From Candidatus Omnitrophota bacterium (GTDB taxonomy: Bacteria; Omnitrophota; Gorgyraeia; Zapsychrales; JANLHA01): DNA of 64,000 nt. The stretch is from assembly GCA_963662715.1 (NCBI GenBank), contig OY759724.1, forward strand, positions 2,843,339-2,907,338, written 5' to 3'. The notes under the pieces are model-generated. The model was given only the letters and a program-made list of their open reading frames with translations, was not told the origin of the DNA and made no database searches. A program made the translations under genes and the position numbers. This document shows, in pieces, positions 1 to 64,000 of this stretch (positions are counted from its first letter, which is position 1; every line of letters starts with the position of its first letter).

Positions 1-364
1 GTTAAAAATCTCGCGCAGTTCCTGCGGGAATTTTATCTTTCCATTAGTTGCTTTGCTGACAGTGACGTGAATGATTTTTCCCCTGGCGACCATCATCCCT
101 TCGGCGGACAAGACGTGAAATAATAACGTCAGGGAGGATTCCCCGATCCTGCCCAAAGACATTTCAATCAGCAGTTTATCTCCGGTTTTGACCGGGATAA
201 GGAAGTCCCCTTCGGCATGAACGACAGGCAGAGCATATGCTTTGCTGTGGAGCATTTCTTCTATGCGGAACCCTTCTGATTTCAGAAAGGCCTCCAACGT
301 GTCATGAAACAGGATGTAGAGGTTTGCGTAAAAGAAGGACTGTGCGGCGTCCATGTGGTACATT
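1..364 (-). CDS. Acyl-CoA thioesterase, hotdog/4HBT (YbgC-like) family; 3' end truncated by window edge
   Basis: Manual reverse-complement translation starts MYHMDAAQSFFYANLYILFHDTLEAFLKSEGF...LPVVHAEGDFLIPVKTGDKL..., typical of 4-hydroxybenzoyl-CoA thioesterase-like hotdog proteins. No stop codon before position 1, which is why it is absent from the ORF track. Confidence 0.5.
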
Positions 365-713
365 CTGACGTTTGTGTGGTGTTGAAACACGTTCCGCTCC
401 TTTCAGTGATCTTATATTCTAGCATTGATTTGAGATTGAAAGAACATAATTTTCCTCTCAATCCTGTCAGCCATTGGTGTTTGTTTCATTATCATGCCAG
501 AAGCAAGGGCCGGTTGTCCCGGTCCCCGCGTATTTGAAATGGGGAGTTTTTCCTGCCCCTATCTGCCTGAGACGGCCTGGTTCTCCCACAAGATCGTGTG
601 TTCCCCAGGACGGAGTGGAGCAGAGGGCTGTTTTTATCTGTGATTTCAAGAATATAAATAATCATTCTGTGGCAAAGGCGGGTATGTTATAATTATAAAA
701 AAGAGGAGGCGAT

Positions 714-1127
714 ATGCCCTGCCAGGACAGTTCTGCCAATATGATCATTAAATTGAATAATGATGATCATTTGGATTATTTTTATTTTACAAAATTAGCT
801 TGCGGAAGCCCTATTGATGCTCAGACAGGTTTTCAGGATTATTGTAAGGGGAAAAAGGCTTTGGAAATCCTTGATTTTGATTTTTCCGGTATTGTAAATG
901 AGCTGGGGCTTGAAAATGAGGAGCAGCAATTTATTTTGTACTTGGAATGGGATGCCTTGCGTGCTTCTTTAGCCGCTTTTTTCGGAATAGAAAAAGACAC
1001 GATTGATGCCGAACGTTGCCGGATTACTTCCATTAAGCATGATGAGGACGGCATCCTTATTTCAGAAATTGTTTTACCCCCGCGGGACCTTCCGGATTTG
1101 ATCCCCTGTCATTTACGTTCTGATTGA
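714..1127 (+). CDS. Hypothetical protein (137 aa)
   Basis: ORF preceded by a strong Shine-Dalgarno (AAGAGGAGG, 8 nt upstream of the ATG). No recognisable family. Confidence 0.4.
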   Translation: MPCQDSSANMIIKLNNDDHLDYFYFTKLACGSPIDAQTGFQDYCKGKKALEILDFDFSGIVNELGLENEEQQFILYLEWDALRASLAAFFGIEKDTIDAERCRITSIKHDEDGILISEIVLPPRDLPDLIPCHLRSD

Positions 1128-1149
1128 AAATCTAGGGAAGAAGAGAGGC

Positions 1150-1662
1150 TTAGGTTTCTGAATGACCTGAAGCCATAACGACTTTTCCGGTCCGCACCAT
1201 TTCCAAAATACCGTATTTTTTCATTAAGGCTTCAAATTCATCCAGTTCAGTCGTCGATCCCGTTTGTTCAATGATCACGGTCTTGTCAGAATCATCCAGG
1301 ATTTTTGTCCGGTATTTCTTCATTAATTTGAAAATGATGGGACGGTTGGTCGGGGTGCACTTGATCTTGATTAAAGCCAATTCCGTATGGACAGAATCCA
1401 GCCCGGTATGTTCGCTGGCGTGAATGACATCAATCAATTTATTCACTTGTTTAATGATCTGCTCTAATGTTTCCGGGTCGCCCTGGGCCGTGATCGTCAT
1501 GCGGGAATAGCGGGGGTTATAGGCCGGTGACACAACCAAAGAGTCGATATTATAACCCCGCCTGGCAAAGACATGAGCGATGCGAACCAGAACCCCGGGT
1601 TTATTGGCTACGGTCATACTAATAGTATGGACATTTTTTCGTTCGGCGTTTTCAGATTGCAT
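1150..1662 (-). CDS. ilvN: Acetolactate synthase small (regulatory) subunit, ACT domain
   Basis: 170 aa. ISMTVANKPGVLVRIAHVFARRGYNIDSLVV... is the classic IlvH/IlvN ACT-domain signature. Lies immediately downstream of the large subunit on the same strand. Confidence 0.85.
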   Translation of the reverse strand: MQSENAERKNVHTISMTVANKPGVLVRIAHVFARRGYNIDSLVVSPAYNPRYSRMTITAQGDPETLEQIIKQVNKLIDVIHASEHTGLDSVHTELALIKIKCTPTNRPIIFKLMKKYRTKILDDSDKTVIIEQTGSTTELDEFEALMKKYGILEMVRTGKVVMASGHSET

Positions 1663-1673
1663 GATTAACCTCT

Positions 1674-3401
1674 TTATGTGCTGCCTGTTGGTTTTTCTAA
1701 CTTTGTTTTTGGAGGTTCAATGATCATATGATAAGCAGATTTCCCTGCCGGCACCATAGGAAAGACATTGTCCTCCTTGATGACCTCGCAGTGAATCAGT
1801 GCCGGACCTTTATGCTTGAGGGCGGCCTGTAAGACTTTTTCCACTTCATTGACCTGGCCGATATGGAAGCCCTTCACCTGATAGGATTCCGCAAGTTTAA
1901 CGAAATCAGGGTTCCCTTCCAGATCAACGCCGGAGAGCCTGTTGTCGAAAAACAGTTCCTGCCACTGGCGCACCATTCCCAAATATTTATTATCAATAAC
2001 GATAATTTTAACCGGCAGTTTATGAATGAAAGCGGTTGCTAATTCGTATAATGTCATCTGAAAACCACCGTCACCCACAATCGCGGCAACAATTTCTTTC
2101 GGACGGCCGAACTGCGCTCCTAAGGCAGCCGGGAATCCATATCCCATGGTGCCCGCGCCACCGGAAGAAAGCCATTGATCGCTCCGGTCGCAAAGATAAA
2201 ATTGCGCGGCCCACATTTGATGCTGTCCCACGTCCGTGATAACGATGGCTTTGCCTTTTGTCAGGCGGTAAAGCGTGTCTATAATAAACTGCGGGGTGAG
2301 GCCTTTGCTGTTGTCGTAATGAAGCGGGAATTCGGTTTTATAATACGCGACCTCTTTAACCCAGTCTTCCGTATTCAGCGGCGCAACATGTTTGATCAGC
2401 TCGTCAAGAATCAGTTTGGCGTCCCCGATTAAATAATTATCCGGCTTGATAATTTTCCCTATTTCCGCCGGATCGATATCGATATGCAGTTTTTTGGCTC
2501 CTATACAGAATTCCTCGGTGTTGCCATTGATGCGGTCGTCAAAACGGGAGCCGATAGAGCAGATAAGGTCGCAATTGATTAAGGCTTTGTTGGCATACGG
2601 CGTTCCGTGCATGCCGACCATCCCGAGAGCATAGGGATGGGTTTCCGGAAAGACGCCTTTGCCTAGAAGCGTGTCGATGACCGGCGCCCGGAGTTTTTCC
2701 GCCAGGGCTTTGACCTGGTGATCCGCTTTGGCGATAACCGCGCCGTGCCCCACTAATAAAAGAGGGCGTTTGGACCCTTTGAACAGTTTGGCAAACGCCT
2801 TGATGTCCTTGAGGGGAGGTTTTGTCGGCACAGAATAGCCCGGCAGATCCATAGCCGGGGATAAGGTTTTGCCTGTGAAAGGCCCGGCGGAAACGTCTTT
2901 AGGCAGATCAATGAGAACAGGGCCGGGCCGGCCGGTATTAGAAATATAAAATGCTTCTTTGATGATCCGGGGGATGTCATTGGTGTCTTTGACAAGATAA
3001 CTGTGTTTAACCACCGGCATGGTGATTCCGGAAATGTCCGCTTCTTGAAAAGCGTCTTTCCCTAGCAGCGGCCGGATGGTTTGTCCGGTCAGGACAATGA
3101 CCGGGACAGAATCCATCATCGCTGTCATGATGCCGGTCACGGCATTCGTGGCTCCGGGGCCGCTGGTAACACAGGCAACACCGGGTTTGCCTGTCACCCG
3201 GGCATAGCCGTCGGCCATATGAACCGCGGCCTGTTCATGCCGTACAAGGATCAGTTTTATTTTTGAATTTACGAGCGCGTCAAAGATGGGGATGACCGCT
3301 CCGCCGGAAAGGCCGAAAATATATTCAACCCCTTGAGCTTCCAAACATTGGATCAGGACTTCAGCGCCGTTGTACTGCTTTTTTGTGGATTTTTTTGCCA
3401 T
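1674..3401 (-). CDS. ilvB: Acetolactate synthase large (catalytic) subunit, TPP-dependent
   Basis: 575 aa. N-terminus [32 protein letters not shown] and the TPP-binding motif GDGGFQM...NN are diagnostic of biosynthetic AHAS. Confidence 0.9.
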
Positions 3402-3510
3402 AGAACCCTCAGTATAAATATTATATTATAAATAAAACGAGTTTCATCTTATCAAAACCACTCCGGGAATGCAAGTTTTTTTACCCCGGCGGAGAGTTGC
3501 CATGGACAGA

Positions 3511-3750
3511 TTAAACAGAACGATTTTCTCTCAGCCAGTCCACAATCAGATCTGATTCATACAGCGCTTCTCCGTTAATGAGCAGGCAAGGGACCTGGGT
3601 CTTCCCGCCTATTTCAAGAAGTTCTCTGCGGAATTCGCTGTTTTGATCAATATCCTTAAGCGGCAGTTCAATGCCTTGCGTGTCCATGAATTGGAGGACT
3701 TTTTGACAAAAAGGACAGGTCGGTTTGTAAAATAGCAGCAACTCGTTCAT
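3511..3750 (-). CDS. Glutaredoxin
   Basis: 79 aa. CPFC active-site motif in YKPTCPFCQKV with a thioredoxin-fold length. Last gene of the gshA-gshB-grx minus-strand run. Confidence 0.75.
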   Translation of the reverse strand: MNELLLFYKPTCPFCQKVLQFMDTQGIELPLKDIDQNSEFRRELLEIGGKTQVPCLLINGEALYESDLIVDWLRENRSV

Positions 3751-3753
3751 GAA

Positions 3754-4725
3754 TCACTCCTTTTGCCCGGGGGCATGAGACGGTTTGTTTTTTATAAGAC
3801 GTTCTATAAAATCAAGGATATCCTTTTCCAGCTTGACCTGGCCCAGGCGGTTCATTTCCTGCAGGCAGGTCGGAGAGGTGACATTGACTTCAATAAGGAA
3901 ATCTCCAATAATATCAATACCTACAAAATAAAGTCCCAAGCGGAATAAATGAGGTTTGAGGGTCCGGATAATGTGCCGGTCGCGGTCCGAGATATCGGCC
4001 GGGTGAGGCTGGCCGCCGGAGAAAAAATTGTTGCGGTGGTCCGTCGGAGGGTGGCGTCTCAAGACCGCTCCGAGCGGTTCGCCGTTCAGAAGAAGAATGC
4101 GTTTGTCCCCGTGCCCGGCCTCCGGAACATATGGCTGCAGGATAATGTCGCGGGTAAAGCCGTGTGTTAATGTCTCCAAAATGACATTTTTGTTTGAGTC
4201 GTCCGCCAGGATACGAAAGACCGCCTGCCCGCCGAAGCCGTCCGTGGGTTTTCCTATAACGCTGTTATGCTTTTGAATGAAATCAGACAAAATTCCCTTG
4301 TCCCGGGATAAAAGGGTCGGAGGGATTAAGTCCGGGAACTGCATCGGCCAGATTTTTTCATTGGCTGTCCTGATGCCTTCAGGGCGGTTTATGATGGTGA
4401 TGTTCTCCGGCAACTGCTGTAAAAGCCAGGTATGCATCAGGTAGTCATAATCAAAGGGCGGGTCTGTGCGGATCATGAGGCCGTCGAGATTTTCGTCGTT
4501 TAAAAGGGCGGGGCCTTTAATAAGGAAGGGGGTGTTTTTATCATCCTGAGGAATGACTTCCTGCCCCCGGAATTTAAAACAGCCGGGACTTTCATGAGAG
4601 ATCCCCCCTTTAGGCAAGAAAAAAACCCGGTGTCCCCGGCGGTAAGCTTCAAGCATTATGACAAAAGTCGTGTCTTTTTCAAAGATCACTGACTCGAGGG
4701 GATCCATCAGGAAGGCGAGGTTCAT
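3754..4725 (-). CDS. gshB: Glutathione synthetase (prokaryotic ATP-grasp type)
   Basis: 323 aa. N-terminus MNLAFLMDPLESVIFEKDTTFVIMLEAYRRGH matches the GshB N-domain, followed by an ATP-grasp C-terminal region (...LEVNVTSP...). Confidence 0.8.
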   Translation of the reverse strand: MNLAFLMDPLESVIFEKDTTFVIMLEAYRRGHRVFFLPKGGISHESPGCFKFRGQEVIPQDDKNTPFLIKGPALLNDENLDGLMIRTDPPFDYDYLMHTWLLQQLPENITIINRPEGIRTANEKIWPMQFPDLIPPTLLSRDKGILSDFIQKHNSVIGKPTDGFGGQAVFRILADDSNKNVILETLTHGFTRDIILQPYVPEAGHGDKRILLLNGEPLGAVLRRHPPTDHRNNFFSGGQPHPADISDRDRHIIRTLKPHLFRLGLYFVGIDIIGDFLIEVNVTSPTCLQEMNRLGQVKLEKDILDFIERLIKNKPSHAPGQKE

Positions 4726-6005
4726 TTTATTCCTGCCTCAAGGTAGATGATTTCCCTGTGGGCGGCCAGAGCCGCAATCCGGGCCAGCAGGCGGTACACA
4801 TCGAATATATTGATGTCATGCGGCACGCCGCAGTCATTGTATTGCGGAAGATGAGGGCACATTTTTTTAAAGCCCATGCCTTTGGAATTGAGGTTGTCCC
4901 GGTTGCTTTTCCCGGAGTGATAGCGGTAAAATCCGCCCAGCAGATTATTTTCAACCTGGTAAATGACGACCTCGCTGACCTGTTGATCAACATGGTGGAT
5001 CGTGGGGACCCCTTCCTGCAGAAGATAGGTGTCTATGGCCTGGGCCCCTTTCCCTTTATAAAGTTTATTGCGTTTTTTCCGGCTAAGCTGGAGGATTTGC
5101 GCCGGTTCCTCGAGAGCCATCACCCCCATACCATAGGTCCCGGAATCAGCTTTAAGGACAATATACGGTTTTTCTTTGACATGATGTTCCTGATATTTCA
5201 GGGTGATTTCATGGAACAAATCTCCGGCAGCGCGGTACAGCTTTAAACGGTCCTGTTCCTGGTTGATGTCAACATGCTTTACGGAAGTGTACAGGCAGGA
5301 AAAGAACCAGGGGTCCAGGTTTATCAGGCCTGCGAACTCATGAAGGAGTTCATTGCTTAATTGGAAATGATGTGATTTCTTCCTCGAATGCCATCCGGCC
5401 TGGGTGGAAGGGTAGATCGGGATCCGGGACTGTTTAAGAATGTCGGGTATCCCGTTGATGAGGTCGTTGTTCATGATAATCAGATCAAAGGCTATTTCCT
5501 GTTTTTCAAAATCCTGCAGTAATTTCCTGAAACAATGGATTTTTACCGACTCTCCGGTTGCTGTCTCCAAAACAACATAACTTGTTTTTTCACAGAAACG
5601 CGGTTCAACGGTCAAAAATGTGGCGATCTTGCTGGAGAACCCTGCATCTCTGATGATTTTTTGCAGGACAAGAATATTTTGTAAATACCAGGTGTTCCGC
5701 GTATGTTCTTCCGCGATGATCAGAACGTTCTGGCAGTGAGGAACGCGCCGTAAGATCGCTTCCCGCATGAAATGGACGGAGTCGCTTAAACCATGTTCAC
5801 AGAGATTGTTGAATCCGGCCGGGAAAAGGTTGGTATCCACCACCGCCGTTTTAAATCCGGAATCCCGGATATCAACGGAAGAATATAAAGGCAGTTCCAG
5901 GACGGATTCGTATTTCTGGAGCCAGGCAAGGATTTGGTCCTGTTTGCTTTTGATCCGTTCGATAAATAACGGGTAGATTTGGCTGTCGGCCAGCGTTGAA
6001 TTCAT
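4722..6005 (-). CDS. gshA: Glutamate--cysteine ligase, GshA family of the PF08886 type (not E. coli-like GshA)
   Basis: 427 aa. The ...SVDIRDSGFKTAVVDTNLFPAGFNNL... region resembles the alternative prokaryotic gamma-glutamylcysteine synthetase family. Its stop overlaps the gshB start (ATGA), consistent with an operon. Confidence 0.55.
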   Translation of the reverse strand: MNSTLADSQIYPLFIERIKSKQDQILAWLQKYESVLELPLYSSVDIRDSGFKTAVVDTNLFPAGFNNLCEHGLSDSVHFMREAILRRVPHCQNVLIIAEEHTRNTWYLQNILVLQKIIRDAGFSSKIATFLTVEPRFCEKTSYVVLETATGESVKIHCFRKLLQDFEKQEIAFDLIIMNNDLINGIPDILKQSRIPIYPSTQAGWHSRKKSHHFQLSNELLHEFAGLINLDPWFFSCLYTSVKHVDINQEQDRLKLYRAAGDLFHEITLKYQEHHVKEKPYIVLKADSGTYGMGVMALEEPAQILQLSRKKRNKLYKGKGAQAIDTYLLQEGVPTIHHVDQQVSEVVIYQVENNLLGGFYRYHSGKSNRDNLNSKGMGFKKMCPHLPQYNDCGVPHDINIFDVYRLLARIAALAAHREIIYLEAGIK

Positions 6006-6097
6006 CGTTCGCCTTTTTGATATTTTAGTTTATTATGATATAAAACACTGTTTATGTCGATGTTTTTCCCGAAGTCTTACATGCTTTTCCCGGACGC

Positions 6098-7093
6098 TTA
6101 ATAACACTTTTGGAGTTCCGTTAATTTTTGTCGCAGTTTATCCAAATCGTTTACTTTCATCAGTTCCGAGCGGATATATCCTGCCTCGGGGAATCCCCTT
6201 AGGTAACCGATAAAATGCTTGCGAAGATGAACGGTCCCCCATCGGGGGCCTTTGTAATGAGCCGCCAATTCCAAATGTTTCAAACAAAGATCAAAACGGT
6301 CCCGGATAGACGGCCGGGGCGGCTCCTGTCCGGTTGTCAGGAAATGTTTTGTCATCTGGAAAATCCAGGGATTGACGACGGCTTCCCGGCCGATCATAAC
6401 CCCGTCACAGCCCATATTGAACAACGTTGCTGCATCAAAACAGGACCGGACATCTCCGTTGCCTATAACGGGAATGGAAACGGCTTTTTTGATTTTTTCC
6501 AGCCAAGACCAGTCCGCCCGGCCTTTATAGGCCTGACTGCGTGTCCGGCAATGAACCGAAAGGAACTGGACCCCGGCTTGTTCTGCCATCCGGGCGACGT
6601 CCAGGACGACGATGCTGTTCTGATCCCATCCCAGCCGGGTTTTAACCGTGACAGGAATTTGAGAGCTTTTTACAACGGCCTTTAGGATCCGTTCCAGCAG
6701 AGGCAGATCCCTGAGCAGCCCGGCGCCTTCTCCCCGCTGGGCATGATTTTTAGCCCAGCATCCGCAGTTAATATCAATAAAGTCCGGGTGCTGCCGGGCG
6801 GCCATTTCAGCCGCCTGCTGCACAGAGTCTTCGCGGCTTCCAAAGAGCTGAATCCCGATGGGCCGCTCATCCCCGAGAATCTTAATGCGTTGTTCGGCTT
6901 TGGGTATACGGCGGATCAAGGCTTCACAGCTGGTGAACTCGGTCATAAGCACATCCGCCCCCAATTGTTTGCATATGGCGCGAAACGGGATATCCGTAAT
7001 ATCATCCATAGGGGCTAAAAAGAGCGGGTTTTTAATTTCCGTTGATCCTATTCTCATGATGGTAGTCCGGGCTTTAATTTGGAATTCGACCAA
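6098..7093 (-). CDS. dus: tRNA-dihydrouridine synthase (Dus family, TIM-barrel flavoenzyme)
   Basis: 331 aa. LAPMDDITDIPFRAICKQLGADVLMTEF... and the C-terminal helical domain are typical of DusB/DusA. Confidence 0.85.
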   Translation of the reverse strand: MVEFQIKARTTIMRIGSTEIKNPLFLAPMDDITDIPFRAICKQLGADVLMTEFTSCEALIRRIPKAEQRIKILGDERPIGIQLFGSREDSVQQAAEMAARQHPDFIDINCGCWAKNHAQRGEGAGLLRDLPLLERILKAVVKSSQIPVTVKTRLGWDQNSIVVLDVARMAEQAGVQFLSVHCRTRSQAYKGRADWSWLEKIKKAVSIPVIGNGDVRSCFDAATLFNMGCDGVMIGREAVVNPWIFQMTKHFLTTGQEPPRPSIRDRFDLCLKHLELAAHYKGPRWGTVHLRKHFIGYLRGFPEAGYIRSELMKVNDLDKLRQKLTELQKCY

Positions 7094-7211
7094 TTATACT
7101 TGATTTACCATTGTTTGCAAACATTTCATAAATAGTGTATATGTATATTTAATCCGAGTTATGATAATATGAATTCATGAATACGGAAAATTTTGTCCCA
7201 GGAAGGATGCC

Positions 7212-8513
7212 ATGATTTTAAAACAACCGACCGTTTCCTTTTATACCCTAGGCTGCCGGGTGAATCAATCCGAGACGGCCGTTCTGCAAAATATGCTGGA
7301 AGACGACGGCTTCCGGGTCGTTGATTTTGAATCTCCGGCTCAGATTGTTGTGATCAATACCTGCACTGTTACGGCCCGGGGGGATGCTGATACAAAACGC
7401 ATGGTGAACCGGATCAGCCGAAAACACCATCAGACAAAAATTGCTTTGATCGGATGTCAGTCTCAGGTTCAGGGCGCCCGGCTGGCCTCTTTGAAAAATG
7501 TGTGCTGGATCGTTGGCACAGAAGCTAAAATGGATTTGGGAGCCATTTTGAAAAACCGGCCGCAGCCGGATTCGGGGCCGCAGGTCTTTGTTTCTCCTAT
7601 ACGCCGCAAAAAATTCACCATGCCTTCGGGAGGGGCAGACCGTCAGCATACAAGGGCCAATTTGAAAATTCAGGACGGGTGTGATTTTTTCTGTTCGTAT
7701 TGTGAAATCCCTTATGCCCGGGGCCGGCCCCGCAGCCGGGTGTATCAGGACTTGCTCAAGGCCGCCCAGAATTTGGCCGAGGCCGGGCATAAAGAGATTG
7801 TTTTAACCGGAATCAATTTGGGGTTGTACCGTGACGGGAATTATACTTTAAAGGATGTGATCGGAGATATGCAGTCCATCCCGGGACTCGCGCGGATACG
7901 GATTTCTTCCGTTGAATTCAATACGTTCCCCGACCTCTTGCTGAAACACATGTTCCCCAAAGGGAAATTATGCCGTTATCTGCATGTGCCTTTGCAAAGC
8001 GGAGAGGATGATGTTCTGCAAAGAATGAACCGGCGCTATACGACCGGAGAGTTCTCTGCCTGGCTTAAGCATGCCCGTAAACAGGTGCCGTATCTGTGTG
8101 TGGGGACAGACGTTATTGTGGGGTTCCCGGGGGAGGATGGCGATGCCTTTGATCGAACTTATGAATTTCTGAAATCCCAGCCTTTTCAATATTTTCATGT
8201 TTTCAGTTATTCGAAAAGACAGCGGGCTAAAAGCCGGAATTTCTCCGGAGAGATTCCGGCGCATACGATTCGTAAAAGGAGTGAAATCCTCCGGGCCTTA
8301 TCTCTGCAGAAAAGAAGAGCTTTCTTTGAATCGTTGGAGGGCAAGGTTGAACCGGTCCTTTTTGAAGAGGAGAAAAACGGATGCTGGTCCGGGTTGAGTG
8401 ATAATTTTGTCCGGGTAAGAGTTAAAAGCCCTTTGAACCTGAAAAATCAAATCATTCCTGTCAGGTTGGAAAAACCTGTTCAACAATATATGGTAGGGAC
8501 CATGGTCCGTTGA
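7212..8513 (+). CDS. mtaB: tRNA (t6A37) methylthiotransferase, MtaB type, with TRAM domain
   Basis: 433 aa. MTTase N-domain (FYTLGCRVNQSETAV, NTCTVT), radical SAM motif CDFFCSYC, and a C-terminal TRAM-like beta region. Confidence 0.75.
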   Translation: MILKQPTVSFYTLGCRVNQSETAVLQNMLEDDGFRVVDFESPAQIVVINTCTVTARGDADTKRMVNRISRKHHQTKIALIGCQSQVQGARLASLKNVCWIVGTEAKMDLGAILKNRPQPDSGPQVFVSPIRRKKFTMPSGGADRQHTRANLKIQDGCDFFCSYCEIPYARGRPRSRVYQDLLKAAQNLAEAGHKEIVLTGINLGLYRDGNYTLKDVIGDMQSIPGLARIRISSVEFNTFPDLLLKHMFPKGKLCRYLHVPLQSGEDDVLQRMNRRYTTGEFSAWLKHARKQVPYLCVGTDVIVGFPGEDGDAFDRTYEFLKSQPFQYFHVFSYSKRQRAKSRNFSGEIPAHTIRKRSEILRALSLQKRRAFFESLEGKVEPVLFEEEKNGCWSGLSDNFVRVRVKSPLNLKNQIIPVRLEKPVQQYMVGTMVR

Positions 8514-8537
8514 CGAAATTTTACGAGGGCAAGGAAA

Positions 8538-9419
8538 ATGTCAGTCTTTAATTTTTTTAAGCAAATTTTTCAAACCTCAAAGAAGACCGCCACAGGAAAA
8601 GAAGATGATCCTTTAACGGAGAACCCTGTGGCGCCTGCGGATTTGACGGGTGAGCCTAAGCCGGAAACAGCAATTTTGGAGAGTCCGGCGCAAACGGATT
8701 CCCGCGAAGAGCCTGAGGCCGTGGCTGAAACAGCCCCTTCAGCGCCAACAGGGGAATCAGCCCGGGAAGCAGCGGAAGCCTCGGCTGCCGTTGCGGATGG
8801 AGTTGAAGAAACATCAGAGGATCAAACCCCGCCGAATGAATCAAAAGAACCGGCGCCGGCGGCCCAGGAGAACGGGGAGGCCGCTCTTGAAAGCGAGCCC
8901 CAGGGGCAGGCTCCGGATACGAATCAGCCGACAGAGGCAAAAACAGATCAGGCTCCGAAAGCAGACCTTCAGCCTCCCAAACAGCTGTTGAAAAAAGTGT
9001 TCTTCCTGGGAAGCGGACACGAAAAATTGAACCACAGAATTAAAGATGAACTGAAAAAACTCGGCTTTTCTTATGTCGATTTGTCGGACAGTTACACGGA
9101 AATATCTTTGGATGAAATTACCAACTCGCATCGGGGTGTGTTTTTCAGTATTGTCACTTTATCCGGGGATGAATTCATTTACGACAAAAACGGCAAACCG
9201 GCCCAGGCTCAATTGGGGGCAAAACAGGATGTTGTTTTCAAGCTGGGCTACTTAATCGGCAAATATGGCAAAATGAACTGTTATGTCCTTTTCAAGGAAC
9301 AAAAGAGTTTTGCTCTGCCCACAAGTCTGCTGCACGGTACTTTTACGGTGCTGGATGATGATGCCCGCTGGCGGGACATTTTAAGACATCGGCTTACGGG
9401 CAGCGGTTATTCGTTATGA
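8538..9419 (+). CDS. Two-part protein: ~150 aa acidic/Pro/Ala/Glu-rich disordered N-terminal region, then a TIR-like nucleotide-binding domain (COG4271 / Cap12-PycTIR-like)
   Basis: The C-terminal ~140 aa, KKVFFLGSGHEKLNH...VFFSIVTLSGDEF...QDVVFKLGYLIGKYGKMNCYVLFKEQ, follows the KVFIVHGHD...VIFELGYFIGKLG pattern of COG4271 TIR-like domains. The N-terminal part is low-complexity. Confidence 0.5.
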   Translation: MSVFNFFKQIFQTSKKTATGKEDDPLTENPVAPADLTGEPKPETAILESPAQTDSREEPEAVAETAPSAPTGESAREAAEASAAVADGVEETSEDQTPPNESKEPAPAAQENGEAALESEPQGQAPDTNQPTEAKTDQAPKADLQPPKQLLKKVFFLGSGHEKLNHRIKDELKKLGFSYVDLSDSYTEISLDEITNSHRGVFFSIVTLSGDEFIYDKNGKPAQAQLGAKQDVVFKLGYLIGKYGKMNCYVLFKEQKSFALPTSLLHGTFTVLDDDARWRDILRHRLTGSGYSL

Positions 9420-9979
9420 TGAACAGATCTCCTTTTTATAACAATCTGGCTGTGTTTTCCTTCCTTGTTCTTACGGCGGTTTCCTTTTTGTGCTGTTGCC
9501 CCTTCCAGCTTTTTGCCGAGGATCCTTCTCCGACCAGCGTTGATCTTATCGAATGCGGGGACCGGAAACTGGCATTTAAGATGTTCTGCAATCCCCGCTG
9601 GCAGACCAGCCGAAAAACATTAAGTTTAAAACTTGTGATTGACGGGACCCCCCAGAGAGAAGTGTCTGTCACGGTTTCCAAATCCGAGGAGGTGGGGCTT
9701 TCTTATGAAGACCTGAAGCCGGTGGCCTTAAAACGGGTTTTTGAATATGCCGATGAGTTTAAATATGCCAAGACGTATGTGAATTGGAACAGGGTTATCC
9801 GGGTGGAAGCTCAGCCTCAGGGCCAGCCGGAAACATACCTGTTGGATTATTTTTTGATACGGGACAGTCAATTATACCGGATCAGTTATTCCGCCCAAAG
9901 CCGGGAGCAGTTCAGGAAATATCTGCCGTTGTTCGCTGAAATGATGCGCAGCTTTGAATTCATTAATGTCGGACGGTGA
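9416..9979 (+). CDS. Hypothetical signal-peptide/membrane-anchored protein (187 aa)
   Basis: Start overlaps the stop of the upstream TIR-like gene (ATGA). N-terminal hydrophobic segment LAVFSFLVLTAVSFLCCC. No recognisable family. Confidence 0.4.
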   Translation: MMNRSPFYNNLAVFSFLVLTAVSFLCCCPFQLFAEDPSPTSVDLIECGDRKLAFKMFCNPRWQTSRKTLSLKLVIDGTPQREVSVTVSKSEEVGLSYEDLKPVALKRVFEYADEFKYAKTYVNWNRVIRVEAQPQGQPETYLLDYFLIRDSQLYRISYSAQSREQFRKYLPLFAEMMRSFEFINVGR

Positions 9980-10055
9980 TCTTTTATGTCGGAAAATAAG
10001 ATAATGTAATGGCCCATAGACAAGAAAGGGAGTTTGTGATATACATTAAGTAACT

Positions 10056-10595
10056 ATGAGAGTATCTATTTTAATACTGTTCAGTTTACTCTTGCTGGTT
10101 TTTCTTCATAACCCCGGTTATGCGGAGATGGTTCATTATTTTGACGAGAACGGGCAGATCCACTATGTGAATACGGCTGTGACCAATGTCCCGGAGAAGT
10201 ATATGAACCAGGTCCGCCCGCAACTGGAAAAGGCGAGACAGCAGGAAGGCGAAAGCAACGTCACAGAAAAAAAGGAGGAGGCTCAAAACTCCATGGATAT
10301 GGGGACAGAACTCTTTGAAGAAAGTGACGCGGCACCCGAGCCTCCTGACAGAATTGTCGTTGACGTCTTAAGAAAGGCGGACTGCAAATCCTGTCTGAAA
10401 CTGTTCTCTGTGTTGAGGCAAAGCAAGATACTTTTCCAGTCCCGTAATGTGGATATTGACCCCAGGGGGAAAGAGCTGTATGAAAAGTATCCGGATATGG
10501 AACTGCCGATTACAGTCGTGGGGGATCAAGCTGTCTCGGGGCTTGATTTTTTTAAAATCAAGCAACTTGTGCGTGAATTGAAAAATCAGCAGTAA
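10056..10595 (+). CDS. Secreted DUF4124-like protein with C-terminal glutaredoxin-like (CxxC) domain
   Basis: 179 aa. Signal peptide, then MVHYFDENGQIHYVNTAV (DUF4124-like), then CKSC...PITVVGDQAVSGLDFFKIKQL, a glutaredoxin-like fold. Confidence 0.5.
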   Translation: MRVSILILFSLLLLVFLHNPGYAEMVHYFDENGQIHYVNTAVTNVPEKYMNQVRPQLEKARQQEGESNVTEKKEEAQNSMDMGTELFEESDAAPEPPDRIVVDVLRKADCKSCLKLFSVLRQSKILFQSRNVDIDPRGKELYEKYPDMELPITVVGDQAVSGLDFFKIKQLVRELKNQQ

Positions 10596-10638
10596 ATGGT
10601 CTTGAATATCGTAAACGGAACTATAAACTAAGGACCAA

Positions 10639-11028
10639 GTGATGGGTAAGAAAACTGGTTTTACGCTAGTTGAGGTGATGATTGTTGTCGCTATCATCGC
10701 CCTTTTAGCCGTTATTGCAATTCCTAACCTTTACCGGGCAAGAGTGCAGGCCAATCAGTCAACAGCTCAGGCCCACTTGAAATCTATCGCGAATTCCCTG
10801 GAAAACTACGCAGCGATTCATAGTATTTATCCTTCGGATACAACACAACTTTTAGGCGCCAGCCCCCCGTACCTCAGCATTGACTTTTTTTCCGGATTTC
10901 ACGCCGGATACAGTTTTACCAGTCAGCTGGGAGATTATTATTATACAATTACGGCCACCCCTGCGACTTCAGGCGCTGGAACGAGCACGTATACCTTAAC
11001 GACAGGTGGCGTTATTTCTGCCATCTAA
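10639..11028 (+). CDS. Prepilin-type (type IV pilin / T2SS pseudopilin) protein
   Basis: 129 aa. N-terminus GFTLVEVMIVVAIIALLAVIAIPNL is the canonical prepilin peptidase cleavage/methylation motif plus a hydrophobic helix. Confidence 0.75.
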   Translation: MMGKKTGFTLVEVMIVVAIIALLAVIAIPNLYRARVQANQSTAQAHLKSIANSLENYAAIHSIYPSDTTQLLGASPPYLSIDFFSGFHAGYSFTSQLGDYYYTITATPATSGAGTSTYTLTTGGVISAI

Positions 11029-11111
11029 TTCTCAAGCCTCCTAAAAAAACTGAATTTTTGACAAGAATTTTTAATTGGGATTTAAAATAAGTCAATAATA
11101 GAAGTATTTCC

Positions 11112-11140
11112 TTGACAATCTTTCGGCAAACCTTAATATA
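11112..11140 (+). promoter_or_regulatory. Candidate sigma70-type promoter (TTGACA-N16-TAATAT) upstream of the large island
   Basis: TTGACA at 11112-11117 and TAATAT at 11134-11139 with a 16 nt spacer. A second, weaker TTGACA lies at 11058-11063. It sits in the 396 bp AT-rich gap before the first island gene, which starts at 11425. Confidence 0.3.
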
Positions 11141-11424
11141 GTATAAGTGGTTTAAACAGGATGGGATAAGAGAAATGAGGGGCGGGGTCAGCCTAAAAGC
11201 CTGTTTTTTTTTGCCCTGGGGTTATCTGTCAGCATAAAACAGAGAGAGGGAAATTGTGCTATAATGATAAGTATTAAAACTTATTAAGAATAAATCTTTA
11301 TTACAGTAATATTTATTTTAAACTATAATGACTGCATCTGAAACACCGAATAGATGATAAGGTTAAAGAGGAGCCCCGGGAAAGACTTGGGTATAGCTTA
11401 GAACATGGGAATTAATATAGGAGC

Positions 11425-12492
11425 ATGATCGAACATTCAAAACCAACACTTGGATTAGAAGAGAAGAAAGCTGTTTTAGACACCCTTGACACAAATTATA
11501 TCGCGGAAGGGCCACAGGTCCGCTCTTTTGAGGATGAGGTTGCCGCGTATATAGGCTCCGTTGGGGGTGTAGCCACCTCCACGGGCACATTAGGTCTCCA
11601 CCTGGCGCTGCTCTGCTTTGACCTCACCCGGAAAGACGAAGTTCTTATCCCGAGTTATACTTGCCGGTCGGTTTTAAATGCCGTTTTATATTCTGGAGCC
11701 CGGCCCGTATTATGCGATGTCAATAAAGACGATTATAACTTATCTCTGACAGAGGTTAAGAATAAGATAACATCAAAAACAAAGGTGATAATCGTTCCGC
11801 ATATGTTTGGCTGTCCGGCCCCCGTGGACCGCTTCAAAGAGCTGGGGATACCCATTATTGAAGACTGCGCCCACGCTATCGGGGCGGAATATCAGGGCCG
11901 GAAAGTAGGATGTTGGGGGGACCTGGCGCTGTTTTCATTCGAGGGTACGAAGTATATCGTTACGGGCGAAGGGGGTATGGTTCAGGCCAATTCTCAGGTC
12001 ATGCTCGATAAACTTCGAAAACTAAAAGAGAGCGATTCTTTTGATTTTTTAACGAAATATACTTACCGGATGACTGATTTGCAGGCGGCCGTGGGCCGGG
12101 CTCAACTCAGGAAATTAGACGGTTTTATAGAGAAAAGAAGGTCTATCGCTGAAATCTACAATAAAGCTTTTCGGACCTTGCCCGTGACCGGCCCAGAGGA
12201 TAACTTGAAAGAGGGGCATATTTATCAGCGTTATATGATTCAAATCGGCGGGGGTATTCAGGCTTTCATGGAAAAATGCTATAAGAAAGGGATCAAGGTC
12301 AAACAGCCTGTTAAACCCTATGCGCTTCATTCGTATCTGAGGGTGTCTGCCCGGAGGTATCCTCATACGGAATATATTATGCATTCAGCCGTTTCTGTCC
12401 CCATTTATCCGTCGTTAACAGCCGAACAAACGGTTTATATAACTGAAACTTTAAGGGAACTATTAACAGAACATCATGCGAAATCCCCATAA
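11425..12492 (+). CDS. DegT/DnrJ/EryC1/StrS (ArnB-like) PLP-dependent sugar aminotransferase
   Basis: 355 aa. DegT family pattern with the putative PLP-lysine in FSFEGTKYIVTGEGGMV. N-terminal LGLEEKKAVLDTLDTNYIAEGPQVRSFEDE. Confidence 0.85.
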   Translation: MIEHSKPTLGLEEKKAVLDTLDTNYIAEGPQVRSFEDEVAAYIGSVGGVATSTGTLGLHLALLCFDLTRKDEVLIPSYTCRSVLNAVLYSGARPVLCDVNKDDYNLSLTEVKNKITSKTKVIIVPHMFGCPAPVDRFKELGIPIIEDCAHAIGAEYQGRKVGCWGDLALFSFEGTKYIVTGEGGMVQANSQVMLDKLRKLKESDSFDFLTKYTYRMTDLQAAVGRAQLRKLDGFIEKRRSIAEIYNKAFRTLPVTGPEDNLKEGHIYQRYMIQIGGGIQAFMEKCYKKGIKVKQPVKPYALHSYLRVSARRYPHTEYIMHSAVSVPIYPSLTAEQTVYITETLRELLTEHHAKSP

Positions 12493-13450
12493 CACAACTG
12501 TTTCTCACTATGGTTTTTTGACAGAAAAGGCCAAACGCTTTCCTCCGATGATTGTCGTTGAGATCACCAACGTTTGCAATCTGGAGTGCATCCATTGTCC
12601 GCATGCCTTTATATCCAAGGAGCCCGGGTACCAGCCACGCTATATGGGCTGGGCTCTTTACAAAAAAATCGTCGATGAAGTTTCGCAATATCCCGGAACG
12701 ATTTTCCGGCTGCTGTGTGACGGGGAGCCCTTATGCCATCCGCGCTTTATTGATATGCTCCGTTATGCGAAGGAGAAAAATGTCCGGCCCGTAAATTTCA
12801 TTACCAACGGTCTCCTGCTGGATTCTTCCAAGGCAGAGGCTGTTCTGCAATCCGGAGTTGAGGCTGTGGAATTCAGTCTTGATGCGCTTCACAAAGAGAC
12901 CTACGAGAAGATCCGGGTGGGATCGGATTTTGAAAAGGTTATGCATAATGTCCACCAGTTTATTGAAATGCGCGACCGGCTTAAGGCGCAGACCAAAATT
13001 TTTGTGAGCATTATCGATCAGCCGGAAGCCGAACAGGAACTGGAGGCCTTCCTCGCTTATTGGACGCCGAAGGTCGACCGTGTTCTGACGAGGATGTATA
13101 CCTCTATCCGGGGTTTGGTCGATACGAGAAAGATTAAGATCGACCCCGACCTGACCCGCTGGCCATGTCCGGATCTCTGGCGGCGTTTTTTTATCAACGT
13201 GGACGGCCTGGCGGAATTTTGTGTGGAAGACTGGTATGACCAGTCTGTTATCGGTGACGTGACCCAGGCCGGCATTCATGCTATTTGGCGGTCTCCCGCC
13301 TATGAGCGGATCAGGGGCCTGCATTTGCAGGGGAAATTTGAAGAGGTGTCTTATTGCCACCACTGTTTAGACTGGCGGGCCCGTGACTGGCATTATGATT
13401 ATTTCCTGGCCCTTAAAGAAGTTTTGAATCATGAAACAAAGACGGAGTAA
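12476..13450 (+). CDS. Radical SAM enzyme with C-terminal SPASM/twitch auxiliary-cluster domain
   Basis: 324 aa. CNLECIHC (CX3CX2C) radical SAM motif near the N-terminus. C-terminal Cys cluster (CPDLW...FCVEDW...YCHHC). Confidence 0.75.
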   Translation: MRNPHNTTVSHYGFLTEKAKRFPPMIVVEITNVCNLECIHCPHAFISKEPGYQPRYMGWALYKKIVDEVSQYPGTIFRLLCDGEPLCHPRFIDMLRYAKEKNVRPVNFITNGLLLDSSKAEAVLQSGVEAVEFSLDALHKETYEKIRVGSDFEKVMHNVHQFIEMRDRLKAQTKIFVSIIDQPEAEQELEAFLAYWTPKVDRVLTRMYTSIRGLVDTRKIKIDPDLTRWPCPDLWRRFFINVDGLAEFCVEDWYDQSVIGDVTQAGIHAIWRSPAYERIRGLHLQGKFEEVSYCHHCLDWRARDWHYDYFLALKEVLNHETKTE

Positions 13451-13452
13451 AC

Positions 13453-14841
13453 ATGGGAGCTGCGATATCCCCCAAGACAATAAGAACAACCCGGAGTGTC
13501 TGCCCCAAATGCCTTCAGACGATTGATGCCTTTATTGTGGAAAAGGATAACAAGGTTTTCATGCAGAAGACCTGTCAGCTGCACGGGTTTTTTGAGATAT
13601 TGCTCTCAGAGACAGCCCCGTATTATTCTGAACTGGAACAGTATTATTTTGACCTGGCGGACGAGCGCAACGAGGTGCCGGAATATGAGATCTGGCCGAC
13701 CTATAAATGCAACATTGATTGCTCTATTTGCTGTTTCGGGAAACAAAATCATGAGATGGAGGACCAGGACGCTTCTCTCTCCCAAATCGAACAGTTCATC
13801 AAAAACAGTTCCAAACGCTTTTTTATCCTTTCCGGGGGAGATCCGACCTGCCGGGATGACCTCGATCAGATCATAAAATTATTCCGGAAATACGGTAAAA
13901 CGGTCACGATCAACACCAACGGCCTGAAATGCGCGAGCATAAACTATCTTAAAAAACTTAAAGAGGCTGGCCTGGACCGCCTTAACCTGCAGTTTGACGG
14001 TTTTGACCGCAAGGCCTATATTGCGCTGCGGCGTCAGGACTATCTGGATGTGAAGTTGAAGGTTATTGAAAATTTGAAAACCCTCAATATCCAGACGACG
14101 TTCAACGCAACCATAGCCAAGAATCTTAATGAGAACGCCGTTAAAGATTTAATAGATTTCGCCGCAAAGCATCCGTTTATCAACGGGGTAAACTTTTTTA
14201 CGATTTGCTACCTGGGCGGCGCCAGGGACTGGGGCCCGGATAACTATATTATGCCTGATGAAATTGTCGACTTGCTGCAGCAACAGACGGATCATAAGGT
14301 CAGCAAAGAAAATGTCTTTATATTTCAGAAACTTCATCTGGCCATAAAATCCTTTTTATCCCAGAAATGGTGTTTTTACAATCAGGTTTATCTTTTTGTC
14401 CGTGACCGGGGTTCTTATCAGCCGATCGACCGGTATTTGAACCTGGCCAAAGCCGGCCCCTGGCTGGATAAGTACCGGGACGCTTTTATCAGGAAAAAGT
14501 TCTTGTCCCGTTTTTATCTTGGCATGGCGGTTGTGTGTCTGTTCCTGAAGAAAGAATCTTTGGTCATTTTTAAGGAAATCCTTTTAAGGGGGCTGTCTTA
14601 TTTCTTGAAAACCCAGCATTATCTGAAAGGCAGCCGTTTCTTTTCCGTCAGTTTTTCGACCGGGTGCGATCCGTATAAATTTGATCATGATATTGTCAAA
14701 CATTGTCAAAATGAGATTATCGCGGCTCAGGATGCGACAGGGATCCTGACGGAACTGGGGAGCGACGGAATTTACTGCATGAATTTAGAGAGAAGACATT
14801 TAAACAAAACCTTAAACCAGGAAAGGACGGCGTCCCCTTAA
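13453..14841 (+). CDS. Radical SAM protein with N-terminal Cys-rich ribbon; COG1964 / Tes-GDGT-MAS-like family (paralog 1 of 3)
   Basis: 462 aa. N-terminal CPKC...TCQLHG, then CNIDCSIC (CX3CX2C). Shares LQFDGFD and NxTIAKN motifs and a C-terminal CDPYKFD motif with its two paralogs. Confidence 0.65.
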   Translation: MGAAISPKTIRTTRSVCPKCLQTIDAFIVEKDNKVFMQKTCQLHGFFEILLSETAPYYSELEQYYFDLADERNEVPEYEIWPTYKCNIDCSICCFGKQNHEMEDQDASLSQIEQFIKNSSKRFFILSGGDPTCRDDLDQIIKLFRKYGKTVTINTNGLKCASINYLKKLKEAGLDRLNLQFDGFDRKAYIALRRQDYLDVKLKVIENLKTLNIQTTFNATIAKNLNENAVKDLIDFAAKHPFINGVNFFTICYLGGARDWGPDNYIMPDEIVDLLQQQTDHKVSKENVFIFQKLHLAIKSFLSQKWCFYNQVYLFVRDRGSYQPIDRYLNLAKAGPWLDKYRDAFIRKKFLSRFYLGMAVVCLFLKKESLVIFKEILLRGLSYFLKTQHYLKGSRFFSVSFSTGCDPYKFDHDIVKHCQNEIIAAQDATGILTELGSDGIYCMNLERRHLNKTLNQERTASP

Positions 14842-14842
14842 T

Positions 14843-16108
14843 ATGCTCAAGGCCTACCCCCGACATTCCGTGGATATTACAAAGCATGATTATAAACGGA
14901 TGCTTGCTTTTTTGTTCGCCCCCCGGTCCGTCAAAGCCGGATATCTGAAGCGGTTCGAGCAATCATTCGCCGGATATATCGGGACGCGGTTCGCTTTGTC
15001 CATGCCTTCCGCCAGGCTCGGTCTTTATGTCGTGTTGAAATATTTTAATTTCCCCGAGGGGACGGAAGTTATTATCACGCCTTTCACCCATCAGAGTATC
15101 TTCACGGTTCTCAAAACATTCCGGCTGAAGCCTGTTTTTGTTGACATAGACCCCAAGACCCATAACACCAATCCTTCTTTGGTCAAACAGTGTATCTCAG
15201 AAAAAACGCGCCTTATGGTTTTGACCCACATGTGGGGGCAGGCCTGTGATATGGACGCTTTTATGACGCTGAAAGAGGAATACGGCCTGAAAATCATTGA
15301 AGACTGCGCCATGGCGGCCGGGGCCGTTTATAAAGGCAAAAAAGTAGGCAGTTACGGAGATGCCAGCATATTTAGTTTCGGGAAGGCGAAAGCCATTTGT
15401 GCTTTCGGAGGAGGAATGTTGTGCCTGAATGACGAGAAGATGCATGAGTTTGTCGCTTCGGTCATTAAGGATTTTCAGCCGCCCCGGCCGTTTTCTCTGG
15501 TCTTTTCCGTGATCAATTCCGTGGTCGCCAATGTCCTCACCCGTCCGCGATGTTTTTTCCTGTCGCTTTATCCGGTTATGCGGCTTTTTAATCTCAGAGA
15601 CCCCTACAATCCGGTTGAGCATAAAAAGGATTCCGAAGTCATTCTGGAGCAGATGCCGGAAGAATGGAAAGTCCGGTTATCGTCTTTTCAGGCGGCCATA
15701 GGCCTTGAACAGCTTAAGACTTTGGAAGAACGCAATGACCGCAGAACCCAAAATGCCCGGATTTTGAACTATGCCTTGAAGGACGTCCCGGATATTGGTC
15801 TGCCGGAGACGTCAGAACGCGGGCAGCATATTTATCTCTACTATGCGGTTCACATAAAGAAGAAAACCGATCTGGACAATCTCCGGAAGAAACTGTTGGC
15901 GCGGGCCGTGGATACCCAGCTGAATGAATTGACGAATCCCGAGCAGTTAAGCATTTTTGGCGCGGACAGCGGGTCTTTTCCGGTCTTTGACAAGATCTCT
16001 CCCAACATTCTTGTTATTCCCAACGGAATAATGCTGAATGAGCAGGATATCCATGCGGTGGCACAGGCGGTCAGGGAATGCCTTGGGCCCGGCGGGGGTG
16101 AGATGTAA
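14843..16108 (+). CDS. DegT/DnrJ/EryC1 (ArnB-like) PLP-dependent aminotransferase
   Basis: 421 aa. DegT family pattern with the putative PLP-lysine in FSFGKAKAICAFGGGML. Confidence 0.8.
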   Translation: MLKAYPRHSVDITKHDYKRMLAFLFAPRSVKAGYLKRFEQSFAGYIGTRFALSMPSARLGLYVVLKYFNFPEGTEVIITPFTHQSIFTVLKTFRLKPVFVDIDPKTHNTNPSLVKQCISEKTRLMVLTHMWGQACDMDAFMTLKEEYGLKIIEDCAMAAGAVYKGKKVGSYGDASIFSFGKAKAICAFGGGMLCLNDEKMHEFVASVIKDFQPPRPFSLVFSVINSVVANVLTRPRCFFLSLYPVMRLFNLRDPYNPVEHKKDSEVILEQMPEEWKVRLSSFQAAIGLEQLKTLEERNDRRTQNARILNYALKDVPDIGLPETSERGQHIYLYYAVHIKKKTDLDNLRKKLLARAVDTQLNELTNPEQLSIFGADSGSFPVFDKISPNILVIPNGIMLNEQDIHAVAQAVRECLGPGGGEM

Positions 16109-16111
16109 GAT

Positions 16112-17425
16112 ATGATAAAGGATGATAAGTTCAGTCACATCGTCAGGGCGACTGAAAGCGTGTGTCCGGTTTGTCTGGACTCCGTTCAGGCATTGGTGCA
16201 AATCCGGGGGGAGTCTGTTTATCTTGAAAAGACATGTCCCCGGCACGGAGATTTCCGCGTCCTCTTATCGAAACACGCCAAAGATTATAAGGAGTTGTCG
16301 GATTGCTATTTCTATTTTATCCCGCAGGCTTTGGTGCAGAAAGAATATTACCTCTGCGCAACCATGCAGTGCAATATCTCCTGCCCGATTTGTTTTCTGG
16401 ATTACTGTCAGGACAGGCAGGACCTCTCTTTTGAACGTCTGGCAGACAACCTCCGCGATAAAACAGACGTGGAAAGATTTACTTTTTCCCATGGCGAACC
16501 GACCGTCAGTCCGCAATTACCCGATATGATCCGGGCTTTGAAACGGGCGAATAAACTGGTTAACATTCATACCAACGGCGTCAGACTGGCGGATTATGAT
16601 TATGCGCTTTCCTTGAGGAACGCCGGGCTCGACCATGTCAGCCTGCAGTTCGATGGTTTCCGGGACGAGATTTATCAGGCTCTCCGGGGGGCGCGGTTAT
16701 TGGATGTTAAATTAAAAGCTCTGGAGAACCTCAAACGTTTATCCTTGCCGGTCACTTTAAATGTCACGGTGGCCAAGGAGGTGAACGATGATGAATGCGG
16801 CCGGATCTTCGATTATGTCGTTAAAAATGATTTCATGAAAGACCTGAGTTATATCACTTATTGCCATTATTCTCCTGACGATAAGGATATGGAACGTTAT
16901 ATGATGCCCGATGATCTTTTGGTTATTCTGGAAAAACACACCCAAGGCCGGCTGCAAAGAGAAAATATCATCCATTTTCAGAAACTATATTATGCTTATC
17001 TCAGTGCGTCGCATAAGAGAAAATGCTTCAATTATTATCATTATTTTATCGTCCGGACAAAGACAGGCTATCGCGGAATCGACCAGTACCTGGATTTAAA
17101 AAAGATCGCGCGGGCCATAGACCGCTGCAAAGATCAAAAGAAGAAGATGACGCGCTGGAGGCTTTATAAAATATTGCTGACATCCTTGAAAAAATCCAGC
17201 CTGTTTTTGATCCCTTATGGGGTGTCCCTGGTGTTGAGAGGGGGATATCCCAAAAAACCGGGACGGTTCCTGGTGGTGACCTTTGCCAGTATCTGTGACC
17301 CTTATAAGTATGATGCCACGGTCGCTTTGAATTGCGGGCAGGGGATTGTGACGCAGAAAAATGAACAGGAAAGTTACGGTTCATATATTATCGAAGAAAT
17401 GAAAACTTTAAGAGTCCAGTCATGA
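16112..17425 (+). CDS. Radical SAM protein with N-terminal Cys-rich ribbon; COG1964 / Tes-GDGT-MAS-like family (paralog 2 of 3)
   Basis: 437 aa. CPVC...TCPRHG, then CNISCPIC. LQFDGFRDEIY. C-terminal ICDPYKYD. Confidence 0.65.
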   Translation: MIKDDKFSHIVRATESVCPVCLDSVQALVQIRGESVYLEKTCPRHGDFRVLLSKHAKDYKELSDCYFYFIPQALVQKEYYLCATMQCNISCPICFLDYCQDRQDLSFERLADNLRDKTDVERFTFSHGEPTVSPQLPDMIRALKRANKLVNIHTNGVRLADYDYALSLRNAGLDHVSLQFDGFRDEIYQALRGARLLDVKLKALENLKRLSLPVTLNVTVAKEVNDDECGRIFDYVVKNDFMKDLSYITYCHYSPDDKDMERYMMPDDLLVILEKHTQGRLQRENIIHFQKLYYAYLSASHKRKCFNYYHYFIVRTKTGYRGIDQYLDLKKIARAIDRCKDQKKKMTRWRLYKILLTSLKKSSLFLIPYGVSLVLRGGYPKKPGRFLVVTFASICDPYKYDATVALNCGQGIVTQKNEQESYGSYIIEEMKTLRVQS

Positions 17426-18999
17426 AAATTGCCTTTGTCAATGATTCCTGCGAACGGTTAGGCGTGGAGTACATTTCGGCCGTCCTTAAACAACACGGCC
17501 ACACCGTTAAGCTCTTCGCCGATCCCCAGCTGTTTAATGACGAAAATTTCACCATCGCTCCTTTCGCAAGGTTTTTTGACTATACGGAAGAACTTGTCGC
17601 GGATATCAAGGCGTTTCAGCCGGATTTAATCGCATTTTCCGTCGTGACCGACTTTTATCAATGGGCCTGCCGCCTGGCCAGGCGGATTAAGTCTGAGATG
17701 GATGTCCCGGTCCTTTTCGGCGGTATTCATGCCACTTCCGTACCTGAAAAAGTCCTGCAGCAGGATTGTGTCGATATGGTCTGCCGGGGGGAGGGGGAAT
17801 ACGCTCTTTTGGATCTTGTCACGAGTATGGAGCGGGGGGCGATAGATTATGCCACCCGGAATATTTGGTTTAAAAAAGACGGCCGGGTTATTAGGAATGA
17901 AGTCCGCCCGTTGATAGAGAACCTGGATGAGCTTCCTTTTGCGGACAAAGATCTTTTTTACGAAGCCAGCGCCCATTTTTCCCGGTGTTATTTCTTAATG
18001 ACCAACCGCGGGTGCGCCTATGCCTGTAGTTATTGCTGCAATTCGTTCCTTAAAAAATTTTATCAGGACAAGGGGAAATATCTGCGGTTCCGCAGCGTCT
18101 CTAACGTTATCCGGGAACTGGTATGGGCCAAGGAAAAGTACGGTATCCGCATGATCCGTATCCACGACGATGATTTCCTGACCCATGACGTCAAGTGGTT
18201 CGAAGAATTTTCCGGGCAGTATGCCGGGCGGATCAAAGCCCCGTTCGCCTGTTTTACTCATCCCAACAGCGTGACGGAACGCAAGGCCGCTCTTCTTAAG
18301 AAAGCGGGCTGTCATGATATCGAAGTGGGGGTCCAGTCCATCTCCGCCAAAACACGTTACGAGGTCTTAAACCGCCGTGTTTCCGATGAGCAGTTAAGCA
18401 AAGCCATCCGCATCTTAAAAGACGCCGGGATCAAAGTTATCACGGATAATATCCTGGGGCTCCCGCACCAAAGTGATCAGGAACTGCTGGATCTTATGAG
18501 ATTTTATAATAAAAACCGGATCATGAAGATTTACTGTTTTGGGTTCCGGCACTACCCGGCCACGGATATCGTGGAGTATTCCCGAAAAGCCTCTTTGCTG
18601 ACCCGGGAGGATGTTGAGAACCTGGAAAACGGCGTGAATGTCAAAACATTCATCCAGAGCGGGGATATCTTAAGCCGGGAAGCCAAACAGCTGCAGACTT
18701 TCTTTGCGTTTCTGCTTTATCTTCCGGAATCCTTTAACAATTTTATACTGAACAGAAAATTGTACCGTTTTTTCATTCCGTTACCGTATTATATTCTTGT
18801 TATTTTCTCCAACTGGCTGAGGATCCCGTATCGTTACAACTGGGCGTTGCACATTACGGTTTGCCGTTACGGCACATATATTTTCAGGCGTTTCAAGAGC
18901 AAGCTGCGGTTTCCCGGGATGTTTGCCCGGGGAAAAAGAACTGATTTTATTCTTAAACATCCCGTAGGGCAGGAATGCGGTTCAGGAGAGAGGGCTTGA
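17422..18999 (+). CDS. Cobalamin-binding-domain radical SAM enzyme (class B-like), tandem paralog 1
   Basis: 525 aa. N-terminal B12-binding Rossmann domain (MKIAFVNDSCERLGVEYISAVLK...FGGIHATSVPE...CRGEGEY), then radical SAM CAYACSYC. Start overlaps the upstream stop (ATGA). Confidence 0.85.
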   Translation: MKIAFVNDSCERLGVEYISAVLKQHGHTVKLFADPQLFNDENFTIAPFARFFDYTEELVADIKAFQPDLIAFSVVTDFYQWACRLARRIKSEMDVPVLFGGIHATSVPEKVLQQDCVDMVCRGEGEYALLDLVTSMERGAIDYATRNIWFKKDGRVIRNEVRPLIENLDELPFADKDLFYEASAHFSRCYFLMTNRGCAYACSYCCNSFLKKFYQDKGKYLRFRSVSNVIRELVWAKEKYGIRMIRIHDDDFLTHDVKWFEEFSGQYAGRIKAPFACFTHPNSVTERKAALLKKAGCHDIEVGVQSISAKTRYEVLNRRVSDEQLSKAIRILKDAGIKVITDNILGLPHQSDQELLDLMRFYNKNRIMKIYCFGFRHYPATDIVEYSRKASLLTREDVENLENGVNVKTFIQSGDILSREAKQLQTFFAFLLYLPESFNNFILNRKLYRFFIPLPYYILVIFSNWLRIPYRYNWALHITVCRYGTYIFRRFKSKLRFPGMFARGKRTDFILKHPVGQECGSGERA

Positions 19000-20333
19000 T
19001 GAAGACCTATTTTATAACAGCTTCGACATTCTGCATGGAAAGAATGCTGGACTGCCAGAAAATTTCCGATTACTTAAAAATGAACGGCTGGCGGCCGGTG
19101 AGGCGGATCAAGAAAGCCGGTTTGATTATTGTCAGCACATGTTCTTTCGGCCGGGAAGAAGACGATAGCTCGCTCGATTATATCCGGTTTTACCTGCGCC
19201 GGAAGTTGCCTGAAGCACAATTTTTTATCATCGGGTGCGTGCCGGCGATCAATCCCGAACAGCTTGCCTCTCTGGGCGATATCCCCACGCTTTCTCCCAC
19301 CACGTTGTCCCGGCTCGACACTTTGCTGCAGCCGTCTGTGAAATTCGCGGATGTCCCGGAGCCGAACAAGATTCTTGCCGCGGAGGTCATGCACAGCGTT
19401 TTTTTGAAAAAAGCTCTCTGGCTCCGGTCCTACGTGCGGCAGGCCTTGAAGGATGTCCCGCCCGGCCCGGCGGTTCTGAGAAAAGGGGGGCAAGCGCTGA
19501 AAACCGGGATCAAGTACTTTCCGGTGCTGAAATCACACATTAATCCTTTCCTCTCCTGCAACCGGAACGGATTTTATTATCTGCGGATTTCCAAAGGGTG
19601 TCTGGGGAGCTGCAGCTACTGTGCCAAGAGACATTCTACCGGGCGGCTCAGGAGCAAACCGGATGATATGATCGTTCAGGAGTTTCAAAAAGGATTGCAA
19701 GCCGGGGAGAAAAGGTTCTACCTCTTAACGGAAGACGTCGGGTGCTACGGAATTGATCAGGAAACGACTGTCATGGCTCTGCTGAAAAGGATATTTGCTG
19801 TGGGGCATGCCCAGGAATTCCGGATTGTTGTTTCCAATTTTAACGCCCGCTGGTTTGTCAAGTATTATGACGAACTGGAAGAGCTCTTTGTGAAATATCA
19901 GACCAAAATTCTTTATGTGCAGATTCCGATCCAATCCGGGAGTACGCGGATTTTAGGGCTGATGGACCGGCATTATACGGCGGAAGACCTGAAAGAAAAA
20001 CTGCTGGCTTTAAGGCGCAAGGCCCCGGCGCTTAACCTAACGACAGACATGATTGCCGGTTTTCCCGGAGAAACCGATGAGGATTTTGAATTAACCAAGC
20101 AGTTCGTCTCTGAAATCCGGTTTCAGCATATTGATATTTTTGGATATGAACACCGGCCCAACACCCGGGCGGGGGCCCTGACGGGGCAGCTTTCCCAGGA
20201 AGTGATAGACCAAAGGGTTTTCGAACTCGCCCGATGGCAGAATAAATATTCCCAAACAAGGACTGTCATCGGCAAATTGATCGAGGTGGCCAAGGAAAAT
20301 GCGCAGCGGTACCGGACGAATTCAAGACAATAA
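18999..20333 (+). CDS. MiaB/RimO-family methylthiotransferase-like radical SAM protein with no evident TRAM domain
   Basis: MTTase N-domain cysteines (TFCMER...STCSF...GCVPA) and radical SAM motif CLGSCSYC. The C-terminus is short with no TRAM beta-barrel. Start chosen as MKTYFITAS at 18999, which overlaps the upstream stop by 1 nt (TGATG). An in-frame ATG also exists at 18975. Confidence 0.65.
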   Translation: MKTYFITASTFCMERMLDCQKISDYLKMNGWRPVRRIKKAGLIIVSTCSFGREEDDSSLDYIRFYLRRKLPEAQFFIIGCVPAINPEQLASLGDIPTLSPTTLSRLDTLLQPSVKFADVPEPNKILAAEVMHSVFLKKALWLRSYVRQALKDVPPGPAVLRKGGQALKTGIKYFPVLKSHINPFLSCNRNGFYYLRISKGCLGSCSYCAKRHSTGRLRSKPDDMIVQEFQKGLQAGEKRFYLLTEDVGCYGIDQETTVMALLKRIFAVGHAQEFRIVVSNFNARWFVKYYDELEELFVKYQTKILYVQIPIQSGSTRILGLMDRHYTAEDLKEKLLALRRKAPALNLTTDMIAGFPGETDEDFELTKQFVSEIRFQHIDIFGYEHRPNTRAGALTGQLSQEVIDQRVFELARWQNKYSQTRTVIGKLIEVAKENAQRYRTNSRQ

Positions 20334-20335
20334 AC

Positions 20336-21844
20336 ATGATGAAGAAAAAAGGTTTGAAAATTGCTTTTGTCAATGATTCCTGCGAGCATTTAGGGGTTGA
20401 GTATATATCAGCCGTCTTGAAGGCCGCAGGCCATCAGACGCAACTGTTTGTCGACCCCTTGTTATTTGATGATGAATTTATTACGGTCAAAGCCCTAAGC
20501 AAGTGTTTTGATTATAAAACGAAAATTATCAAGGAATTAAAAAGTTACGGGCCTGACCTTATCACCATGTCGGTTGTCTCCAGTTTTTATCCCTGGGCTT
20601 CCGGTATGGCGCGTTTAATCAAACAGGAGATTCCTGTTCCCGTCATTATGGGCGGCGCTCATCCCACGGCTGTCCCGGAGAGGGTCATTCAGAATGAGTT
20701 TGTTGATATGGTCTGTGTCGGAGAAGGGGAGTATTCTATGCTGGAGCTGGCCAACAGCATGGCGGCGGGCAAGGTCGATACCACTATTAAGAATATCTGG
20801 TTTAAACAAGACGGACGGATCATACGCAATGAGCTGCGGCCCCTTATCGATAACCTGGATGAGCTTCCCATGCCGGATAAGGAGCTTTACTATTCCGCCA
20901 GCCCGCATTTTTCCCAAAGCTATTATATTACCGCCAGCCGGGGGTGTCCTTATGCCTGCAGTTATTGCTGCAACTCTTACCTGCGGTCCCTGTATAAAGG
21001 GCTGGGGCCTTATCGTCGTCAGCGCAGCCCAGGTCATGTGATCGGGGAATTGGTCGAGGCGAAAAAACGCTTTGCCATTGATCCGGTTTTCTTCCTGGAT
21101 GACTGCTTTGCCTACGATCTTCAGTGGCTTAAAGAGTTTGCCCCGGCCTACCGGAAGCAGGTCGGCATAAGATTTTATTGTATGATGTTCCCTGACGATA
21201 AAATGGAGGAAGCCTTAAAATATCTGAAATTAGCCGGATGCGGAGAGATTGAAATCGGGGTGCAGTCCTGGGATGAAGATGTCCGGCGGAATATTTTTCA
21301 CCGCCGTGTTTCAAACGAGACGATGATCCGGACGATGAAGCTTATTAAAAAAGAGAATATCAATCTGGTGACCGGAGATATTCTGGGCTACCCGGGACAA
21401 AGAGAAGAGCATATCCTGAAGGCCGCGCATATTTATACGGAGATAAAACCCAGCCGGACCTATTCTTTTATCCTGAAATATTTCCCCAAAACACAGATCA
21501 CGGAAGAGGCGGTTAAAAAGGGCCAGCTAAAAGGTGAGGATGTGGAAAAGATCCTGGACGGGCATTACGGGAAATATCTGTCGAAAGACGGGAGCATGAC
21601 GGAAAAAGAGGTGATGCAGTATCTGTTCCTTTTCCTGCTTGTGCGCATCCTGCCCGTCCGGATGGCGCGGGCTGTTATCCGTAAACGTCTCTACCGGAAA
21701 TTTCCGGTGGTTCTTACGCCGGCCGCCATCTCCATTTTGAACAATTTTTCGACATCCACTTTTGAATCTAAAATTAACCGGCGAAGCGCATGGCACCGGT
21801 ATATTTATTTTTTAAAGAAGATGTTCTTTAAAGGCAAACGATGA
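20336..21844 (+). CDS. Cobalamin-binding-domain radical SAM enzyme (class B-like), tandem paralog 2
   Basis: 502 aa. KIAFVNDSCEHLGVEYISAVLK. CPYACSYC. Confidence 0.85.
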   Translation: MMKKKGLKIAFVNDSCEHLGVEYISAVLKAAGHQTQLFVDPLLFDDEFITVKALSKCFDYKTKIIKELKSYGPDLITMSVVSSFYPWASGMARLIKQEIPVPVIMGGAHPTAVPERVIQNEFVDMVCVGEGEYSMLELANSMAAGKVDTTIKNIWFKQDGRIIRNELRPLIDNLDELPMPDKELYYSASPHFSQSYYITASRGCPYACSYCCNSYLRSLYKGLGPYRRQRSPGHVIGELVEAKKRFAIDPVFFLDDCFAYDLQWLKEFAPAYRKQVGIRFYCMMFPDDKMEEALKYLKLAGCGEIEIGVQSWDEDVRRNIFHRRVSNETMIRTMKLIKKENINLVTGDILGYPGQREEHILKAAHIYTEIKPSRTYSFILKYFPKTQITEEAVKKGQLKGEDVEKILDGHYGKYLSKDGSMTEKEVMQYLFLFLLVRILPVRMARAVIRKRLYRKFPVVLTPAAISILNNFSTSTFESKINRRSAWHRYIYFLKKMFFKGKR

Positions 21845-23337
21845 AAATCGCATTTATCAATGATTCCGCTCAGCAGCTGGGCATTCAGTACATGTCCGCT
21901 GTGCTGAAACAGCACGGCCATGATGTGAGGCTGTTTATGGACCCCCAGCTGTTTGCTGACGATGTTATACAGATCAAAAGGCTCAACCGCCTGCTTGACA
22001 TGAGAAAAGACATCGTCCGGCGGGTCAAGGACTATGCTCCGGATCTGGTCGGCATATCCGTTGTCACTGATTTTTATCAATGGGCCAGCCAGATAGCCCG
22101 GATGATCAAGGATGAAATGGATGTCCCTATCATTGCCGGAGGCATCCATCCGACCTCGGTTCCGGAACGGGTCCTGCAGGATGAATGCTTTGACATGGTG
22201 TGCCTGGGGGAGGGGGAATTTCCGCTTTTGGAATTAGCCGACAGCATGCAAAGAGGAAAAATGGACACCTCCATCCCGAATATCTGGTTTAAAGAAAACG
22301 GCCGGATCATTAAAAATGAACTCCGGCCGCTTCTTGAAGACCTTGACGCTTTGCCGCTGCCGGACACGGACTTGTATTATTCCGTCAGCCCTCATTTTAG
22401 AAGGACCGGGTTGTATATTACGATGACGTCCCGCGGCTGTCCGAATGCCTGCAGTTACTGCTGTTTCTCCTATCTGCAGGACCTGTATAAAGGCAAGGGC
22501 AAACGGATCAGGCAGCGCAGCGTTCAAAATGTGATTGAAGAGTTGAGAATCAATAAGGCAAAATATAAAATAAAGTTTATCGCGTTTATGGATAACTGTT
22601 TCGGGTATGATGTGAAATGGCTCAGGGAATTCACCCCGGTTTACCGTTCGGAAATCGGCATAAAGTTCTGGTGCATCATGCACCCCAAAGACGTTACAGA
22701 AGAAACCCTCCGGCACCTCAAACAGGCCGGATGCCATACCATTGACATGGGCGTGCAGTCCTGGAACGAGGATATACGAAAAGAAGTCCTTCACCGGGAT
22801 GTCGATAACGATACGATGGCCCGGGCTATTCAGATCGTTAAGGATGCCGGGATCGAAATTATGACCGACAGCATTTTTGACCTGCCCGGGCAGACAGAAG
22901 AGGATGTCCTGGAAAGCGCCCGGAGATACGTTGAGATCAGGCCGAAGCGGATATATTTTTACATGTTACGGCATTATCCGAACACCCTCATAACCCGGTT
23001 GGCCAAACAAGATCAGCGGCTTGCGCCGGCCAGGTATGAAGAAGTGATGAGCGGGGTGAATGTCACGTCCTTTACGGTCGGCGGAGACCAGGTCAACCAG
23101 AGAATGATTCAGTTCCAAATCCTGTTTTATTTGATTGATCTGATCCCCAAAAGCATAAGCCGGTATATCATTCGCAAAAGACTTTATCGGTATTTCCCTG
23201 TGGCTTTGGGGCCGGCTATTATTGTCATCCTGCGCAATCTTTTGGCTTTTGATATGAATGCGCGGCTTCAACGCGCCTGGGCTTTTAATCGCTACGCCTA
23301 TTTTATCTGGCAGAAATTAAAACCTTTAAAGAAATAA
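21841..23337 (+). CDS. Cobalamin-binding-domain radical SAM enzyme (class B-like), tandem paralog 3
   Basis: 498 aa. MKIAFINDSAQQLGIQYMSAVLK. CPNACSYC. ATGA overlap with the upstream gene. Confidence 0.85.
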   Translation: MKIAFINDSAQQLGIQYMSAVLKQHGHDVRLFMDPQLFADDVIQIKRLNRLLDMRKDIVRRVKDYAPDLVGISVVTDFYQWASQIARMIKDEMDVPIIAGGIHPTSVPERVLQDECFDMVCLGEGEFPLLELADSMQRGKMDTSIPNIWFKENGRIIKNELRPLLEDLDALPLPDTDLYYSVSPHFRRTGLYITMTSRGCPNACSYCCFSYLQDLYKGKGKRIRQRSVQNVIEELRINKAKYKIKFIAFMDNCFGYDVKWLREFTPVYRSEIGIKFWCIMHPKDVTEETLRHLKQAGCHTIDMGVQSWNEDIRKEVLHRDVDNDTMARAIQIVKDAGIEIMTDSIFDLPGQTEEDVLESARRYVEIRPKRIYFYMLRHYPNTLITRLAKQDQRLAPARYEEVMSGVNVTSFTVGGDQVNQRMIQFQILFYLIDLIPKSISRYIIRKRLYRYFPVALGPAIIVILRNLLAFDMNARLQRAWAFNRYAYFIWQKLKPLKK

Positions 23338-23352
23338 GCGGACTGGCAAATC

Positions 23353-24882
23353 ATGAAAATCGCTTTTGTCAATGATTGTATTGAACGGCTCGGCGTCGAA
23401 TATATTTCCGCTCTTCTGAAGAACGCGGGACACGACGTTAAGCTTTTCGTCGATCCGCAGCTGTTTGATGATGTCCATATTCATCACAAGGCGTTAAACC
23501 GATATTTCGACCACAAGCAAAAGATCATCGCGGACCTGCTGGAATACCGGCCGGACCTGATCGCTTTCTCCGTGGACACAGAATCCTATGCCTGGGCCAG
23601 CGGCATGGCCCGGGCCGTTAAATCCCGCATGGAGGCGCCTGTTATATTTGGCGGGATCCACCCTTCATCCGTTCCTGACCATGTCATCAGGAACGACGCC
23701 GTCGATATCCTGTGCGTCGGCGAGGGGGAATACCCCATGCTGGAACTTGCGGAAAGCATGGCCAGAGGGGAAATGGACACACATATTAGCAATTTGTGGT
23801 TTAAACAGCAGGGAAAGATTGTCAGAAATCCTCTGCGCCCGTTGCTCAAGGACCTCGATGTTCTGCCTTACGCCGATCATGATCTTTTCTACAGTCACAG
23901 CCCGTATTTTCAGCAAGGGTACGGCACCATAGTCTCCCGGGGGTGCCCTTACACTTGCAGTTACTGCTGTCATTCCTATTTGCGCAAGCTCTATCAGGCA
24001 AACGGGACATATCTCCGTCTGCGCAGCGTGAGTAATGTGATTGAAGAATTGAAAGATCATGTGGCGAAATATGATGTCGGGACGATCACTTTTTTTGATG
24101 ATAATTTCGGCTATAATTTCAAATGGCTGGAAGAATTTTCCCGTGAATATGCCCGGGCCATTAAGAAAAGGTTTAAAGTGACGACTCATCCGGAGATTGT
24201 GTCCCGCGAATATATCCGTCTGCTGAAAGACGCGGGCTGCTGTTCGGTGGATCTGGGCATCCAGTCCTGGGATCGGCAGGTGAGACGCTATTGGTTCCAG
24301 AGAGATGTTGAAACAGGCGTGATGCGGCGGGCGATGGAGCTTATCAAAGAAGCACGCCTGGAATTGATCTGCGATAATATTTTTAACGTCCCTGCGCAGG
24401 ATGATGAACAGTATATTCAGACGCTGTTGCCGTATACGGATATTAAACCGCATCGGATCATATTTAACCAGTTGAAATATTATCCCGGCGTGGCCATCAC
24501 CGAAAAGGCCAAAAGGGAGGGGTTCATCGGCGAGGAAAGATACCGCATGATATTGGACGGGGCGGATCAAAAGGGGGTTTATTTGGACGAAGTCGTGCTG
24601 AAAGAGCGGGAACGGAAGAGTTTTGTTAAAATGAAAGTTTTTTTGTATCTCATGGATTGTTTCCCCAAGAAATTTTCCCGCTATGTCATCATGAAAAAGA
24701 TTTACCGTTATTTCCCCGGTATTTTTAACCCGGCGTTTTTTCTGATGTTCCGGACCCTTTTTTCCTCTGATTCCGACACGCAATATTTAAAACAAAGAAC
24801 CTTGGCGAGATACCGTTATCATATCGGCAGACGGCTAAGGTTGAAATTATTTTCAAGGAGACATAATGAACAGTCAAAGTGA
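23353..24882 (+). CDS. Cobalamin-binding-domain radical SAM enzyme (class B-like), tandem paralog 4
   Basis: 509 aa. MKIAFVNDCIERLGVEYISALLK. CPYTCSYC. Confidence 0.85.
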   Translation: MKIAFVNDCIERLGVEYISALLKNAGHDVKLFVDPQLFDDVHIHHKALNRYFDHKQKIIADLLEYRPDLIAFSVDTESYAWASGMARAVKSRMEAPVIFGGIHPSSVPDHVIRNDAVDILCVGEGEYPMLELAESMARGEMDTHISNLWFKQQGKIVRNPLRPLLKDLDVLPYADHDLFYSHSPYFQQGYGTIVSRGCPYTCSYCCHSYLRKLYQANGTYLRLRSVSNVIEELKDHVAKYDVGTITFFDDNFGYNFKWLEEFSREYARAIKKRFKVTTHPEIVSREYIRLLKDAGCCSVDLGIQSWDRQVRRYWFQRDVETGVMRRAMELIKEARLELICDNIFNVPAQDDEQYIQTLLPYTDIKPHRIIFNQLKYYPGVAITEKAKREGFIGEERYRMILDGADQKGVYLDEVVLKERERKSFVKMKVFLYLMDCFPKKFSRYVIMKKIYRYFPGIFNPAFFLMFRTLFSSDSDTQYLKQRTLARYRYHIGRRLRLKLFSRRHNEQSK

Positions 24883-26206
24883 CAGAATGATCCGGGAAAC
24901 GCAAAGTCTATGCCCGGTGTGCGGCCGTAAAATCCAGGCGGCTATTGTCGAGTCGGAAGGCCGTGTTTATTTGAAAAAAAACTGCGGCGAGCACGGCATG
25001 TTCCGGATCAGGGTTTCCAGGCACGCCTGGTACTACAAGGCGCTGACGGACTATTATTTCAGGGTTATGCCGGAGACTATGCCTCAAAAACGTTTTTATA
25101 TTTATTTCAGCAACCGCTGCAATCTGCATTGCCCGATCTGTCTGCTGGAGCCCAACCAGGATAAAATGGCGGATATCGATCTGGAACGTTTTAAAAAGGT
25201 TATCAGGGAAAACCCGAAGTTCCGTTATTACATTTACGGCGCGGAGCCGACATTGCGTCAGGATCTGCCGGAGTGGATCCGGCTGCTGAAAGATTACGGG
25301 AATATGGTCAATATTCACAGTAACGGCATTAAGCTGGATGATTTTGAATATTTGCAGGAACTGCAGGCATGCGGGCTGGATTATCTGAGCCTGCAGTTTG
25401 ACGGTTTTGACGATGATATTTATCTCCGGTTGAGAAACCAGAAGCTGCTGGACAGGAAAATGAAAGTCCTGGAAAATCTGGAAAAGCTGAATATCCCTAC
25501 CGGGCTGAATGTCACAATCGCCAAAAACGTCAACGAAGCCCAGGTGAAGCCCATTATTGATTATGCCGTTAAAAGGCCGTTTATCCGGGATGTGAGTTTC
25601 GCCTCGGTGTCCTTCCTGGGGGATGCGGAAAAGAATTTTTCTGCCGAAGATCTGCTCATGCCGGACGACTTGGTCGACATGGCCGAGGAGCAAACTCAGG
25701 GGGAGATTTCCCGGCGCAGTATGTATCTGTTTCAAAAGTTATATTATGCCGTTTTATCTGTTTTTAACATCCGGCGCTGTTATAATTTTCACCATATGGC
25801 CCTGGTGCGTGACCGGCAAGGTTACCAGACATTTGATGCCCTGTTTGATTTGGCGGATTTTGAAAAGGTCCTGGACAGATATTCTCAATGGGCGGGGAAA
25901 AGCAAAACCAAAGCCTCGTTATATTTCTGGGGGCAGCTTGTGCTGAATATGTTGACCAAAAAGCCCTTTGAAAAATTAAAGACTCTGCCGCTCAACATGC
26001 TTCTGCCGGGGAATATCCGAAGCCCCAAGATCCCGTCGAAAATCTTGCTGGTCAGCTTCGGAACGGTTTGCGACAAGTATAAATATGATTCCGGTATTTC
26101 CAAATACTGCGGACAGGGTTTTGTATTCAATCAAAATGAGGATATCGTTTTGTCCGATTCGATATCCGATGTGACGCTTTTACGTGAGGACCGGCAGTGT
26201 TTGTAG
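24866..26206 (+). CDS. Radical SAM protein with N-terminal Cys-rich ribbon; COG1964 / Tes-GDGT-MAS-like family (paralog 3 of 3)
   Basis: 446 aa. CPVCGRK...NCGEHG, then CNLHCPIC. LQFDGFDDDIY. C-terminal VCDKYKYD. Overlaps the upstream gene by 17 nt. Confidence 0.65.
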   Translation: MNSQSDRMIRETQSLCPVCGRKIQAAIVESEGRVYLKKNCGEHGMFRIRVSRHAWYYKALTDYYFRVMPETMPQKRFYIYFSNRCNLHCPICLLEPNQDKMADIDLERFKKVIRENPKFRYYIYGAEPTLRQDLPEWIRLLKDYGNMVNIHSNGIKLDDFEYLQELQACGLDYLSLQFDGFDDDIYLRLRNQKLLDRKMKVLENLEKLNIPTGLNVTIAKNVNEAQVKPIIDYAVKRPFIRDVSFASVSFLGDAEKNFSAEDLLMPDDLVDMAEEQTQGEISRRSMYLFQKLYYAVLSVFNIRRCYNFHHMALVRDRQGYQTFDALFDLADFEKVLDRYSQWAGKSKTKASLYFWGQLVLNMLTKKPFEKLKTLPLNMLLPGNIRSPKIPSKILLVSFGTVCDKYKYDSGISKYCGQGFVFNQNEDIVLSDSISDVTLLREDRQCL

Positions 26207-26239
26207 TGCGAAACGTTTTTTATTACCGAGCGGGGTACG

Positions 26240-27760
26240 ATGAAAATAGCCTTTGTGAATGATTCCTGTGAACGTTTGGGGGTGGGGTATATTGCCGCCC
26301 TTTTAAGATCCCGCGGGCATGAGGTCCGGATATATATTGACCCGCAATATTTTAAAGACGAAAATATCAACATCAAATATCTGCAGAATATTTGTGATCG
26401 TCAGGCCCGGCTGATATCCCGTCTCAAAACCTATAACCCCGACCTTATCGGCTTTTCTGTTGTCTCCGATTTTTACCCCTGGGCCTGTGCCTTGGCGCAG
26501 TCCATTAAACGGGAGATGGCCGCGCCGATCATCTTTGGGGGGATTCATCCGTCTTCCGTCCCGGACCGCGTTATTCAGAAAGATTTTGTGGATATGGTCT
26601 GTGTGGGGGAGGGGGAATACCCCATGCTGGAGCTTGCGGAGAGCCTGGAACGGGGCAAGATAGATACTTCGATCAAAAATATCTGGTTTAAAAAGAACGG
26701 TACGGTCATAAAGAATGAACAGCGCCTTTTACTGACCGACCTGGACCGGCTCCCGTTTCCGGAAAAAGATCTTTTTTACGCCTCGAGCCCGTATCTGTCG
26801 CGGTGTTACTATATTATGGCGAGCCGGGGATGCGCGTATTCCTGCAGTTACTGCTGTCATTCCTACCTCAGACAAATGTGTCAGGGGAAAGGCCCGTACT
26901 TCAGGCAAAGAAGCGTTGATAATGTCTTGGCGGAACTGATTGAAGCTAAAAACAGGTACCCGGTCAAGTATGTGAGATTTTTTGACGACAGCCTGGGACT
27001 GAATCTCAAATGGCTTAAGGAATTTTCTGAAAAATACCCGAAAACCGTGGGGCTGCCTTTCATGTGTTATATGTATCCCAGCCATATTTCAGAGGTGACG
27101 GCGCACTACCTGAAACAGGCCGGGTGCTGCGAAGTGGAGATCGGTGTTCAGAGTCTTAACGAGGATTTAAGCCGGAATGTTTTGCATCGCAACCTGTCTG
27201 AACAGCAGATCGCGCAAGCTATCGATATCCTTAAAAAGGAAAAAATCCGCCTGGTGGCGGATAACATTGTCGGCCTGCCCGGACAGGAAGAATCGGATAT
27301 CCTTCATATGGCGGAATTTTACAATAAACGGAGAGTGAACAGGATTTATTTTTTCTGGCTGCGTTATTATCCCGGAACAGTGATTGCGGAATATGCCAAA
27401 GAACAGGGGTACCTGAGTGAAGAAGAATATAACAGCATCATGGACGGTCGGCCGAGCCGGCCTTTTTCAAGGGGAGGGAATACTCTGAACCGAAAATGGC
27501 TGGGCCTGCAATTTCTGTTATTTCTTCTTCCTTTTCTCCCGCCACGGATTGTGAACTGGATCATCGAGAAAAAGATTTACAGGCATTTTAATAAAATCCG
27601 TTCTCCGGGGATTTTTACCGCCCTGACAAGTTTGTTCTCAACAGCGTATAATGATAAAATTCTTATCAGGCGGGAACTGGCCCGTTACAGCTGTTTGTTT
27701 AAAAGGCTGCGTGAACCTCAAAAAACGAAAAAAAATCTCCAACGGCCTCCTGTTTTTTAA
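26240..27760 (+). CDS. Cobalamin-binding-domain radical SAM enzyme (class B-like), tandem paralog 5
   Basis: 506 aa. MKIAFVNDSCERLGVGYIAALLR. CAYSCSYC. Confidence 0.85.
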   Translation: MKIAFVNDSCERLGVGYIAALLRSRGHEVRIYIDPQYFKDENINIKYLQNICDRQARLISRLKTYNPDLIGFSVVSDFYPWACALAQSIKREMAAPIIFGGIHPSSVPDRVIQKDFVDMVCVGEGEYPMLELAESLERGKIDTSIKNIWFKKNGTVIKNEQRLLLTDLDRLPFPEKDLFYASSPYLSRCYYIMASRGCAYSCSYCCHSYLRQMCQGKGPYFRQRSVDNVLAELIEAKNRYPVKYVRFFDDSLGLNLKWLKEFSEKYPKTVGLPFMCYMYPSHISEVTAHYLKQAGCCEVEIGVQSLNEDLSRNVLHRNLSEQQIAQAIDILKKEKIRLVADNIVGLPGQEESDILHMAEFYNKRRVNRIYFFWLRYYPGTVIAEYAKEQGYLSEEEYNSIMDGRPSRPFSRGGNTLNRKWLGLQFLLFLLPFLPPRIVNWIIEKKIYRHFNKIRSPGIFTALTSLFSTAYNDKILIRRELARYSCLFKRLREPQKTKKNLQRPPVF

Positions 27761-27798
27761 AGAAATGTTGGCCTTTTGAAAAGAAAGTTTCTGCATCC

Positions 27799-29409
27799 AT
27801 GCGAAAATTCAATTTGTTAGCCGTTTTCTTGAAATACCGCATCCTGTTGCTCGTATTGCTGTTGATTGATATTCTACGAAATCCTTTTTATCTTAATTTT
27901 GTTGAGTCCTCGGACCGCCTGCGGGAATTCTCCAAATACATTTTCTTGAGATCAGCCGTTTTAAATCAAATTATTGACAACGGGGTAACGGTTTTAAATA
28001 AGCAATTTCATTTGTTGCAGGGTGCGTTCACCAATATTTTGCTTTATTTCGGCGGCTATGTTTTGCTGTGTGTCATCTCTGCGGTTTCCCGGAAGAATGC
28101 GGACCGCCGCGCCCATCCGTCCCTTGTCCCGGGAATACTGATTATCCTGTGGTCTTTTATTTACGTTTTTTGTCTGAAGGATTTTCCTCCCGGCATAAGT
28201 TTCTGCCTTATGGCCTGTATGGTCGGGGTTGCGGGCATGGATTTCATCCTTTTTTTCAGGGAAGGTTTTTTCGATAATAAATCTAATAAAAACATTTTTG
28301 CCGGTTTTTTTACGTCCGTTATTTTTCTGAGTGAATTGTTCTGCGCCCCGCTCTATTGGCAATTTTTATGTGTGTTGCAGGGGAAGAAATTCCCGAAAAA
28401 GATTTCCGTTGTTATTCAGCACGGGCATTTTATGCTCTTTATGGCTGTGGCGCTGATTTTCCTGTCTCCCCTTGAGAGCCCGTCCATTATTGAGATGCGA
28501 CAGATCAAAAAAGGCCAGTACTATGGTCTGCAGTATTATAAGGATAATATCCTGGTGGCGCTTAATGATTTCGAAGGACAGGTGGAACGTATCCACGTGG
28601 GTCATGATGTGTCTACAAAGGTCATTTACCGTTCGACGTTTCCCCGGGGCACGGAGGAGGCCATGGGGGAGAGGCTGGCTTTGAGCCCTGAGAGAGAAGA
28701 GGTGTATTTTACGGACAGGAAACAAAGCCAGCTGATCGTTGCGGATGACCGCAGTCAGAAAATAAAAGCAATGATTTCTTCCGATGTCTTCGATATGGGG
28801 GATAATGCTCTTGCTTACATGAACGGTCACGTTTATGGACTTACGGAAGAAAAACTGTGCGTTTATAAAATTGATATGTCGAGCGCCGCTCCCCAACATG
28901 TCCCGCGTTATTGCATCAATGAAGGAGAGGGAGGGATCATCCTGCCTAACGGGCCGCGTAATGTTTTATATGCCGCGAACTGGAATGATCCGGAAAACCG
29001 ATTTTTTATTTATGAGATTGACGGCCAGACACTGGATATTCACAGACGTTTCCCGATGCCGGCTGCCGGAGTGGCTATGGCCGCCGAAAACGGCAAAAAA
29101 CTGTATTGTATCTGGCCAAGGAATCTTTATGTTTTAGATGCCGGGAATTTTCGTGTTGTTGATAAAATGAAGCTTTCTTACGGCCTGATGAACACGTTTT
29201 CCCTGGATGATACGAATCAATTGGTATTCGGGGCGAACCATTTCACCAATATCATCGAAGTCATCGATTTAAAGACCAAGAAAACAGTGCAATATTTCCG
29301 GGCGGGGATCGGCAATTCCCATATCAGCAGAATCACGGTTGATGCGGAGAATAAAAATTTTTATGCCACGGTATTCCGCGACGGCATTTATATGGGGCAT
29401 TATGAATAG
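27799..29409 (+). CDS. Hypothetical polytopic membrane protein with C-terminal predicted beta-propeller-like soluble domain
   Basis: 536 aa. About 6 hydrophobic segments in the first ~230 aa, then repeated beta-strand-rich segments (...LYAANWNDPENRFFIYEIDGQ...LYCIWPRNLYVLDAGNFRVVD...). Confidence 0.35.
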   Translation: MRKFNLLAVFLKYRILLLVLLLIDILRNPFYLNFVESSDRLREFSKYIFLRSAVLNQIIDNGVTVLNKQFHLLQGAFTNILLYFGGYVLLCVISAVSRKNADRRAHPSLVPGILIILWSFIYVFCLKDFPPGISFCLMACMVGVAGMDFILFFREGFFDNKSNKNIFAGFFTSVIFLSELFCAPLYWQFLCVLQGKKFPKKISVVIQHGHFMLFMAVALIFLSPLESPSIIEMRQIKKGQYYGLQYYKDNILVALNDFEGQVERIHVGHDVSTKVIYRSTFPRGTEEAMGERLALSPEREEVYFTDRKQSQLIVADDRSQKIKAMISSDVFDMGDNALAYMNGHVYGLTEEKLCVYKIDMSSAAPQHVPRYCINEGEGGIILPNGPRNVLYAANWNDPENRFFIYEIDGQTLDIHRRFPMPAAGVAMAAENGKKLYCIWPRNLYVLDAGNFRVVDKMKLSYGLMNTFSLDDTNQLVFGANHFTNIIEVIDLKTKKTVQYFRAGIGNSHISRITVDAENKNFYATVFRDGIYMGHYE

Positions 29410-29458
29410 AGCCCAAGATGCAAGCGGGGGAAACTTTACAAGAAACGGATGAGGCAAC

Positions 29459-30499
29459 GTGAGAGAAACGAGAACTCTTTATAAAACAATTATGATGTTT
29501 CTTGTCCCGACCTGCCTTACGGTCGTCGTCCTGTATCTGTTATTCAGAAAAGTGGATCTGCCGATGATGTGGGCTTCTATGCGGCAGATCCATCCTGTGT
29601 TTCTTTTAACAGCGTTTTCAATTTCTGTTTTCTGTAACATCGCGGTTTATGCGCTGATTCGGTGTAAGATATGGCGGATCATGGGCGTTCCGGTCTCTTA
29701 CCGGGAATCGGTTTTTATCAGGCTGGGAAGCCTGCCGTTTCAGGCGATCCCGACATTTAAAGATACCGGCTTAGCCAAGGCCATATACCTGAAAAAATTT
29801 TTTGCCATGCCGATGACGGAAGGAGTTCTATCAAATATTATTGCCAATATTTTCAGCGTGACGGCAATAATATCTTTGGCGGTCGCCGGCGCTCTGGCGA
29901 ACGGAATCAATGTGATGCATATGTCTCAGATCAACCAGCCGCTTCTGCTCAGAGTGGTCCCGGTTATCGGGGTGATCAGCTTCGTCCTTTATGCGTTTTA
30001 TTTTCATCAGCCCTTTGGGAAAAAAATGCTTTTTCATGTCTGCTTCAAAAGAAACCCGGACCTGTACCGTATTTTTGAAAAAAATATGCATCTCTGGAAA
30101 AAACTTCCCGGGGTCCGGCTCTTCAGCTTTTTTGCCCTGGCCCTTGCTTTTAAGTTAGCCGAGGTGTCTATTTTTTTTGTCTTAGCGCAGGCGTATTCTT
30201 TGAATATCCCCTTTTCGGCTATTTTACTTTTTGTCCCTTTGGCCATGATTATCAGCGAGTCGCCGGCCAATATCTCCGGACTTGGGGTCAGGGAAGGGGC
30301 CCTTGTGCTGTTTTTCTGGAATTTTGCGGCCAAGGAAACCCTTGTGGCCATGGCTGTGCTGGTTTTTGTTTTTAACCGGCTCTGTCCGTTAATACTGGGA
30401 CTTGTGTTTTGTTATCCGTTTTTTTCCAGGTTAGGGGTATCATGGAAAAGCGTCAGGGCCATGGCGGGCCGGGAAGGAATAAATTCATTTTCTACATAA
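29459..30499 (+). CDS. Flippase-like / lysylphosphatidylglycerol-synthase-TM-region family membrane protein
   Basis: 346 aa, ~8 TM segments. The pattern resembles the TIGR00374/PF03706 family that is usually paired with GT2 polyprenol-phosphate glycosyltransferases. Confidence 0.55.
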   Translation: MRETRTLYKTIMMFLVPTCLTVVVLYLLFRKVDLPMMWASMRQIHPVFLLTAFSISVFCNIAVYALIRCKIWRIMGVPVSYRESVFIRLGSLPFQAIPTFKDTGLAKAIYLKKFFAMPMTEGVLSNIIANIFSVTAIISLAVAGALANGINVMHMSQINQPLLLRVVPVIGVISFVLYAFYFHQPFGKKMLFHVCFKRNPDLYRIFEKNMHLWKKLPGVRLFSFFALALAFKLAEVSIFFVLAQAYSLNIPFSAILLFVPLAMIISESPANISGLGVREGALVLFFWNFAAKETLVAMAVLVFVFNRLCPLILGLVFCYPFFSRLGVSWKSVRAMAGREGINSFST

Positions 30500-30517
30500 A
30501 AAGGCCATTGTTGATTC

Positions 30518-31246
30518 ATGCTAAATCAAACGATTTCTCTGGTTGTTCCTGTTTATAATGAGGCGGAAATCATCGCGGAAACAGTTGCCGTTTTTGACGA
30601 CGCCTTAAGGAGCATCTGCCGGGATTACGAAATCATTATCGTGGACGACGGAAGCGTTGATGAAACCCCGGGGATTCTTCAGCGCCTCTGTTCCCAGCAC
30701 GTTCGTTTAAAGATTATGCATAATTCTGCCAATATCGGAAGCGGGGCCAGCCTTTGGCGGGGCTTTCAGCAGGCGGGCAAAGACCTTGTCGTCAGCAATT
30801 TCGCGGACAGGCCTTTTGATGTTACGGAGCTGGGAAGAATTATCCCGTCCGTTGATTTCAGCGCCACAGACTTCGTCGTGGTTGTCCGGCAGGACAGAAG
30901 CGCAAACACACCCTATCGTAAGATCACGTCTTTGACGAATTATTGGCTTATCCGATGCCTTTTCCGAATTGAGATTTCTGATTTCCAATTTGTGCAGATT
31001 TACAGGCGGGACATCCTGAAGGGCGTTCGCATTGACTCCCAGGAAACATTTGTTCCCCCCGAGCTTATGATCAGGCTGATTCAAAAGGGATATCGGTATC
31101 AGGAGGTTGTTTCTTCTTTTTATAGACGGCCCGGGGGCCAGCCCAAGTGCGGTCATCCCGGGAAAATCATGAAAAGTATATTTGATATTTTAAAATTTTG
31201 GATATCCTGGGAAATCTTGGGGAAAAAGGACGGAGGGGAGCGATGA
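30518..31246 (+). CDS. GT2 glycosyltransferase, polyprenol-phosphate sugar transferase type (ArnC/DPM1-like)
   Basis: 242 aa. N-terminus SLVVPVYNEAEIIAETVAVF...YEIIIVDDGSVDETPGIL is the GT-A DXD region of ArnC/DPM1-like enzymes. Confidence 0.8.
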   Translation: MLNQTISLVVPVYNEAEIIAETVAVFDDALRSICRDYEIIIVDDGSVDETPGILQRLCSQHVRLKIMHNSANIGSGASLWRGFQQAGKDLVVSNFADRPFDVTELGRIIPSVDFSATDFVVVVRQDRSANTPYRKITSLTNYWLIRCLFRIEISDFQFVQIYRRDILKGVRIDSQETFVPPELMIRLIQKGYRYQEVVSSFYRRPGGQPKCGHPGKIMKSIFDILKFWISWEILGKKDGGER

Positions 31247-31941
31247 GAATCAGCATTATGCAACCCGGGTATTTACCCTGGCTGGGTTTCTTTGACCTGA
31301 TGGCCCGCTGTGAACTGTTTGTGATACTCGATGACGTCCGGTTTGCCCCAAGGGACTGGCGTAGCCGTAACCGGATCCGCACCAAAGACGGATGGGTCTG
31401 GTTGACGGTCCCGGTTTTATCCAAAGGCCGGGCCGGGCAAAACATTCTAGACGCTCAAATCAATAATGATATCAACTGGCGTCATACTCATTTGAACTGT
31501 TTGAGAATTCATTATGCGAAGGCCCCGTATTTTAAGGATTACATCCGATTGTTCGAGGATGTTTACACCCGACAGTGGAACAGCCTGCTGGAGCTGGATA
31601 TGGCCCTGATTTCCTCCCTGTCCCGGCAAATGAAGATTGAGACCCCTGTCATGCACTCGTCATCTTTATCTCTTACGGATGTCTCCGGCAATGAACGTAT
31701 CATTAAAATCTGTCAAGAACTGGACGCCCAAGAGCTTTACGACAGTCAGGGCGCTAAGCCGTTTATCCAAATGCCTCTATTTGAGGAAGCGAATATCCGG
31801 GTGGTTTTTCAGGATTACCGGCATCCGGAATATCAACAAGTTTATGAACCGTTTTTACCGTATATGTCTGTCGTTGATTTATTGTTTAACGAAGGGCCGC
31901 GGAGCAAGGATGTTCTGCTGCGTGATGGCCCTTCCGGTTAA
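31243..31941 (+). CDS. WbqC-family protein (polysaccharide-cluster associated)
   Basis: MRISIMQPGYLPWLGFFDLMARCELFVILDDV matches the WbqC family N-terminus. Start set at the ATG that overlaps the upstream stop (ATGA), not the track's upstream ATG at 31198. Confidence 0.6.
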   Translation: MRISIMQPGYLPWLGFFDLMARCELFVILDDVRFAPRDWRSRNRIRTKDGWVWLTVPVLSKGRAGQNILDAQINNDINWRHTHLNCLRIHYAKAPYFKDYIRLFEDVYTRQWNSLLELDMALISSLSRQMKIETPVMHSSSLSLTDVSGNERIIKICQELDAQELYDSQGAKPFIQMPLFEEANIRVVFQDYRHPEYQQVYEPFLPYMSVVDLLFNEGPRSKDVLLRDGPSG

Positions 31942-31971
31942 AGGGTAGACAAGGAAAAGGAAGATGGTTTT

Positions 31972-33807
31972 ATGAAGAAATATCCCTGGATGCCGTTTTT
32001 CATATTATTGGCTGTTGCGTTGGGCTTTGCGGCCCCTGTCTTGAAAAACATCCATTACTGGGGCCATATGGACTGGGACCAGTTTACATTCTGGCATGCC
32101 GTCCCGCGGGAAACAATTTTAAAATACCGTCAGTTCCCGCTTTGGAATCCTTATGTCAACGGCGGAAATGTCCTGCTGGCCCATCCTCATTCGGCTTTTT
32201 TATCCCCTTTTTTTATTTGTGTTCTGATCTGGGGGCCGGTTATCGGCCTTAAGCTGGAGATAGTGCTCCATCTGTTTGCCGGGCTGACGGGGATGTACAC
32301 GCTGTCGAGATATATGAAGATGAACGAACGGGCCGCTTATCTCTCTTCTTTTGTCTATATGTTAAGTTCGATTTTCCCGTTGCACTTGGGGGAAGGACAA
32401 GCCGAGTGGCTTTCCCTGGCTTTTGTCCCCTGGTTTTTTTTGTTTTTTTTGAAAACAATAGATGCGGACATGGCCCGTCGGACGGTTACGGCTGAATCAT
32501 CCGGAAGGACAGACCTTGCTTCCGGACCGGTGAGGCATGGGAATCCTTTGGCGGGAATAAAGAATTTTACGGCTGCCGTATTTTTTTTGGGCATGATTTT
32601 GGTGAGCGGGGTATATGTCTTTAACATCCTCTTCGTATTTTTGTGCTTGTATTCTCTCCTGAAATCGGTCCGAGAGAAGAGCCCGGCGCCCCTTAAAATT
32701 TTCAGCGTCATTCTCCTGGGGGCATGTTTGTTGTGCGCTGTTAAACTGCTGCCCATGCTGGAATTTTTAAACCAGTATCCCCGGCTGATCGACCAAAAGA
32801 GCGGGCTGGGCTGGGACACATTAGGAACCATGCTTTTCAGCCGGCAACAGGCCCTTTTGGACATGCGTCTCTGGGAAACGGTTCTTCTTGAGACAGGGGA
32901 ATATCAGTACGGCTGGCATGAATACGGAGCCTATGTCGGATTTCTGCCTTTCTTTTTGTTCCTTTACGGGGTTTTCAAAAGATATAAGAAGAACTGGCCT
33001 TTAATCCTCACCGCCGTTATCTGCCTACTGATTGTTTTGGGGGCGCGCGCTCCCGTCAATATCTGGGGCTTCCTTCGTCATTTCCCGGTCTATAAATCCC
33101 TTACGGTACCCTCGAGATTTATTTTTTGTTTCATTTTTCCGTTTGCCTTGTTGGCGGGCTGGGGGCTGTTTTGTTTGGAATCGTATTTGCCGCAGAGGGC
33201 TAAATCATTATCCGTCATGATTGTTCTGCTGGTCCTCACGGATTTATGGCAGGTCAATGCTCCGATCTTTAAAAATGTTTTCAGAATACCTCCGGTTAAG
33301 GTGTCCAGCGCCGGAGAGTTCCGGCAGCGGTACGACAAGATTAATTTTTATGAGGATAAAGATATCAACCGCAGTTCTCAATACCCGGTTTTCCTGAGTC
33401 ATAGCGGGATTCTGGATGCTTACGAATGCGTGCAGGTCAAACGGGGCGATGTCCGTGCGCTGACCGATCCCGGATACCGGGGGGAGATTTATTTTAAAGA
33501 CAATAAGGGGGACATTTTAAGCCAACAGTTTTCTCCCAATAAAATTACCGTTGATATTGAAACAGAAGAGCAGGATGTCCTGGTCATCAACCAGAATTAT
33601 TATCGGGGATGGCGTCTCCGCTATAACGGACGTAAACAGCAGCCTGTCAGTTACAACGGGTTGATCGCGGCTTCTGTCCCGCCGGGCCGTCACCGCATAA
33701 TTTTTTATTATTTGCCTTGGAGTTTCATCCTGGGGCTGGGGGTGAGTTTGGCTTTTATCGGCGGAATCCTTTTTTGTTTTATCAAAAATTCCCAATATCG
33801 GGGATAG
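31972..33807 (+). CDS. Large polytopic membrane protein, possibly a GT-C-fold / YfhO-like glycosyltransferase
   Basis: 611 aa. More than 10 hydrophobic segments plus a C-terminal periplasmic-like domain and a final TM segment. No confident family assignment. Confidence 0.4.
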   Translation: MKKYPWMPFFILLAVALGFAAPVLKNIHYWGHMDWDQFTFWHAVPRETILKYRQFPLWNPYVNGGNVLLAHPHSAFLSPFFICVLIWGPVIGLKLEIVLHLFAGLTGMYTLSRYMKMNERAAYLSSFVYMLSSIFPLHLGEGQAEWLSLAFVPWFFLFFLKTIDADMARRTVTAESSGRTDLASGPVRHGNPLAGIKNFTAAVFFLGMILVSGVYVFNILFVFLCLYSLLKSVREKSPAPLKIFSVILLGACLLCAVKLLPMLEFLNQYPRLIDQKSGLGWDTLGTMLFSRQQALLDMRLWETVLLETGEYQYGWHEYGAYVGFLPFFLFLYGVFKRYKKNWPLILTAVICLLIVLGARAPVNIWGFLRHFPVYKSLTVPSRFIFCFIFPFALLAGWGLFCLESYLPQRAKSLSVMIVLLVLTDLWQVNAPIFKNVFRIPPVKVSSAGEFRQRYDKINFYEDKDINRSSQYPVFLSHSGILDAYECVQVKRGDVRALTDPGYRGEIYFKDNKGDILSQQFSPNKITVDIETEEQDVLVINQNYYRGWRLRYNGRKQQPVSYNGLIAASVPPGRHRIIFYYLPWSFILGLGVSLAFIGGILFCFIKNSQYRG

Positions 33808-33818
33808 GAGGGGGGAAG

Positions 33819-35312
33819 TTACCAGTAGTTGCCCAAAGGCCGCTTTTGCTCTTCGACGCATCGGAAAGGTTCGTATGTCGCTGATCTGACGAGACGGTAT
33901 TTCCCGGAAGAGGCCGATCTGATATAATCCACTTCTTGAACATCGATGTCGATACGGTCCCCCAGCAGGGATTTTATGCCTTTTTTTATCTGTTCGATGT
34001 CCAGCCGGACTGAGGGATCGTCCTTGACAACTTTAAAGTCTATGGTCTCAGCGTTGCGTTGAATGCACTGAAAAAGCTTAACGCCGGGGTAATCAAGAAA
34101 AGCACCGATCACTTCCTTTGAAGGAATCGGGGCCCCTTCCCGGCTGATGATCAAGTCCTGCAGCCGGCCTGCCACGTCCATAAGTTGACTTGTCCTTCGG
34201 CAGGCACAGGACTGGTTGTGAAATTTTCCGACGTCGCCGTGTTCGTAGCGGATAAACGGCATGCCGTAGGAATTTAATGCTGTCACGATAATATTCGCCA
34301 GTTCTCCTTCCTGCGCTTTTTCCCCGGAATTCTTTATGAACTCGATATAACATTGCTCTTCCAGGATGTGCATCAACCCGTCGCTGTGCGGACAGGAACT
34401 GGCAATCCGACCCAGTTCGCATCCTCCGTAACTTTGAAACACAGGAGCATGAAATTGTTCGCCGATAAATTGTCTCATGGCGCGGGTGGATACCCCGGCC
34501 GTCAGGTCTATGCCTTTGCAGGCAGGGAGCCGGCAGGGATGCTTCTGCAGGTATCGGGCACACAAATAGAGATAAACAGGGTAGCCGGTGATGATTTGAG
34601 GCCGGAATCGCTGGATCTCTTTAATATAGGCTAATATGTCATTATCTGTAAAATCCGCTTCTAATGGAGGAGGAAAACGCCGGTTGTTGATAAGACTGTT
34701 GGCGATATGCCTTTCGACAAAGATATAATACGCTTGCCTTCTGTATTTATGGCGGCTTAGCGCCATTTGCAGATATTGACGCAGCCCCACTTCAGGGCTT
34801 TGTCCGTCGGGCAGGCAGGGTTGACATTCATTGGGGGCTAACCGCAGGATAGAGTCATTCACATCACAGCCCATCAAATAGCGGCTTCTTAATTTTGAGG
34901 CATATTTGTAATTGATATCCTCATGATCATGCACCAGCATTAAACCGGCCCCGGTCGTCCCTGAGGTGTTTGAAAATCGCATGAATTCTTTAGGGTAATT
35001 CTGCGCGATGACATTTTTAGGGAAAAATTCCCGCAGCTCCTTTTTTGTGATAACAGGCAGTCTCCTGAAATCCTCTTCGCATCGGATGTCTGCGGGGGTG
35101 ATCCCCGCCTCATCGTATTTTTTGCGGTAAAAGGGGACATTTTGGTATGCGTGGTCAACCACCCGCATGAGTTTTGCCCAGCGTCTTTTTCTCCTGATCT
35201 CCGCCGGATCAAAATCAGCCTGGATATATTGGCCGTAATAATCCCAGCCTTTGTTGGAACTGCATTTTGCCGCAAGAGGCAGCATAATATTTTTTAAGAT
35301 ATATTTGCGCAT
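33819..35312 (-). CDS. Adenylate-forming enzyme of the phenylacetate-CoA ligase / coenzyme F390 synthetase / CapK family
   Basis: 497 aa. ...FYRKKYDEAGITPADIRCEEDFRRLPVITKKELREFFPKN... with ANL-superfamily architecture typical of CapK/PaaK-like proteins. Confidence 0.7.
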   Translation of the reverse strand: MRKYILKNIMLPLAAKCSSNKGWDYYGQYIQADFDPAEIRRKRRWAKLMRVVDHAYQNVPFYRKKYDEAGITPADIRCEEDFRRLPVITKKELREFFPKNVIAQNYPKEFMRFSNTSGTTGAGLMLVHDHEDINYKYASKLRSRYLMGCDVNDSILRLAPNECQPCLPDGQSPEVGLRQYLQMALSRHKYRRQAYYIFVERHIANSLINNRRFPPPLEADFTDNDILAYIKEIQRFRPQIITGYPVYLYLCARYLQKHPCRLPACKGIDLTAGVSTRAMRQFIGEQFHAPVFQSYGGCELGRIASSCPHSDGLMHILEEQCYIEFIKNSGEKAQEGELANIIVTALNSYGMPFIRYEHGDVGKFHNQSCACRRTSQLMDVAGRLQDLIISREGAPIPSKEVIGAFLDYPGVKLFQCIQRNAETIDFKVVKDDPSVRLDIEQIKKGIKSLLGDRIDIDVQEVDYIRSASSGKYRLVRSATYEPFRCVEEQKRPLGNYW

Positions 35313-36793
35313 GATTTATTCCCGACAGCCCTGAGGATTTTCCGGGGATAATGTTGTATATATATGATAAAACGTCTGTCTTTGTTTTTAAGAGCCAGAA
35401 GGGTCATGAGTATTATAATGAAAAAGTTGGGGATATAGCGGAATTTTTTCCAATGATTTTTTCTCTGCAAAAAAATCCTGAAATTTCGCGGCAGAAGGGG
35501 AAGGACTTTGAAATATTTTTGGAAACACGCGTTGATCTCCCTCAGTTCTCTCGCCCCGGCAACTTCGGAGAAGAAATCTTCATGATAATCGGCATTGTCC
35601 TTGATGCCCTCCGGAGAATAATCATAGATATCCGCATGGCGGTAAAAAACCAGATTATGGCATTTGATCCTGTTGAGATACTTCTGCCGTCCGTAAATTT
35701 CAGCCGCTTTTTTGTGATCGCCCTGCGTTTCCCCGGGTATCCCGAAAAGATGGTCCGCATCATACATGAGCCGGTGCCGTTCACACATGGCAAAAGCCTT
35801 TAAAATATTTTCTGTCTTTTCCTCCCGCGAAAGGACTCTTTCTTTCAGCGATTCATTGAATGTCTGCACCCCGAATTCGACACAGTAGCAGCGGCTTTGT
35901 TTAAGCATCCCGGCTGTTTCGTCGTCGAAACTTTCGGCTTTGCCGAAACATTTAAAAGGCAGACGGATATCTTCCCGGTATCGCGGCAGGTATTCTCTGA
36001 GCCAGCTTTTATTTAAGGCAAAAATAGAATCTTTATAGATGACTTCCTGAATGTCGTATTTCACGCGGGCTGCTTTGAGTTCGGCGATGACATGAGCCGG
36101 GTCCCGTCTGCGGAAAAACTGCGGCCCGAAATTGTTCTTCAGTACGGTTTCCAGACAGTAAGAACAGCTGCACGGACAGCCTTTGCTCGTGTAAATGAGA
36201 TAGCTGCTTTTAAAAGAAATGTGCCCGGAAAAAAGATCCTTGTCCGGAGGAGGCAATTCATTGAGGTCTGCCATGGCCGTAGACCGGAAGACTTTGCAGT
36301 TTTTCCCGATGTGATCGTCCCTCAGGAAAATATTAAAGGTATATTCCGGTTCTCCGATCAGGGTGAAGTCAAAATGAGGGCGTGACGGATTTTCAATATA
36401 AGACAAATAAACAGTTCTGACATCGGGGCGTTTGCGTTTTACGGTTTTCAATACATCGTTGACCCATGCTTCATTTTGATGGATAGCGTCATAAAAGACA
36501 ATCAAATCCGGGGAGGTGATGAGGAAGTTGTCCGTGAACCGCTCCATATTACGAATAAAGCTGTGAAGCCGGCGTGAAGAGATGACGTTGTCCGAAACCC
36601 CGAAAATGTCCTGGTCGTAGGCCAGAGAAGTTTTATGCCCAAACTGCTTGGCGATGGCCGAGAGGGTTTCGGTGACCACCGCATCCTGCAAAAAATACCG
36701 GCCTTTGTACAAAAATAAAATATTCATAACTGGTAGCTGTTGCCCCCCCTGTGCGGCTTTCTGGAAATTTAAAGGCTCCGTTAACGTTAACAA
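35294..36793 (-). CDS. Cobalamin-binding-domain radical SAM enzyme (class B-like)
   Basis: 499 aa. N-terminal B12-binding domain (MNILFLYKGRYF...), then radical SAM CPCSCSYC. Overlaps the downstream CapK-like gene by 19 nt on the minus strand. Confidence 0.8.
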   Translation of the reverse strand: MLTLTEPLNFQKAAQGGQQLPVMNILFLYKGRYFLQDAVVTETLSAIAKQFGHKTSLAYDQDIFGVSDNVISSRRLHSFIRNMERFTDNFLITSPDLIVFYDAIHQNEAWVNDVLKTVKRKRPDVRTVYLSYIENPSRPHFDFTLIGEPEYTFNIFLRDDHIGKNCKVFRSTAMADLNELPPPDKDLFSGHISFKSSYLIYTSKGCPCSCSYCLETVLKNNFGPQFFRRRDPAHVIAELKAARVKYDIQEVIYKDSIFALNKSWLREYLPRYREDIRLPFKCFGKAESFDDETAGMLKQSRCYCVEFGVQTFNESLKERVLSREEKTENILKAFAMCERHRLMYDADHLFGIPGETQGDHKKAAEIYGRQKYLNRIKCHNLVFYRHADIYDYSPEGIKDNADYHEDFFSEVAGARELREINACFQKYFKVLPLLPRNFRIFLQRKNHWKKFRYIPNFFIIILMTLLALKNKDRRFIIYIQHYPRKILRAVGNKSCANIS

Positions 36794-37149
36794 TAAACGG
36801 GCTGTTTTTCAGTGAATTCGCGGTGCCCTTGAACGGGAACTGTAAAGTGCGGGCATTAACTTAAAGTTGATTTTATGATACTAAAAACAAAGACATTAAA
36901 CTAGAACAAAATTTGCAATTTCAGCTCTTGCCCCTCCGCCGTGTTTCGCCTGGAAGAGTTTTCCGTTATCACAACATAGTCGAGAAAAGCCTGGAAATAA
37001 AAAACAGAATCGCTTTTGCTATTAATATTTAGTATAATATTATGACAAATAAAAATTTTAAATATGATTCATCTAAAGAAATTATTTTCAAAGACATGAA
37101 GGATAGCGGCGATCCTAATAGCCAATGAGAGAGGAGAAATAAAGGTCAT
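36794..37149. promoter_or_regulatory. AT-rich divergent intergenic region between the minus-strand B12-rSAM/CapK pair and the plus-strand HEAT-repeat gene
   Basis: 356 bp non-coding, AT-rich, with several TATAAT/TTGACA-like hexamers on both strands. The only strand switch inside the island. Confidence 0.3.
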
Positions 37150-38322
37150 ATGAAAATCACGGGGCTAACTGTTTTAAAGCTGTTGTTATGGCTGTTTGTG
37201 TGTGTTTTGATTATATCTGCCAACGAATTCCTGACCCTGAATGATACAGACGAAGTCACTCCGCAGGACCAGGCTGTTTTTAAATACCGCGAGGATTTTA
37301 AACAAAAGAAAATCCATGACCCGAAGAAGCTCCGGGAAATCCTGTACCAGCAGCTCAACCATAAAAATATTCGGGTGAGAATGAATGCTGCTGAAGTTCT
37401 GGGTGAACTCGGGGGGGCGGGTATCCTTGAGGACCTCTGGAACATCTATCTCAGTGACGGCGGGCCTTCGATTAGAATCTCCGCTATTGCGGGTATTCTT
37501 AATCATGATACTCCGGACGGCTTGCCGTATTTGCTGCAATCTTTGTCCGATGAACACAAAGATGCCAGGAGGAAATCCTTGTACGGGGTCTCTATCTGGG
37601 GGGATGCTTCTCACCTGGACATCCTTGAAAAAATGTTCAACGAAGAGTCTGAGTATTTGAACCGGATCGCCGTGGCTGCGGTCATGTACAACTTCGGGGA
37701 CACGGAGAAAGCGGAATATATTAAAAATGTGCTGCTCAATGAACCCGGCATCGATGTGCGCAGATATACAGCCCATCTTCTGCAGGATTACCATATCGAG
37801 ATAGACAGTCAGATCGTTGTAGAAGCCCTGCAAACGGAACAGGACCCTTATGTCAGAATATGGTTGTCGGCTCTCTTGGTCGAGCGGGGTGATCAAAACG
37901 CGCTGTCCTATATAAAGAATGTTTTATCCAGCAGTGATGTCCCGGCTTTAAAATCCTGCGCGGCCCAGGCCCTGAACGCTTTATGTGAGAGAGAGTTCGC
38001 CTATCCCTACTTGCTCGATCTTCTAAAAGCGGAAGATGCCGATGTCCGGGAAAGAGCGGTTGAAGACCTGGTGGATTTCATGGAATTTCCTCTGCTCCCG
38101 GTGCTGGGCCGGGTGCTGAAGGAAGATTCGAGTATTATTGTCCGAGAGGTCGCGGCCTGGGCCATGGGGGAAAGAAAAGAGGCCGCTGCTTTGCCGTACC
38201 TGGAACCGGGACTTTATGATGAAAGCGCTTTTGTCCGGACCGGTGTTGTTGCCGCCATTTATAAAATTCTTACCAGCGAAGGCAAGAAGCCCCGTAACGA
38301 CAGGATGTGCCATTCAAAATAA
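37150..38322 (+). CDS. HEAT/PBS-lyase-type repeat protein with N-terminal signal/anchor
   Basis: 390 aa. Repeated ...RVRxxAAxxLGEL... HEAT-like units (NIRVRMNAAEVLGELGG, DVRRYTAHLL, VREVAAWAMGE). Hydrophobic N-terminus. Confidence 0.6.
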   Translation: MKITGLTVLKLLLWLFVCVLIISANEFLTLNDTDEVTPQDQAVFKYREDFKQKKIHDPKKLREILYQQLNHKNIRVRMNAAEVLGELGGAGILEDLWNIYLSDGGPSIRISAIAGILNHDTPDGLPYLLQSLSDEHKDARRKSLYGVSIWGDASHLDILEKMFNEESEYLNRIAVAAVMYNFGDTEKAEYIKNVLLNEPGIDVRRYTAHLLQDYHIEIDSQIVVEALQTEQDPYVRIWLSALLVERGDQNALSYIKNVLSSSDVPALKSCAAQALNALCEREFAYPYLLDLLKAEDADVRERAVEDLVDFMEFPLLPVLGRVLKEDSSIIVREVAAWAMGERKEAAALPYLEPGLYDESAFVRTGVVAAIYKILTSEGKKPRNDRMCHSK

Positions 38323-38385
38323 ACATGGCGCATGAAGGAAAGAACGGCACGTGGAATTCTGTAACTTATGGAAATTTGAGGCCCC

Positions 38386-39894
38386 ATGAAACTCTCCTTA
38401 ATTTTTAATCCGTTTTCCTATAAGGTTCATGAGGAAAATATAAGAGTCGTCCAGAAATATTTCGGACTGTTCCCGCCTTTGAGCCTCGCTTGGGTTGCTT
38501 CCATTGCCGAACAGGCGGGACACCAGGTTCAATTGGTTGATGCCCGCACTTTGAGACTTTCCATGGAAGCCACGCTCGAAAAAGTCCGGGATTTTCAGCC
38601 GGACATCATGGGATTCATGATGACGACATATATGTTCCAGGACACGTTGCTTTGGATCAAGTTCCTTAAACAGCATCTAAATATCCCGGTTCTTATCGGC
38701 GGATACAATCTGAGAGTTTATCCCCGGGAGTCTCTTTCTCATCCGGAAATCGATTTTGGTGTTGTTGAACATGCGTATTACACCGTTCCCCGGCTTTTGG
38801 AAGAGCTTGAAAGCGGCCGGCGTGATTTCGATAAAGTGCCCGGCCTGGTTTATAAACGCAACGGCCAGATCGTGGTCACGCCGCATCCGCAAAAAATAGA
38901 ATTTGATAAGTTCCCCAACCCGGCCCGGCATCTTTTACCCAATGAGCTTTATGCGGAATTCCCTACGGAGCGGAGGAACTTTACCGTCATGGTGACATCT
39001 CTCGGCTGTCCGTATGGTTGTACATTTTGTGAGGCAGGCCAGACGCCGTACAATCCCCGTTCTCCGGAGACAGTGGTCGCTGAGATGGAAGAATGCTACC
39101 GGAACTACGGGATAAGGGAAATTGATATCTTTGATTATGAGTTTACGGGTATCCGCAACCGTGTCATGCGGATTTGTCAATTGATAAAAAAGAAAGAGCT
39201 GGATATTATCTGGGCCTGCCGTTCCCGGATTGATACCGTTGACCGGGAGCTTCTGAAAGAAATGAAAGAAGCGGGATGCCGGCGAATATATTTTGGGGTG
39301 GAATCAGGCCGGCAGGAGCTCCTGGATAGAGTTCATAAAGGATATTCCATTGCCCAGATCAGGGACATTATCGCGGTGTGCTCTGATTTGGGTATCCGCA
39401 CTCTGGGCTTCTTTCTTATAGGAGCTCCGGGGGATACCCGGGAAACCGTGAAGGACACGGTGGCCTTTGCAAAAACACTTGATTTGGACTATGTCCAGTT
39501 TTCCAAATGTCTGGCCAAACCGTTAACGCCTTTGTGGAAGGAGATGGTCGCCCAGGAAAAGAAGGATTATTGGCGGGACTGGATTCTGGGCCGGGAGGTG
39601 GATCGGGAGTTGCCCCGTCCGTGGACAGAATTAACAAATCAGGAAATAGACCGGTTGGCCCGCTGGGCGTACGTTTCATACTATGCCAGACCCTTTTTCC
39701 TCTGGAAGCATTTATGCAAAATAGCTTCGTTTTCTGAATTGAAAAGAAAAGTTTTTGCCTTGTTCGATATGGTTTTTAAACAGGAATCCTATTCTCGTCC
39801 GGATGCCCATTTCGTGGCTTTTAACGAGAATCCCGGAATGAAACTGACGAAATATCAGACGTCAAAGGGCTGCCCTGACGACGGGGGCTTATGA
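38386..39894 (+). CDS. Cobalamin-binding-domain radical SAM enzyme (class B-like)
   Basis: 502 aa. B12-binding N-domain, then radical SAM CPYGCTFC. Confidence 0.8.
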   Translation: MKLSLIFNPFSYKVHEENIRVVQKYFGLFPPLSLAWVASIAEQAGHQVQLVDARTLRLSMEATLEKVRDFQPDIMGFMMTTYMFQDTLLWIKFLKQHLNIPVLIGGYNLRVYPRESLSHPEIDFGVVEHAYYTVPRLLEELESGRRDFDKVPGLVYKRNGQIVVTPHPQKIEFDKFPNPARHLLPNELYAEFPTERRNFTVMVTSLGCPYGCTFCEAGQTPYNPRSPETVVAEMEECYRNYGIREIDIFDYEFTGIRNRVMRICQLIKKKELDIIWACRSRIDTVDRELLKEMKEAGCRRIYFGVESGRQELLDRVHKGYSIAQIRDIIAVCSDLGIRTLGFFLIGAPGDTRETVKDTVAFAKTLDLDYVQFSKCLAKPLTPLWKEMVAQEKKDYWRDWILGREVDRELPRPWTELTNQEIDRLARWAYVSYYARPFFLWKHLCKIASFSELKRKVFALFDMVFKQESYSRPDAHFVAFNENPGMKLTKYQTSKGCPDDGGL

Positions 39895-41168
39895 TTTTTA
39901 GACCGATTCCAAGACAGAAATCTTCTAATTCCCTGAGCGACTTATGCCGTGTTTTTGAATTGATGCGGGAGAAAGGTTTTTTTCAGGGCGAAGGCATCAG
40001 GGCGTTTGAAACAGAGTTCGCGCAGGCTTACGGCGTCAGACATGCCTTGGCGACGGGATCCTGCCGTTCGGCCTTCTCGCTGGCGCTTGATGCTTTAGGG
40101 ATTCAAAGCGGGGACGAGGTGATACTGCCGGCCTTTAATATGCCGGCATTTCCAAAAATATTAAGATACAAGGGGATTAAACCGGTCTTTGTCGATATTC
40201 ATGAAAGGACGCTTAATATTGACGAGACATTGATAGAGGAAAAGATTACCGCCCGGACCAGGGCCATTGTTGCGGTGCATTTGTTCGGCAACACGTGTCC
40301 CATGGACCGGATCATGACTTTGGCCCGAAAGCACCGGCTGGTTGTTATTGAGGACTGTGCCAATGCTTTTAACACGCCGTATCAAGAACGTTTGGCCGGG
40401 ACTTACGGTGACGTGGCGTGTTTTAGCCTGGGTTCGACAAAAGATATCCCCACATGGGGTGGCGGGGTCATTATTACGAATGATTCCGCCCTTTTCAGCA
40501 AATGCGTCGATCTGTATGAACGAAATTTTGTGTTCCCTTCTTGGACCGAAGTGACAAAAAATCTTATTAAAGGAGCTTTGATGCAGTTGTTGTCATTGAA
40601 ATTTTCTTATCTTCTGTTAATTTTTCCCATGAACCTTTTCTGTTCACTCGTTCATTTTGACCCTTTGGACTATGTGATTGAAGAGAAGGACCGGGAGATG
40701 AGTTGTCTTCCGCAAAAGAAATACACCAACTTTCAAGCGCTTATTGGAATAAACAAATTCCAAAAGAGCCGGTTTTTTCAGGAAAAGCGCGGCGCTAACG
40801 CCCGGATTTTAAACGACCGTTTGTCTGAATGCCCGGCCATTGTCACACCCGGGGTTCTTGAAGGCGGTAGCCACGCCTACTGGAATTATCCTCTGCTGGT
40901 CCCTTGCCGGAGGCCGTTTGTCCGGGCATTGTTACGGCACGGCATCGGGACAAAGACGATTGACACTTATGACTGTAATGGATTGGATATCTTCCGGGAA
41001 TACCGGCAGATGTGCCCCAAAACAGAAGAGGTGGCCCAAAAGATTTTGGTTCTTCCTGTTTATCATCACTTGAATAAAAATGATGTGGAATTTATGGCCG
41101 CAATTCTTAAGAAGACATATTCTAAGCTGGCGCTCCAGGACCGGGGGGAGGGCTGCTCGGGGACATGA
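39891..41168 (+). CDS. DegT/DnrJ/EryC1 (ArnB-like) PLP-dependent aminotransferase
   Basis: 425 aa. Putative PLP-lysine in FSLGSTKDIPTWGGGVI. ATGA overlap with the upstream gene. Confidence 0.8.
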   Translation: MIFRPIPRQKSSNSLSDLCRVFELMREKGFFQGEGIRAFETEFAQAYGVRHALATGSCRSAFSLALDALGIQSGDEVILPAFNMPAFPKILRYKGIKPVFVDIHERTLNIDETLIEEKITARTRAIVAVHLFGNTCPMDRIMTLARKHRLVVIEDCANAFNTPYQERLAGTYGDVACFSLGSTKDIPTWGGGVIITNDSALFSKCVDLYERNFVFPSWTEVTKNLIKGALMQLLSLKFSYLLLIFPMNLFCSLVHFDPLDYVIEEKDREMSCLPQKKYTNFQALIGINKFQKSRFFQEKRGANARILNDRLSECPAIVTPGVLEGGSHAYWNYPLLVPCRRPFVRALLRHGIGTKTIDTYDCNGLDIFREYRQMCPKTEEVAQKILVLPVYHHLNKNDVEFMAAILKKTYSKLALQDRGEGCSGT

Positions 41169-42697
41169 ATGAAATGAATCTGAAAAACAGGCCTAAAATT
41201 CTGCTGCTGAGGTTATCGCCCGGTATTTATAAACATTCCCATCATCCCATCGGGCATCGGCCGCCCTATACGCTGAAATATATCGAAGCTTTGTTAAGGC
41301 AAGATCGGCACTGCGAGGTGAGGTTTATTGATCAGCGCGTTTCAAAGCTGTCGGTAACTGATATCGAAAAGGATATGAAACAATGGGGGCCGCAGTATGT
41401 TGTTTTTGATATTTCATCGTTAAACCTGGACATCAGTATAAAATTTTGTGAAAATATGACCCCTAAAAGCCCTTCCGCAAAGATCATAAGCCTTTGTGTC
41501 GGGCAATCGCCCAGCGCCGATATCCGCACTTTTAAAAGGCAGTACCGGCAGTTTGATTTTGCTTTGGCCGGCGAAGCTGAACTTGAAATCCATAAAATTC
41601 TTCAATGCCTTTATCAAGGCCGGTCCGTTGAAAATATTCAGCACATGTATCAACAGGAGGGGACCGCCGATCGCCTCTGGACGGTGGAAGATCCTGATCA
41701 GATGCCTTTCCCGGAATATGACGGGGAATCGTTGAAAGGATATTCTTTTGTTTATCCCTTAAGAATGGCTCAGCGGATTATCTGGGGGCATATGCTGAGC
41801 AGCCGGGGCTGCCCTCATCAATGCGTTTTCTGTTCCCAGATCATGCGAGAAAGCTACGGGAGACGCGTGCGCCTGCGGTCCGCATCTTCTGTCGTGGATG
41901 AGATGGAACACTTATTGGCCTCCGGGGCGAATGTCATCAGTTTTGATGACGATAATTTTACAAGTTCCCCTCAGCATGTGCAGTCTATCTGTGAGGAGAT
42001 ATTGCGCCGGAAATTAAAAATCCGCTGGATCGCCCATGCGCGCATTGATGAAATTAACGCCGATCTCTTGAAACTTATGGGACACAGCGGTTGTGTTCTG
42101 TTAAGATACGGGATTGAAACAGCCAGTGAGAGAATCCTGCATGTGTTGCACAAGACCCGTGAGACATCTCTCTGGTTGAAAAAAGCCCGGGAAGCTGTCC
42201 TGCTCTCCCGACAGAACGGTATTTCTGTCGCATGTTTATTTATGATCGGATGCCCGAGTGAGACACAGGAAGAGTTAAAGCAAACCATCCGGTTTGCTCA
42301 GGACATTAATCCGGACATTATCCAGGTGGCCTATTTTACGCCTTTTCCGGGTTCGCATTATTATAAAATTTTCCGGGAAACGTTTTCCCGGTATAACGTG
42401 ACACAGCTGTACCATTACAGTATCCCCAGTATCAATCTGAGTCACATGACGGAACGGGAATTCCGGTCGGCACAGAAATCGTTTTACAAAAGTTTTCTCC
42501 TGAGGCCGGCTTTTATCATAAATCATTTCCGGAAATACACTTTTTTTTACATGGCGAATCCCGATGTCTTTTTGAAATTGATTAAGGTTAAAAAACTGAC
42601 TCAGCAGAGAGGCCCGTTATCTCCGGAGGCAGGATGCTTTGAAAAAACACCCGGAAGGTCCCCCGCGGTCTGTCAGGAGTTGAAAGAACAGCCCTGA
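41165..42697 (+). CDS. Cobalamin-binding-domain radical SAM enzyme (class B-like)
   Basis: 510 aa. Radical SAM motif CPHQCVFC after an N-terminal Rossmann-like domain. ATGA overlap with the upstream DegT gene. Confidence 0.8.
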   Translation: MNEMNLKNRPKILLLRLSPGIYKHSHHPIGHRPPYTLKYIEALLRQDRHCEVRFIDQRVSKLSVTDIEKDMKQWGPQYVVFDISSLNLDISIKFCENMTPKSPSAKIISLCVGQSPSADIRTFKRQYRQFDFALAGEAELEIHKILQCLYQGRSVENIQHMYQQEGTADRLWTVEDPDQMPFPEYDGESLKGYSFVYPLRMAQRIIWGHMLSSRGCPHQCVFCSQIMRESYGRRVRLRSASSVVDEMEHLLASGANVISFDDDNFTSSPQHVQSICEEILRRKLKIRWIAHARIDEINADLLKLMGHSGCVLLRYGIETASERILHVLHKTRETSLWLKKAREAVLLSRQNGISVACLFMIGCPSETQEELKQTIRFAQDINPDIIQVAYFTPFPGSHYYKIFRETFSRYNVTQLYHYSIPSINLSHMTEREFRSAQKSFYKSFLLRPAFIINHFRKYTFFYMANPDVFLKLIKVKKLTQQRGPLSPEAGCFEKTPGRSPAVCQELKEQP

Positions 42698-42744
42698 TAG
42701 CCGGGTGTTTTCATCCATCTGCCCATAAGACAAGCGAGTCCAGG

Positions 42745-44151
42745 ATGAAACAGATATATCTATTGTATATTAATGCCGCCAGCGAAAGTTCCCTGGATTA
42801 CTCGGGATTGCTGCAGACGAATTTATTAAAGGTTGTCCCGAAACTGGGGCTGCAGTATTTACACGCGGTATTGCATCAGCATGATTTTCCGGCTGTATTA
42901 TTGGACCAGGAGATAGAACCTTTAACCCTTAAAATATTGTCTGATAAATTTCATGAACAGCCGCCTCTTTTCGTCGGGATTTATTCGTCGGAAAGGATCC
43001 GAAGCACGACGATCCGTTTTATTCAACAACTCCTGGCCGCCTGGCCGAGACTGATGATTATTGTCGGCGGGCCGGATTATTTCAGCTATGAAAGCTATCT
43101 TAAAGCCGGGTGCACCTTTGTCTGCCACGGGGAAGGGGAAAAAACAATTGTCGAAATAGCGAAATATGCCCGGGGCGAATTGGCCCTGGATGCCTTAAAA
43201 GGGGTTTATTACAGGAAAGGGACGGAGGTTGTCCGGACAGAACCGCAGGAGCTGATCGATGACTTGGACCGGCTTCCGTTTCCCCGAAGAGAGCATCTTC
43301 ACGCATACGCGGATTTTCATTATCTCGGCATGGTTAAGCCTTATGTGCACATGATAACATCCCGCGGCTGCGGCTGTTCCTGCAGTTATTGTTCGTCCCC
43401 TTATATCTGGGGCAGGCGGGTGCGGAGGAGAAGCATCGAGAATATCCTGGCTGAGATTGATGATCTTGTCGGCCGATGCCAGATCCGCTATATCAGTTTT
43501 AAAGATGACCGGTTCTTTTCGAATTTGGCTTGGCTGAGGACATTTTGTCATGCTTTGATTGAAAGAAAATATTCGTTGCGTTTTAACTGCAGCGCCTGCC
43601 CGTCAGATTTTAAAAATGACTGGGAAGAGAAGATTGACCTGCTGAAGGCGGCCGGCTGTGATGCCCTTATTTTGGGCCTGCAGTCAACAGACAAATCCAT
43701 ACTGCAGAAGATTCACCGTAATCCCGATGAAGTGGACTTTTTGAAGCCAGTTATCGCTTATGCGAATAAAGTCCGCCTTTTTACGATTGTGGAATTCATA
43801 TTCGGGCTGCCGGGGGATACGGAACAATCGCTTCAGCAGACGATTTCGTACGTGATGAAGATAAAGCCCTATTTTATCCAGTTCAACAGGCTGATGCTTT
43901 TTAAGGGGTCGGAGTTGAACGCTTTGAGGGAAGAGCCGGCGCCCTTTTGCGCCCTGACAACCCGGCAAATTAAAAGAATCATTTTAAAGGGATATCTGCG
44001 TTTCTATCTGCACCCGCAGGTTTTTTATAAAAATATCCGATATGTTTTGCGGCATAACCCCCGCTGGTTCGTGAACGCCCGGCGCGTGTGGTTATATCCC
44101 TTACTGCTCGGTTATAACTATTTTCACAGCATGAAAACTTTACATCGGTAA
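42745..44151 (+). CDS. Cobalamin-binding-domain radical SAM enzyme (class B-like)
   Basis: 468 aa. N-terminal B12-type domain (IVGGPDYFSYESYLKAGCTFVCHGEGE). Radical SAM motif CGCSCSYC. Confidence 0.8.
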   Translation: MKQIYLLYINAASESSLDYSGLLQTNLLKVVPKLGLQYLHAVLHQHDFPAVLLDQEIEPLTLKILSDKFHEQPPLFVGIYSSERIRSTTIRFIQQLLAAWPRLMIIVGGPDYFSYESYLKAGCTFVCHGEGEKTIVEIAKYARGELALDALKGVYYRKGTEVVRTEPQELIDDLDRLPFPRREHLHAYADFHYLGMVKPYVHMITSRGCGCSCSYCSSPYIWGRRVRRRSIENILAEIDDLVGRCQIRYISFKDDRFFSNLAWLRTFCHALIERKYSLRFNCSACPSDFKNDWEEKIDLLKAAGCDALILGLQSTDKSILQKIHRNPDEVDFLKPVIAYANKVRLFTIVEFIFGLPGDTEQSLQQTISYVMKIKPYFIQFNRLMLFKGSELNALREEPAPFCALTTRQIKRIILKGYLRFYLHPQVFYKNIRYVLRHNPRWFVNARRVWLYPLLLGYNYFHSMKTLHR

Positions 44152-44156
44152 AATTC

Positions 44157-45077
44157 ATGAACATCGCTTTTATGAAAAAAACACAAATCCTCCTGGCCCC
44201 GGCTCTGACCGCGGTTATTTTCGTGATCCTGTTCCGCTATATTTCTCTGACGGAGGTCGTCCGGATAACGAAAAATTGCCATATCAATATCCTTTTGTGG
44301 ACTTTAGTGGTCTCGGCAGGGTCAAATATTTATATCAATGCCTTAAGATTTCAGAATATTTTAAGGCAGCTGGGAATCCCTCTTTCGCTTTTCGAAACAA
44401 TACTGATCAAAGGGGGCGGTTCGCTGTTTAAAGTTTTTATGCCGGCCCGCAGCGGTGAATTCGTCATGATGGCTTACCTGAAACGGGTGAAAGACCTGTC
44501 TTATATCCAGTCCTTTTTTCTGATCATATCCGAATACATTCTCAACCTTTCGGCGCTGATCCTTTTTTTTCTTACAGGCTTCTTGTGGTCAATCAACCAG
44601 CCTGCTGTGAACCGGCATACCCTGGCCATGATTATTATGTTCCCCACGGAAGAAAATCCTTCTTCCCGGGGATTCCGGGCCGTTTTTCATAAATGGCTTC
44701 CGGATATTAAAGACAACGTCAGCCTTTTCCGCCGATTATGTTTCCGGAAAACCATTATTTTTTATACGCTGCTGTATATGGGAGCTGAAGTGCTGACATT
44801 TTATCTGTTGGCACACGCCCTGAACATTTTTATTCCTTTCGGTATTGTTCTCATGCTGATTCCGGCAGCCTTTTTGCTGAGCAGCCTTCCGCTCACTTTG
44901 GGAGGGCTGGGCCTGAGAGAGTGCGCCGTATTGTTTTTATTTTCATCCTATGCCCCGGCAGAAGAGCTGTTGTCTTTGGGCGTTCTTTATTCTTTTGTTG
45001 AAAACCTTTTCCCTTTGCTGATTAACGGATCTCTGTCCGGTCTTTTTCTTTCCAGGTTATTGAAAGGGGAGCAATGA
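44157..45077 (+). CDS. Flippase-like / LPG-synthase-TM-region family membrane protein
   Basis: 306 aa, multiple TM segments. Same family pattern as 29459..30499. Confidence 0.5.
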   Translation: MNIAFMKKTQILLAPALTAVIFVILFRYISLTEVVRITKNCHINILLWTLVVSAGSNIYINALRFQNILRQLGIPLSLFETILIKGGGSLFKVFMPARSGEFVMMAYLKRVKDLSYIQSFFLIISEYILNLSALILFFLTGFLWSINQPAVNRHTLAMIIMFPTEENPSSRGFRAVFHKWLPDIKDNVSLFRRLCFRKTIIFYTLLYMGAEVLTFYLLAHALNIFIPFGIVLMLIPAAFLLSSLPLTLGGLGLRECAVLFLFSSYAPAEELLSLGVLYSFVENLFPLLINGSLSGLFLSRLLKGEQ

Positions 45078-46066
45078 TAAGTTATAAAAAAATTTTTCCA
45101 ATTGTCGGACATATTTTGGCCGCTAAGATGTGTCATATCCCGTGCCCCCTGGCGGTCCGCTGGGCGTTAACTTATCGGTGCAATCAGCAGTGTTTGTATT
45201 GCGGTATCCCGCACCGGAAGGATTACTATGAATTGGATGCGGCCGGTATTTGCCGTATGCTGGATGATTTTGTGCGCCTGGGCACACAATGGATTTCTTT
45301 CTCCGGAGGGGAGCCTTTGCTCCGGGACGACCTTCCTGCGATTGTGAAGCATGCGAAAAAGCGGGGTTTTTTTGTGACACTCAGTACGAACGGAAGACTG
45401 CTGCCGGAAAAAATCCGGGATTTGCGATGTGTCGACCGCATCAAAATAAGCCTGGACGGCCCTCAAGATGTCCATGACCGCATCAAAGGCCAAGGGTCTT
45501 TTCAAAAGGTCATGGAGGCTTTGGCCTTATGTCAGGAACAGGCTATCCCGGTTGCTGTGGATTGTGTCATTTCGAAATTCAACGCCGATGTCATTGAGGA
45601 ATGTCTTGGGATCGCTGAGGCCCGTCATATCCCGATATCCTTTCAGCCGGCGACGATAAGGCGGTTGCCCCGGGATGAGGAGGAGGATTATCTGGTGCCG
45701 GCGGATAAATACAGAACGATTATAGAGCTTTTAATTGCCTTGAAAAAGAAGGGAGCCCGCATAGAAAACTCCGTGGCCGGGTTGCGCCATCTTGGGCATT
45801 GGCCTGTTCCTCGGTCTATCCCGTGTTCCATGGGATTATTAAGTTATAATGTGGAACCCAACGGGATCATCGGGGCTTGCATCGATAAATCCTATATTTA
45901 TGTGGGGCGGGATGAATCGCAAGGGCAGGAGTCCCTTCGGACAATCTTAAAAAACGCGAAGCCGCCGTCTTCTTGCCGGGAATGCTGGTGCGGAGCTATG
46001 GTGGAATTTAACCTGATAAATTCTTTCAACCTGGATGCTATTTTTAATCGCATGAAATATTCATGA
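45074..46066 (+). CDS. Radical SAM enzyme with SPASM/twitch C-terminal domain
   Basis: 330 aa. CNQQCLYC near the N-terminus. C-terminal Cys-rich tail (CSMG...CIDKSY...CRECWC). ATGA overlap with the upstream gene. Confidence 0.75.
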   Translation: MISYKKIFPIVGHILAAKMCHIPCPLAVRWALTYRCNQQCLYCGIPHRKDYYELDAAGICRMLDDFVRLGTQWISFSGGEPLLRDDLPAIVKHAKKRGFFVTLSTNGRLLPEKIRDLRCVDRIKISLDGPQDVHDRIKGQGSFQKVMEALALCQEQAIPVAVDCVISKFNADVIEECLGIAEARHIPISFQPATIRRLPRDEEEDYLVPADKYRTIIELLIALKKKGARIENSVAGLRHLGHWPVPRSIPCSMGLLSYNVEPNGIIGACIDKSYIYVGRDESQGQESLRTILKNAKPPSSCRECWCGAMVEFNLINSFNLDAIFNRMKYS

Positions 46067-46107
46067 TCCGGATTTTTATCCATTAGCGGTCTATAGCCGA
46101 TATTCTT

Positions 46108-47322
46108 ATGTTAAAAAAGTTTCCTAAAAGAAATATTTTTATATCCGAAAAAGAAATAAAAGCGGTATTGTCTTTTCTGTTTCGTCCGCGAGTCAGGGCT
46201 GAAGATTTTGTCAGAAAGTTTGAAGATAATTTCAGTCGGCACATCGGGGTAAAAGAGGCTATCGCTGTCGGCTCGGGCCGGTTCGCTTTGTCTTTAATCC
46301 TGAGATCCCTGGGAGTGCAAAGAGGCGATGCTGTTTTACTCAGCGCCTATAACTTTACCGGTGTGCCCGAATCGTTACGGCAGGAGGGGGTGGAGCCTCA
46401 TTTTGTTGACGCCGATCCGTCAACTTATCAAATGAACATCGATCTGATCCCGCAAAAAATCACTGAAAAAACTAAAGTTCTCCTGGCCACGCATCTTTTC
46501 GGGCAGCTATCCGACACGGACCGGCTGGCGGATCTGGCCCGGGAAAATCACCTCTACCTCATAGAAGATGCCGCGCAGGCTTTGGGAAGCTTTTATAAAA
46601 ACAGGCCGGCAGGAACACGGGCCGATATCGGGCTGTTCAGTTTTACGGGCAGTAAATTGCTTAATACGTCCTGGGGTGGGATGATCGTTACAAACAACGC
46701 AGACTTAGCCGGAAAGATCCGTCAGGAGTTGTCCCGTTATCCTGCTCTCGGCACAGCCCAGGCCGTTTTCTTCAGGGTGAAAACTTATGCCTATGCTTTG
46801 GCGACCCAGCGTGCTTTTTACAGTTATCTGGTCTATCCTCTGACGGTGTTGTTTTATTTGTGCGGTATTGACCTTTTTGCGGCTTATAAAATGTTTGACC
46901 GCCGGGTGTCTCCCTACAAGAGGAACGGGCTGAATAATTTGCAGGGGTATCTGGGCCTCGATCAGATGGACCGGCTTGAACAGTTTATAAAAAAGCGGAA
47001 AGAGTACGCCGGCAAACTTCTGGCCCAATTGGCCCCTGCGATATCTTTGCAGAAAGGCCCCCCGGACGCCGACCCGTGTTATTTTATGATCCCCCTGAAA
47101 GCAAAACACAAGGGGGAGGCCTATAAAAAACTGCTCCTTAAAGGGATTGACAGCAATATTCAGTATGCGGCCGATTGTTCGGGATTGACAGGGGTTCATA
47201 ATCCGTGCGCAGCGGATTTATCCCAACATATTTTAACGATGAATTTGCCTTTGCGCATGAGTGATCAGGATATAAATTATATGGCGCAATCCATAAATGA
47301 TTTAAAAGATATGTTAGAATGA
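46108..47322 (+). CDS. DegT/DnrJ/EryC1 (ArnB-like) PLP-dependent aminotransferase
   Basis: 404 aa. Putative PLP-lysine in FSFTGSKLLNTSWGGMI. Confidence 0.8.
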   Translation: MLKKFPKRNIFISEKEIKAVLSFLFRPRVRAEDFVRKFEDNFSRHIGVKEAIAVGSGRFALSLILRSLGVQRGDAVLLSAYNFTGVPESLRQEGVEPHFVDADPSTYQMNIDLIPQKITEKTKVLLATHLFGQLSDTDRLADLARENHLYLIEDAAQALGSFYKNRPAGTRADIGLFSFTGSKLLNTSWGGMIVTNNADLAGKIRQELSRYPALGTAQAVFFRVKTYAYALATQRAFYSYLVYPLTVLFYLCGIDLFAAYKMFDRRVSPYKRNGLNNLQGYLGLDQMDRLEQFIKKRKEYAGKLLAQLAPAISLQKGPPDADPCYFMIPLKAKHKGEAYKKLLLKGIDSNIQYAADCSGLTGVHNPCAADLSQHILTMNLPLRMSDQDINYMAQSINDLKDMLE

Positions 47323-47443
47323 AACGGTATAAATTTTTCAGCCTTAAAAAGTTTTATCTGAAAAATGCAAAAGCTGTTTGTCCGGGGGGCTTCCTTTCTC
47401 CGGGATATCCCATATGGATACAAAAGGCGGGTAACGGGAATTT

Positions 47444-48730
47444 ATGACTAAAAAAGTTGAAATGATTTTTTTGTTCCTTTGCTTCCTGGGGGCATTTTAT
47501 TTGCGCCTCCAGGCGTCCCTGAATGTTCCCTATGCTTCCGATGAAACTCTTAAGATCCGCGTCGCGAAAGAAATTAACTTAAAGAATTTTGAGCTCCCTT
47601 TGGGTAATGAAGAAACGCATAATGGCCCTTTGCTGCTTTATGTGATGAAGGCGAGCATGAGTCTTTTAGGAGAAAACAGAATGGGGGTGCGTCTTCCGTC
47701 ATTGATTTACAGTTTATTGACTTTGTGGCTTTTATATGTTTTGGTTAAGGAATCCCTGGATCAAAGAACGGCGATGTTGTCTCTGATTCTGCTGAGCCTG
47801 AGTCAGCTTCATATCGGCTTTACAAGAATTGTCGATGAAAACGGCTTCCTGATATTTTTTGTTGTCCTGACGCTTTTATTTATTCAAAAAGCCTTGCATG
47901 CCGGGCAAAAAAGATATATTTTTTTCGCAGGTTTATCCTTAGGGATGGGAAGCTTGGTGAAAGGCACCATGCTGACGATCCTTCCGGGAATCCTTTTATA
48001 TCTCTGGCTGTATAAAGGACACCGCCACCCTTTCTCCGGCAGAGATATTTTGCTGTTTCTTATAACCTGTGGGCTTGTCGTGTCTCCCAGTGTTTATTGG
48101 GACATGACTCACGGTTATACGGATTTTAAATATCATCTGGATAAATCAGGATTTTTTGCCTTCAGTTTTATTTCTTTGGCCCTTTTTTTGGGGGAATTAT
48201 TTATATGGAACTTGCATTACATCGATGAGATATCGCTGTCGCAAATCGTGTCTTATGAATATCCTTTTTGCAACTGGCTTATGGGGTTGATCTGTTTGGC
48301 GGGGGCGACATACTTTCTGAATAACAGAAAGAACGGGTTTACGGATTTGCTGTTGTGGATTTTTTGGTCTAATTTTATTTTTTTCTCTCTGGTCAGGTCA
48401 AACTCGGGAGGGGGGGCGGCTTTTCATCTGGATAATTTCTGGTGGGCTATTGTGGCTGTTATCCCGGGTTTTATCCTGGGGGGAGCCTTTCTTGCGGATT
48501 TATGCCGGAGATACAAACCTGTACGATATTTCATCCTCCCGTTGATACTGATTTATTTTGGGATAAACGGCATAAGTTTTGTCCGTTTCCCGGCCCTTTG
48601 CTGGATCCCCAACGATCGGGTAAAAATTTTGGAATTAAGTAAGACAGCCCAAAAGTACCGGGAGGAAGGTTTGCGGGAGGAAGCTTTAAAGGTGGAGCAA
48701 TATATCCAGGGCCGATACTATGGTTTGTGA
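47444..48730 (+). CDS. GT-C fold membrane glycosyltransferase (ArnT / PMT_2 / GT39-83-like)
   Basis: 428 aa polytopic protein. Acidic first-loop motif (ASDETLKIR) and the TM layout of undecaprenyl-phosphate-sugar-dependent transferases. Confidence 0.55.
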   Translation: MTKKVEMIFLFLCFLGAFYLRLQASLNVPYASDETLKIRVAKEINLKNFELPLGNEETHNGPLLLYVMKASMSLLGENRMGVRLPSLIYSLLTLWLLYVLVKESLDQRTAMLSLILLSLSQLHIGFTRIVDENGFLIFFVVLTLLFIQKALHAGQKRYIFFAGLSLGMGSLVKGTMLTILPGILLYLWLYKGHRHPFSGRDILLFLITCGLVVSPSVYWDMTHGYTDFKYHLDKSGFFAFSFISLALFLGELFIWNLHYIDEISLSQIVSYEYPFCNWLMGLICLAGATYFLNNRKNGFTDLLLWIFWSNFIFFSLVRSNSGGGAAFHLDNFWWAIVAVIPGFILGGAFLADLCRRYKPVRYFILPLILIYFGINGISFVRFPALCWIPNDRVKILELSKTAQKYREEGLREEALKVEQYIQGRYYGL

Positions 48731-50273
48731 AACAAAGACAATCAACATTTGGGATAAAAAGTTTATTTCTTGGATAACCGTTCTGTCTTTCGGAGTGTAT
48801 ATGTTCGGGACATACATTTTGAGCGTTCTCAGCCGTTCTGCATTTTTTGACGTATCTCTCTTCGGATCAAGCCAGGAAAACCCTGTCACGACCGTCATAA
48901 GCTTTCTTGTTTTCGGGGCCGGGTTCCTTATGCTTTTCATCCTTCCCGGGTGGATTTTTTCTCTTCATTTCAAGAGGTTGAAAAGCGATATGACGGTGTT
49001 TCTCGCTGTCTCCCTGGCGGCAAGTGTTATCGGCTTAATTTTTTCTGTGACGGTTTATAAAATCATCGGAGGGGAGACGTTAAACAGGACGAATTTTCTT
49101 GTGATATTGATCATGCTTCTGGGCGCCGGCTTGATTTCCTTACGGGCGCGGTTCCCCCAGCATAAAAACGCTCCGGGAGTGGCCCGGGTTTCCCTGCCCC
49201 GCATATCCGCTGTTTTCGTTTTTATCCTGATCCCTTTAATATTTCTTTCAACCTTGGGCCATAAACTTATAGACGGGAAACCGGTGTCTTTTGATTACAG
49301 TCAAGAGGCTGTCCTGGCCATCCCCTTAGGACATCAGTCAGACGCTCTGGAAACATTCGGTTTGGCGCATAGCCTCAAAGACCGTATCCTGCCTTATTGG
49401 GATTTGGAGTATGCCGACACTTTTGGCTTCGCCTTCACTGATCCTCCGTTGTATCCGTTTCTTTGTCTGTTTGCCGTATTGCTTTTTGGAGAAAGTTTTG
49501 CCACATTGTCTCTGATGTCGGCGGGGTTTATTATCCTTATGTTTTTGTTTGTTTGGGGACAGGGAACCCGTCCGTCTCCTCTGCGTTTTTTTATCAGCCT
49601 CATGTTTATGCTGTCATATCTATATTTTTTCCGAAACAATACTGTCGTTTTTGTGCTGCTTGAACATTTTTTTATGCTGCTGATATTCCTGACCTATATT
49701 TTCCTGTTGCGGGAAAACTACGGAATATTTTTTGTGTTCGCAACTTTGGCAACTTTGACGAGATTTTACGGTATTTTTTTTGTGTTGCTGGGATGGGGGG
49801 CCTGGGCTTTATTCTATAAAGACCGCAGGGATAAATCGTTCTGGATTCTGTCCCGGTACGGTTTTGTCGTGGCCGGTATCCTTTCCGGCGTGGCTTTCAT
49901 CGGGGTTTTGACCGGACACCTGGACACGTATCTAAAATGCATTTTAATCGAACACTTTAACAGGCTGGATTATTTTTCCGCACTGTCGGGCATTTATCCG
50001 GGAAACGTTGTCTCCCTGCCGGCAGCCTCCTTGCGCCAGGGCGTGCAATTCCTGGCCTGGTGTTTATATAGTACTGTATTTACGTTCCCGGTTCTGATAT
50101 ATTTCAGTAAGAGCAGAGAGGAAAATTTTTATTCATTTATCTGTCTTGTTTACTGTTTTCTTGTCGTTTCCAGTAAATACAGTTTGCCTAGATATGTTAT
50201 CCCGATGCTGCCTTTGGTGGCCATGATTTTTGCCAGTAAAGTTGAGCGGTTCATGGGAGCCGCTCTTCCCTAA
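48720..50273 (+). CDS. Hypothetical polytopic membrane protein (possible GT-C fold or polymerase-like)
   Basis: 517 aa, ~12 hydrophobic segments. Overlaps the upstream gene by 11 nt. Confidence 0.4.
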   Translation: MVCETKTINIWDKKFISWITVLSFGVYMFGTYILSVLSRSAFFDVSLFGSSQENPVTTVISFLVFGAGFLMLFILPGWIFSLHFKRLKSDMTVFLAVSLAASVIGLIFSVTVYKIIGGETLNRTNFLVILIMLLGAGLISLRARFPQHKNAPGVARVSLPRISAVFVFILIPLIFLSTLGHKLIDGKPVSFDYSQEAVLAIPLGHQSDALETFGLAHSLKDRILPYWDLEYADTFGFAFTDPPLYPFLCLFAVLLFGESFATLSLMSAGFIILMFLFVWGQGTRPSPLRFFISLMFMLSYLYFFRNNTVVFVLLEHFFMLLIFLTYIFLLRENYGIFFVFATLATLTRFYGIFFVLLGWGAWALFYKDRRDKSFWILSRYGFVVAGILSGVAFIGVLTGHLDTYLKCILIEHFNRLDYFSALSGIYPGNVVSLPAASLRQGVQFLAWCLYSTVFTFPVLIYFSKSREENFYSFICLVYCFLVVSSKYSLPRYVIPMLPLVAMIFASKVERFMGAALP

Positions 50274-50289
50274 ACCCCGGTCATTTAAA

Positions 50290-51765
50290 ATGAACTTTAT
50301 TCGTAATATTATTCTTATTAGAGCGGGCTATCTGCAAAGGAAAAAATTCGAACATCCTCTGCACTGTCCGCCGCCCTTGTCCCTGAAGTATGCCAAAGCC
50401 CTTCTGGAGACAAGCGGGGAATACAATGTTAAAATTGTCGACGGGTTGATCGACTGCGTGCCGGATGAAAACATCCTGAAGATGCTGTCTCAGTGGCCGG
50501 CACAATTTGTTTTTATTGAAATTGCTTCGCCGGCCAGCGAAAAGGGCCTGGCTTTATCTCAAAAGATCAGGAGCCAGTTCCAGGATATGGTTGTCGTGGC
50601 CGGAGGGTCGGATGTCAGTGAACGGTATCAGTTTTATCTGACGGCGAAGGACACTTTTGATGTCATCCTCCGCGGCGAATTTGAAAATGAATTAACCGTG
50701 CTGGTCAAACAGCTGCAAACAGCTGATAAGAAAGAAGATGTTCAAAAAATATACCTGGAAGAGAGAAACCGGCAGGTTTTGCTGGTCGAAGACCTGGATG
50801 TCCTGCCCTGTCTTGCCTGGACCAGGGCGGAATTAAAAAAATACCCTTATCGTTATCCTTTGAAATATGCCCGGCCGCTGTTGTCAGGTTATGTCTCGAC
50901 TTCGAGAGGGTGCCGGCACGGGTGCACCTTCTGTTCGCCGTCAGTCCGCAAAAGTTATGGAAAAAAACTGAGGCTGCGGTCTGCTTCGCATGTCGTCGCA
51001 GAGATAGAATATCTGCAGACATTGGGTGTCAATCTTGTCTCTTTTGAGGATGATGATTTTACCGGCAGCCGGGATCATTTACTTTCCATCTGTGAAGAGC
51101 TGATGAAAAAGAACACGAACATAAAATGGACCTGCCATGCCAGGATTGATGAAGTGTCCCCGGACATATTGAAAATTATGCGGCAGGCCGGCTGTATCTT
51201 AATTTTGTTTGGAGTAGAATCCGGTTCGCAGAACATTATACACACCCTGCATAAGAATTTTTCTGAAAGGGACTGGGGGGACCGGGCGCGGGAAACCTTC
51301 CTCAATGCAAGAGAGGCGGGTATCGCCACGTGCGCATTGTTCATGGTGGGGAACCCCGGTGAGACCCGCGATGATGTTAATGCCAGCATTCAACTGGCTT
51401 TTGACTTGCATCCGGATTTTATAAAAGTTCATAATTTCACGCTTTATCCCGGCTCAAAGGATTACGGCCGATACCAGTCCCAGCATGCCCCGGTTCTTTC
51501 TCAGCATCATTATCTGCAGCCGATCATTAATGTGAGCTGTTTGACAAATACCGAATTAAAAATTTTACAGCGGGAATTCTACCGCCGGTTTTTCTTCCGG
51601 GCCTCTTTTCTCATAAACCATACTTTAGGTTACGCTGTTTTTTATTTGCTGAATTGGCCGTGGAGCTTTAAGATGCTCGGAGAATTGTTGAGTTTTTTGT
51701 TCAGCAGGCATAAAAATGAGTCTCTTAAGGGGAACGACGCAGAGAATAGAAAAGGGGGGCTTTAA
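50290..51765 (+). CDS. Cobalamin-binding-domain radical SAM enzyme (class B-like)
   Basis: Radical SAM motif CRHGCTFC after an N-terminal Rossmann-like domain. Start moved to the ATG at 50290 (MNFIRNI), not the track's 50230, which overlaps the upstream gene by 44 nt. Confidence 0.75.
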   Translation: MNFIRNIILIRAGYLQRKKFEHPLHCPPPLSLKYAKALLETSGEYNVKIVDGLIDCVPDENILKMLSQWPAQFVFIEIASPASEKGLALSQKIRSQFQDMVVVAGGSDVSERYQFYLTAKDTFDVILRGEFENELTVLVKQLQTADKKEDVQKIYLEERNRQVLLVEDLDVLPCLAWTRAELKKYPYRYPLKYARPLLSGYVSTSRGCRHGCTFCSPSVRKSYGKKLRLRSASHVVAEIEYLQTLGVNLVSFEDDDFTGSRDHLLSICEELMKKNTNIKWTCHARIDEVSPDILKIMRQAGCILILFGVESGSQNIIHTLHKNFSERDWGDRARETFLNAREAGIATCALFMVGNPGETRDDVNASIQLAFDLHPDFIKVHNFTLYPGSKDYGRYQSQHAPVLSQHHYLQPIINVSCLTNTELKILQREFYRRFFFRASFLINHTLGYAVFYLLNWPWSFKMLGELLSFLFSRHKNESLKGNDAENRKGGL

Positions 51766-51766
51766 G

Positions 51767-53650
51767 ATGACCGATTTTATGGGAATGCTGTCATGGGATA
51801 AAGGGCTAAAGGCTGGCACCCGCCAGAAAATTATGAAAAATGATGATGTCCCGTCCCCTGCCGGCATTGAGACAAATCTGAACGGAGGGGGAGCGTTTAT
51901 CGGGGCGACAGGCTCTGTCGGAGCCCCCGGAACCTTCAGGGGCAAAGAGGTTCTGGGATACCATGTGATGTTCAACGGGCAGTTATACAACACCGAGGAA
52001 CTGTTCGCCGAAGGAGGAAGATCGGAAGAACGGCCCGCTTTGCCGAATCCTCCTGAACTTATAGCCGCGATGTTCCGGAAATACGGGGAACAATGTTTTT
52101 TGAGACTGAACGGAGTCTATTCCCTGGCCCTGCTTGATCCGGGGCGCAGGCTGTTTTTTCTGGGGACAGGAAAACTCAATCCCCAGACGATTTACTATCT
52201 TTATCAAGAGGAATGTCTTTATTTTGCAGATAAAATTGAAACCCTGGTAAGAATATCCGGCATGCCGCCGGAGCTTGACCATCAGTTCCTGCCCAAATAT
52301 TTTGCGCACGGCTTTGTCCCCAGCCCGCACACATTGCTGAAAGGAATACGCAAAATACCCACAGGAAGTTTTCTGCTTTTCCAGGAAGGCGGGCGGCTGT
52401 CTTTACAGCGTTACTGGGATATGCAATTCAGCGGGAAGGATGTCCCGGAACTCAGAGAAAAAGATTACAGCCGGAATATTTATAAAACATTGATCGACAC
52501 CACCCGCAGACGCCTTAATATTGATTCAAGACTGGGCGTGTTTCTAAGCGGAGGTCTTGATTCCGGATCCTTGGTTGCGGTCCTCAGTCAGTTGAAAGAG
52601 GGAAAGCCCCTGCATACCTTTACGGCGATCTTTGACGAGAAATCCTTCAGTGAAGCGAATCAGGCCAAGACTGTCGCGGCTCATTTCGGCACGAAACATT
52701 TTGAAATCCTTCTGACCCCTGAAAAGGCTCTGGAGTTTGTGAGGCGCTTAATCGGGAAAATTGACGACCCGTTTTCTGACGATGATGTCATCTGCGGGGG
52801 GGTGCTGTCCCCGGTCGCCTCTGAGCATGTCGATGACGTTTTCCTGGGAGACGGCCCCGATGAATTATTGATGGGGTACCCGTCCCTTTTAGCTCATAAA
52901 TTGTCCCGCATTTATGAAGCCGTTCCCGGGGCGCTCAGGAGAATTTTTGAGCGGGGGATGAACCGCCTGCCTGTTTCTTATGAATATTGTGCGTTTGACG
53001 CGCGGTTCAGGCAGTTTTTAGGAGGCGTGGGCTACCCGGCGGAACTCCGCGACGCGGCATGGTGGGGCCCTTTCCCGCCCCAGAATCAACCCGGCCTTTT
53101 TCACAGGGATATTCAGGAAAACCTGAACTTTGAATACCGGCAGATTTATTCTGAGGCTTTGGAGGAAATAGCCCGGGGTAATGCACATGGGATCATAGAA
53201 AAGATTTTAACATTATACATTCGGTGCCTGGGTGAACGCTGGTTCATGAAATTGAATGCCGTGAGTCAAAGCACGTCCATTCATTTTAAACTGCCTTACC
53301 TGGATGACCGTTTTGTGGAGTGCGCCAATGCCGTCCCGAGCCGGTATAAACAGAAATCGAAATATATTTTAAGAAAAGCGATGGAGACTGATTTGCCGAA
53401 GAGTATTTTATGGGGACGCAAAAGACCTTTCTTTGTCCCGTTGGCTCTGTGGATGAAGAATAATTTCAGAACATTGATTTTGGATGTCCTGACGGAAACG
53501 AATGTCCTGAAAGCGGGGTTGAACTATTCTTATGTTTCTCATATGCTTCAGCAGCATTTCTCCGGGGAAGCGAATCATGCCAAACAACTGTGGAATATCT
53601 TTATTTATGTGGCATGGGCTATCCGCCTGCCCAAGTGGGGCCGGGACTGA
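51767..53650 (+). CDS. Asparagine synthetase B-family amidotransferase / adenylating enzyme lacking the N-terminal catalytic Cys
   Basis: PP-loop SGGLDSGSLVAVL and AsnB C-domain architecture. Start taken at MTDFMGML, preceded by a GGGGGG SD. There is no Cys at position 2 and none upstream in frame. Confidence 0.75.
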   Translation: MTDFMGMLSWDKGLKAGTRQKIMKNDDVPSPAGIETNLNGGGAFIGATGSVGAPGTFRGKEVLGYHVMFNGQLYNTEELFAEGGRSEERPALPNPPELIAAMFRKYGEQCFLRLNGVYSLALLDPGRRLFFLGTGKLNPQTIYYLYQEECLYFADKIETLVRISGMPPELDHQFLPKYFAHGFVPSPHTLLKGIRKIPTGSFLLFQEGGRLSLQRYWDMQFSGKDVPELREKDYSRNIYKTLIDTTRRRLNIDSRLGVFLSGGLDSGSLVAVLSQLKEGKPLHTFTAIFDEKSFSEANQAKTVAAHFGTKHFEILLTPEKALEFVRRLIGKIDDPFSDDDVICGGVLSPVASEHVDDVFLGDGPDELLMGYPSLLAHKLSRIYEAVPGALRRIFERGMNRLPVSYEYCAFDARFRQFLGGVGYPAELRDAAWWGPFPPQNQPGLFHRDIQENLNFEYRQIYSEALEEIARGNAHGIIEKILTLYIRCLGERWFMKLNAVSQSTSIHFKLPYLDDRFVECANAVPSRYKQKSKYILRKAMETDLPKSILWGRKRPFFVPLALWMKNNFRTLILDVLTETNVLKAGLNYSYVSHMLQQHFSGEANHAKQLWNIFIYVAWAIRLPKWGRD

Positions 53651-53680
53651 AATAAAGATGTCTATGGGCAAGGGAGCCTC

Positions 53681-54979
53681 GTGAGCCGTATATTATTGTT
53701 AAAACCTTACTGGCCTTATCCTTACGGGAAGGGAGAGCATACATATAACCGTATCTGGGCGCCTTTGTCTTTATTGAACTGTGCCGCGATCCTTCAGCAG
53801 TCCGGACACCAGCCTTATATCTTGGATGCCCATGCCCTGCGCATAAAAGCGCGAAAGCTGCGGCCGTATTTACAGGGATTTGAAAAGATCGTTATTTCGT
53901 CTTCCTGTTTGGATAGATGGCAATGCCCCAACATTGATATCACGCCGTTTCTAGAGGCTGTGGAAAATCTCAAACAGGTCACCGCGGAATTTTATGTGAC
54001 AGGGTATCACGGGACAAGGTGTCCTGAGGATATGCTCAGAAAGACGGGAGCGAAAGCGGTCATCCGGGGGGAACCGGAATCCGTTATCCTGGATATTGCC
54101 AGCGGTAAAAGTCTTCAGGATATCCCCGGGATAACTTATGCCGGGCACAGCCGCATTGTTTCGAATCCTGACGCCTGTCTCCCGGATTTAAAAACATTAC
54201 CCGTGCCGGCCTACCGTTTGTTAAACCCCCGGAAGTATTTTTACGAAATCTTGGGCGGAAGATTCGCTTTGCTGGAATACAGCCGGGGATGTCAATACCA
54301 GTGCACATTCTGCAATAAGGTCATGTACGGTTCCGGATTGAGGCTCAAGTCTGCCCGCCAAATGATCGAGGAAATCCGGACCGTCGTCGAAGAATGTCAT
54401 TTCCGTTCCGGGTATTTTATCGATCTGGAATTCCTGTCCGACAGGGAAATGGTGGAGGATATCTGTGATTTTTTTATAACCGAAAATTACGATTTCAGAT
54501 GGTGCTGTCAGACCAGAGTTGACTCTTTGGACGGCGATATCCTGATGAAAATGAAGAAAGCCGGCTGCCAGCTGATTCATTTTGGGGTCGAAAGCGGCAA
54601 GCAGAAATTTTTAAATGAAACACGCAAAGGCTTTAAGCTGGACAGGGCCATGCCGTCAGTTAAACTCTGCAAAGATGCCGGGATAAAAACACTCGCTTTT
54701 TTTATCTTCGGATTTCAGGAGGAAACAGCCCGGGACAGGGCAGAGATACTCGAATACGCAAAGACTTTGGACACGGATTACGTCTCTTTTCATAAAATAT
54801 TCCCTTATGCGCAGGATAATGGAAGTGTCCCGGAATTCCGGCCGGATGAAATAGACGCGTTTATCCGTCAGGCTTTTTTGCAGTATTATTTAAGGCCGGC
54901 GTGCCTGAAAAAATTGGATTTTAATGTTCTGTTGCGCTCTGTGAGGTTGTTATGGGCCCGCATGACCTCATTGTCGTGA
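53681..54979 (+). CDS. Cobalamin-binding-domain radical SAM enzyme (class B-like)
   Basis: 432 aa. GTG start. Radical SAM motif CQYQCTFC. Confidence 0.75.
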   Translation: MSRILLLKPYWPYPYGKGEHTYNRIWAPLSLLNCAAILQQSGHQPYILDAHALRIKARKLRPYLQGFEKIVISSSCLDRWQCPNIDITPFLEAVENLKQVTAEFYVTGYHGTRCPEDMLRKTGAKAVIRGEPESVILDIASGKSLQDIPGITYAGHSRIVSNPDACLPDLKTLPVPAYRLLNPRKYFYEILGGRFALLEYSRGCQYQCTFCNKVMYGSGLRLKSARQMIEEIRTVVEECHFRSGYFIDLEFLSDREMVEDICDFFITENYDFRWCCQTRVDSLDGDILMKMKKAGCQLIHFGVESGKQKFLNETRKGFKLDRAMPSVKLCKDAGIKTLAFFIFGFQEETARDRAEILEYAKTLDTDYVSFHKIFPYAQDNGSVPEFRPDEIDAFIRQAFLQYYLRPACLKKLDFNVLLRSVRLLWARMTSLS

Positions 54980-55009
54980 CCTCTTTTAAAATACGGAATC
55001 AAGACAATA

Positions 55010-56626
55010 TTGATGAACGATGCGACACTAAAAAAATTTATTGCGGCGGCCGTTTTGCTGTGCATGACATTTTTGATCTTTTTTCATCTGGGACATTATG
55101 CTTTCTGGGATGACGAAGCTATCTGCGCTTTATTCGCCAAATCACTTTTTGAGCATGGGGATACGAGCGCTGTTTCAGGTCATAATCTGATTGCCTTCAA
55201 TGACGGCCGGGAACTGGAAAATCTTCATCAAAGATATGTCCCCCCGCTGCAGTTTTATTTTGCCGCTCCCTTTGTCGGGCAGGGAGGAGGCTCGACCTTC
55301 ATCGCCCGGTTCCCTTTTGCTGTTTGCGGTTTGCTGACGGTTGCCGTTATTTTCCTCTGGCTTTGGAGAAGCCGTGCTCCAGTTTATACCTGGCTTTTGA
55401 TGTCAGCCGGGATATTGGGAAACGTTTCCTTTATCCTCTCCTGTCGGCAATGCCGTTACTATGCCCTGAGCATGCTCCTGACTGTTCTTCTGGCATTTTT
55501 ATATTATTTTAGAACCCCCAAAAAACAGACCGTTTTGGCCATGGCAGGCGTGTCCTTGTTGCTTTTAGCTTCCAATTATTTGTGTTACGCGGCTGTTATG
55601 GGATGTTTGATCATGCATGACATCATCTGGGGCAGGAAGAGGCATGCCTCCAGCCGCTCGGATATTCTCCTTTTCTGGGGTATGCAGCTTTTCCTCGGGG
55701 GCCTCATTGTTTTGACGTATAATCCTTTGGGAAAAAATGTCTGGGATATCTCCTCGGATTCCTGGCTCAGGAACAGAACAGCTTTATTCTTCTGGAATTT
55801 TCGTGATTTGAACAGCTGTGAAATGGGCGTGGGGATTCTTATCGCTTTGTGCCCTTTTTTGTATTTTTACAAAAAAGACCGCCGTTTCCTGCAGTGTCCC
55901 GCTCTTATTGTGACATATATTTTGATCGTATCGTTATTCACCCCGCACCCTTTTGATATGCTGTGGGTCGCTTTTGTCCGTTATTTGTGTCCCTTAATCC
56001 CGCTCTGTATCTATACGGCTGTGCTGGTTATCCAGACTTTATCCGGGCACAGGCGCTGGCTGCTCATTCTTCTGGCTTTTCTGGCCTTCGGGACCAATGT
56101 TTTGCACGGAGGCCCGTTGACCAGGGTCAAACGGCACACAGCTTTCAGCCATGCCGTCGCTCACGGACATTTCCGTTCGACGTTTGTTGAATATTTCAAT
56201 GAATTGTTGACCGCAAGGCCCAATCCGTATCAATTAGTTTCTGACTGGATTAATGGCAACCTGCAGACCGGGGATACGGTCTGGGTCGTGCCGGGATACG
56301 CCAATTATCCTCTTATGTTTCACGCCCCCAAGGTTGTATATGCCTGGCAGCTCACGGAAAAACAAGGGCAGTTTTCGAACCTGCCGGATATTCATTTTAA
56401 AGGTGAGGAATGGCCTGATTACATTATCGCTTTCGGCCCGAACCTTCTGGATGTTTTTGCATTCTTTGAAAATAAAGAGGAGGCCTTTCCCTATGAAATG
56501 ATCGATCAGATAAACATTTTTTGGTCATCCTTGACCCGTCCGGAACTTTTTTGGCATTCATTCCGTGAGATTGAGAATTATTCCCTTGCGACGGAAGCCA
56601 TTTATATTTTTAAGTTTTCAGAATAA
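55010..56626 (+). CDS. GT-C fold membrane glycosyltransferase (ArnT / PMT_2-like)
   Basis: 538 aa polytopic protein. First periplasmic-loop motif FWDDEA, typical of the ArnT/PMT_2 catalytic loop. Confidence 0.55.
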   Translation: MMNDATLKKFIAAAVLLCMTFLIFFHLGHYAFWDDEAICALFAKSLFEHGDTSAVSGHNLIAFNDGRELENLHQRYVPPLQFYFAAPFVGQGGGSTFIARFPFAVCGLLTVAVIFLWLWRSRAPVYTWLLMSAGILGNVSFILSCRQCRYYALSMLLTVLLAFLYYFRTPKKQTVLAMAGVSLLLLASNYLCYAAVMGCLIMHDIIWGRKRHASSRSDILLFWGMQLFLGGLIVLTYNPLGKNVWDISSDSWLRNRTALFFWNFRDLNSCEMGVGILIALCPFLYFYKKDRRFLQCPALIVTYILIVSLFTPHPFDMLWVAFVRYLCPLIPLCIYTAVLVIQTLSGHRRWLLILLAFLAFGTNVLHGGPLTRVKRHTAFSHAVAHGHFRSTFVEYFNELLTARPNPYQLVSDWINGNLQTGDTVWVVPGYANYPLMFHAPKVVYAWQLTEKQGQFSNLPDIHFKGEEWPDYIIAFGPNLLDVFAFFENKEEAFPYEMIDQINIFWSSLTRPELFWHSFREIENYSLATEAIYIFKFSE

Positions 56627-56766
56627 CAATATGTTGATGTTGTTTTTGTCCGATATCTGATATAAAACAAAAAATGCATGGTATCCTTGAATATATGAGG
56701 TAAAATTTAAGATTAGACTTGATAAAGATATCCTGGCGATATCCGTTGTATGATTTATGTGAACAT

Positions 56767-57471
56767 ATGGACAGACAAGCCACCTCCATTTCGATTGTTC
56801 TTCCTGTTTTTAATGAGGCCGGTAATATTGAAACGACCATGCAGGAAACTGTGAACTTTTTTAAGCAGGAAAAATTTTTCCCCGAATATGAGATTATTAT
56901 TGTTGATGACGGCAGCACGGATAATTCTCCCCGAGTCTTGGACGGGCTCTCGGGAAAAATCGAACGGTTGTCTGTTGTCCGGCATGCCCAAAATCGGGGC
57001 TACGGAGCCGCTTTAGTGACTGGAATAAAGAAAGCCCGGCATCCCTGGATTCTGCTCATGGATGCAGACGGCCAGTTTAAAATCAATTCCATCCTGGACA
57101 TGATCCCCCGCATGAACAGCTGTGATGTCCTTGCCGGTTACCGGCGGAAGAGAACCGATTCCCGGATAAGGATTTTGCTGGGGAAGACTTATACTTATCT
57201 TGCGTTTTTGCTTTTTAAAGTAAAATTAAAGGATATTAACTGCGGATTTAAACTTCTGAGAAAAGATATCATTGATATTGATGCCGTGAGTTCTCATGGC
57301 GGGGCTTTTTATACGGATTTTTTTATCAAGACCCAGAAAAAAGGCTGCCGGATTGAGCAGGTCCCGGTCGAACATTTCCCCCGTTTAAAAGGGAAACAGA
57401 CCGGAGCGAGCTTCAAAGTTGTTTTGGCGGCGATGATTGATGTTTTTCGATTATTTTTTATTGATAGATAA
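56767..57471 (+). CDS. GT2 glycosyltransferase, polyprenol-phosphate sugar transferase type (ArnC/DPM1-like)
   Basis: ISIVLPVFNEAGNIETTMQETVNFF...YEIIIVDDGSTDNS. Start set at the first ATG (56767). The track begins at an upstream TTG (56719). The exact start is uncertain. Confidence 0.75.
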   Translation: MDRQATSISIVLPVFNEAGNIETTMQETVNFFKQEKFFPEYEIIIVDDGSTDNSPRVLDGLSGKIERLSVVRHAQNRGYGAALVTGIKKARHPWILLMDADGQFKINSILDMIPRMNSCDVLAGYRRKRTDSRIRILLGKTYTYLAFLLFKVKLKDINCGFKLLRKDIIDIDAVSSHGGAFYTDFFIKTQKKGCRIEQVPVEHFPRLKGKQTGASFKVVLAAMIDVFRLFFIDR

Positions 57472-57562
57472 TTTCTGCAAGATTGCTTACAATGTCTTTT
57501 GGGAAAACAGGGGCAGATGGCCTGTCCGTTAGAAAACGACCATCAATTTTAAAGAGTTTGTT

Positions 57563-58789
57563 ATGACGATAGGATTCATGCGGCGTATCGATTATTGGTT
57601 CGGGATCCCGGCGTGTTTTTTTCTTTCCATATTTCATGCCGTATTTAAAAAGCTGGCCCGTCCCAAACAGCCTCCGGCACCCATCAGAAAAATTCTCTTT
57701 TTAGAGCTGTCCGAGATCGGAAGCACCATCCTGTCTTATCCTGCCATCACCAAGGCCAAAGAGCTGTTCCCGGAGAGCGAGCTTTTTTTCTGGATTTTTG
57801 AATCCAACCAGGATGCTGTGCATGTCCTGAAAGTTATTGACCGAAAAAATGTTTTAACTGTTAGGACAAAAAATTTGTTCATCTCCGCAAAAGACCTGAT
57901 AAACAATTTACGGAGGATCCGCAGAGAAAAAATCGATGTTGTCCTTGACTTGGAATTGTTTTCCAGGTTCAGTTGTGTTTTATCCTTCCTGTCCGGAGCC
58001 CCCCGCCGGGTCGGGTTTCACTCATTCGCCCAGGAGGGGCTTTATCGCGGGAATCTTCATACGCACAGAGTCTCTTATAACCCTTACCAGCACATTTCCG
58101 TGAATTTTCTTTCTCTTGTCAGCGGGATCAATGCGCCGCTAGATCAAGTGCCCCTTGTCAAAGAATATTATGAAAAGAAGGGCTGCGATATCCTCCTGCC
58201 GAAGTTAAAATCAACGGGAGACGGGAAGAAAGCCATTTGGAAAAAGTTGAAACAGATTGCTCCGGATATTGACGAAAAGAAAACAATTGTTGTTATCCAT
58301 CCCGGGATCAAGGAAGCTTTGCCTTTGCGCCAATGGGCCTTAGGCCACTATTTGGAACTGACCCGGAGGTTGCTCCTGAATCCCAATGTCTTTATCGTTA
58401 TGGCCGGGGTGCTTTATGAATCGCTGGATAAAGATATTGTCGAGCAGTTGCGTATGCCCCGTTTGATAAATCTAATAGGGAAGACCTCGATCCCGGAGTT
58501 GATTGATTTGTTCAACGTATCTGATATGCTGATCAGCCATGACGGCGGTATTATTCATATCGCGTCTTTAACCCCCGTTCATATCATTGCCCTTTTCGGC
58601 CCGGAGACGCCTTCCTTGTACCAGCCGTTGACAGACAATAAGACAATTTTATATCGGCCTTTGTCCTGCAGCCCTTGTTTAACGGCCTACAATCACCGGA
58701 TTTCCATGTGCCGTGACAATCAGTGCGTTCGGGAGATTACTGTCGAAGAGGTTCTGGAAAAGGCTTTGTGTTCTTTGCCGGATGCCTGA
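57563..58789 (+). CDS. GT9 family glycosyltransferase (ADP-heptose:LPS heptosyltransferase-like)
   Basis: 408 aa. Typical GT9 two-Rossmann layout (...DVVLDLELFSRFS...VIHPGIKEALPLRQW...LISHDGGIIHIAS...). Confidence 0.7.
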   Translation: MTIGFMRRIDYWFGIPACFFLSIFHAVFKKLARPKQPPAPIRKILFLELSEIGSTILSYPAITKAKELFPESELFFWIFESNQDAVHVLKVIDRKNVLTVRTKNLFISAKDLINNLRRIRREKIDVVLDLELFSRFSCVLSFLSGAPRRVGFHSFAQEGLYRGNLHTHRVSYNPYQHISVNFLSLVSGINAPLDQVPLVKEYYEKKGCDILLPKLKSTGDGKKAIWKKLKQIAPDIDEKKTIVVIHPGIKEALPLRQWALGHYLELTRRLLLNPNVFIVMAGVLYESLDKDIVEQLRMPRLINLIGKTSIPELIDLFNVSDMLISHDGGIIHIASLTPVHIIALFGPETPSLYQPLTDNKTILYRPLSCSPCLTAYNHRISMCRDNQCVREITVEEVLEKALCSLPDA

Positions 58790-59244
58790 AAACGAACGGG
58801 GGAAGAAGCCTTTGCCGGGTAAAATTTGAATTCTTGGTGAAGAAATTTGGTGAAGGATTGTTGTTATTTCATTATTATCAGATGGTTATGAGAAAAGCAC
58901 CGTATTGAACCGTAATGGTTGCATCATTTGCCTGTTAACAATTATACTTGTTATATATAGAAAAACGGATCCCCTGTTTTTCTGACACAGGATTTGAGGG
59001 CCGTGACGTGCTATTTCTTAATAGGAGAGAGGAAAAGGTTGTTTGCAATAAGCAAAAAACTCTTTGATTTTTCCTTTTACCCATGATTAAATAGAATATA
59101 GAATACAAAAAGTATAAATCTTAAGATTTTCCGTTTATCGTAGGGCAAATACCCAGTCTATCTTAAGTCACAGTAAGAATAATGACTTAATAGTTTATAT
59201 AATAATTTGCAAAGTAAGATTTATATAATAAGGGAGGAAATACA

Positions 59245-59517
59245 ATGTGGCACAATAAACTATTTCGCTGGGCGATAATCCTCACGAGCCTGAACGTATT
59301 TATTGCGATGGGATTGTTCCTTGCCGGGCCGAAAGCCCCGGTACAAACGGTCACAGATGCCGACGCCCAATGTGTGCGTTTCTATTTAGCCAGTTGTTCA
59401 GGAAACGGCTGTACACCCAGCTGCGGTGCTGGATCGGCGGTTAATACTGTTATTACCGGTTACGTCAATGTTTACGGCGGACAGGCCCAGTACAGGACAT
59501 CATTATGTTCACAATAA
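59245..59517 (+). CDS. Small secreted/membrane-anchored Cys-rich peptide (90 aa)
   Basis: Strong SD (AGGGAGG) 6 nt upstream. N-terminal hydrophobic segment AIILTSLNVFIAMGLFLAG. C-terminal Gly/Ser/Cys-rich region with 5 Cys (QCVRFYLASCSGNGCTPSCGAGS...SLCSQ). Confidence 0.4.
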   Translation: MWHNKLFRWAIILTSLNVFIAMGLFLAGPKAPVQTVTDADAQCVRFYLASCSGNGCTPSCGAGSAVNTVITGYVNVYGGQAQYRTSLCSQ

Positions 59518-59719
59518 GCTGCTGATTTTTTATGCAGCTTCAACGTCTTGCAGGAACAGTAAATTTATTGATGTTGATTTTCTAAATCCACATCAATCTC
59601 TTCGGAAGAAGGTAATATTTCTTATATCTGCCCAATAGTTTTTTGCTAGAATACATGGGTTATTGATATTATTCAACCCGATAATCCCGTTTATCGCCAG
59701 CCATTCCAGTCCTTCATAG

Positions 59720-61420
59720 ATGCCAAGGGAAAAGAAACCACTTTTAAATTTTCGCCGCTTTGACTGGCAAAAAAATCCTTATATAAAATTTGGGGTCATA
59801 ATATTGCTCATTGCCTGCGCCGCAGCTTTACGCATGTATCGTGTGAGCTATTACGATATGTCTTTTGAGGAAATCGGGACCGAGGTGTATACGTTCCAGA
59901 ACTTAAACAGGATTTCCCAGGCAACAGGAATGTCCCAGTTTTCTCTGTTTTTCAAGAAAATGAAAAACGATCCCCATTCCAGTTTTTCTTATCTGTTGGT
60001 GTATTTCTTCAGCAAGGTGTTCGGTGACGGGAAGATATTAAGATATTTGTCCGTCATTTTCAGCCTCTGGGCATGCGTGATTTTTTACCGGCTGTCCCGT
60101 ATGTTATTTCCCCCCCGGGTAAGCCTGTATTCAACAATGATCCTGGCCATTCATCCGTTCCATATTTGGTATGCGCAGGAGGCGAGGATGTATGCGGCTA
60201 TGACGTGGATCTCTTTGTTGGCGTTCTATGCTTATTTCAAGGCGCTGAACACAAATAAACTTGTCCCCTGGATGAATTTTGCTCTGGCAAGTTTGCTGGC
60301 TTTCAATTTCAGTTATTTTTATGGATTATGGCTTTTGGCTTCAAGTGCGCCTTTTTTCTTTAAAAAATACCGGCCTTTTTTAAAAAAATGGCTTTTTTCT
60401 GTTGTGTTCGTTTTTTCTGTGCAAATATTCCTCTATCCTGTTTTTTTAAGCCAGTACGGGTTCGTGAAACACAGTTTCTGGATCCCTATTCCTACCCCAG
60501 AAACGTTGTTTTGGACTTTCCGGGTTTTTAATTTAGGCTACACGTCCTCTTATCCACAGTATCATTTAGCATTGTTCCTTTTTTCGTGTTTATTCGTGTT
60601 TGGGGCCTGCCGTTTGTATAAAAAAGACCACATTTTAACTGTAACGATATTAAGCTTTATTTTTTTCCCGATTCTTTCGGCCTTTGTTATTTCAAAACTT
60701 GTGGCCCCGGTTTATATTAACCGGCAATTGCTTATTTTTTCCCCTTTATATTATTTGTTCATTGCCTACGGTATCGACCGCCTGGCCCGGAAAGAACTCC
60801 GCGTATTCGTGTTTTTATTCGTTATTCTGCTTATTTCCACATCTCTTTACAATTATTATGGCGGCTACATGTTTTATCATCCTTTCCGGGCTAATCTCCT
60901 GGGCGGCGTCTTCCCCAAAAAGAGATATCTGCATTTATTCGACTCTTTAATGAAAGAATTCCGCCCGCACGATATCCTGGTGGCCGGAGACCTGCAGTCT
61001 TATATCCTCCTGCGGTCGTATCTTTTGAAAAACGACAAGACATGTCCTGTTTCCGTTGACCAGTTAAGGTTCCTTTTTTATCCGGAAGATCTTTTCCGCT
61101 TTTCGCAGCGTTATTTAAAGATCAACAACCTTATTGAACAAATGCCTGAGAAAGAACTGTCGGAATTGCATGAATTCCAGTTATTTGAAAATGATACCCG
61201 CCGGTTAAGAAAAAGCGACCTGGAAAAGGAATCTTTCCGGCGCATATGGCTTGTTCTGGCCAGCTGGGAGCCCGAAAGGCAATTGAGCGCAGAAGCGGGT
61301 GTTTTGCATGTTAAGTTGGCAGAGCAGTATCGTTATGTCTCTTGGCAGCAGAACGACGGGATATTTGTGGAGCTTTTTTTGCAGGATCGCAGGGGGGGCG
61401 CCGGGGAACCTATCCCTTGA
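59720..61420 (+). CDS. GT-C fold membrane glycosyltransferase (ArnT / PMT_2-like)
   Basis: 566 aa polytopic protein with ArnT-like topology. The C-terminal ~150 aa are soluble. Confidence 0.5.
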   Translation: MPREKKPLLNFRRFDWQKNPYIKFGVIILLIACAAALRMYRVSYYDMSFEEIGTEVYTFQNLNRISQATGMSQFSLFFKKMKNDPHSSFSYLLVYFFSKVFGDGKILRYLSVIFSLWACVIFYRLSRMLFPPRVSLYSTMILAIHPFHIWYAQEARMYAAMTWISLLAFYAYFKALNTNKLVPWMNFALASLLAFNFSYFYGLWLLASSAPFFFKKYRPFLKKWLFSVVFVFSVQIFLYPVFLSQYGFVKHSFWIPIPTPETLFWTFRVFNLGYTSSYPQYHLALFLFSCLFVFGACRLYKKDHILTVTILSFIFFPILSAFVISKLVAPVYINRQLLIFSPLYYLFIAYGIDRLARKELRVFVFLFVILLISTSLYNYYGGYMFYHPFRANLLGGVFPKKRYLHLFDSLMKEFRPHDILVAGDLQSYILLRSYLLKNDKTCPVSVDQLRFLFYPEDLFRFSQRYLKINNLIEQMPEKELSELHEFQLFENDTRRLRKSDLEKESFRRIWLVLASWEPERQLSAEAGVLHVKLAEQYRYVSWQQNDGIFVELFLQDRRGGAGEPIP

Positions 61421-61609
61421 CATGAATTTTCTTGAAATATATAATGCGAACAGTCCATAGGATAATTTTTTCCTTTAATAATCTATAATTTGTGATATTT
61501 TGGTTTGAGCATCCCGGATACTCATTGTATGATCGCTGACGCTGCGGTGTACGGGTTAAGGGAAGGGCGTTAAAATTCTGTTTTTCCGTAACTGTAAAAG
61601 GGGAGCATA

Positions 61610-63589
61610 ATGAAACTGATCAAATTTCGTATCTATAATTACAAATCAATCATCGACAGCGGATATTGTGACCTGTCCACGGATTTTACGATTCTTTTGG
61701 GAAAGAACGAGTCGGGAAAAACCGCGGTCCTGGAAGCCTTAAGGGATTTTGACAAACAGGTGGCGAATTTCCCGGAAGACGCTTTTCCTATCAGCGGTGA
61801 TTATGAATCCCCGAAACTTGAAATGTGCTTTCAGGTTGATGAGGCGGAACTGGATGCGATTCAAGATTCAACGGGAATTAAATTGAAGGGAGCGCTCGCG
61901 GATTATCTCATTGAGAAAGGTTTGTCCCTGGAGAAAAACTGTACCGGCGAGTATTCTATTAAAGACGAGACCCTGCTTCGGTTATTAGATGAGGTGAACC
62001 AGGGCCAGCGTCACTATATCCGTAAAGAGGAAAAGAAGATAAGGGCGCTGTTGACGGGATATTCGATCCCGGAGCTTGACCTGGAAGCCTCTGTCCCGGA
62101 AATCCAGGAACGTGTCCAGCAGCTATTCGTGACCATCAAATCCATTTTACCGCTGATCAAAGAGGAGGATATTCAGCAATCTGTTATAGAGGCTTTGCGT
62201 TTTATTAAGCAGGAATCCAAGGATTTATCGGAGCAGGAGAGTCAAGTCGATGCTAAGATGGCTTTTTTGGATAAAATTAAGGGCTTTTTGCCGCATTTTA
62301 TTTTCTTTAACGAATTCAATGATATCCTGCCCTTTGAAATCCCCCTGCAGGAACTCAGCCGAAACCAGGCCGTGCTTGATTTTGCCAAGATTGCCCGTTT
62401 GGATATTGATAAAATTATCAACACGCAGGACACCCAGAAACGCATTAATATTCTGAACCATCATTCTGCCGCTATCAGCGGGGAATTCCTGAATTTCTGG
62501 GGGCAGAACCAGATGGAGCTGATCATTCGTCCTGAAGGCGATAAACTGCTTTTCGGGGTCAAAGAGGCCAACAGGACGGAGCTGTTCAAAATCCAGCAAC
62601 GAAGCAAAGGTTTTCAGTGGTTCCTGTCTTTCTATCTGAGGCTCAACAGCCAAAAAGGCGCCTCTAATGTCATTCTTATTGATGAGCCCGGGATGAACCT
62701 GCATGCCAAGGCCCAGAACGAAATTATAAAGGTCCTGGAGCATTTGACTCTGCACGGGAATCAAATTGTATTCAGCACCCATTCACCTTATCTTTTGGAT
62801 GATCTTCGGCTGGACAGGATACGTCTTGTTCTTAAAGACCCGGCCAGCGGGACAGTTTTGGAGAGTAATTTAAGTATGGCTACCGACGATGAAACATTAA
62901 CGCCTCTTATTTCCTTGTTTAAGCTGGGCCTTTCGCATCGTCTTTCCATGCTGGAAACCGGAAAAATAAATGTTATTGTTGACGGGCTTGCCAATTATTA
63001 CTTCTTGGACGGGATGCAATGCTTTGATGAAAATGTCCCTTGGGCCGATTATCACTTCATCCCCGCTTCCGATATCTCTGAAATCCGGCAGATGGCGTCC
63101 TTGATGGTGGGCTCAAAAATGAATTTCCTGATTCTTCTGGATTTCAATCAGGATAGCGAAAAGCTTGCGAATATCCTGCAGGAAACATTGGGATTGGACG
63201 CGACACAGATTATCTTTATCAATGCCGCTCTTGATCAGAGAGTGGAGGACCTTTTTTCAAAAGAGGATTTCTGCAGAATTCTCATAGGCGAAGATCCGGA
63301 CGAAGAAAGTACGCTGTCAAATTCGACTTATCTTAAGACGCACAATAAAAACCGTGTTTGGCTGGCGAAAAAATTTACGGATTTATCTCATAAAAAGGAC
63401 AGGCTGCTTTTATCTCAGGAAACGTTATCTTCTTTCAGGCAGTTTATAAACCGTGTGTTCAGAAGCGGAGAAGATAATGCCCCACCTCAGGACAGGAAAG
63501 AAAAATCCTTGTTCTCAGAAATCAGGCGCTTTCCATTTTTCCCGAAATTCGGAAAACGGCCTGAACTTACACAAGACAGCAAAAAATAA
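61610..63589 (+). CDS. OLD-family (overcoming lysogenization defect) ATPase with C-terminal TOPRIM-like region; AAA_15/AAA_21 ABC-type ATPase
   Basis: 659 aa. Walker A LLGKNESGKTAVLEAL. ABC signature/Walker B ...VILIDEPGMNLHAKAQ...VFSTHSPYLLD. The C-terminal region has VIVDG/LLDFNQD acidic motifs consistent with a TOPRIM nuclease. Confidence 0.6.
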   Translation: MKLIKFRIYNYKSIIDSGYCDLSTDFTILLGKNESGKTAVLEALRDFDKQVANFPEDAFPISGDYESPKLEMCFQVDEAELDAIQDSTGIKLKGALADYLIEKGLSLEKNCTGEYSIKDETLLRLLDEVNQGQRHYIRKEEKKIRALLTGYSIPELDLEASVPEIQERVQQLFVTIKSILPLIKEEDIQQSVIEALRFIKQESKDLSEQESQVDAKMAFLDKIKGFLPHFIFFNEFNDILPFEIPLQELSRNQAVLDFAKIARLDIDKIINTQDTQKRINILNHHSAAISGEFLNFWGQNQMELIIRPEGDKLLFGVKEANRTELFKIQQRSKGFQWFLSFYLRLNSQKGASNVILIDEPGMNLHAKAQNEIIKVLEHLTLHGNQIVFSTHSPYLLDDLRLDRIRLVLKDPASGTVLESNLSMATDDETLTPLISLFKLGLSHRLSMLETGKINVIVDGLANYYFLDGMQCFDENVPWADYHFIPASDISEIRQMASLMVGSKMNFLILLDFNQDSEKLANILQETLGLDATQIIFINAALDQRVEDLFSKEDFCRILIGEDPDEESTLSNSTYLKTHNKNRVWLAKKFTDLSHKKDRLLLSQETLSSFRQFINRVFRSGEDNAPPQDRKEKSLFSEIRRFPFFPKFGKRPELTQDSKK

Positions 63590-63805
63590 TTATTTCTTTC
63601 TGTCTTCCTTTTGAATTTTTTTGTCTTTATTTATAATAAAATAAACTAATATTAATAATTATGTTTACTTTTTTAAACATTTATTATAAAAATTAGACAT
63701 TCATATTGCAAAAAAATACATATTTTTCTATTTATAAGTATAAGTTTGTAATAAATATTATAATGGCACATTTATTGCTATATATTTTGTTAAGGAGGAG
63801 TCAAC

Positions 63806-64000
63806 ATGAAAAAATATAGAGCCATTCTCATTATTTCTGTCGTTTTTTTTAGCCTTTTAGGGTCTGCTGCTGCGGAAGCCGGAACTTATTACGAATTTAT
63901 TCCTAGTCCTGATGCAGATTTAAATGACTTAGACCATTACAGATATAGTTTGTGGGGCATAACCTGGACCGTGCCCAGTAATGAAGAGATTGTCGGCGCC
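63806..64000 (+). CDS. Secreted hypothetical protein, 3' end truncated by window edge
   Basis: AGGAGG SD, then ATG. Signal peptide MKKYRAILIISVVFFSLLGSAAAEA. Open to the end of the window. Confidence 0.4.
   Translation, partial: MKKYRAILIISVVFFSLLGSAAAEAGTYYEFIPSPDADLNDLDHYRYSLWGITWTVPSNEEIVGA

Follow-up and report, generated by a model that had tools for sequence, protein, structure and literature searches.

The stretch of DNA analysed here (64 kb, hereafter the window) contains an unusually radical-SAM-rich amino-sugar tailoring island, with ~19 radical-SAM genes and four DegT aminotransferases, and within it lies an ORF of the asparagine synthetase (AsnB) family (Table 1). The original prediction had located this ORF in a glycan/lipid tailoring island, which agrees with the presence of DegT aminotransferases, a polyprenyl-phosphate-sugar-type GT2, GT-C/ArnT-like and GT9 glycosyltransferases and many radical-SAM genes. 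The set of GT2, flippase-like and GT-C genes indicates a chemistry on polyprenyl-phosphate sugars. NCBIfam returned only far-below-cut-off matches for the neighbouring genes (HpnJ, BchE, ArnC, etc.), and for this reason their functions are given at the family level only. A signature of horizontal transfer was rejected, as the GC content stays at a uniform 0.46-0.49 throughout the island and in the housekeeping flank.

Table 1. Features of the AsnB-like gene and its surroundings, with positions in the window
Feature	Positions	Strand	Remarks
Upstream part of the operon	38386..48730	+	3 B12-radical-SAM, 2 DegT aminotransferases, flippase-like LPG_synthase_TM protein, 330-aa radical-SAM protein, PMT_2 GT-C
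Polytopic membrane protein, 11 TM-like segments	48720..50273	+	without Pfam match; kept in 8-gene operon
B12-binding radical-SAM gene	50230..51765	+	Pfam; likely true start ATG 50290
GGGGGG ribosome-binding site	51754..51759	+	7 nt before ATG 51767
AsnB-family ORF	51767..53650	+	627 aa, soluble, no TM-like segments
Vestigial class-II (Ntn) glutaminase-fold domain	51767..52336	+	~residues 1-190
Degenerate N-terminal 64 residues	51767..51958	+	normal site of Cys1, HRGPD and Arg49-Leu-x-Ile-x-Asp
FNGQLYN, remnant of the glutamine-binding motif NGEIYN	51971..51991	+	Glu76 -> Gln72
PP-loop SGGLDSG (ATP pyrophosphatase motif)	52547..52567	+	residues 261-267; invariant; aligns to AsnB 234-SGGLDSS
Clade-specific loop PFSDDDVICGG	52769..52801	+	instead of EPxADSSxIPTY (Cys-bearing relatives) or YDVTTIRAS (AsnB)
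GDGPDELLMGY	52847..52879	+	D362, D365, E366, Y371
Clade-specific invariant RDAAWWGPFPP	53048..53080	+	within the long-form insert
MKLNAVS	53246..53266	+	in place of KVDRxSM of Cys-bearing relatives
GRKRPFFVPL	53414..53443	+	invariant K552 aligns with catalytic Lys449 of AsnB
Second B12-binding radical-SAM gene	53681..54979	+	Pfam; adjacent in some orthologous loci (L002/L008, L004)
Polytopic membrane protein, divergent GT-C (GT39/ArnT-like) glycosyltransferase	55010..56626	+	some homologues: PF13231, named GT39 or ArnT-like
GT2 of polyprenyl-phosphate-sugar synthase type (ArnC/PpgS-like), then GT9 (heptosyltransferase-like)	56719..58789	+	

The genetic context of this ORF recurs in its orthologous loci, where the AsnB-like gene in every case follows immediately on one B12-radical-SAM gene and has GT-C-type membrane glycosyltransferases as neighbours. 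The upstream B12-radical-SAM gene is syntenic in L001, L002/L008, L004, L006 and L007 (48-62% identity), the linkage to GT9 is seen also in L004 and L009, and the order B12rSAM-DegT-B12rSAM-rSAM-PMT_2-membrane-B12rSAM-AsnB-like is kept in three metagenome-assembled genomes (MAGs). Homologues of the radical-SAM partner with 39-48% identity are also present in similar islands devoid of any AsnB-like gene, so that the linkage tells that both proteins act in the same pathway, but not at which step.

The ORF starts with the ATG at 51767 and ends with the TGA at 53648-53650, and its translation begins MTDFMGMLSWDKG. The upstream radical-SAM gene terminates in a TAA that ends at 51765, leaving a gap of 1 nt (the downstream gap measures 30 nt), which suggests translational coupling with this gene; in the orthologous locus L001 both genes overlap by 4 nt. 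The assignment to the family is based on a Pfam match to Asn_synthase (E=3.5e-58) far beyond chance, and the AlphaFold2 model of the 627-aa protein reaches a pLDDT of 91.6 and a pTM of 0.93. A search of contigs for the exact sequence of the window protein gave no match.

Members of the same clade fall into ~10 clusters of sequences, almost all of them bearing the label Candidatus Omnitrophota, and a sharp score gap separates them from their Cys-bearing relatives. Because the clade is small, the invariance of residues within it is partly a product of shallow divergence. The closest Cys-bearing relatives are likewise found in glycan loci, beside GT2 or GT-C genes, and a preprint on Omnitrophota genomes makes no mention of such a system.

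As judged from the alignments, the glutaminase site of this protein is lost. The original prediction, which described an AsnB homologue holding the SGGLDSG PP-loop and lacking Cys2, is borne out, as residue 2 is Thr in the window protein and T, S, P, K or N across the orthologues. The site was compared in an alignment of 62 sequences, consisting of 53 Cys-bearing relatives and nine clade members. At the position of Asn74/Glu76, all 53 Cys-bearing relatives exhibit Asn-Gly-Glu, while in the clade the Asn is present in three of the nine sequences and the Glu in none. The motifs HRGPD and RLSIID are absent from the clade in this alignment, in which the regions of Arg49 and HRGPD cannot be aligned, and the equivalent of Asp98 is a Pro in the window protein. 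Conservation of the glutaminase residues, which had been proposed as a refutation, was not found.

The degeneration is most evident in the first 64 residues, where MxxFxGxxSW is the sole motif kept, identity falls to 20% within the clade (versus 51% among the Cys-bearing relatives) and the pLDDT of the AlphaFold2 model ranges from 44 to 86. Nevertheless, the fold of the domain is recognizable. Residues ~1-190 give partial Pfam matches to GATase_6 and GATase_7, the latter (E=8e-12, residues 65-161) only from profile position 24, the order of strands and helices in the model agrees with an Ntn glutaminase fold, and Foldseek yields secondary matches to the glutaminase domains of GFAT, PurF and GlmS (E~1e-8). 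The N-terminal Ntn domain would persist as a catalytically dead scaffold.

An ordinary glutamine-hydrolysing asparagine synthetase whose start had been missed, or a decaying pseudogene, is hardly credible. Some clade members do carry the automatic JGI name "asparagine synthase (glutamine-hydrolysing)", but PGAP names them only "asparagine synthase-related protein", and the score of the window protein lies under every curated NCBIfam cut-off. All the residues of the glutamine site are lost, so that the alignments already refute such an enzyme, and the pseudogene is contradicted by an intact ORF, a strongly conserved C-terminal domain and a confident fold. The start codon leads to the same answer. 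It had been stated that no in-frame Cys exists upstream, which does not hold literally, since a TGT codon is found at 51698-51700 (stop TGA, then VFCSAGIK and MSLL); what does hold is that no usable Cys exists, because no ATG, GTG or TTG occurs between the in-frame stop at 51689-51691 and this codon, which falls within the coding region of the upstream radical-SAM gene. No MCG motif appears upstream of the ORF in any forward frame, and the upstream MCG-bearing extension looked for as a refutation is thus absent. Moreover, nine orthologues share this Cys-less start (MTDFYG, MSHFCG, MPPFYG, MKDFLG, among others), which confirms the ATG at 51767. Two other options were rejected: a longer ORF from ATG 51716, which would add 17 residues without Cys and overlap the upstream gene while orthologues start with MTDF, and an alternative register in which F-x-G corresponds to M-C-G (two orthologues show FCG), because this position varies among M, Y, L, F and C in the clade. 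In the MAFFT alignment, M1 and G6 stay in register with the Cys-bearing relatives.

The synthetase half retains its adenylation and catalytic residues. D362 takes the place of Glu348 of AsnB, D365 corresponds to the Mg-binding Asp351, and E366 and Y371 form the Glu-Tyr dyad of AS-type enzymes (Glu352/Tyr357 in AsnB), a dyad that mutagenesis of PesC has demonstrated to be needed for carboxylate activation (PMC13060819). The PP-loop, D365, the E366-Y371 dyad and K552 are invariant in the 62 aligned sequences, and the identity of the C-terminal regions reaches 51-58% within the clade versus 27-48% among the Cys-bearing relatives.

This conserved catalytic core is surrounded by a pocket that, at the level of sequence, differs from that of the Cys-bearing relatives. 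Their SxxPTY loop is replaced by DxxCGG in the clade, in which Cys343 is invariant and occupies the position of a Pro. In MKLNAVS, an Asp found in 100% of the Cys-bearing relatives has become Asn497, and an Arg found in 77% of them has become Ala498. The clade has also gained the acidic residues D339, D340, D429, E384 and E395. Such a remodelled pocket would fit a new, possibly cationic, substrate.

Compared with AsnB (E. coli 1CT9; human ASNS 6GQ3), the window protein shares the two-domain architecture, with an Ntn-fold N-terminal domain and a PP-loop synthetase domain, as well as the SGGLDS loop, the Mg-binding Asp, the Glu-Tyr dyad and a Lys equivalent to Lys449. It differs in the absence of Cys1 and of equivalents of Arg49, Glu76 and Asp98, in the replacement of the aspartate-binding loop YDVTTIRAS by PFSDDDVICGG, and in the presence of a "long-form" insert of ~70-100 residues. 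Among PDB sequences, the clade profile matches AsnB best (1.6e-29), although the protein scores 210.1 bits against a cut-off of 267.1 for TIGR01536 and 111 against 499 for NF006949. Its best NCBIfam match is TIGR03108 (XrtA/PEP-CTERM amidotransferase), with 255.2 bits against a cut-off of 816.9 and a match that starts only at residue 66. Both TIGR03108 and the O-antigen amidotransferases of the WbpS/WbtH type are likewise long-form proteins of ~620-640 aa, but they hold MCG and the full set of glutaminase motifs, which the window protein has lost.

The closest solved structure is the hydroxyamidotransferase TsnB9 from the trichostatin pathway (7YLZ; Foldseek E=1.4e-25, TMq 0.71; clade profile E=7e-27), with a sequence identity of only 15-16%. 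TsnB9 is also a long-form AsnB-type enzyme, and the carboxylate that it amidates is bulky and not an amino acid. However, according to the depositor's name and the title in the literature, it is an amidotransferase to which nitrogen is delivered via the N-terminal domain.

The original prediction had named BLS and CarA as the known AsnB-derived enzymes without the Cys, a list that is incomplete, because lasso-peptide cyclases and PdmN-type ligases also lack it (NF033535, NF033561). It had also contemplated ring closure. This would be the work of an intramolecular cyclase similar to BLS, carbapenam synthetase or the lasso cyclases, which would form a lactam from the amine and the carboxylate of one sugar or amino-acid-like intermediate. 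A Cys-less N-terminal domain that has been retained is common to BLS, CarA and the lasso cyclases, and BLS (1JGT) and CarA (1Q15) are PP-loop descendants of AsnB in which this domain is dead; Foldseek matches both of them (E~4e-21 and ~5e-17, respectively). In addition, a CarA homologue (ThnM) is accompanied in the thienamycin cluster by B12-radical-SAM enzymes, three in number (ThnK/L/P), and this association of genes is similar. Despite these similarities, such a cyclase is very unlikely at this locus. In the alignment with E. coli AsnB, BLS and CarA, proposed earlier as a check, the glutaminase residues are gone and the synthetase site is AsnB-like: LGD362GPDE366LLMGY371 of the window protein follows the AsnB pattern SGE348GSDE352VFGGY357, while BLS (LTGY348GADIP) and CarA (LTGY345GSDLL), both taken from PDB alignments, lack the E366/Y371 dyad and exhibit their catalytic Tyr where the window protein has Asp362. 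The clade profile is also much more distant from BLS (1e-9) and CarA (1e-6) than from AsnB. A carbapenem/thienamycin-like role was rejected on account of the missing catalytic Tyr and the absence of crotonase or CarC, and no partner of the BLS or CarA pathways (CEAS, or CarB crotonase and CarC) was found by Pfam among the ORFs scanned in the window (those of at least 150-180 aa). A RiPP or lasso role was equally rejected, as the window offers no RRE, leader protease or precursor-sized gaps, and the scores stay far under the cut-offs for lasso-peptide cyclases (NF033535, 118.9 bits versus 525) and macrolactam cyclases (NF033561, 33.7 versus 300).

A second possibility is an ammonia-dependent amidotransferase, in which an adenylated carboxylate of a sugar or glycolipid (e.g., a uronic acid, as proposed for WbpS/WbtH-type proteins) would react with free NH3/NH4+ to give a primary carboxamide, the glutaminase having decayed in ammonia-rich anoxic habitats. 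C1A mutants of AsnB can use free ammonia. PesC also takes ammonia instead of glutamine (PMC13060819), and from both examples an NH3-dependent enzyme appears chemically easy to obtain. The intact synthetase residues are compatible with it, the location of the Cys-bearing relatives in glycan loci indicates that the ancestral role was probably glycan amidation, and a separate glutaminase as NH3 supplier was rejected, with none among the scanned ORFs (at least 150-180 aa) of the 64-kb window. On the other side, physiological use of free ammonia is not known to us from any characterised AsnB homologue that lacks the Cys, the island shows no UDP-sugar dehydrogenase or other gene for the formation of uronic acids, and the wide replacement of pocket residues that are invariant in the Cys-bearing relatives would be needless if only the nitrogen source had changed. 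Taken together, we consider this enzyme a serious but somewhat unlikely candidate.

The function tentatively preferred for the window protein, ahead of the others but by no means secure, is that of a glutamine-independent, ATP-dependent, amide-forming enzyme of the AsnB superfamily which contributes an accessory step to the tailoring of envelope glycoconjugates in Omnitrophota and whose nucleophile is an organic amine. The PP-loop domain would bind ATP/Mg2+ and adenylate a carboxylate that either belongs to a sugar or polyprenyl-phosphate-sugar intermediate in the cytoplasm or is to be transferred to one. The acyl-AMP would then be attacked by a nucleophile whose nitrogen does not stem from glutamine, yielding an amide, in a ligase-type reaction like that of PdmN. 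The most plausible amine may be the amino group introduced by the DegT aminotransferases of the island, which would lead to the N-acylation or the amide cross-linking of an amino sugar. Both the glycoconjugate nature of the substrate and the identity of the nucleophile are what we infer.

Precedent favours this intermolecular amine-ligase reaction, which had not been considered previously. As far as we are aware, every characterised AsnB homologue without the Cys draws on an organic amine. In BLS and CarA the reaction is intramolecular, lasso cyclases employ the amine of a peptide, and the amine is D-Ala in the case of PdmN. PdmN, from the pradimicin pathway, has Ser at its N-terminus and attaches D-Ala or D-Ser to the carboxylate of a polyketide, and a non-Cys N-terminus has been correlated with ligase activity (bioRxiv 10.1101/2025.10.30.685158). 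The PdmN-type ligases, proposed also to include TlnF/Tln4, share with the clade this non-Cys N-terminus and the predicted coupling of an acyl-adenylate to an organic amine. The window protein shows the combination that characterises them, a non-Cys N-terminal residue and an intact synthetase domain, and is likened to them by description and not by sequence. However, they are encoded in actinomycete type-II polyketide clusters and exhibit Ser, while residue 2 varies in the clade and the context is that of glycans. Within the island, the four DegT aminotransferases, together with the absence of N-acyltransferases, UDP-sugar dehydrogenases and separate glutaminases among the window ORFs covered by Pfam, were counted in favour of the amine ligase, as were the glycan-locus relatives and TsnB9 as the closest structure.

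The invariance of Cys343 in the clade, where the Cys-bearing relatives have Pro, and the translational coupling to a radical-SAM gene bring up a further group of options, including two-step nitrile formation as in PesC, formation of an amidine on an N-acetyl sugar, capture of the acyl-adenylate by Cys343 (a LarE-like thioester or sulfur chemistry) and a structural role as partner of the radical-SAM enzyme. Nitrile formation has recently been shown for AS-like enzymes (PMC13060819), and in the PP-loop enzyme LarE a carboxylate becomes linked to a Cys of the enzyme itself (PMC6594144). No observation speaks for one of these options in particular, they are unlikely as a whole, and a purely structural role conflicts with the full set of amide-forming catalytic residues that has been kept. 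A broader scheme, distinctly unlikely in its entirety, would be an undescribed envelope-glycan pathway of Omnitrophota in which amino sugars produced by DegT enzymes would be rebuilt by several cobalamin radical-SAM enzymes and joined to a carboxylate by the AsnB-derived ligase, acting in complex with the coupled radical-SAM protein or via a covalent intermediate at Cys343. Such a pathway would involve a sugar modification that is new, and would put the AsnB scaffold to a new catalytic use, serving primary envelope biogenesis instead of antibiotic or RiPP pathways.

Half-dead relatives of AsnB are already known, so that what is new about the clade is a small subfamily and not the kind of enzyme. 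If the amine-ligase function is correct, the AsnB scaffold would reach from secondary metabolism (beta-lactams, lasso peptides, pradimicin) to envelope glycan tailoring in an uncultivated phylum, and, through the protein, a very unusual island would become accessible to biochemistry. There is also a practical value for annotation, as the automatic label referring to glutamine hydrolysis is wrong for such proteins. Among the 120 best hits, 99 begin with MC, and ~14 full-length proteins of the 145 next-best cluster representatives also lack the Cys. The Cys has thus been lost in about 10% of the nearest neighbour clusters, a proportion which suggests that AsnB-like enzymes working without glutamine probably form a class that has received too little recognition.

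The original prediction of an ORF with an asparagine synthetase PP-loop (SGGLDSG, residues 261-267) was confirmed, and its start is well placed: the ATG follows a GGGGGG ribosome-binding site by 7 nt and the TAA of the preceding gene by 1 nt, and the translation begins with MTDFMGMLSWDKG. It had been claimed that no in-frame Cys exists upstream. In fact, the in-frame stop TGA 51689-51691 is followed by VFCSAGIK and then by ATG 51716, but this Cys codon lies inside the upstream gene and no ATG, GTG or TTG separates it from the stop, so that the claim needs only a small correction and stands in substance. No MCG motif is present in any forward frame upstream of the ORF, and the orthologues of the close group all begin in the same way, without Cys2 (MTDFYG, MSHFCG, MPPFYG, MKDFLG, MPDFLG, and MNTFFG), which argues against re-annotation of the start. 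Among the 120 best database matches, 99 start with MC.

Positions of the AsnB-like gene and of other features in the window
Feature	Position (nt)	Strand	Length (aa)	Description
gshA-like and gshB genes	3754-6005	-		GshA family glutamate-cysteine ligase and glutathione synthetase, adjoining
TIR effector gene	8538-9419	+	293	CAP12/Pycsar-type TIR effector domain (Pfam 1e-10); PADLOC candidate system PDC-S35 match (8e-13)
First island	11425-33807	+
Second island	37150-58789	+
AsnB-like ORF	51767-53650	+	627	ATG 51767 to TGA 53648-53650
Presumed substrate loop	52778-52801	+		Residues 338-345, D-D-D-V-I-C-G-G, invariant
Membrane protein	55010-56626		538	Wider family, some members with PF13231, named GT39 or ArnT-like
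ATPase gene	61610-63589	+	659	AAA_15/AAA_21; PADLOC matches OLD, AbiLi, AriA, GajA, and PtuA-type (E~1e-20 to 1e-23)

As judged from the residues expected for catalysis, the glutaminase is shown to be dead. In alignments with E. coli AsnB and Cys-bearing relatives the register M1...G6 is kept, and the Cys position is therefore occupied by Thr in the window protein and by T/S/P/K/N in its orthologues. The HRGPD and R-L-S-I-I-D motifs are absent, the Asp98 equivalent is Pro, and the N-G-E of NGEIYN, present in all 53 Cys-bearing relatives, retains its Asn in three of nine clade members and its Glu in none. The Pfam GATase_7 match is partial (E=8e-12, residues 65-161, from profile position 24). 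Identity over residues 1-64 is 20% inside the clade (the window protein and its Cys-less orthologues) versus 51% among the relatives, while it reaches 58% versus 48% in the PP-loop core (residues 236-380), and 51% versus 27.5% in residues 381-500. This inverted pattern marks a glutaminase half that is dead and a synthetase half under selection, and it also rules out a pseudogene or an annotation artefact. Foldseek matches GFAT, PurF, and GlmS in the PDB to the N-terminal domain only (about 1e-8), so the Ntn fold has been kept as a scaffold.

The adenylation machinery is shown to be intact, which leaves the synthetase half competent. Pfam Asn_synthase covers residues 239-617 (E=3.5e-58), the PP-loop S261GGLDS266 is invariant, G361-D-G-P-D365-E366-L-L-M-G-Y371 aligns to S-G-E348-G-S-D351-E352-V-F-G-G-Y357 of AsnB, and K552 (in GRKRPFF) aligns to its catalytic Lys449. 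An AlphaFold2 model built from 62 sequences (pLDDT 91.6, pTM 0.93, with lower confidence only at residues about 20-60) has the hydroxyamidotransferase TsnB9 as its best PDB match (E=1.4e-25, TMq 0.71), followed by BLS, human ASNS, and E. coli AsnB (about 1e-19 to 1e-21), and CarA (about 1e-16 to 1e-17).

BLS and CarA, the lactam synthetases named in the original prediction, do lack the Cys. However, the list was incomplete, since the literature already recognises ligase-type homologues of AsnB whose N-terminal residue is not Cys: PdmN couples D-Ala or D-Ser to the carboxylate of a polyketide, unlike the Cys-bearing amidotransferase FdmV (bioRxiv 10.1101/2025.10.30.685158). The proposed lactam-type cyclisation is disfavoured by comparison. 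PDB alignments place a Tyr (L-T-G-Y348-G-A-D-I-P-L-G-G-M in BLS, L-T-G-Y345-G-S-D-L-L-F-G-G in CarA) where the window protein has Asp362, both enzymes are devoid of the E366 and Y371 equivalents that it keeps, and the clade profile lies far nearer to AsnB (1.6e-29) and TsnB9 (7e-27) than to BLS (1e-9) or CarA (1e-6). A BLS/CarA-type enzyme is thus rejected, and lactam formation with an amine of the same molecule is improbable. No curated NCBIfam model is passed (TIGR03108, 255 bits against a cut-off of 817; TIGR01536, 210 against 267; lasso cyclase NF033535, 119 against 525; macrolactam cyclase NF033561, 34 against 300), and PGAP names clade members only 'asparagine synthase-related protein'.

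This well-supported glutaminase-dead AsnB-family enzyme belongs to a small Omnitrophota-specific subfamily, which has a reshaped active site and sits in a new genomic setting. Searching 5.8 billion proteins gave about ten clusters whose identity over the full length is 42-53%; the matches that follow have about 30% identity, cover only 88% of the query, and leave the N-terminus unaligned. When the clade profile was run by HMMER over the full set of 1.84 billion cluster representatives, five fell in the clade range (four at 931-1061 bits and a fragment at 543), and the first match outside dropped to 453 bits. In the genome collection, all carriers are MAGs with the label Candidatus Omnitrophota except one, which is labelled Planctomycetales. 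Cys loss is not unique to the clade: the residue is absent in about 14 full-length sequences of the next 145 representatives (MSGI, MGGI, MDGI, MSAIFG, MFGFCG, etc.), several with the motif set decayed further. Giving up glutamine while retaining the adenylating half is already known and recurs often among AsnB descendants. Many other metagenomic long-form AsnB-like representatives, with Cys2 replaced by Ser/Gly/Asp/Phe/Asn and glutaminase motifs partly decayed (P0122, P0124, P0142, P0147, P0171, P0176, P0192, P0210, P0229, P0244, P0250, and P0259), are independent losses of the glutaminase, apparently uncharacterised.

In the pocket, the clade replaces Asp497 (100% of Cys-bearing relatives) by Asn, Arg498 (77%) by Ala, Arg508 (100%) by Lys, Ser340 by Asp, Pro343 by an invariant Cys, and Thr344 and Tyr345 by Gly, and gains D339, D429, E384, and E395 where the relatives vary. 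The three consecutive Asp residues beside Cys343 might serve as a binding site for a metal or a cationic substrate; alternatively, the Cys itself might have a covalent role.

The AsnB-like gene always lies directly 3' of one particular B12-binding radical-SAM gene (48-62% identity in five independent loci; a 4-nt overlap in orthologous locus L001), and a polytopic membrane protein always adjoins the pair. The family assignment of the 538-aa membrane protein (55010-56626) makes it GT-C type. Three MAGs keep the window's 8-gene operon (B12rSAM, DegT, B12rSAM, rSAM, PMT_2, membrane protein, B12rSAM, AsnB-like), and a minimal version holds membrane protein, B12rSAM, AsnB-like, and B12rSAM. The glycan/lipid tailoring setting originally proposed is borne out by surrounding DegT, GT-C, flippase-like LPG_synthase_TM, and GT2 genes, the last resembling polyprenyl-phosphate-sugar synthases (ArnC, PpgS); glycan loci likewise harbour the closest Cys-bearing relatives, next to GT2 or PMT_2 genes. 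Some islands of similar GT-C/DegT/rSAM make-up carry homologues of the partner radical-SAM (39-48% identity) but lack the AsnB-like gene, whose product is therefore an accessory tailoring step rather than an obligate partner. The island and the housekeeping flank share a uniform GC content. Read from its listed TTG start (50230), the partner gene would share 44 nt with the membrane-protein gene before it, and homologues align only from residues ~12-24; a start at ATG 50290 (MNFIRN...) is more likely.

The enzyme would adenylate a carboxylate to an acyl-AMP, to be attacked by a nitrogen nucleophile from a source other than glutamine. Free ammonia, as in the amidation originally suggested, is the main rival nucleophile but a less likely one. 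We favour an organic amine for three reasons, none decisive: to our knowledge, every characterised Cys-less AsnB descendant uses one; the clade has replaced near-invariant synthetase-pocket residues and gained acidic ones; and the island makes amino sugars (four DegT) yet encodes no conventional N-acyltransferase. Tentatively, and somewhat short of an even chance, the enzyme would be an intermolecular ligase of such an amine. Among the Pfam-scanned window ORFs of at least 150-180 aa, no N-acyltransferase, UDP-sugar dehydrogenase, class-I glutaminase, crotonase or RiPP accessory gene was found.

The radical-SAM-rich island is arguably more unusual than the AsnB-like gene itself. Two tandem co-directional islands hold about 19 radical-SAM genes in 47 kb (~10 B12-binding, three Zn_ribbon_HMPTM-rSAM, one MiaB-like UPF0004-rSAM), with a SPASM rSAM directly 3' of DegT in a BtrN-like arrangement, four DegT aminotransferases, two LPG_synthase_TM, two ArnC-like GT2, several GT-C proteins (PMT_2, YfhO), and a WbqC-like protein; neither contains an acyltransferase or sugar dehydrogenase. 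Metagenomic contigs L016, L017, and L018 carry similar GT-C, DegT, B12-rSAM, SPASM-rSAM, and GDSL-lipase-like/TPR islands without the AsnB-like gene, which points to envelope-glycan tailoring loci of a widespread and as yet undescribed class. The TIR effector gene, immediately 5' of the glycan island, may serve in anti-phage defence. The ATPase gene, whose PADLOC matches are defence ATPases, sits towards the end of the window where GC is lower (0.42), and the gshA-like and gshB genes represent a glutathione pathway in a probably anaerobic Omnitrophota genome.

Follow-up and report, generated by a model that had tools for sequence, protein, structure and literature searches.

Class 1 OLD proteins, such as phage P2 Old, Thermus scotoductus OLD (Ts OLD), Vibrio cholerae OLD and E. 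coli YbjD/OldB, are encoded by standalone genes and combine an N-terminal ATPase, into which a helical segment is inserted, with a C-terminal Toprim domain, an organization shared by the protein described here. [quoted passage not shown] The phenotype of E. coli YbjD is independent of its Toprim domain (PMC13261556), and in archaea the OLD protein Cran1 is inherited vertically and has no evident part in defence (PMC12796447). Annotation pipelines call OLD proteins defence effectors from the ATPase alone.

We analysed one such gene in a 64-kb stretch of DNA (hereafter the window), for which an initial annotation had proposed a single-gene defence islet encoding an OLD nuclease. The gene is truly related to the anti-phage ATPase-nucleases of the OLD family, but falls in an undescribed branch in which the ATPase is kept, the nuclease site is being lost and a new C-terminal peptide is found.

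The gene lies on the + strand at positions 61610..63589 and encodes 659 aa plus the stop codon; its product is identical to protein P0001. That this ORF is real, as initially annotated, is borne out by its ATG start, by a ribosome binding site (GGGGAG, 61600-61605) and by an N-terminus that aligns residue by residue with more than 100 homologues. Antisense ORFs within the gene, such as 62225..62782 (- strand), were taken as chance ORFs. The coding sequence had been thought more AT-rich than its surroundings, which does not hold: its GC content was 44.3%, against 46.7 +/- 2.1% in 2-kb windows (15th percentile), and its GC3 (52%) falls within the range of four neighbouring genes (48-56%). As for the AT-rich flanks announced on both sides, only the downstream one stands. 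This spacer, which bounds the gene (63590..63805, no strand assigned), has 17.1% GC, the minimum of the window, and values of 30% or less were found in only 0.8% of the 200-bp windows. The upstream spacer (61424-61609, 36.6% GC) is only mildly AT-rich, for a window mean of 46.6% (SD 5.4%, 200-bp windows). The next gene probably has its promoter in the downstream spacer. On the + strand, the search 3' of the OLD gene revealed no intrinsic terminator, and an Rfam scan of the spacers and leader gave no credible match.

The N-terminal region (aa 1-440, 61610..62929, + strand) forms the ABC-type ATPase core that had been recognised at the outset, matching Pfam AAA_15 (4e-22) and AAA_21 (1e-16). It contains a Walker A motif, GKNESGKT (aa 31-38, nt 61700-61723), an inserted helical segment seen in the predicted model (aa 120-226; a candidate for the dimerisation domain of the OLD family), a Walker B/D-loop, VILIDEPGMNLH (aa 353-365, nt 62666-62704), and an H-loop, STHSP (aa 389-393, nt 62774-62788), all on the + strand. 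The ABC signature, initially placed in the Walker B stretch, has to be moved: the true signature-like motif is RSKGFQ (aa 331-336, nt 62600-62617, + strand). In the alignment, the catalytic residues K37, D358, E359 and H391 were present in all family members, with a single gap at K37. Judged by these motifs, the ATPase machinery is intact. The AF2 model of this region had a pLDDT mostly between 80 and 95, with short dips to 60-65.

Membership of the OLD family is supported by the Pfam matches of the ATPase, by PADLOC and by Foldseek. The PADLOC models matched were AbiLi, Old, AriA, PtuA and GajA, and the ATPase half matched best to AbiLi, AriA and PtuA. Full-length Foldseek searches returned Ts OLD (6p74), GajA and the retron Eco8 OLD as top matches (about 690-730 alignment columns), and 6p74 was also the best PDB match by sequence. 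With NCBIfam, matches were all far below threshold (the retron Eco8 effector model, for instance, scored 44 bits for a cut-off of 250).

The Toprim-fold domain and its helical sub-domain span aa 450-621 (62957..63472, + strand). The domain model had a pLDDT of 87.9, and its best PDB matches were 6nk8 and 6njx, the C-terminal regions of class 2 OLD proteins (TM 0.50-0.54, probability 1.00). The domain is collinear, position by position, with that of sister proteins matching PF20469. Residues D458, N462, D511, N513, R544 and E546 correspond to E377, D381, D431, D433, S478 and E480 of Ts OLD, a mapping based on motif order and alignment to the canonical sisters rather than on superposition of coordinates. 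At these six class 1 ligand positions, 74 of 74 canonical sisters read E-D-D-D-S/A/C-E, whereas the window protein reads D-N-D-N-R-E. The changes are one E to D, two D to N and one S to R, and D458, D511 and E546 are still acidic. The acidic Toprim-like motifs described in the initial annotation are thus present (VIVDGLAN, LLDFNQD and RVEDLF), but as degenerate forms of the catalytic motifs. The nuclease assignment itself is largely contradicted by this string and by the lack of any match of the Toprim Pfam models to the window protein at E<=1. PF20469 matched five of five canonical proteins (four of them above the Pfam cut-off), none of five tail-clade proteins, and not the window protein. 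Because three positions remain acidic and the Ts OLD triple mutants nick DNA, the window protein may retain a residual nickase activity.

Degeneration of this site is general among the relatives of the window protein that carry a C-terminal tail. The 44 tail-bearing relatives display 30 distinct degenerate strings at the ligand positions. The least degenerate sites of the clade are those of the window protein and of the five proteins closest to it; in P0002-P0006 the metal A positions read D/E/D. In terms of sequence identity, the Toprim region of this clade diverges more rapidly than the ATPase: the Toprim/ATPase identity ratio was 0.64-0.90 there versus 0.99-1.29 in the canonical clade, and between the window protein and its orthologues identity was 68% for the ATPase and 47% for the Toprim region. 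Some members lack the Toprim region altogether (L010, L011, L013, P0103, P0121, P0122, P0125, P0134, P0135, P0139 and P0149) and retain the ATPase, an acidic linker and the terminal peptide. Within the tail clade, a patch formed by E546-D547-L548, D553-F554 and N571 is nevertheless conserved to at least 95%, so the domain must still do something.

The tail itself covers aa 622-659 (63473..63586, + strand) and is predicted to be disordered (pLDDT below 55), with a short helix at aa 634-638 in the AF2 model, at low confidence. It was found in 47 of 47 clade members and is absent from the canonical sisters. Its usual form is a linker followed by a basic and hydrophobic peptide, [KR][KR][KR]S[LF]F.[FL][FL][KR][KR], which in the window protein reads KSLFSEIRRFPFFPKF; the clade-specific peptide is given there as R629-K649, RKEKSLFSEIRRFPFFPKFGK (nt 63494-63556, + strand). 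Linker length and sequence vary across the clade. On average, the linker has a charge of -5 and the last 14 residues a charge of +4; the linker is acidic in most members and nearly neutral (0 to +2) in the sub-clade of the window protein. Here the peptide lies within the tail, is rich in proline and is followed by about 13 polar residues. Since the peptide is internal and proline-rich and the linker close to neutral, the tail of the sub-clade may work differently from that of the rest of the clade. A scan for the motif pattern picked out 2 of 157 canonical proteins, against 36 of 65 others, a count that misses the internal variant of the window sub-clade. A hydrophobic-moment scan did not separate the tails from the C-termini of canonical controls. 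Other readings of the tail are leads at most: a twin-arginine signal would lie at the other end of the protein, a beta-clamp-binding motif would require a Gln, which is missing, and its positions are variable, and a mimic of the FtsZ C-terminal peptide would set AFLRKK against DIPAFLRKQ.

A neighbour-joining tree built on the ATPase region only placed the 47 tail-bearing or degenerate tips in one clade and the 75 canonical tips in another. All named members of the tail clade are Omnitrophota; taxonomy was taken from source names, and some of the metagenome-assembled genomes are labelled 'uncultured Planctomycetales'. A search of the phage collection gave one weak partial match only. On plasmids, relatives were found at 25-30% identity only, the wider family being present on 84 plasmids.

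Transcription of the gene probably starts from a sigma-70-type promoter, TTGACA-17-TATAAT (61417..61445, + strand, 12/12 match), whose -35 hexamer overlaps the TGA stop codon of the upstream gene. It is the sole perfect match in the 64-kb window, for an expectation of 0.03. Both hexamers and their spacing are invariant at the orthologous loci L001, L002, L003 and L006, where the surrounding intergenic DNA is mostly divergent. The leader of about 160 nt (61446..61609, + strand) shows neither conservation nor a match in Rfam.

The upstream neighbour encodes a PMT_2-like membrane glycosyltransferase. The order of the six genes upstream is preserved in four relatives, whose proteins are 38-62% identical, and the window gene, which occupies the same position in all four beside a glycan-biosynthesis cluster, is the best conserved of the block (59-62%, versus 38-59% for its neighbours). 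Downstream, the 5' end of a gene for a signal-peptide protein is seen by translation (63806..64000, + strand). Its first 64 residues, which are all that the window holds, gave no PADLOC match and no relatives, and orthologous loci carry different, unrelated small genes at this position. We regard this gene as context and not as a partner, because of its signal peptide and because it is replaced by other genes at the orthologous loci.

PADLOC found no defence gene in the roughly 11 kb on the upstream side, nor in the 64 downstream codons that the window contains, the neighbours showing generic radical-SAM similarity only. An adjacent defence gene was present in none of eight independent tail-clade contexts and in four of four canonical contexts (small samples in both cases), three of the latter lying inside or beside restriction-modification operons. 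One tail-clade locus had a transposase at 1.3 kb and a PIN/MazE pair at about 6.5 kb. No helicase or nuclease gene adjoins the window gene, and no GajB/UvrD, retron, AriB, PtuB or AbiLii partner was found in the window or in the relatives examined. A hidden two-gene system was also sought by clustering the neighbouring ORFs of 12 tail-clade loci, which had nothing in common beyond the syntenic group of the window. The initial description of a standalone gene with no UvrD/GajB-like partner was therefore right, no neighbour being conserved across the clade. The single-gene defence islet, in contrast, is not supported, because the gene has the composition of its neighbours, is syntenic in four relatives, has a conserved promoter and lacks defence neighbours. 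It sits at a fixed, inherited position, and the evidence from context leans away from a mobile defence gene.

The explanation that we favour, and hold to be somewhat probable, is that of a nuclease-attenuated, OLD-derived ATPase with its output through the tail, perhaps as a tether to the membrane or to a partner. The protein would still act as an ATP-driven dimeric switch or sensor, like other OLD, Rad50 and SMC-like ATPases. DNA cleavage would be weak or absent, and the functional output would pass by the tail. Its most likely mechanism would be a valency-dependent tethering to the membrane, as proposed by analogy only with the C-terminal amphipathic helix of MinD, which binds membrane only at higher valency (PMC6803595); the confidence of the AF2 model in the tail is low. 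Alternatively, the tail could dock onto a partner protein. The protein itself may still serve against phages or may have been domesticated. More tentatively, and less probably than not, a single exaptation of an OLD-type defence ATPase-nuclease in or near the Omnitrophota could have added a tethering peptide on a flexible linker, the Toprim nuclease thereafter becoming dispensable, to decay in most members and be deleted in some. The outcome would be a nuclease-free ABC ATPase, inherited vertically and tethered to the membrane or to a partner, with a cellular role outside defence. If true, this would be a bacterial counterpart to the archaeal Cran1, and the domestication of a defence gene caught in the act.

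A more conventional alternative, in line with the initial annotation, is that the gene on its own encodes a working class 1 OLD nuclease, which would stop phages by ATP-regulated Toprim cleavage of DNA or tRNA and tolerate the substitutions in its metal site. The architecture and the standalone context fit, as does Ts OLD being the best PDB match by sequence; D458, D511 and E546 are acidic, Asn is able to coordinate Mg2+, and in P0002-P0006 the metal A triad is acidic throughout. Also in favour are the lasting conservation of the E546/D547/D553/N571 patch, the 84 plasmids that carry the wider family and the location of the sister clade in defence islands. This alternative is nevertheless unlikely, given two D-to-N and one S-to-R changes where none of the 74 sisters varies (apart from S/A/C at the third position), the absence of a Toprim model match, the relaxed constraint on a region that some clade members have lost entirely, and the conserved synteny, neighbour-like composition and lack of defence neighbours.

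Defence could also operate with a swapped effector, the ATPase sensing infection and the tail damaging or depolarising the membrane, or recruiting a host toxin, which would amount to abortive infection without a nuclease. An intact sensor ATPase close to AbiLi, AriA, PtuA and GajA would suit this role, the gain of the tail coincides with the loss of the nuclease site, and a strong conserved promoter would fit a constitutive sentinel. However, a peptide this short (about 10-20 residues, of which four or five are hydrophobic) has the size of an anchor and not of a pore-forming element. The eight contexts without defence neighbours and the vertical, syntenic inheritance of a gene that is the most conserved of its block also argue against such an effector, which we consider decidedly improbable. 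At the other extreme, only the ATPase half might matter, the Toprim remnant and the tail being drifting leftovers and the tail motif a by-product of composition. The faster evolution of the Toprim region, the YbjD phenotype that requires the ATPase only and the low model confidence in the tail go in this direction. But the terminal peptide is present in 47 of 47 clade members, including those without Toprim, despite a variable linker, and the Toprim surface patch is at least 95% conserved, so that we give this possibility very little credit.

In this clade the ATPase remains strongly constrained, whereas the nuclease site decays and is replaced by a short peptide of new origin. Its members form a natural series from intact to partly degenerate (the window protein), fully degenerate and deleted, which can be used to ask what an OLD ATPase does alone, a question raised by YbjD and Cran1. 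Such genes should not be counted as defence systems in uncultured phyla.

Among the systems compared, the MinD/FlhG helix is a short basic and hydrophobic C-terminal peptide on a dimerising ATPase. The charge pattern of the tails and the i, i+1, i+3/4 spacing of their hydrophobic residues (SLFAFLKK, SLFSEIRRF) fit such a helix, their hydrophobic moment is not discriminating and their model confidence is low; the ATPase fold of MinD/FlhG is unrelated to that of OLD, and the likeness is one of analogy only. In AbiL (AbiLi/AbiLii), PARIS (AriA/AriB), Septu and the retron PtuA/PtuB pair, as proposed for the window protein, the ABC ATPase does no cutting of its own. However, these systems need an adjacent nuclease gene, none of which was found in the window or in eight related contexts, and, unlike in these split pairs, a Toprim remnant is still fused to the ATPase in the window protein. 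Gabija GajA and the class 2 OLD proteins (B. pseudomallei and X. campestris OLD, B. cereus GajA) have in common with it the ATPase, the Toprim domain and a C-terminal helical region; a GajB/UvrD gene is absent beside the window gene and the relatives examined, and the catalytic residues are not kept. Cran1, involved in cell-cycle progression in Sulfolobales, is an OLD-family protein that passes vertically within a single lineage and seems to have no part in defence, as may hold for the window gene. It differs in being an active nickase, archaeal and without a described tail, and it may be only a distant relative of the window protein.

Within class 1, Ts OLD is the best full-length PDB match of the window protein in both fold and sequence. 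Class 1 proteins keep the metal-ligand set, whereas the window protein reads DNDNRE, adds a 38-aa tail and lacks a mobile or defence context; with a helical sub-domain after Toprim, its C-terminal half is closer to class 2 than to Ts OLD. The canonical sister clade (about 615 aa; for example P0054, P0085 and P0110), whose named members come from Paceibacterota, Patescibacteria and Thermodesulfobacteriota, keeps EDDD[S/A/C]E and matches PF20469, and the window protein does neither. Canonical sisters end 0-16 residues past the last helix, apart from two exceptions at 30 and 37 residues, and their genes, unlike those of the tail clade, are located inside or next to restriction-modification loci or other loci of defence. 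They share with the window protein 38-44% identity over the full length, in the same domain order and in a collinear arrangement.

The ORF at 61610..63589 (+) encodes a protein of 659 aa, as described in the initial annotation, and is preceded by a ribosome-binding site (GGGGAG) 4 nt upstream; in alignment, the N-terminus of its product corresponds position by position to those of more than 100 homologues. All three reported ATPase motifs were recovered, Walker A at aa 31–38, Walker B with the D-loop at aa 353–365 and the H-loop at aa 389–393. The ABC signature had been misplaced, its equivalent being RSKGFQ (aa 331–336), rather than the Walker B segment. The ATPase site is intact, with the catalytic residues K37, D358, E359 and H391 found in all members of a 118-sequence family alignment (one gap at K37).

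A Pfam scan of the window protein matched AAA_15 and AAA_21, and no Pfam Toprim model matched even at E<=1. The top PADLOC models were AbiLi, Old, AriA, PtuA and GajA, and NCBIfam matches all fell far under cut-offs. The top PDB sequence match was the class 1 OLD of Thermus scotoductus (Ts OLD, 6P74), over aa 353–440 only. An AlphaFold model built with the 118 sequences had a pLDDT of 83.9 and a pTM of 0.77. When aa 440–659 were modelled separately (pLDDT 87.9), the closest folds were those of two class 2 OLD C-terminal regions, from B. pseudomallei and X. campestris (TM 0.50–0.54). Together, the sequence and fold matches indicate an architecture that is OLD-like throughout, consisting of an ATPase, a helical insertion, a Toprim fold and a helical sub-domain. 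Both its fold and its descent place the window protein in the OLD family.

The class 1 catalytic set, as defined in Ts OLD, comprises E377, D431 and D433 for metal A, and D381, S478 and E480 for metal B (Schiltz et al., PMC7049728). In the family alignment, these positions fall in the motifs LLEGISD, LDND and SIEDLF, and 74 of the 118 proteins read E-D-D-D-(S/A/C)-E, hereafter called canonical. For the window protein the same positions are D458-N462-D511-N513-R544-E546, its five nearest relatives have D-N-E-D-(G/R/Q)-E, and the other 38 non-canonical proteins carry strings such as GDNNTE, QMENLE and NDSRAE. The OLD-like TOPRIM model PF20469 matched 5/5 tested canonical proteins, four scoring above the Pfam cut-off, versus 0/5 non-canonical ones. 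Given the substituted ligands and these profile results, the C-terminal region thus largely lacks the TOPRIM catalytic residues, which counts against the initial annotation, and on this test the window protein does not qualify as a class 1 nuclease. Three acidic ligands survive in it, and weak nicking may still be possible, because single-site triple mutants of Ts OLD retain DNA nicking (PMC7049728). A patch formed by E546-D547-L548, D553-F554 and N571 is at least 95% conserved in the members that keep the Toprim domain.

All proteins with a non-canonical site carry an extension of 40–107 residues past the last helix, whereas canonical proteins end 0–16 residues past it, with two exceptions (30 and 37). 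The linker of this extension is acidic and often proline-rich in most of the clade (mean charge −5), and about neutral in the window sub-clade (charge 0 to +2). The terminal peptide is basic and hydrophobic, with a mean charge of +4 across the last 14 residues. KRRSLFAFLKK, RRRSFLNYLKER and RKPFFKFLGR are typical examples; in the window sub-clade the peptide reads KKSLFSEI[KR]RFPFFPF, and about 13 polar residues come after it. In a neighbour-joining tree of the ATPase region alone, the 47 tail-bearing, non-canonical proteins formed one clade and all 75 canonical proteins another. At equal ATPase divergence, the Toprim/ATPase conservation ratio was 0.64–0.90 in the tail clade versus 0.99–1.29 in the canonical clade. 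Eleven further members (loci L010, L011 and L013, and proteins P0103, P0121, P0122, P0125, P0134, P0135, P0139 and P0149) are Toprim-less proteins of 500–560 aa, made of the ATPase, an acidic linker (~50–100 aa) and the terminal basic/hydrophobic peptide; the three genes lie at L010 720–2333, L011 946–2562 and L013 7995–9623.

The simplest history is that the tail was gained once, after which constraint on the nuclease site relaxed, the site decayed repeatedly, and the domain was deleted in places; the window protein is one of the least decayed. Those tail-clade members that carry a taxon name come from Omnitrophota, some from MAGs labelled Planctomycetales. Distant relatives (25–30% identity) are present on 84 plasmids, and phage records gave one weak partial match only. 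In the literature searched, no OLD clade combining a decayed Toprim domain with a C-terminal peptide was found described, nor did any paper cover Omnitrophota, defense systems and OLD jointly. It is this clade-level pattern, with the window gene as one member, that is worth pursuing.

Upstream of the OLD-like gene lies a long same-strand cluster encoding B12-radical SAM enzymes, asparagine synthase, PMT_2-like proteins and GT2/GT9 glycosyltransferases. Same-strand ORFs, typically of 400–540 aa, extend over ~50 kb (11425–61420, +) and make up a very large cluster for modifying glycans or lipids, the content of which was read from the scanned last 14 kb (47444–61420). The order of the last six genes (radical SAM, 538-aa membrane protein, GT2, GT9, 90-aa ORF, PMT_2-like gene) is kept in four other genomes (L001, L002, L003 and L006), and in each the OLD-like gene comes after the block, its product having the highest identity (59–62%, versus 38–59% for the others). 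Downstream of it, gene order breaks down. The 90-aa ORF (59245–59517, +), which is 38–42% identical in the four relatives and sits inside the B12-radical SAM-rich cluster, has a hydrophobic segment at the N-terminus, and its C-terminal half is rich in Cys and Gly; a small membrane protein or a modified peptide is a possible product.

A perfect TTGACA-17-TATAAT promoter (61417–61445, +) overlaps the stop codon of the upstream gene. It is the single match in the window, where 0.03 were expected, and its hexamers and spacing are invariant across the five loci, the other intergenic DNA being mostly divergent. This suggests that the uncultured lineage uses canonical −35/−10 promoters. Judged from its own conserved promoter and fixed syntenic position, the OLD-like gene is predicted to be an independently transcribed, vertically inherited unit. 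Base composition had been cited as marking out an islet. The downstream spacer (63590–63805, 216 bp) is indeed the most AT-rich part of the window (17% GC), but the upstream one is just mildly low (36.6% GC), and the coding sequence (44.3% GC, 52% GC3) is indistinguishable from its neighbours (GC3 48–56%; window mean 46.7 ± 2.1% GC in 2-kb windows). No terminator was detected after the gene. The downstream spacer precedes an ORF that encodes a signal peptide and has AAGGAGG as its ribosome-binding site, present by its 5′ part only (63806–64000, +; MKKYRAILIISVVFFSLLGSAAAEAG...); a search of 5.8 billion proteins detected no relatives of it, and the orthologous loci lack it.

Defence models applied to the window neighbours returned nothing past generic radical-SAM similarity, and across 12 tail-clade loci no neighbour family was common outside the window's own syntenic group. 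Eight independent tail-clade contexts were compared with four canonical sister contexts. The former were the window type; nitrite reductase and transporters; GT4 and S4; a giant beta-helix protein; function-unassigned genes; two-component systems, with a transposase 1.3 kb and a PIN/MazE pair ~6.5 kb off; pirin and GSDH; and RibD_C and peroxiredoxin. In contrast, all four canonical contexts were defence-type: HindVP - Dcm - Vsr - OLD; type I restriction-modification with SLFN/AlbA, PDDEXK and IS elements; T5orf172 - methyltransferase - MutH - OLD; and a KAP NTPase with an MqsA-like giant protein. Tested on partner genes, the window protein is not a Gabija, PARIS, Septu or AbiL component. The initial observation is confirmed in part, and its interpretation holds in part: the gene is OLD-family and standalone, but an active nuclease islet is not supported.

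Among these canonical contexts, sister OLD genes are embedded in restriction-modification operons such as HindVP-Dcm-Vsr-OLD and T5orf172-MTase-MutH-OLD, where genes are separated by 3 nt or overlap by 4 nt (L091 4570–8857, L093 4882–8863, L092 1–8845). Functional coupling between restriction-modification and OLD is possible there, and we know of no earlier description of it. Separately, two tail-clade genes have an adjoining downstream ORF of no assigned function, of 159 aa with a 4-nt overlap (L089 2232–2711) and of 402 aa with an 8-nt gap (L094 9181–10389); these are mutually unrelated, and neither was found at the other loci.

We propose that the window protein would be a dimeric switch that depends on ATP, as are other ATPases of the OLD or Rad50 type, with cleavage weak or lost and the output running via the tail. 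Two published cases, E. coli YbjD (PMC13261556) and archaeal Cran1 (PMC12796447), make it plausible that an OLD protein could act independently of its Toprim domain or outside defence. The tail is a flexible linker plus a short peptide, in which basic residues flank bulky hydrophobics spaced i, i+1, i+3/4. This peptide may act like a weak MinD-kind membrane-targeting helix, which binds membranes only once two or more copies come together (PMC6803595); the resemblance is offered as an analogy and is not a result. The tails did not stand out by hydrophobic moment, and structure model confidence was low across the tail. In the main variant of this mechanism, the peptide would instead dock onto a partner protein.

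The tail peptides of three relatives, P0024, P0025 and P0030, are KRRSLFAFLRKK. The C-terminal peptide of E. coli FtsZ is DIPAFLRKQ, and the AFLRK core of the three tails is identical to a stretch of it, which we regard as a lead. The layout likewise resembles that of FtsZ, with a globular domain followed by a disordered linker that leads to a short peptide at the end.
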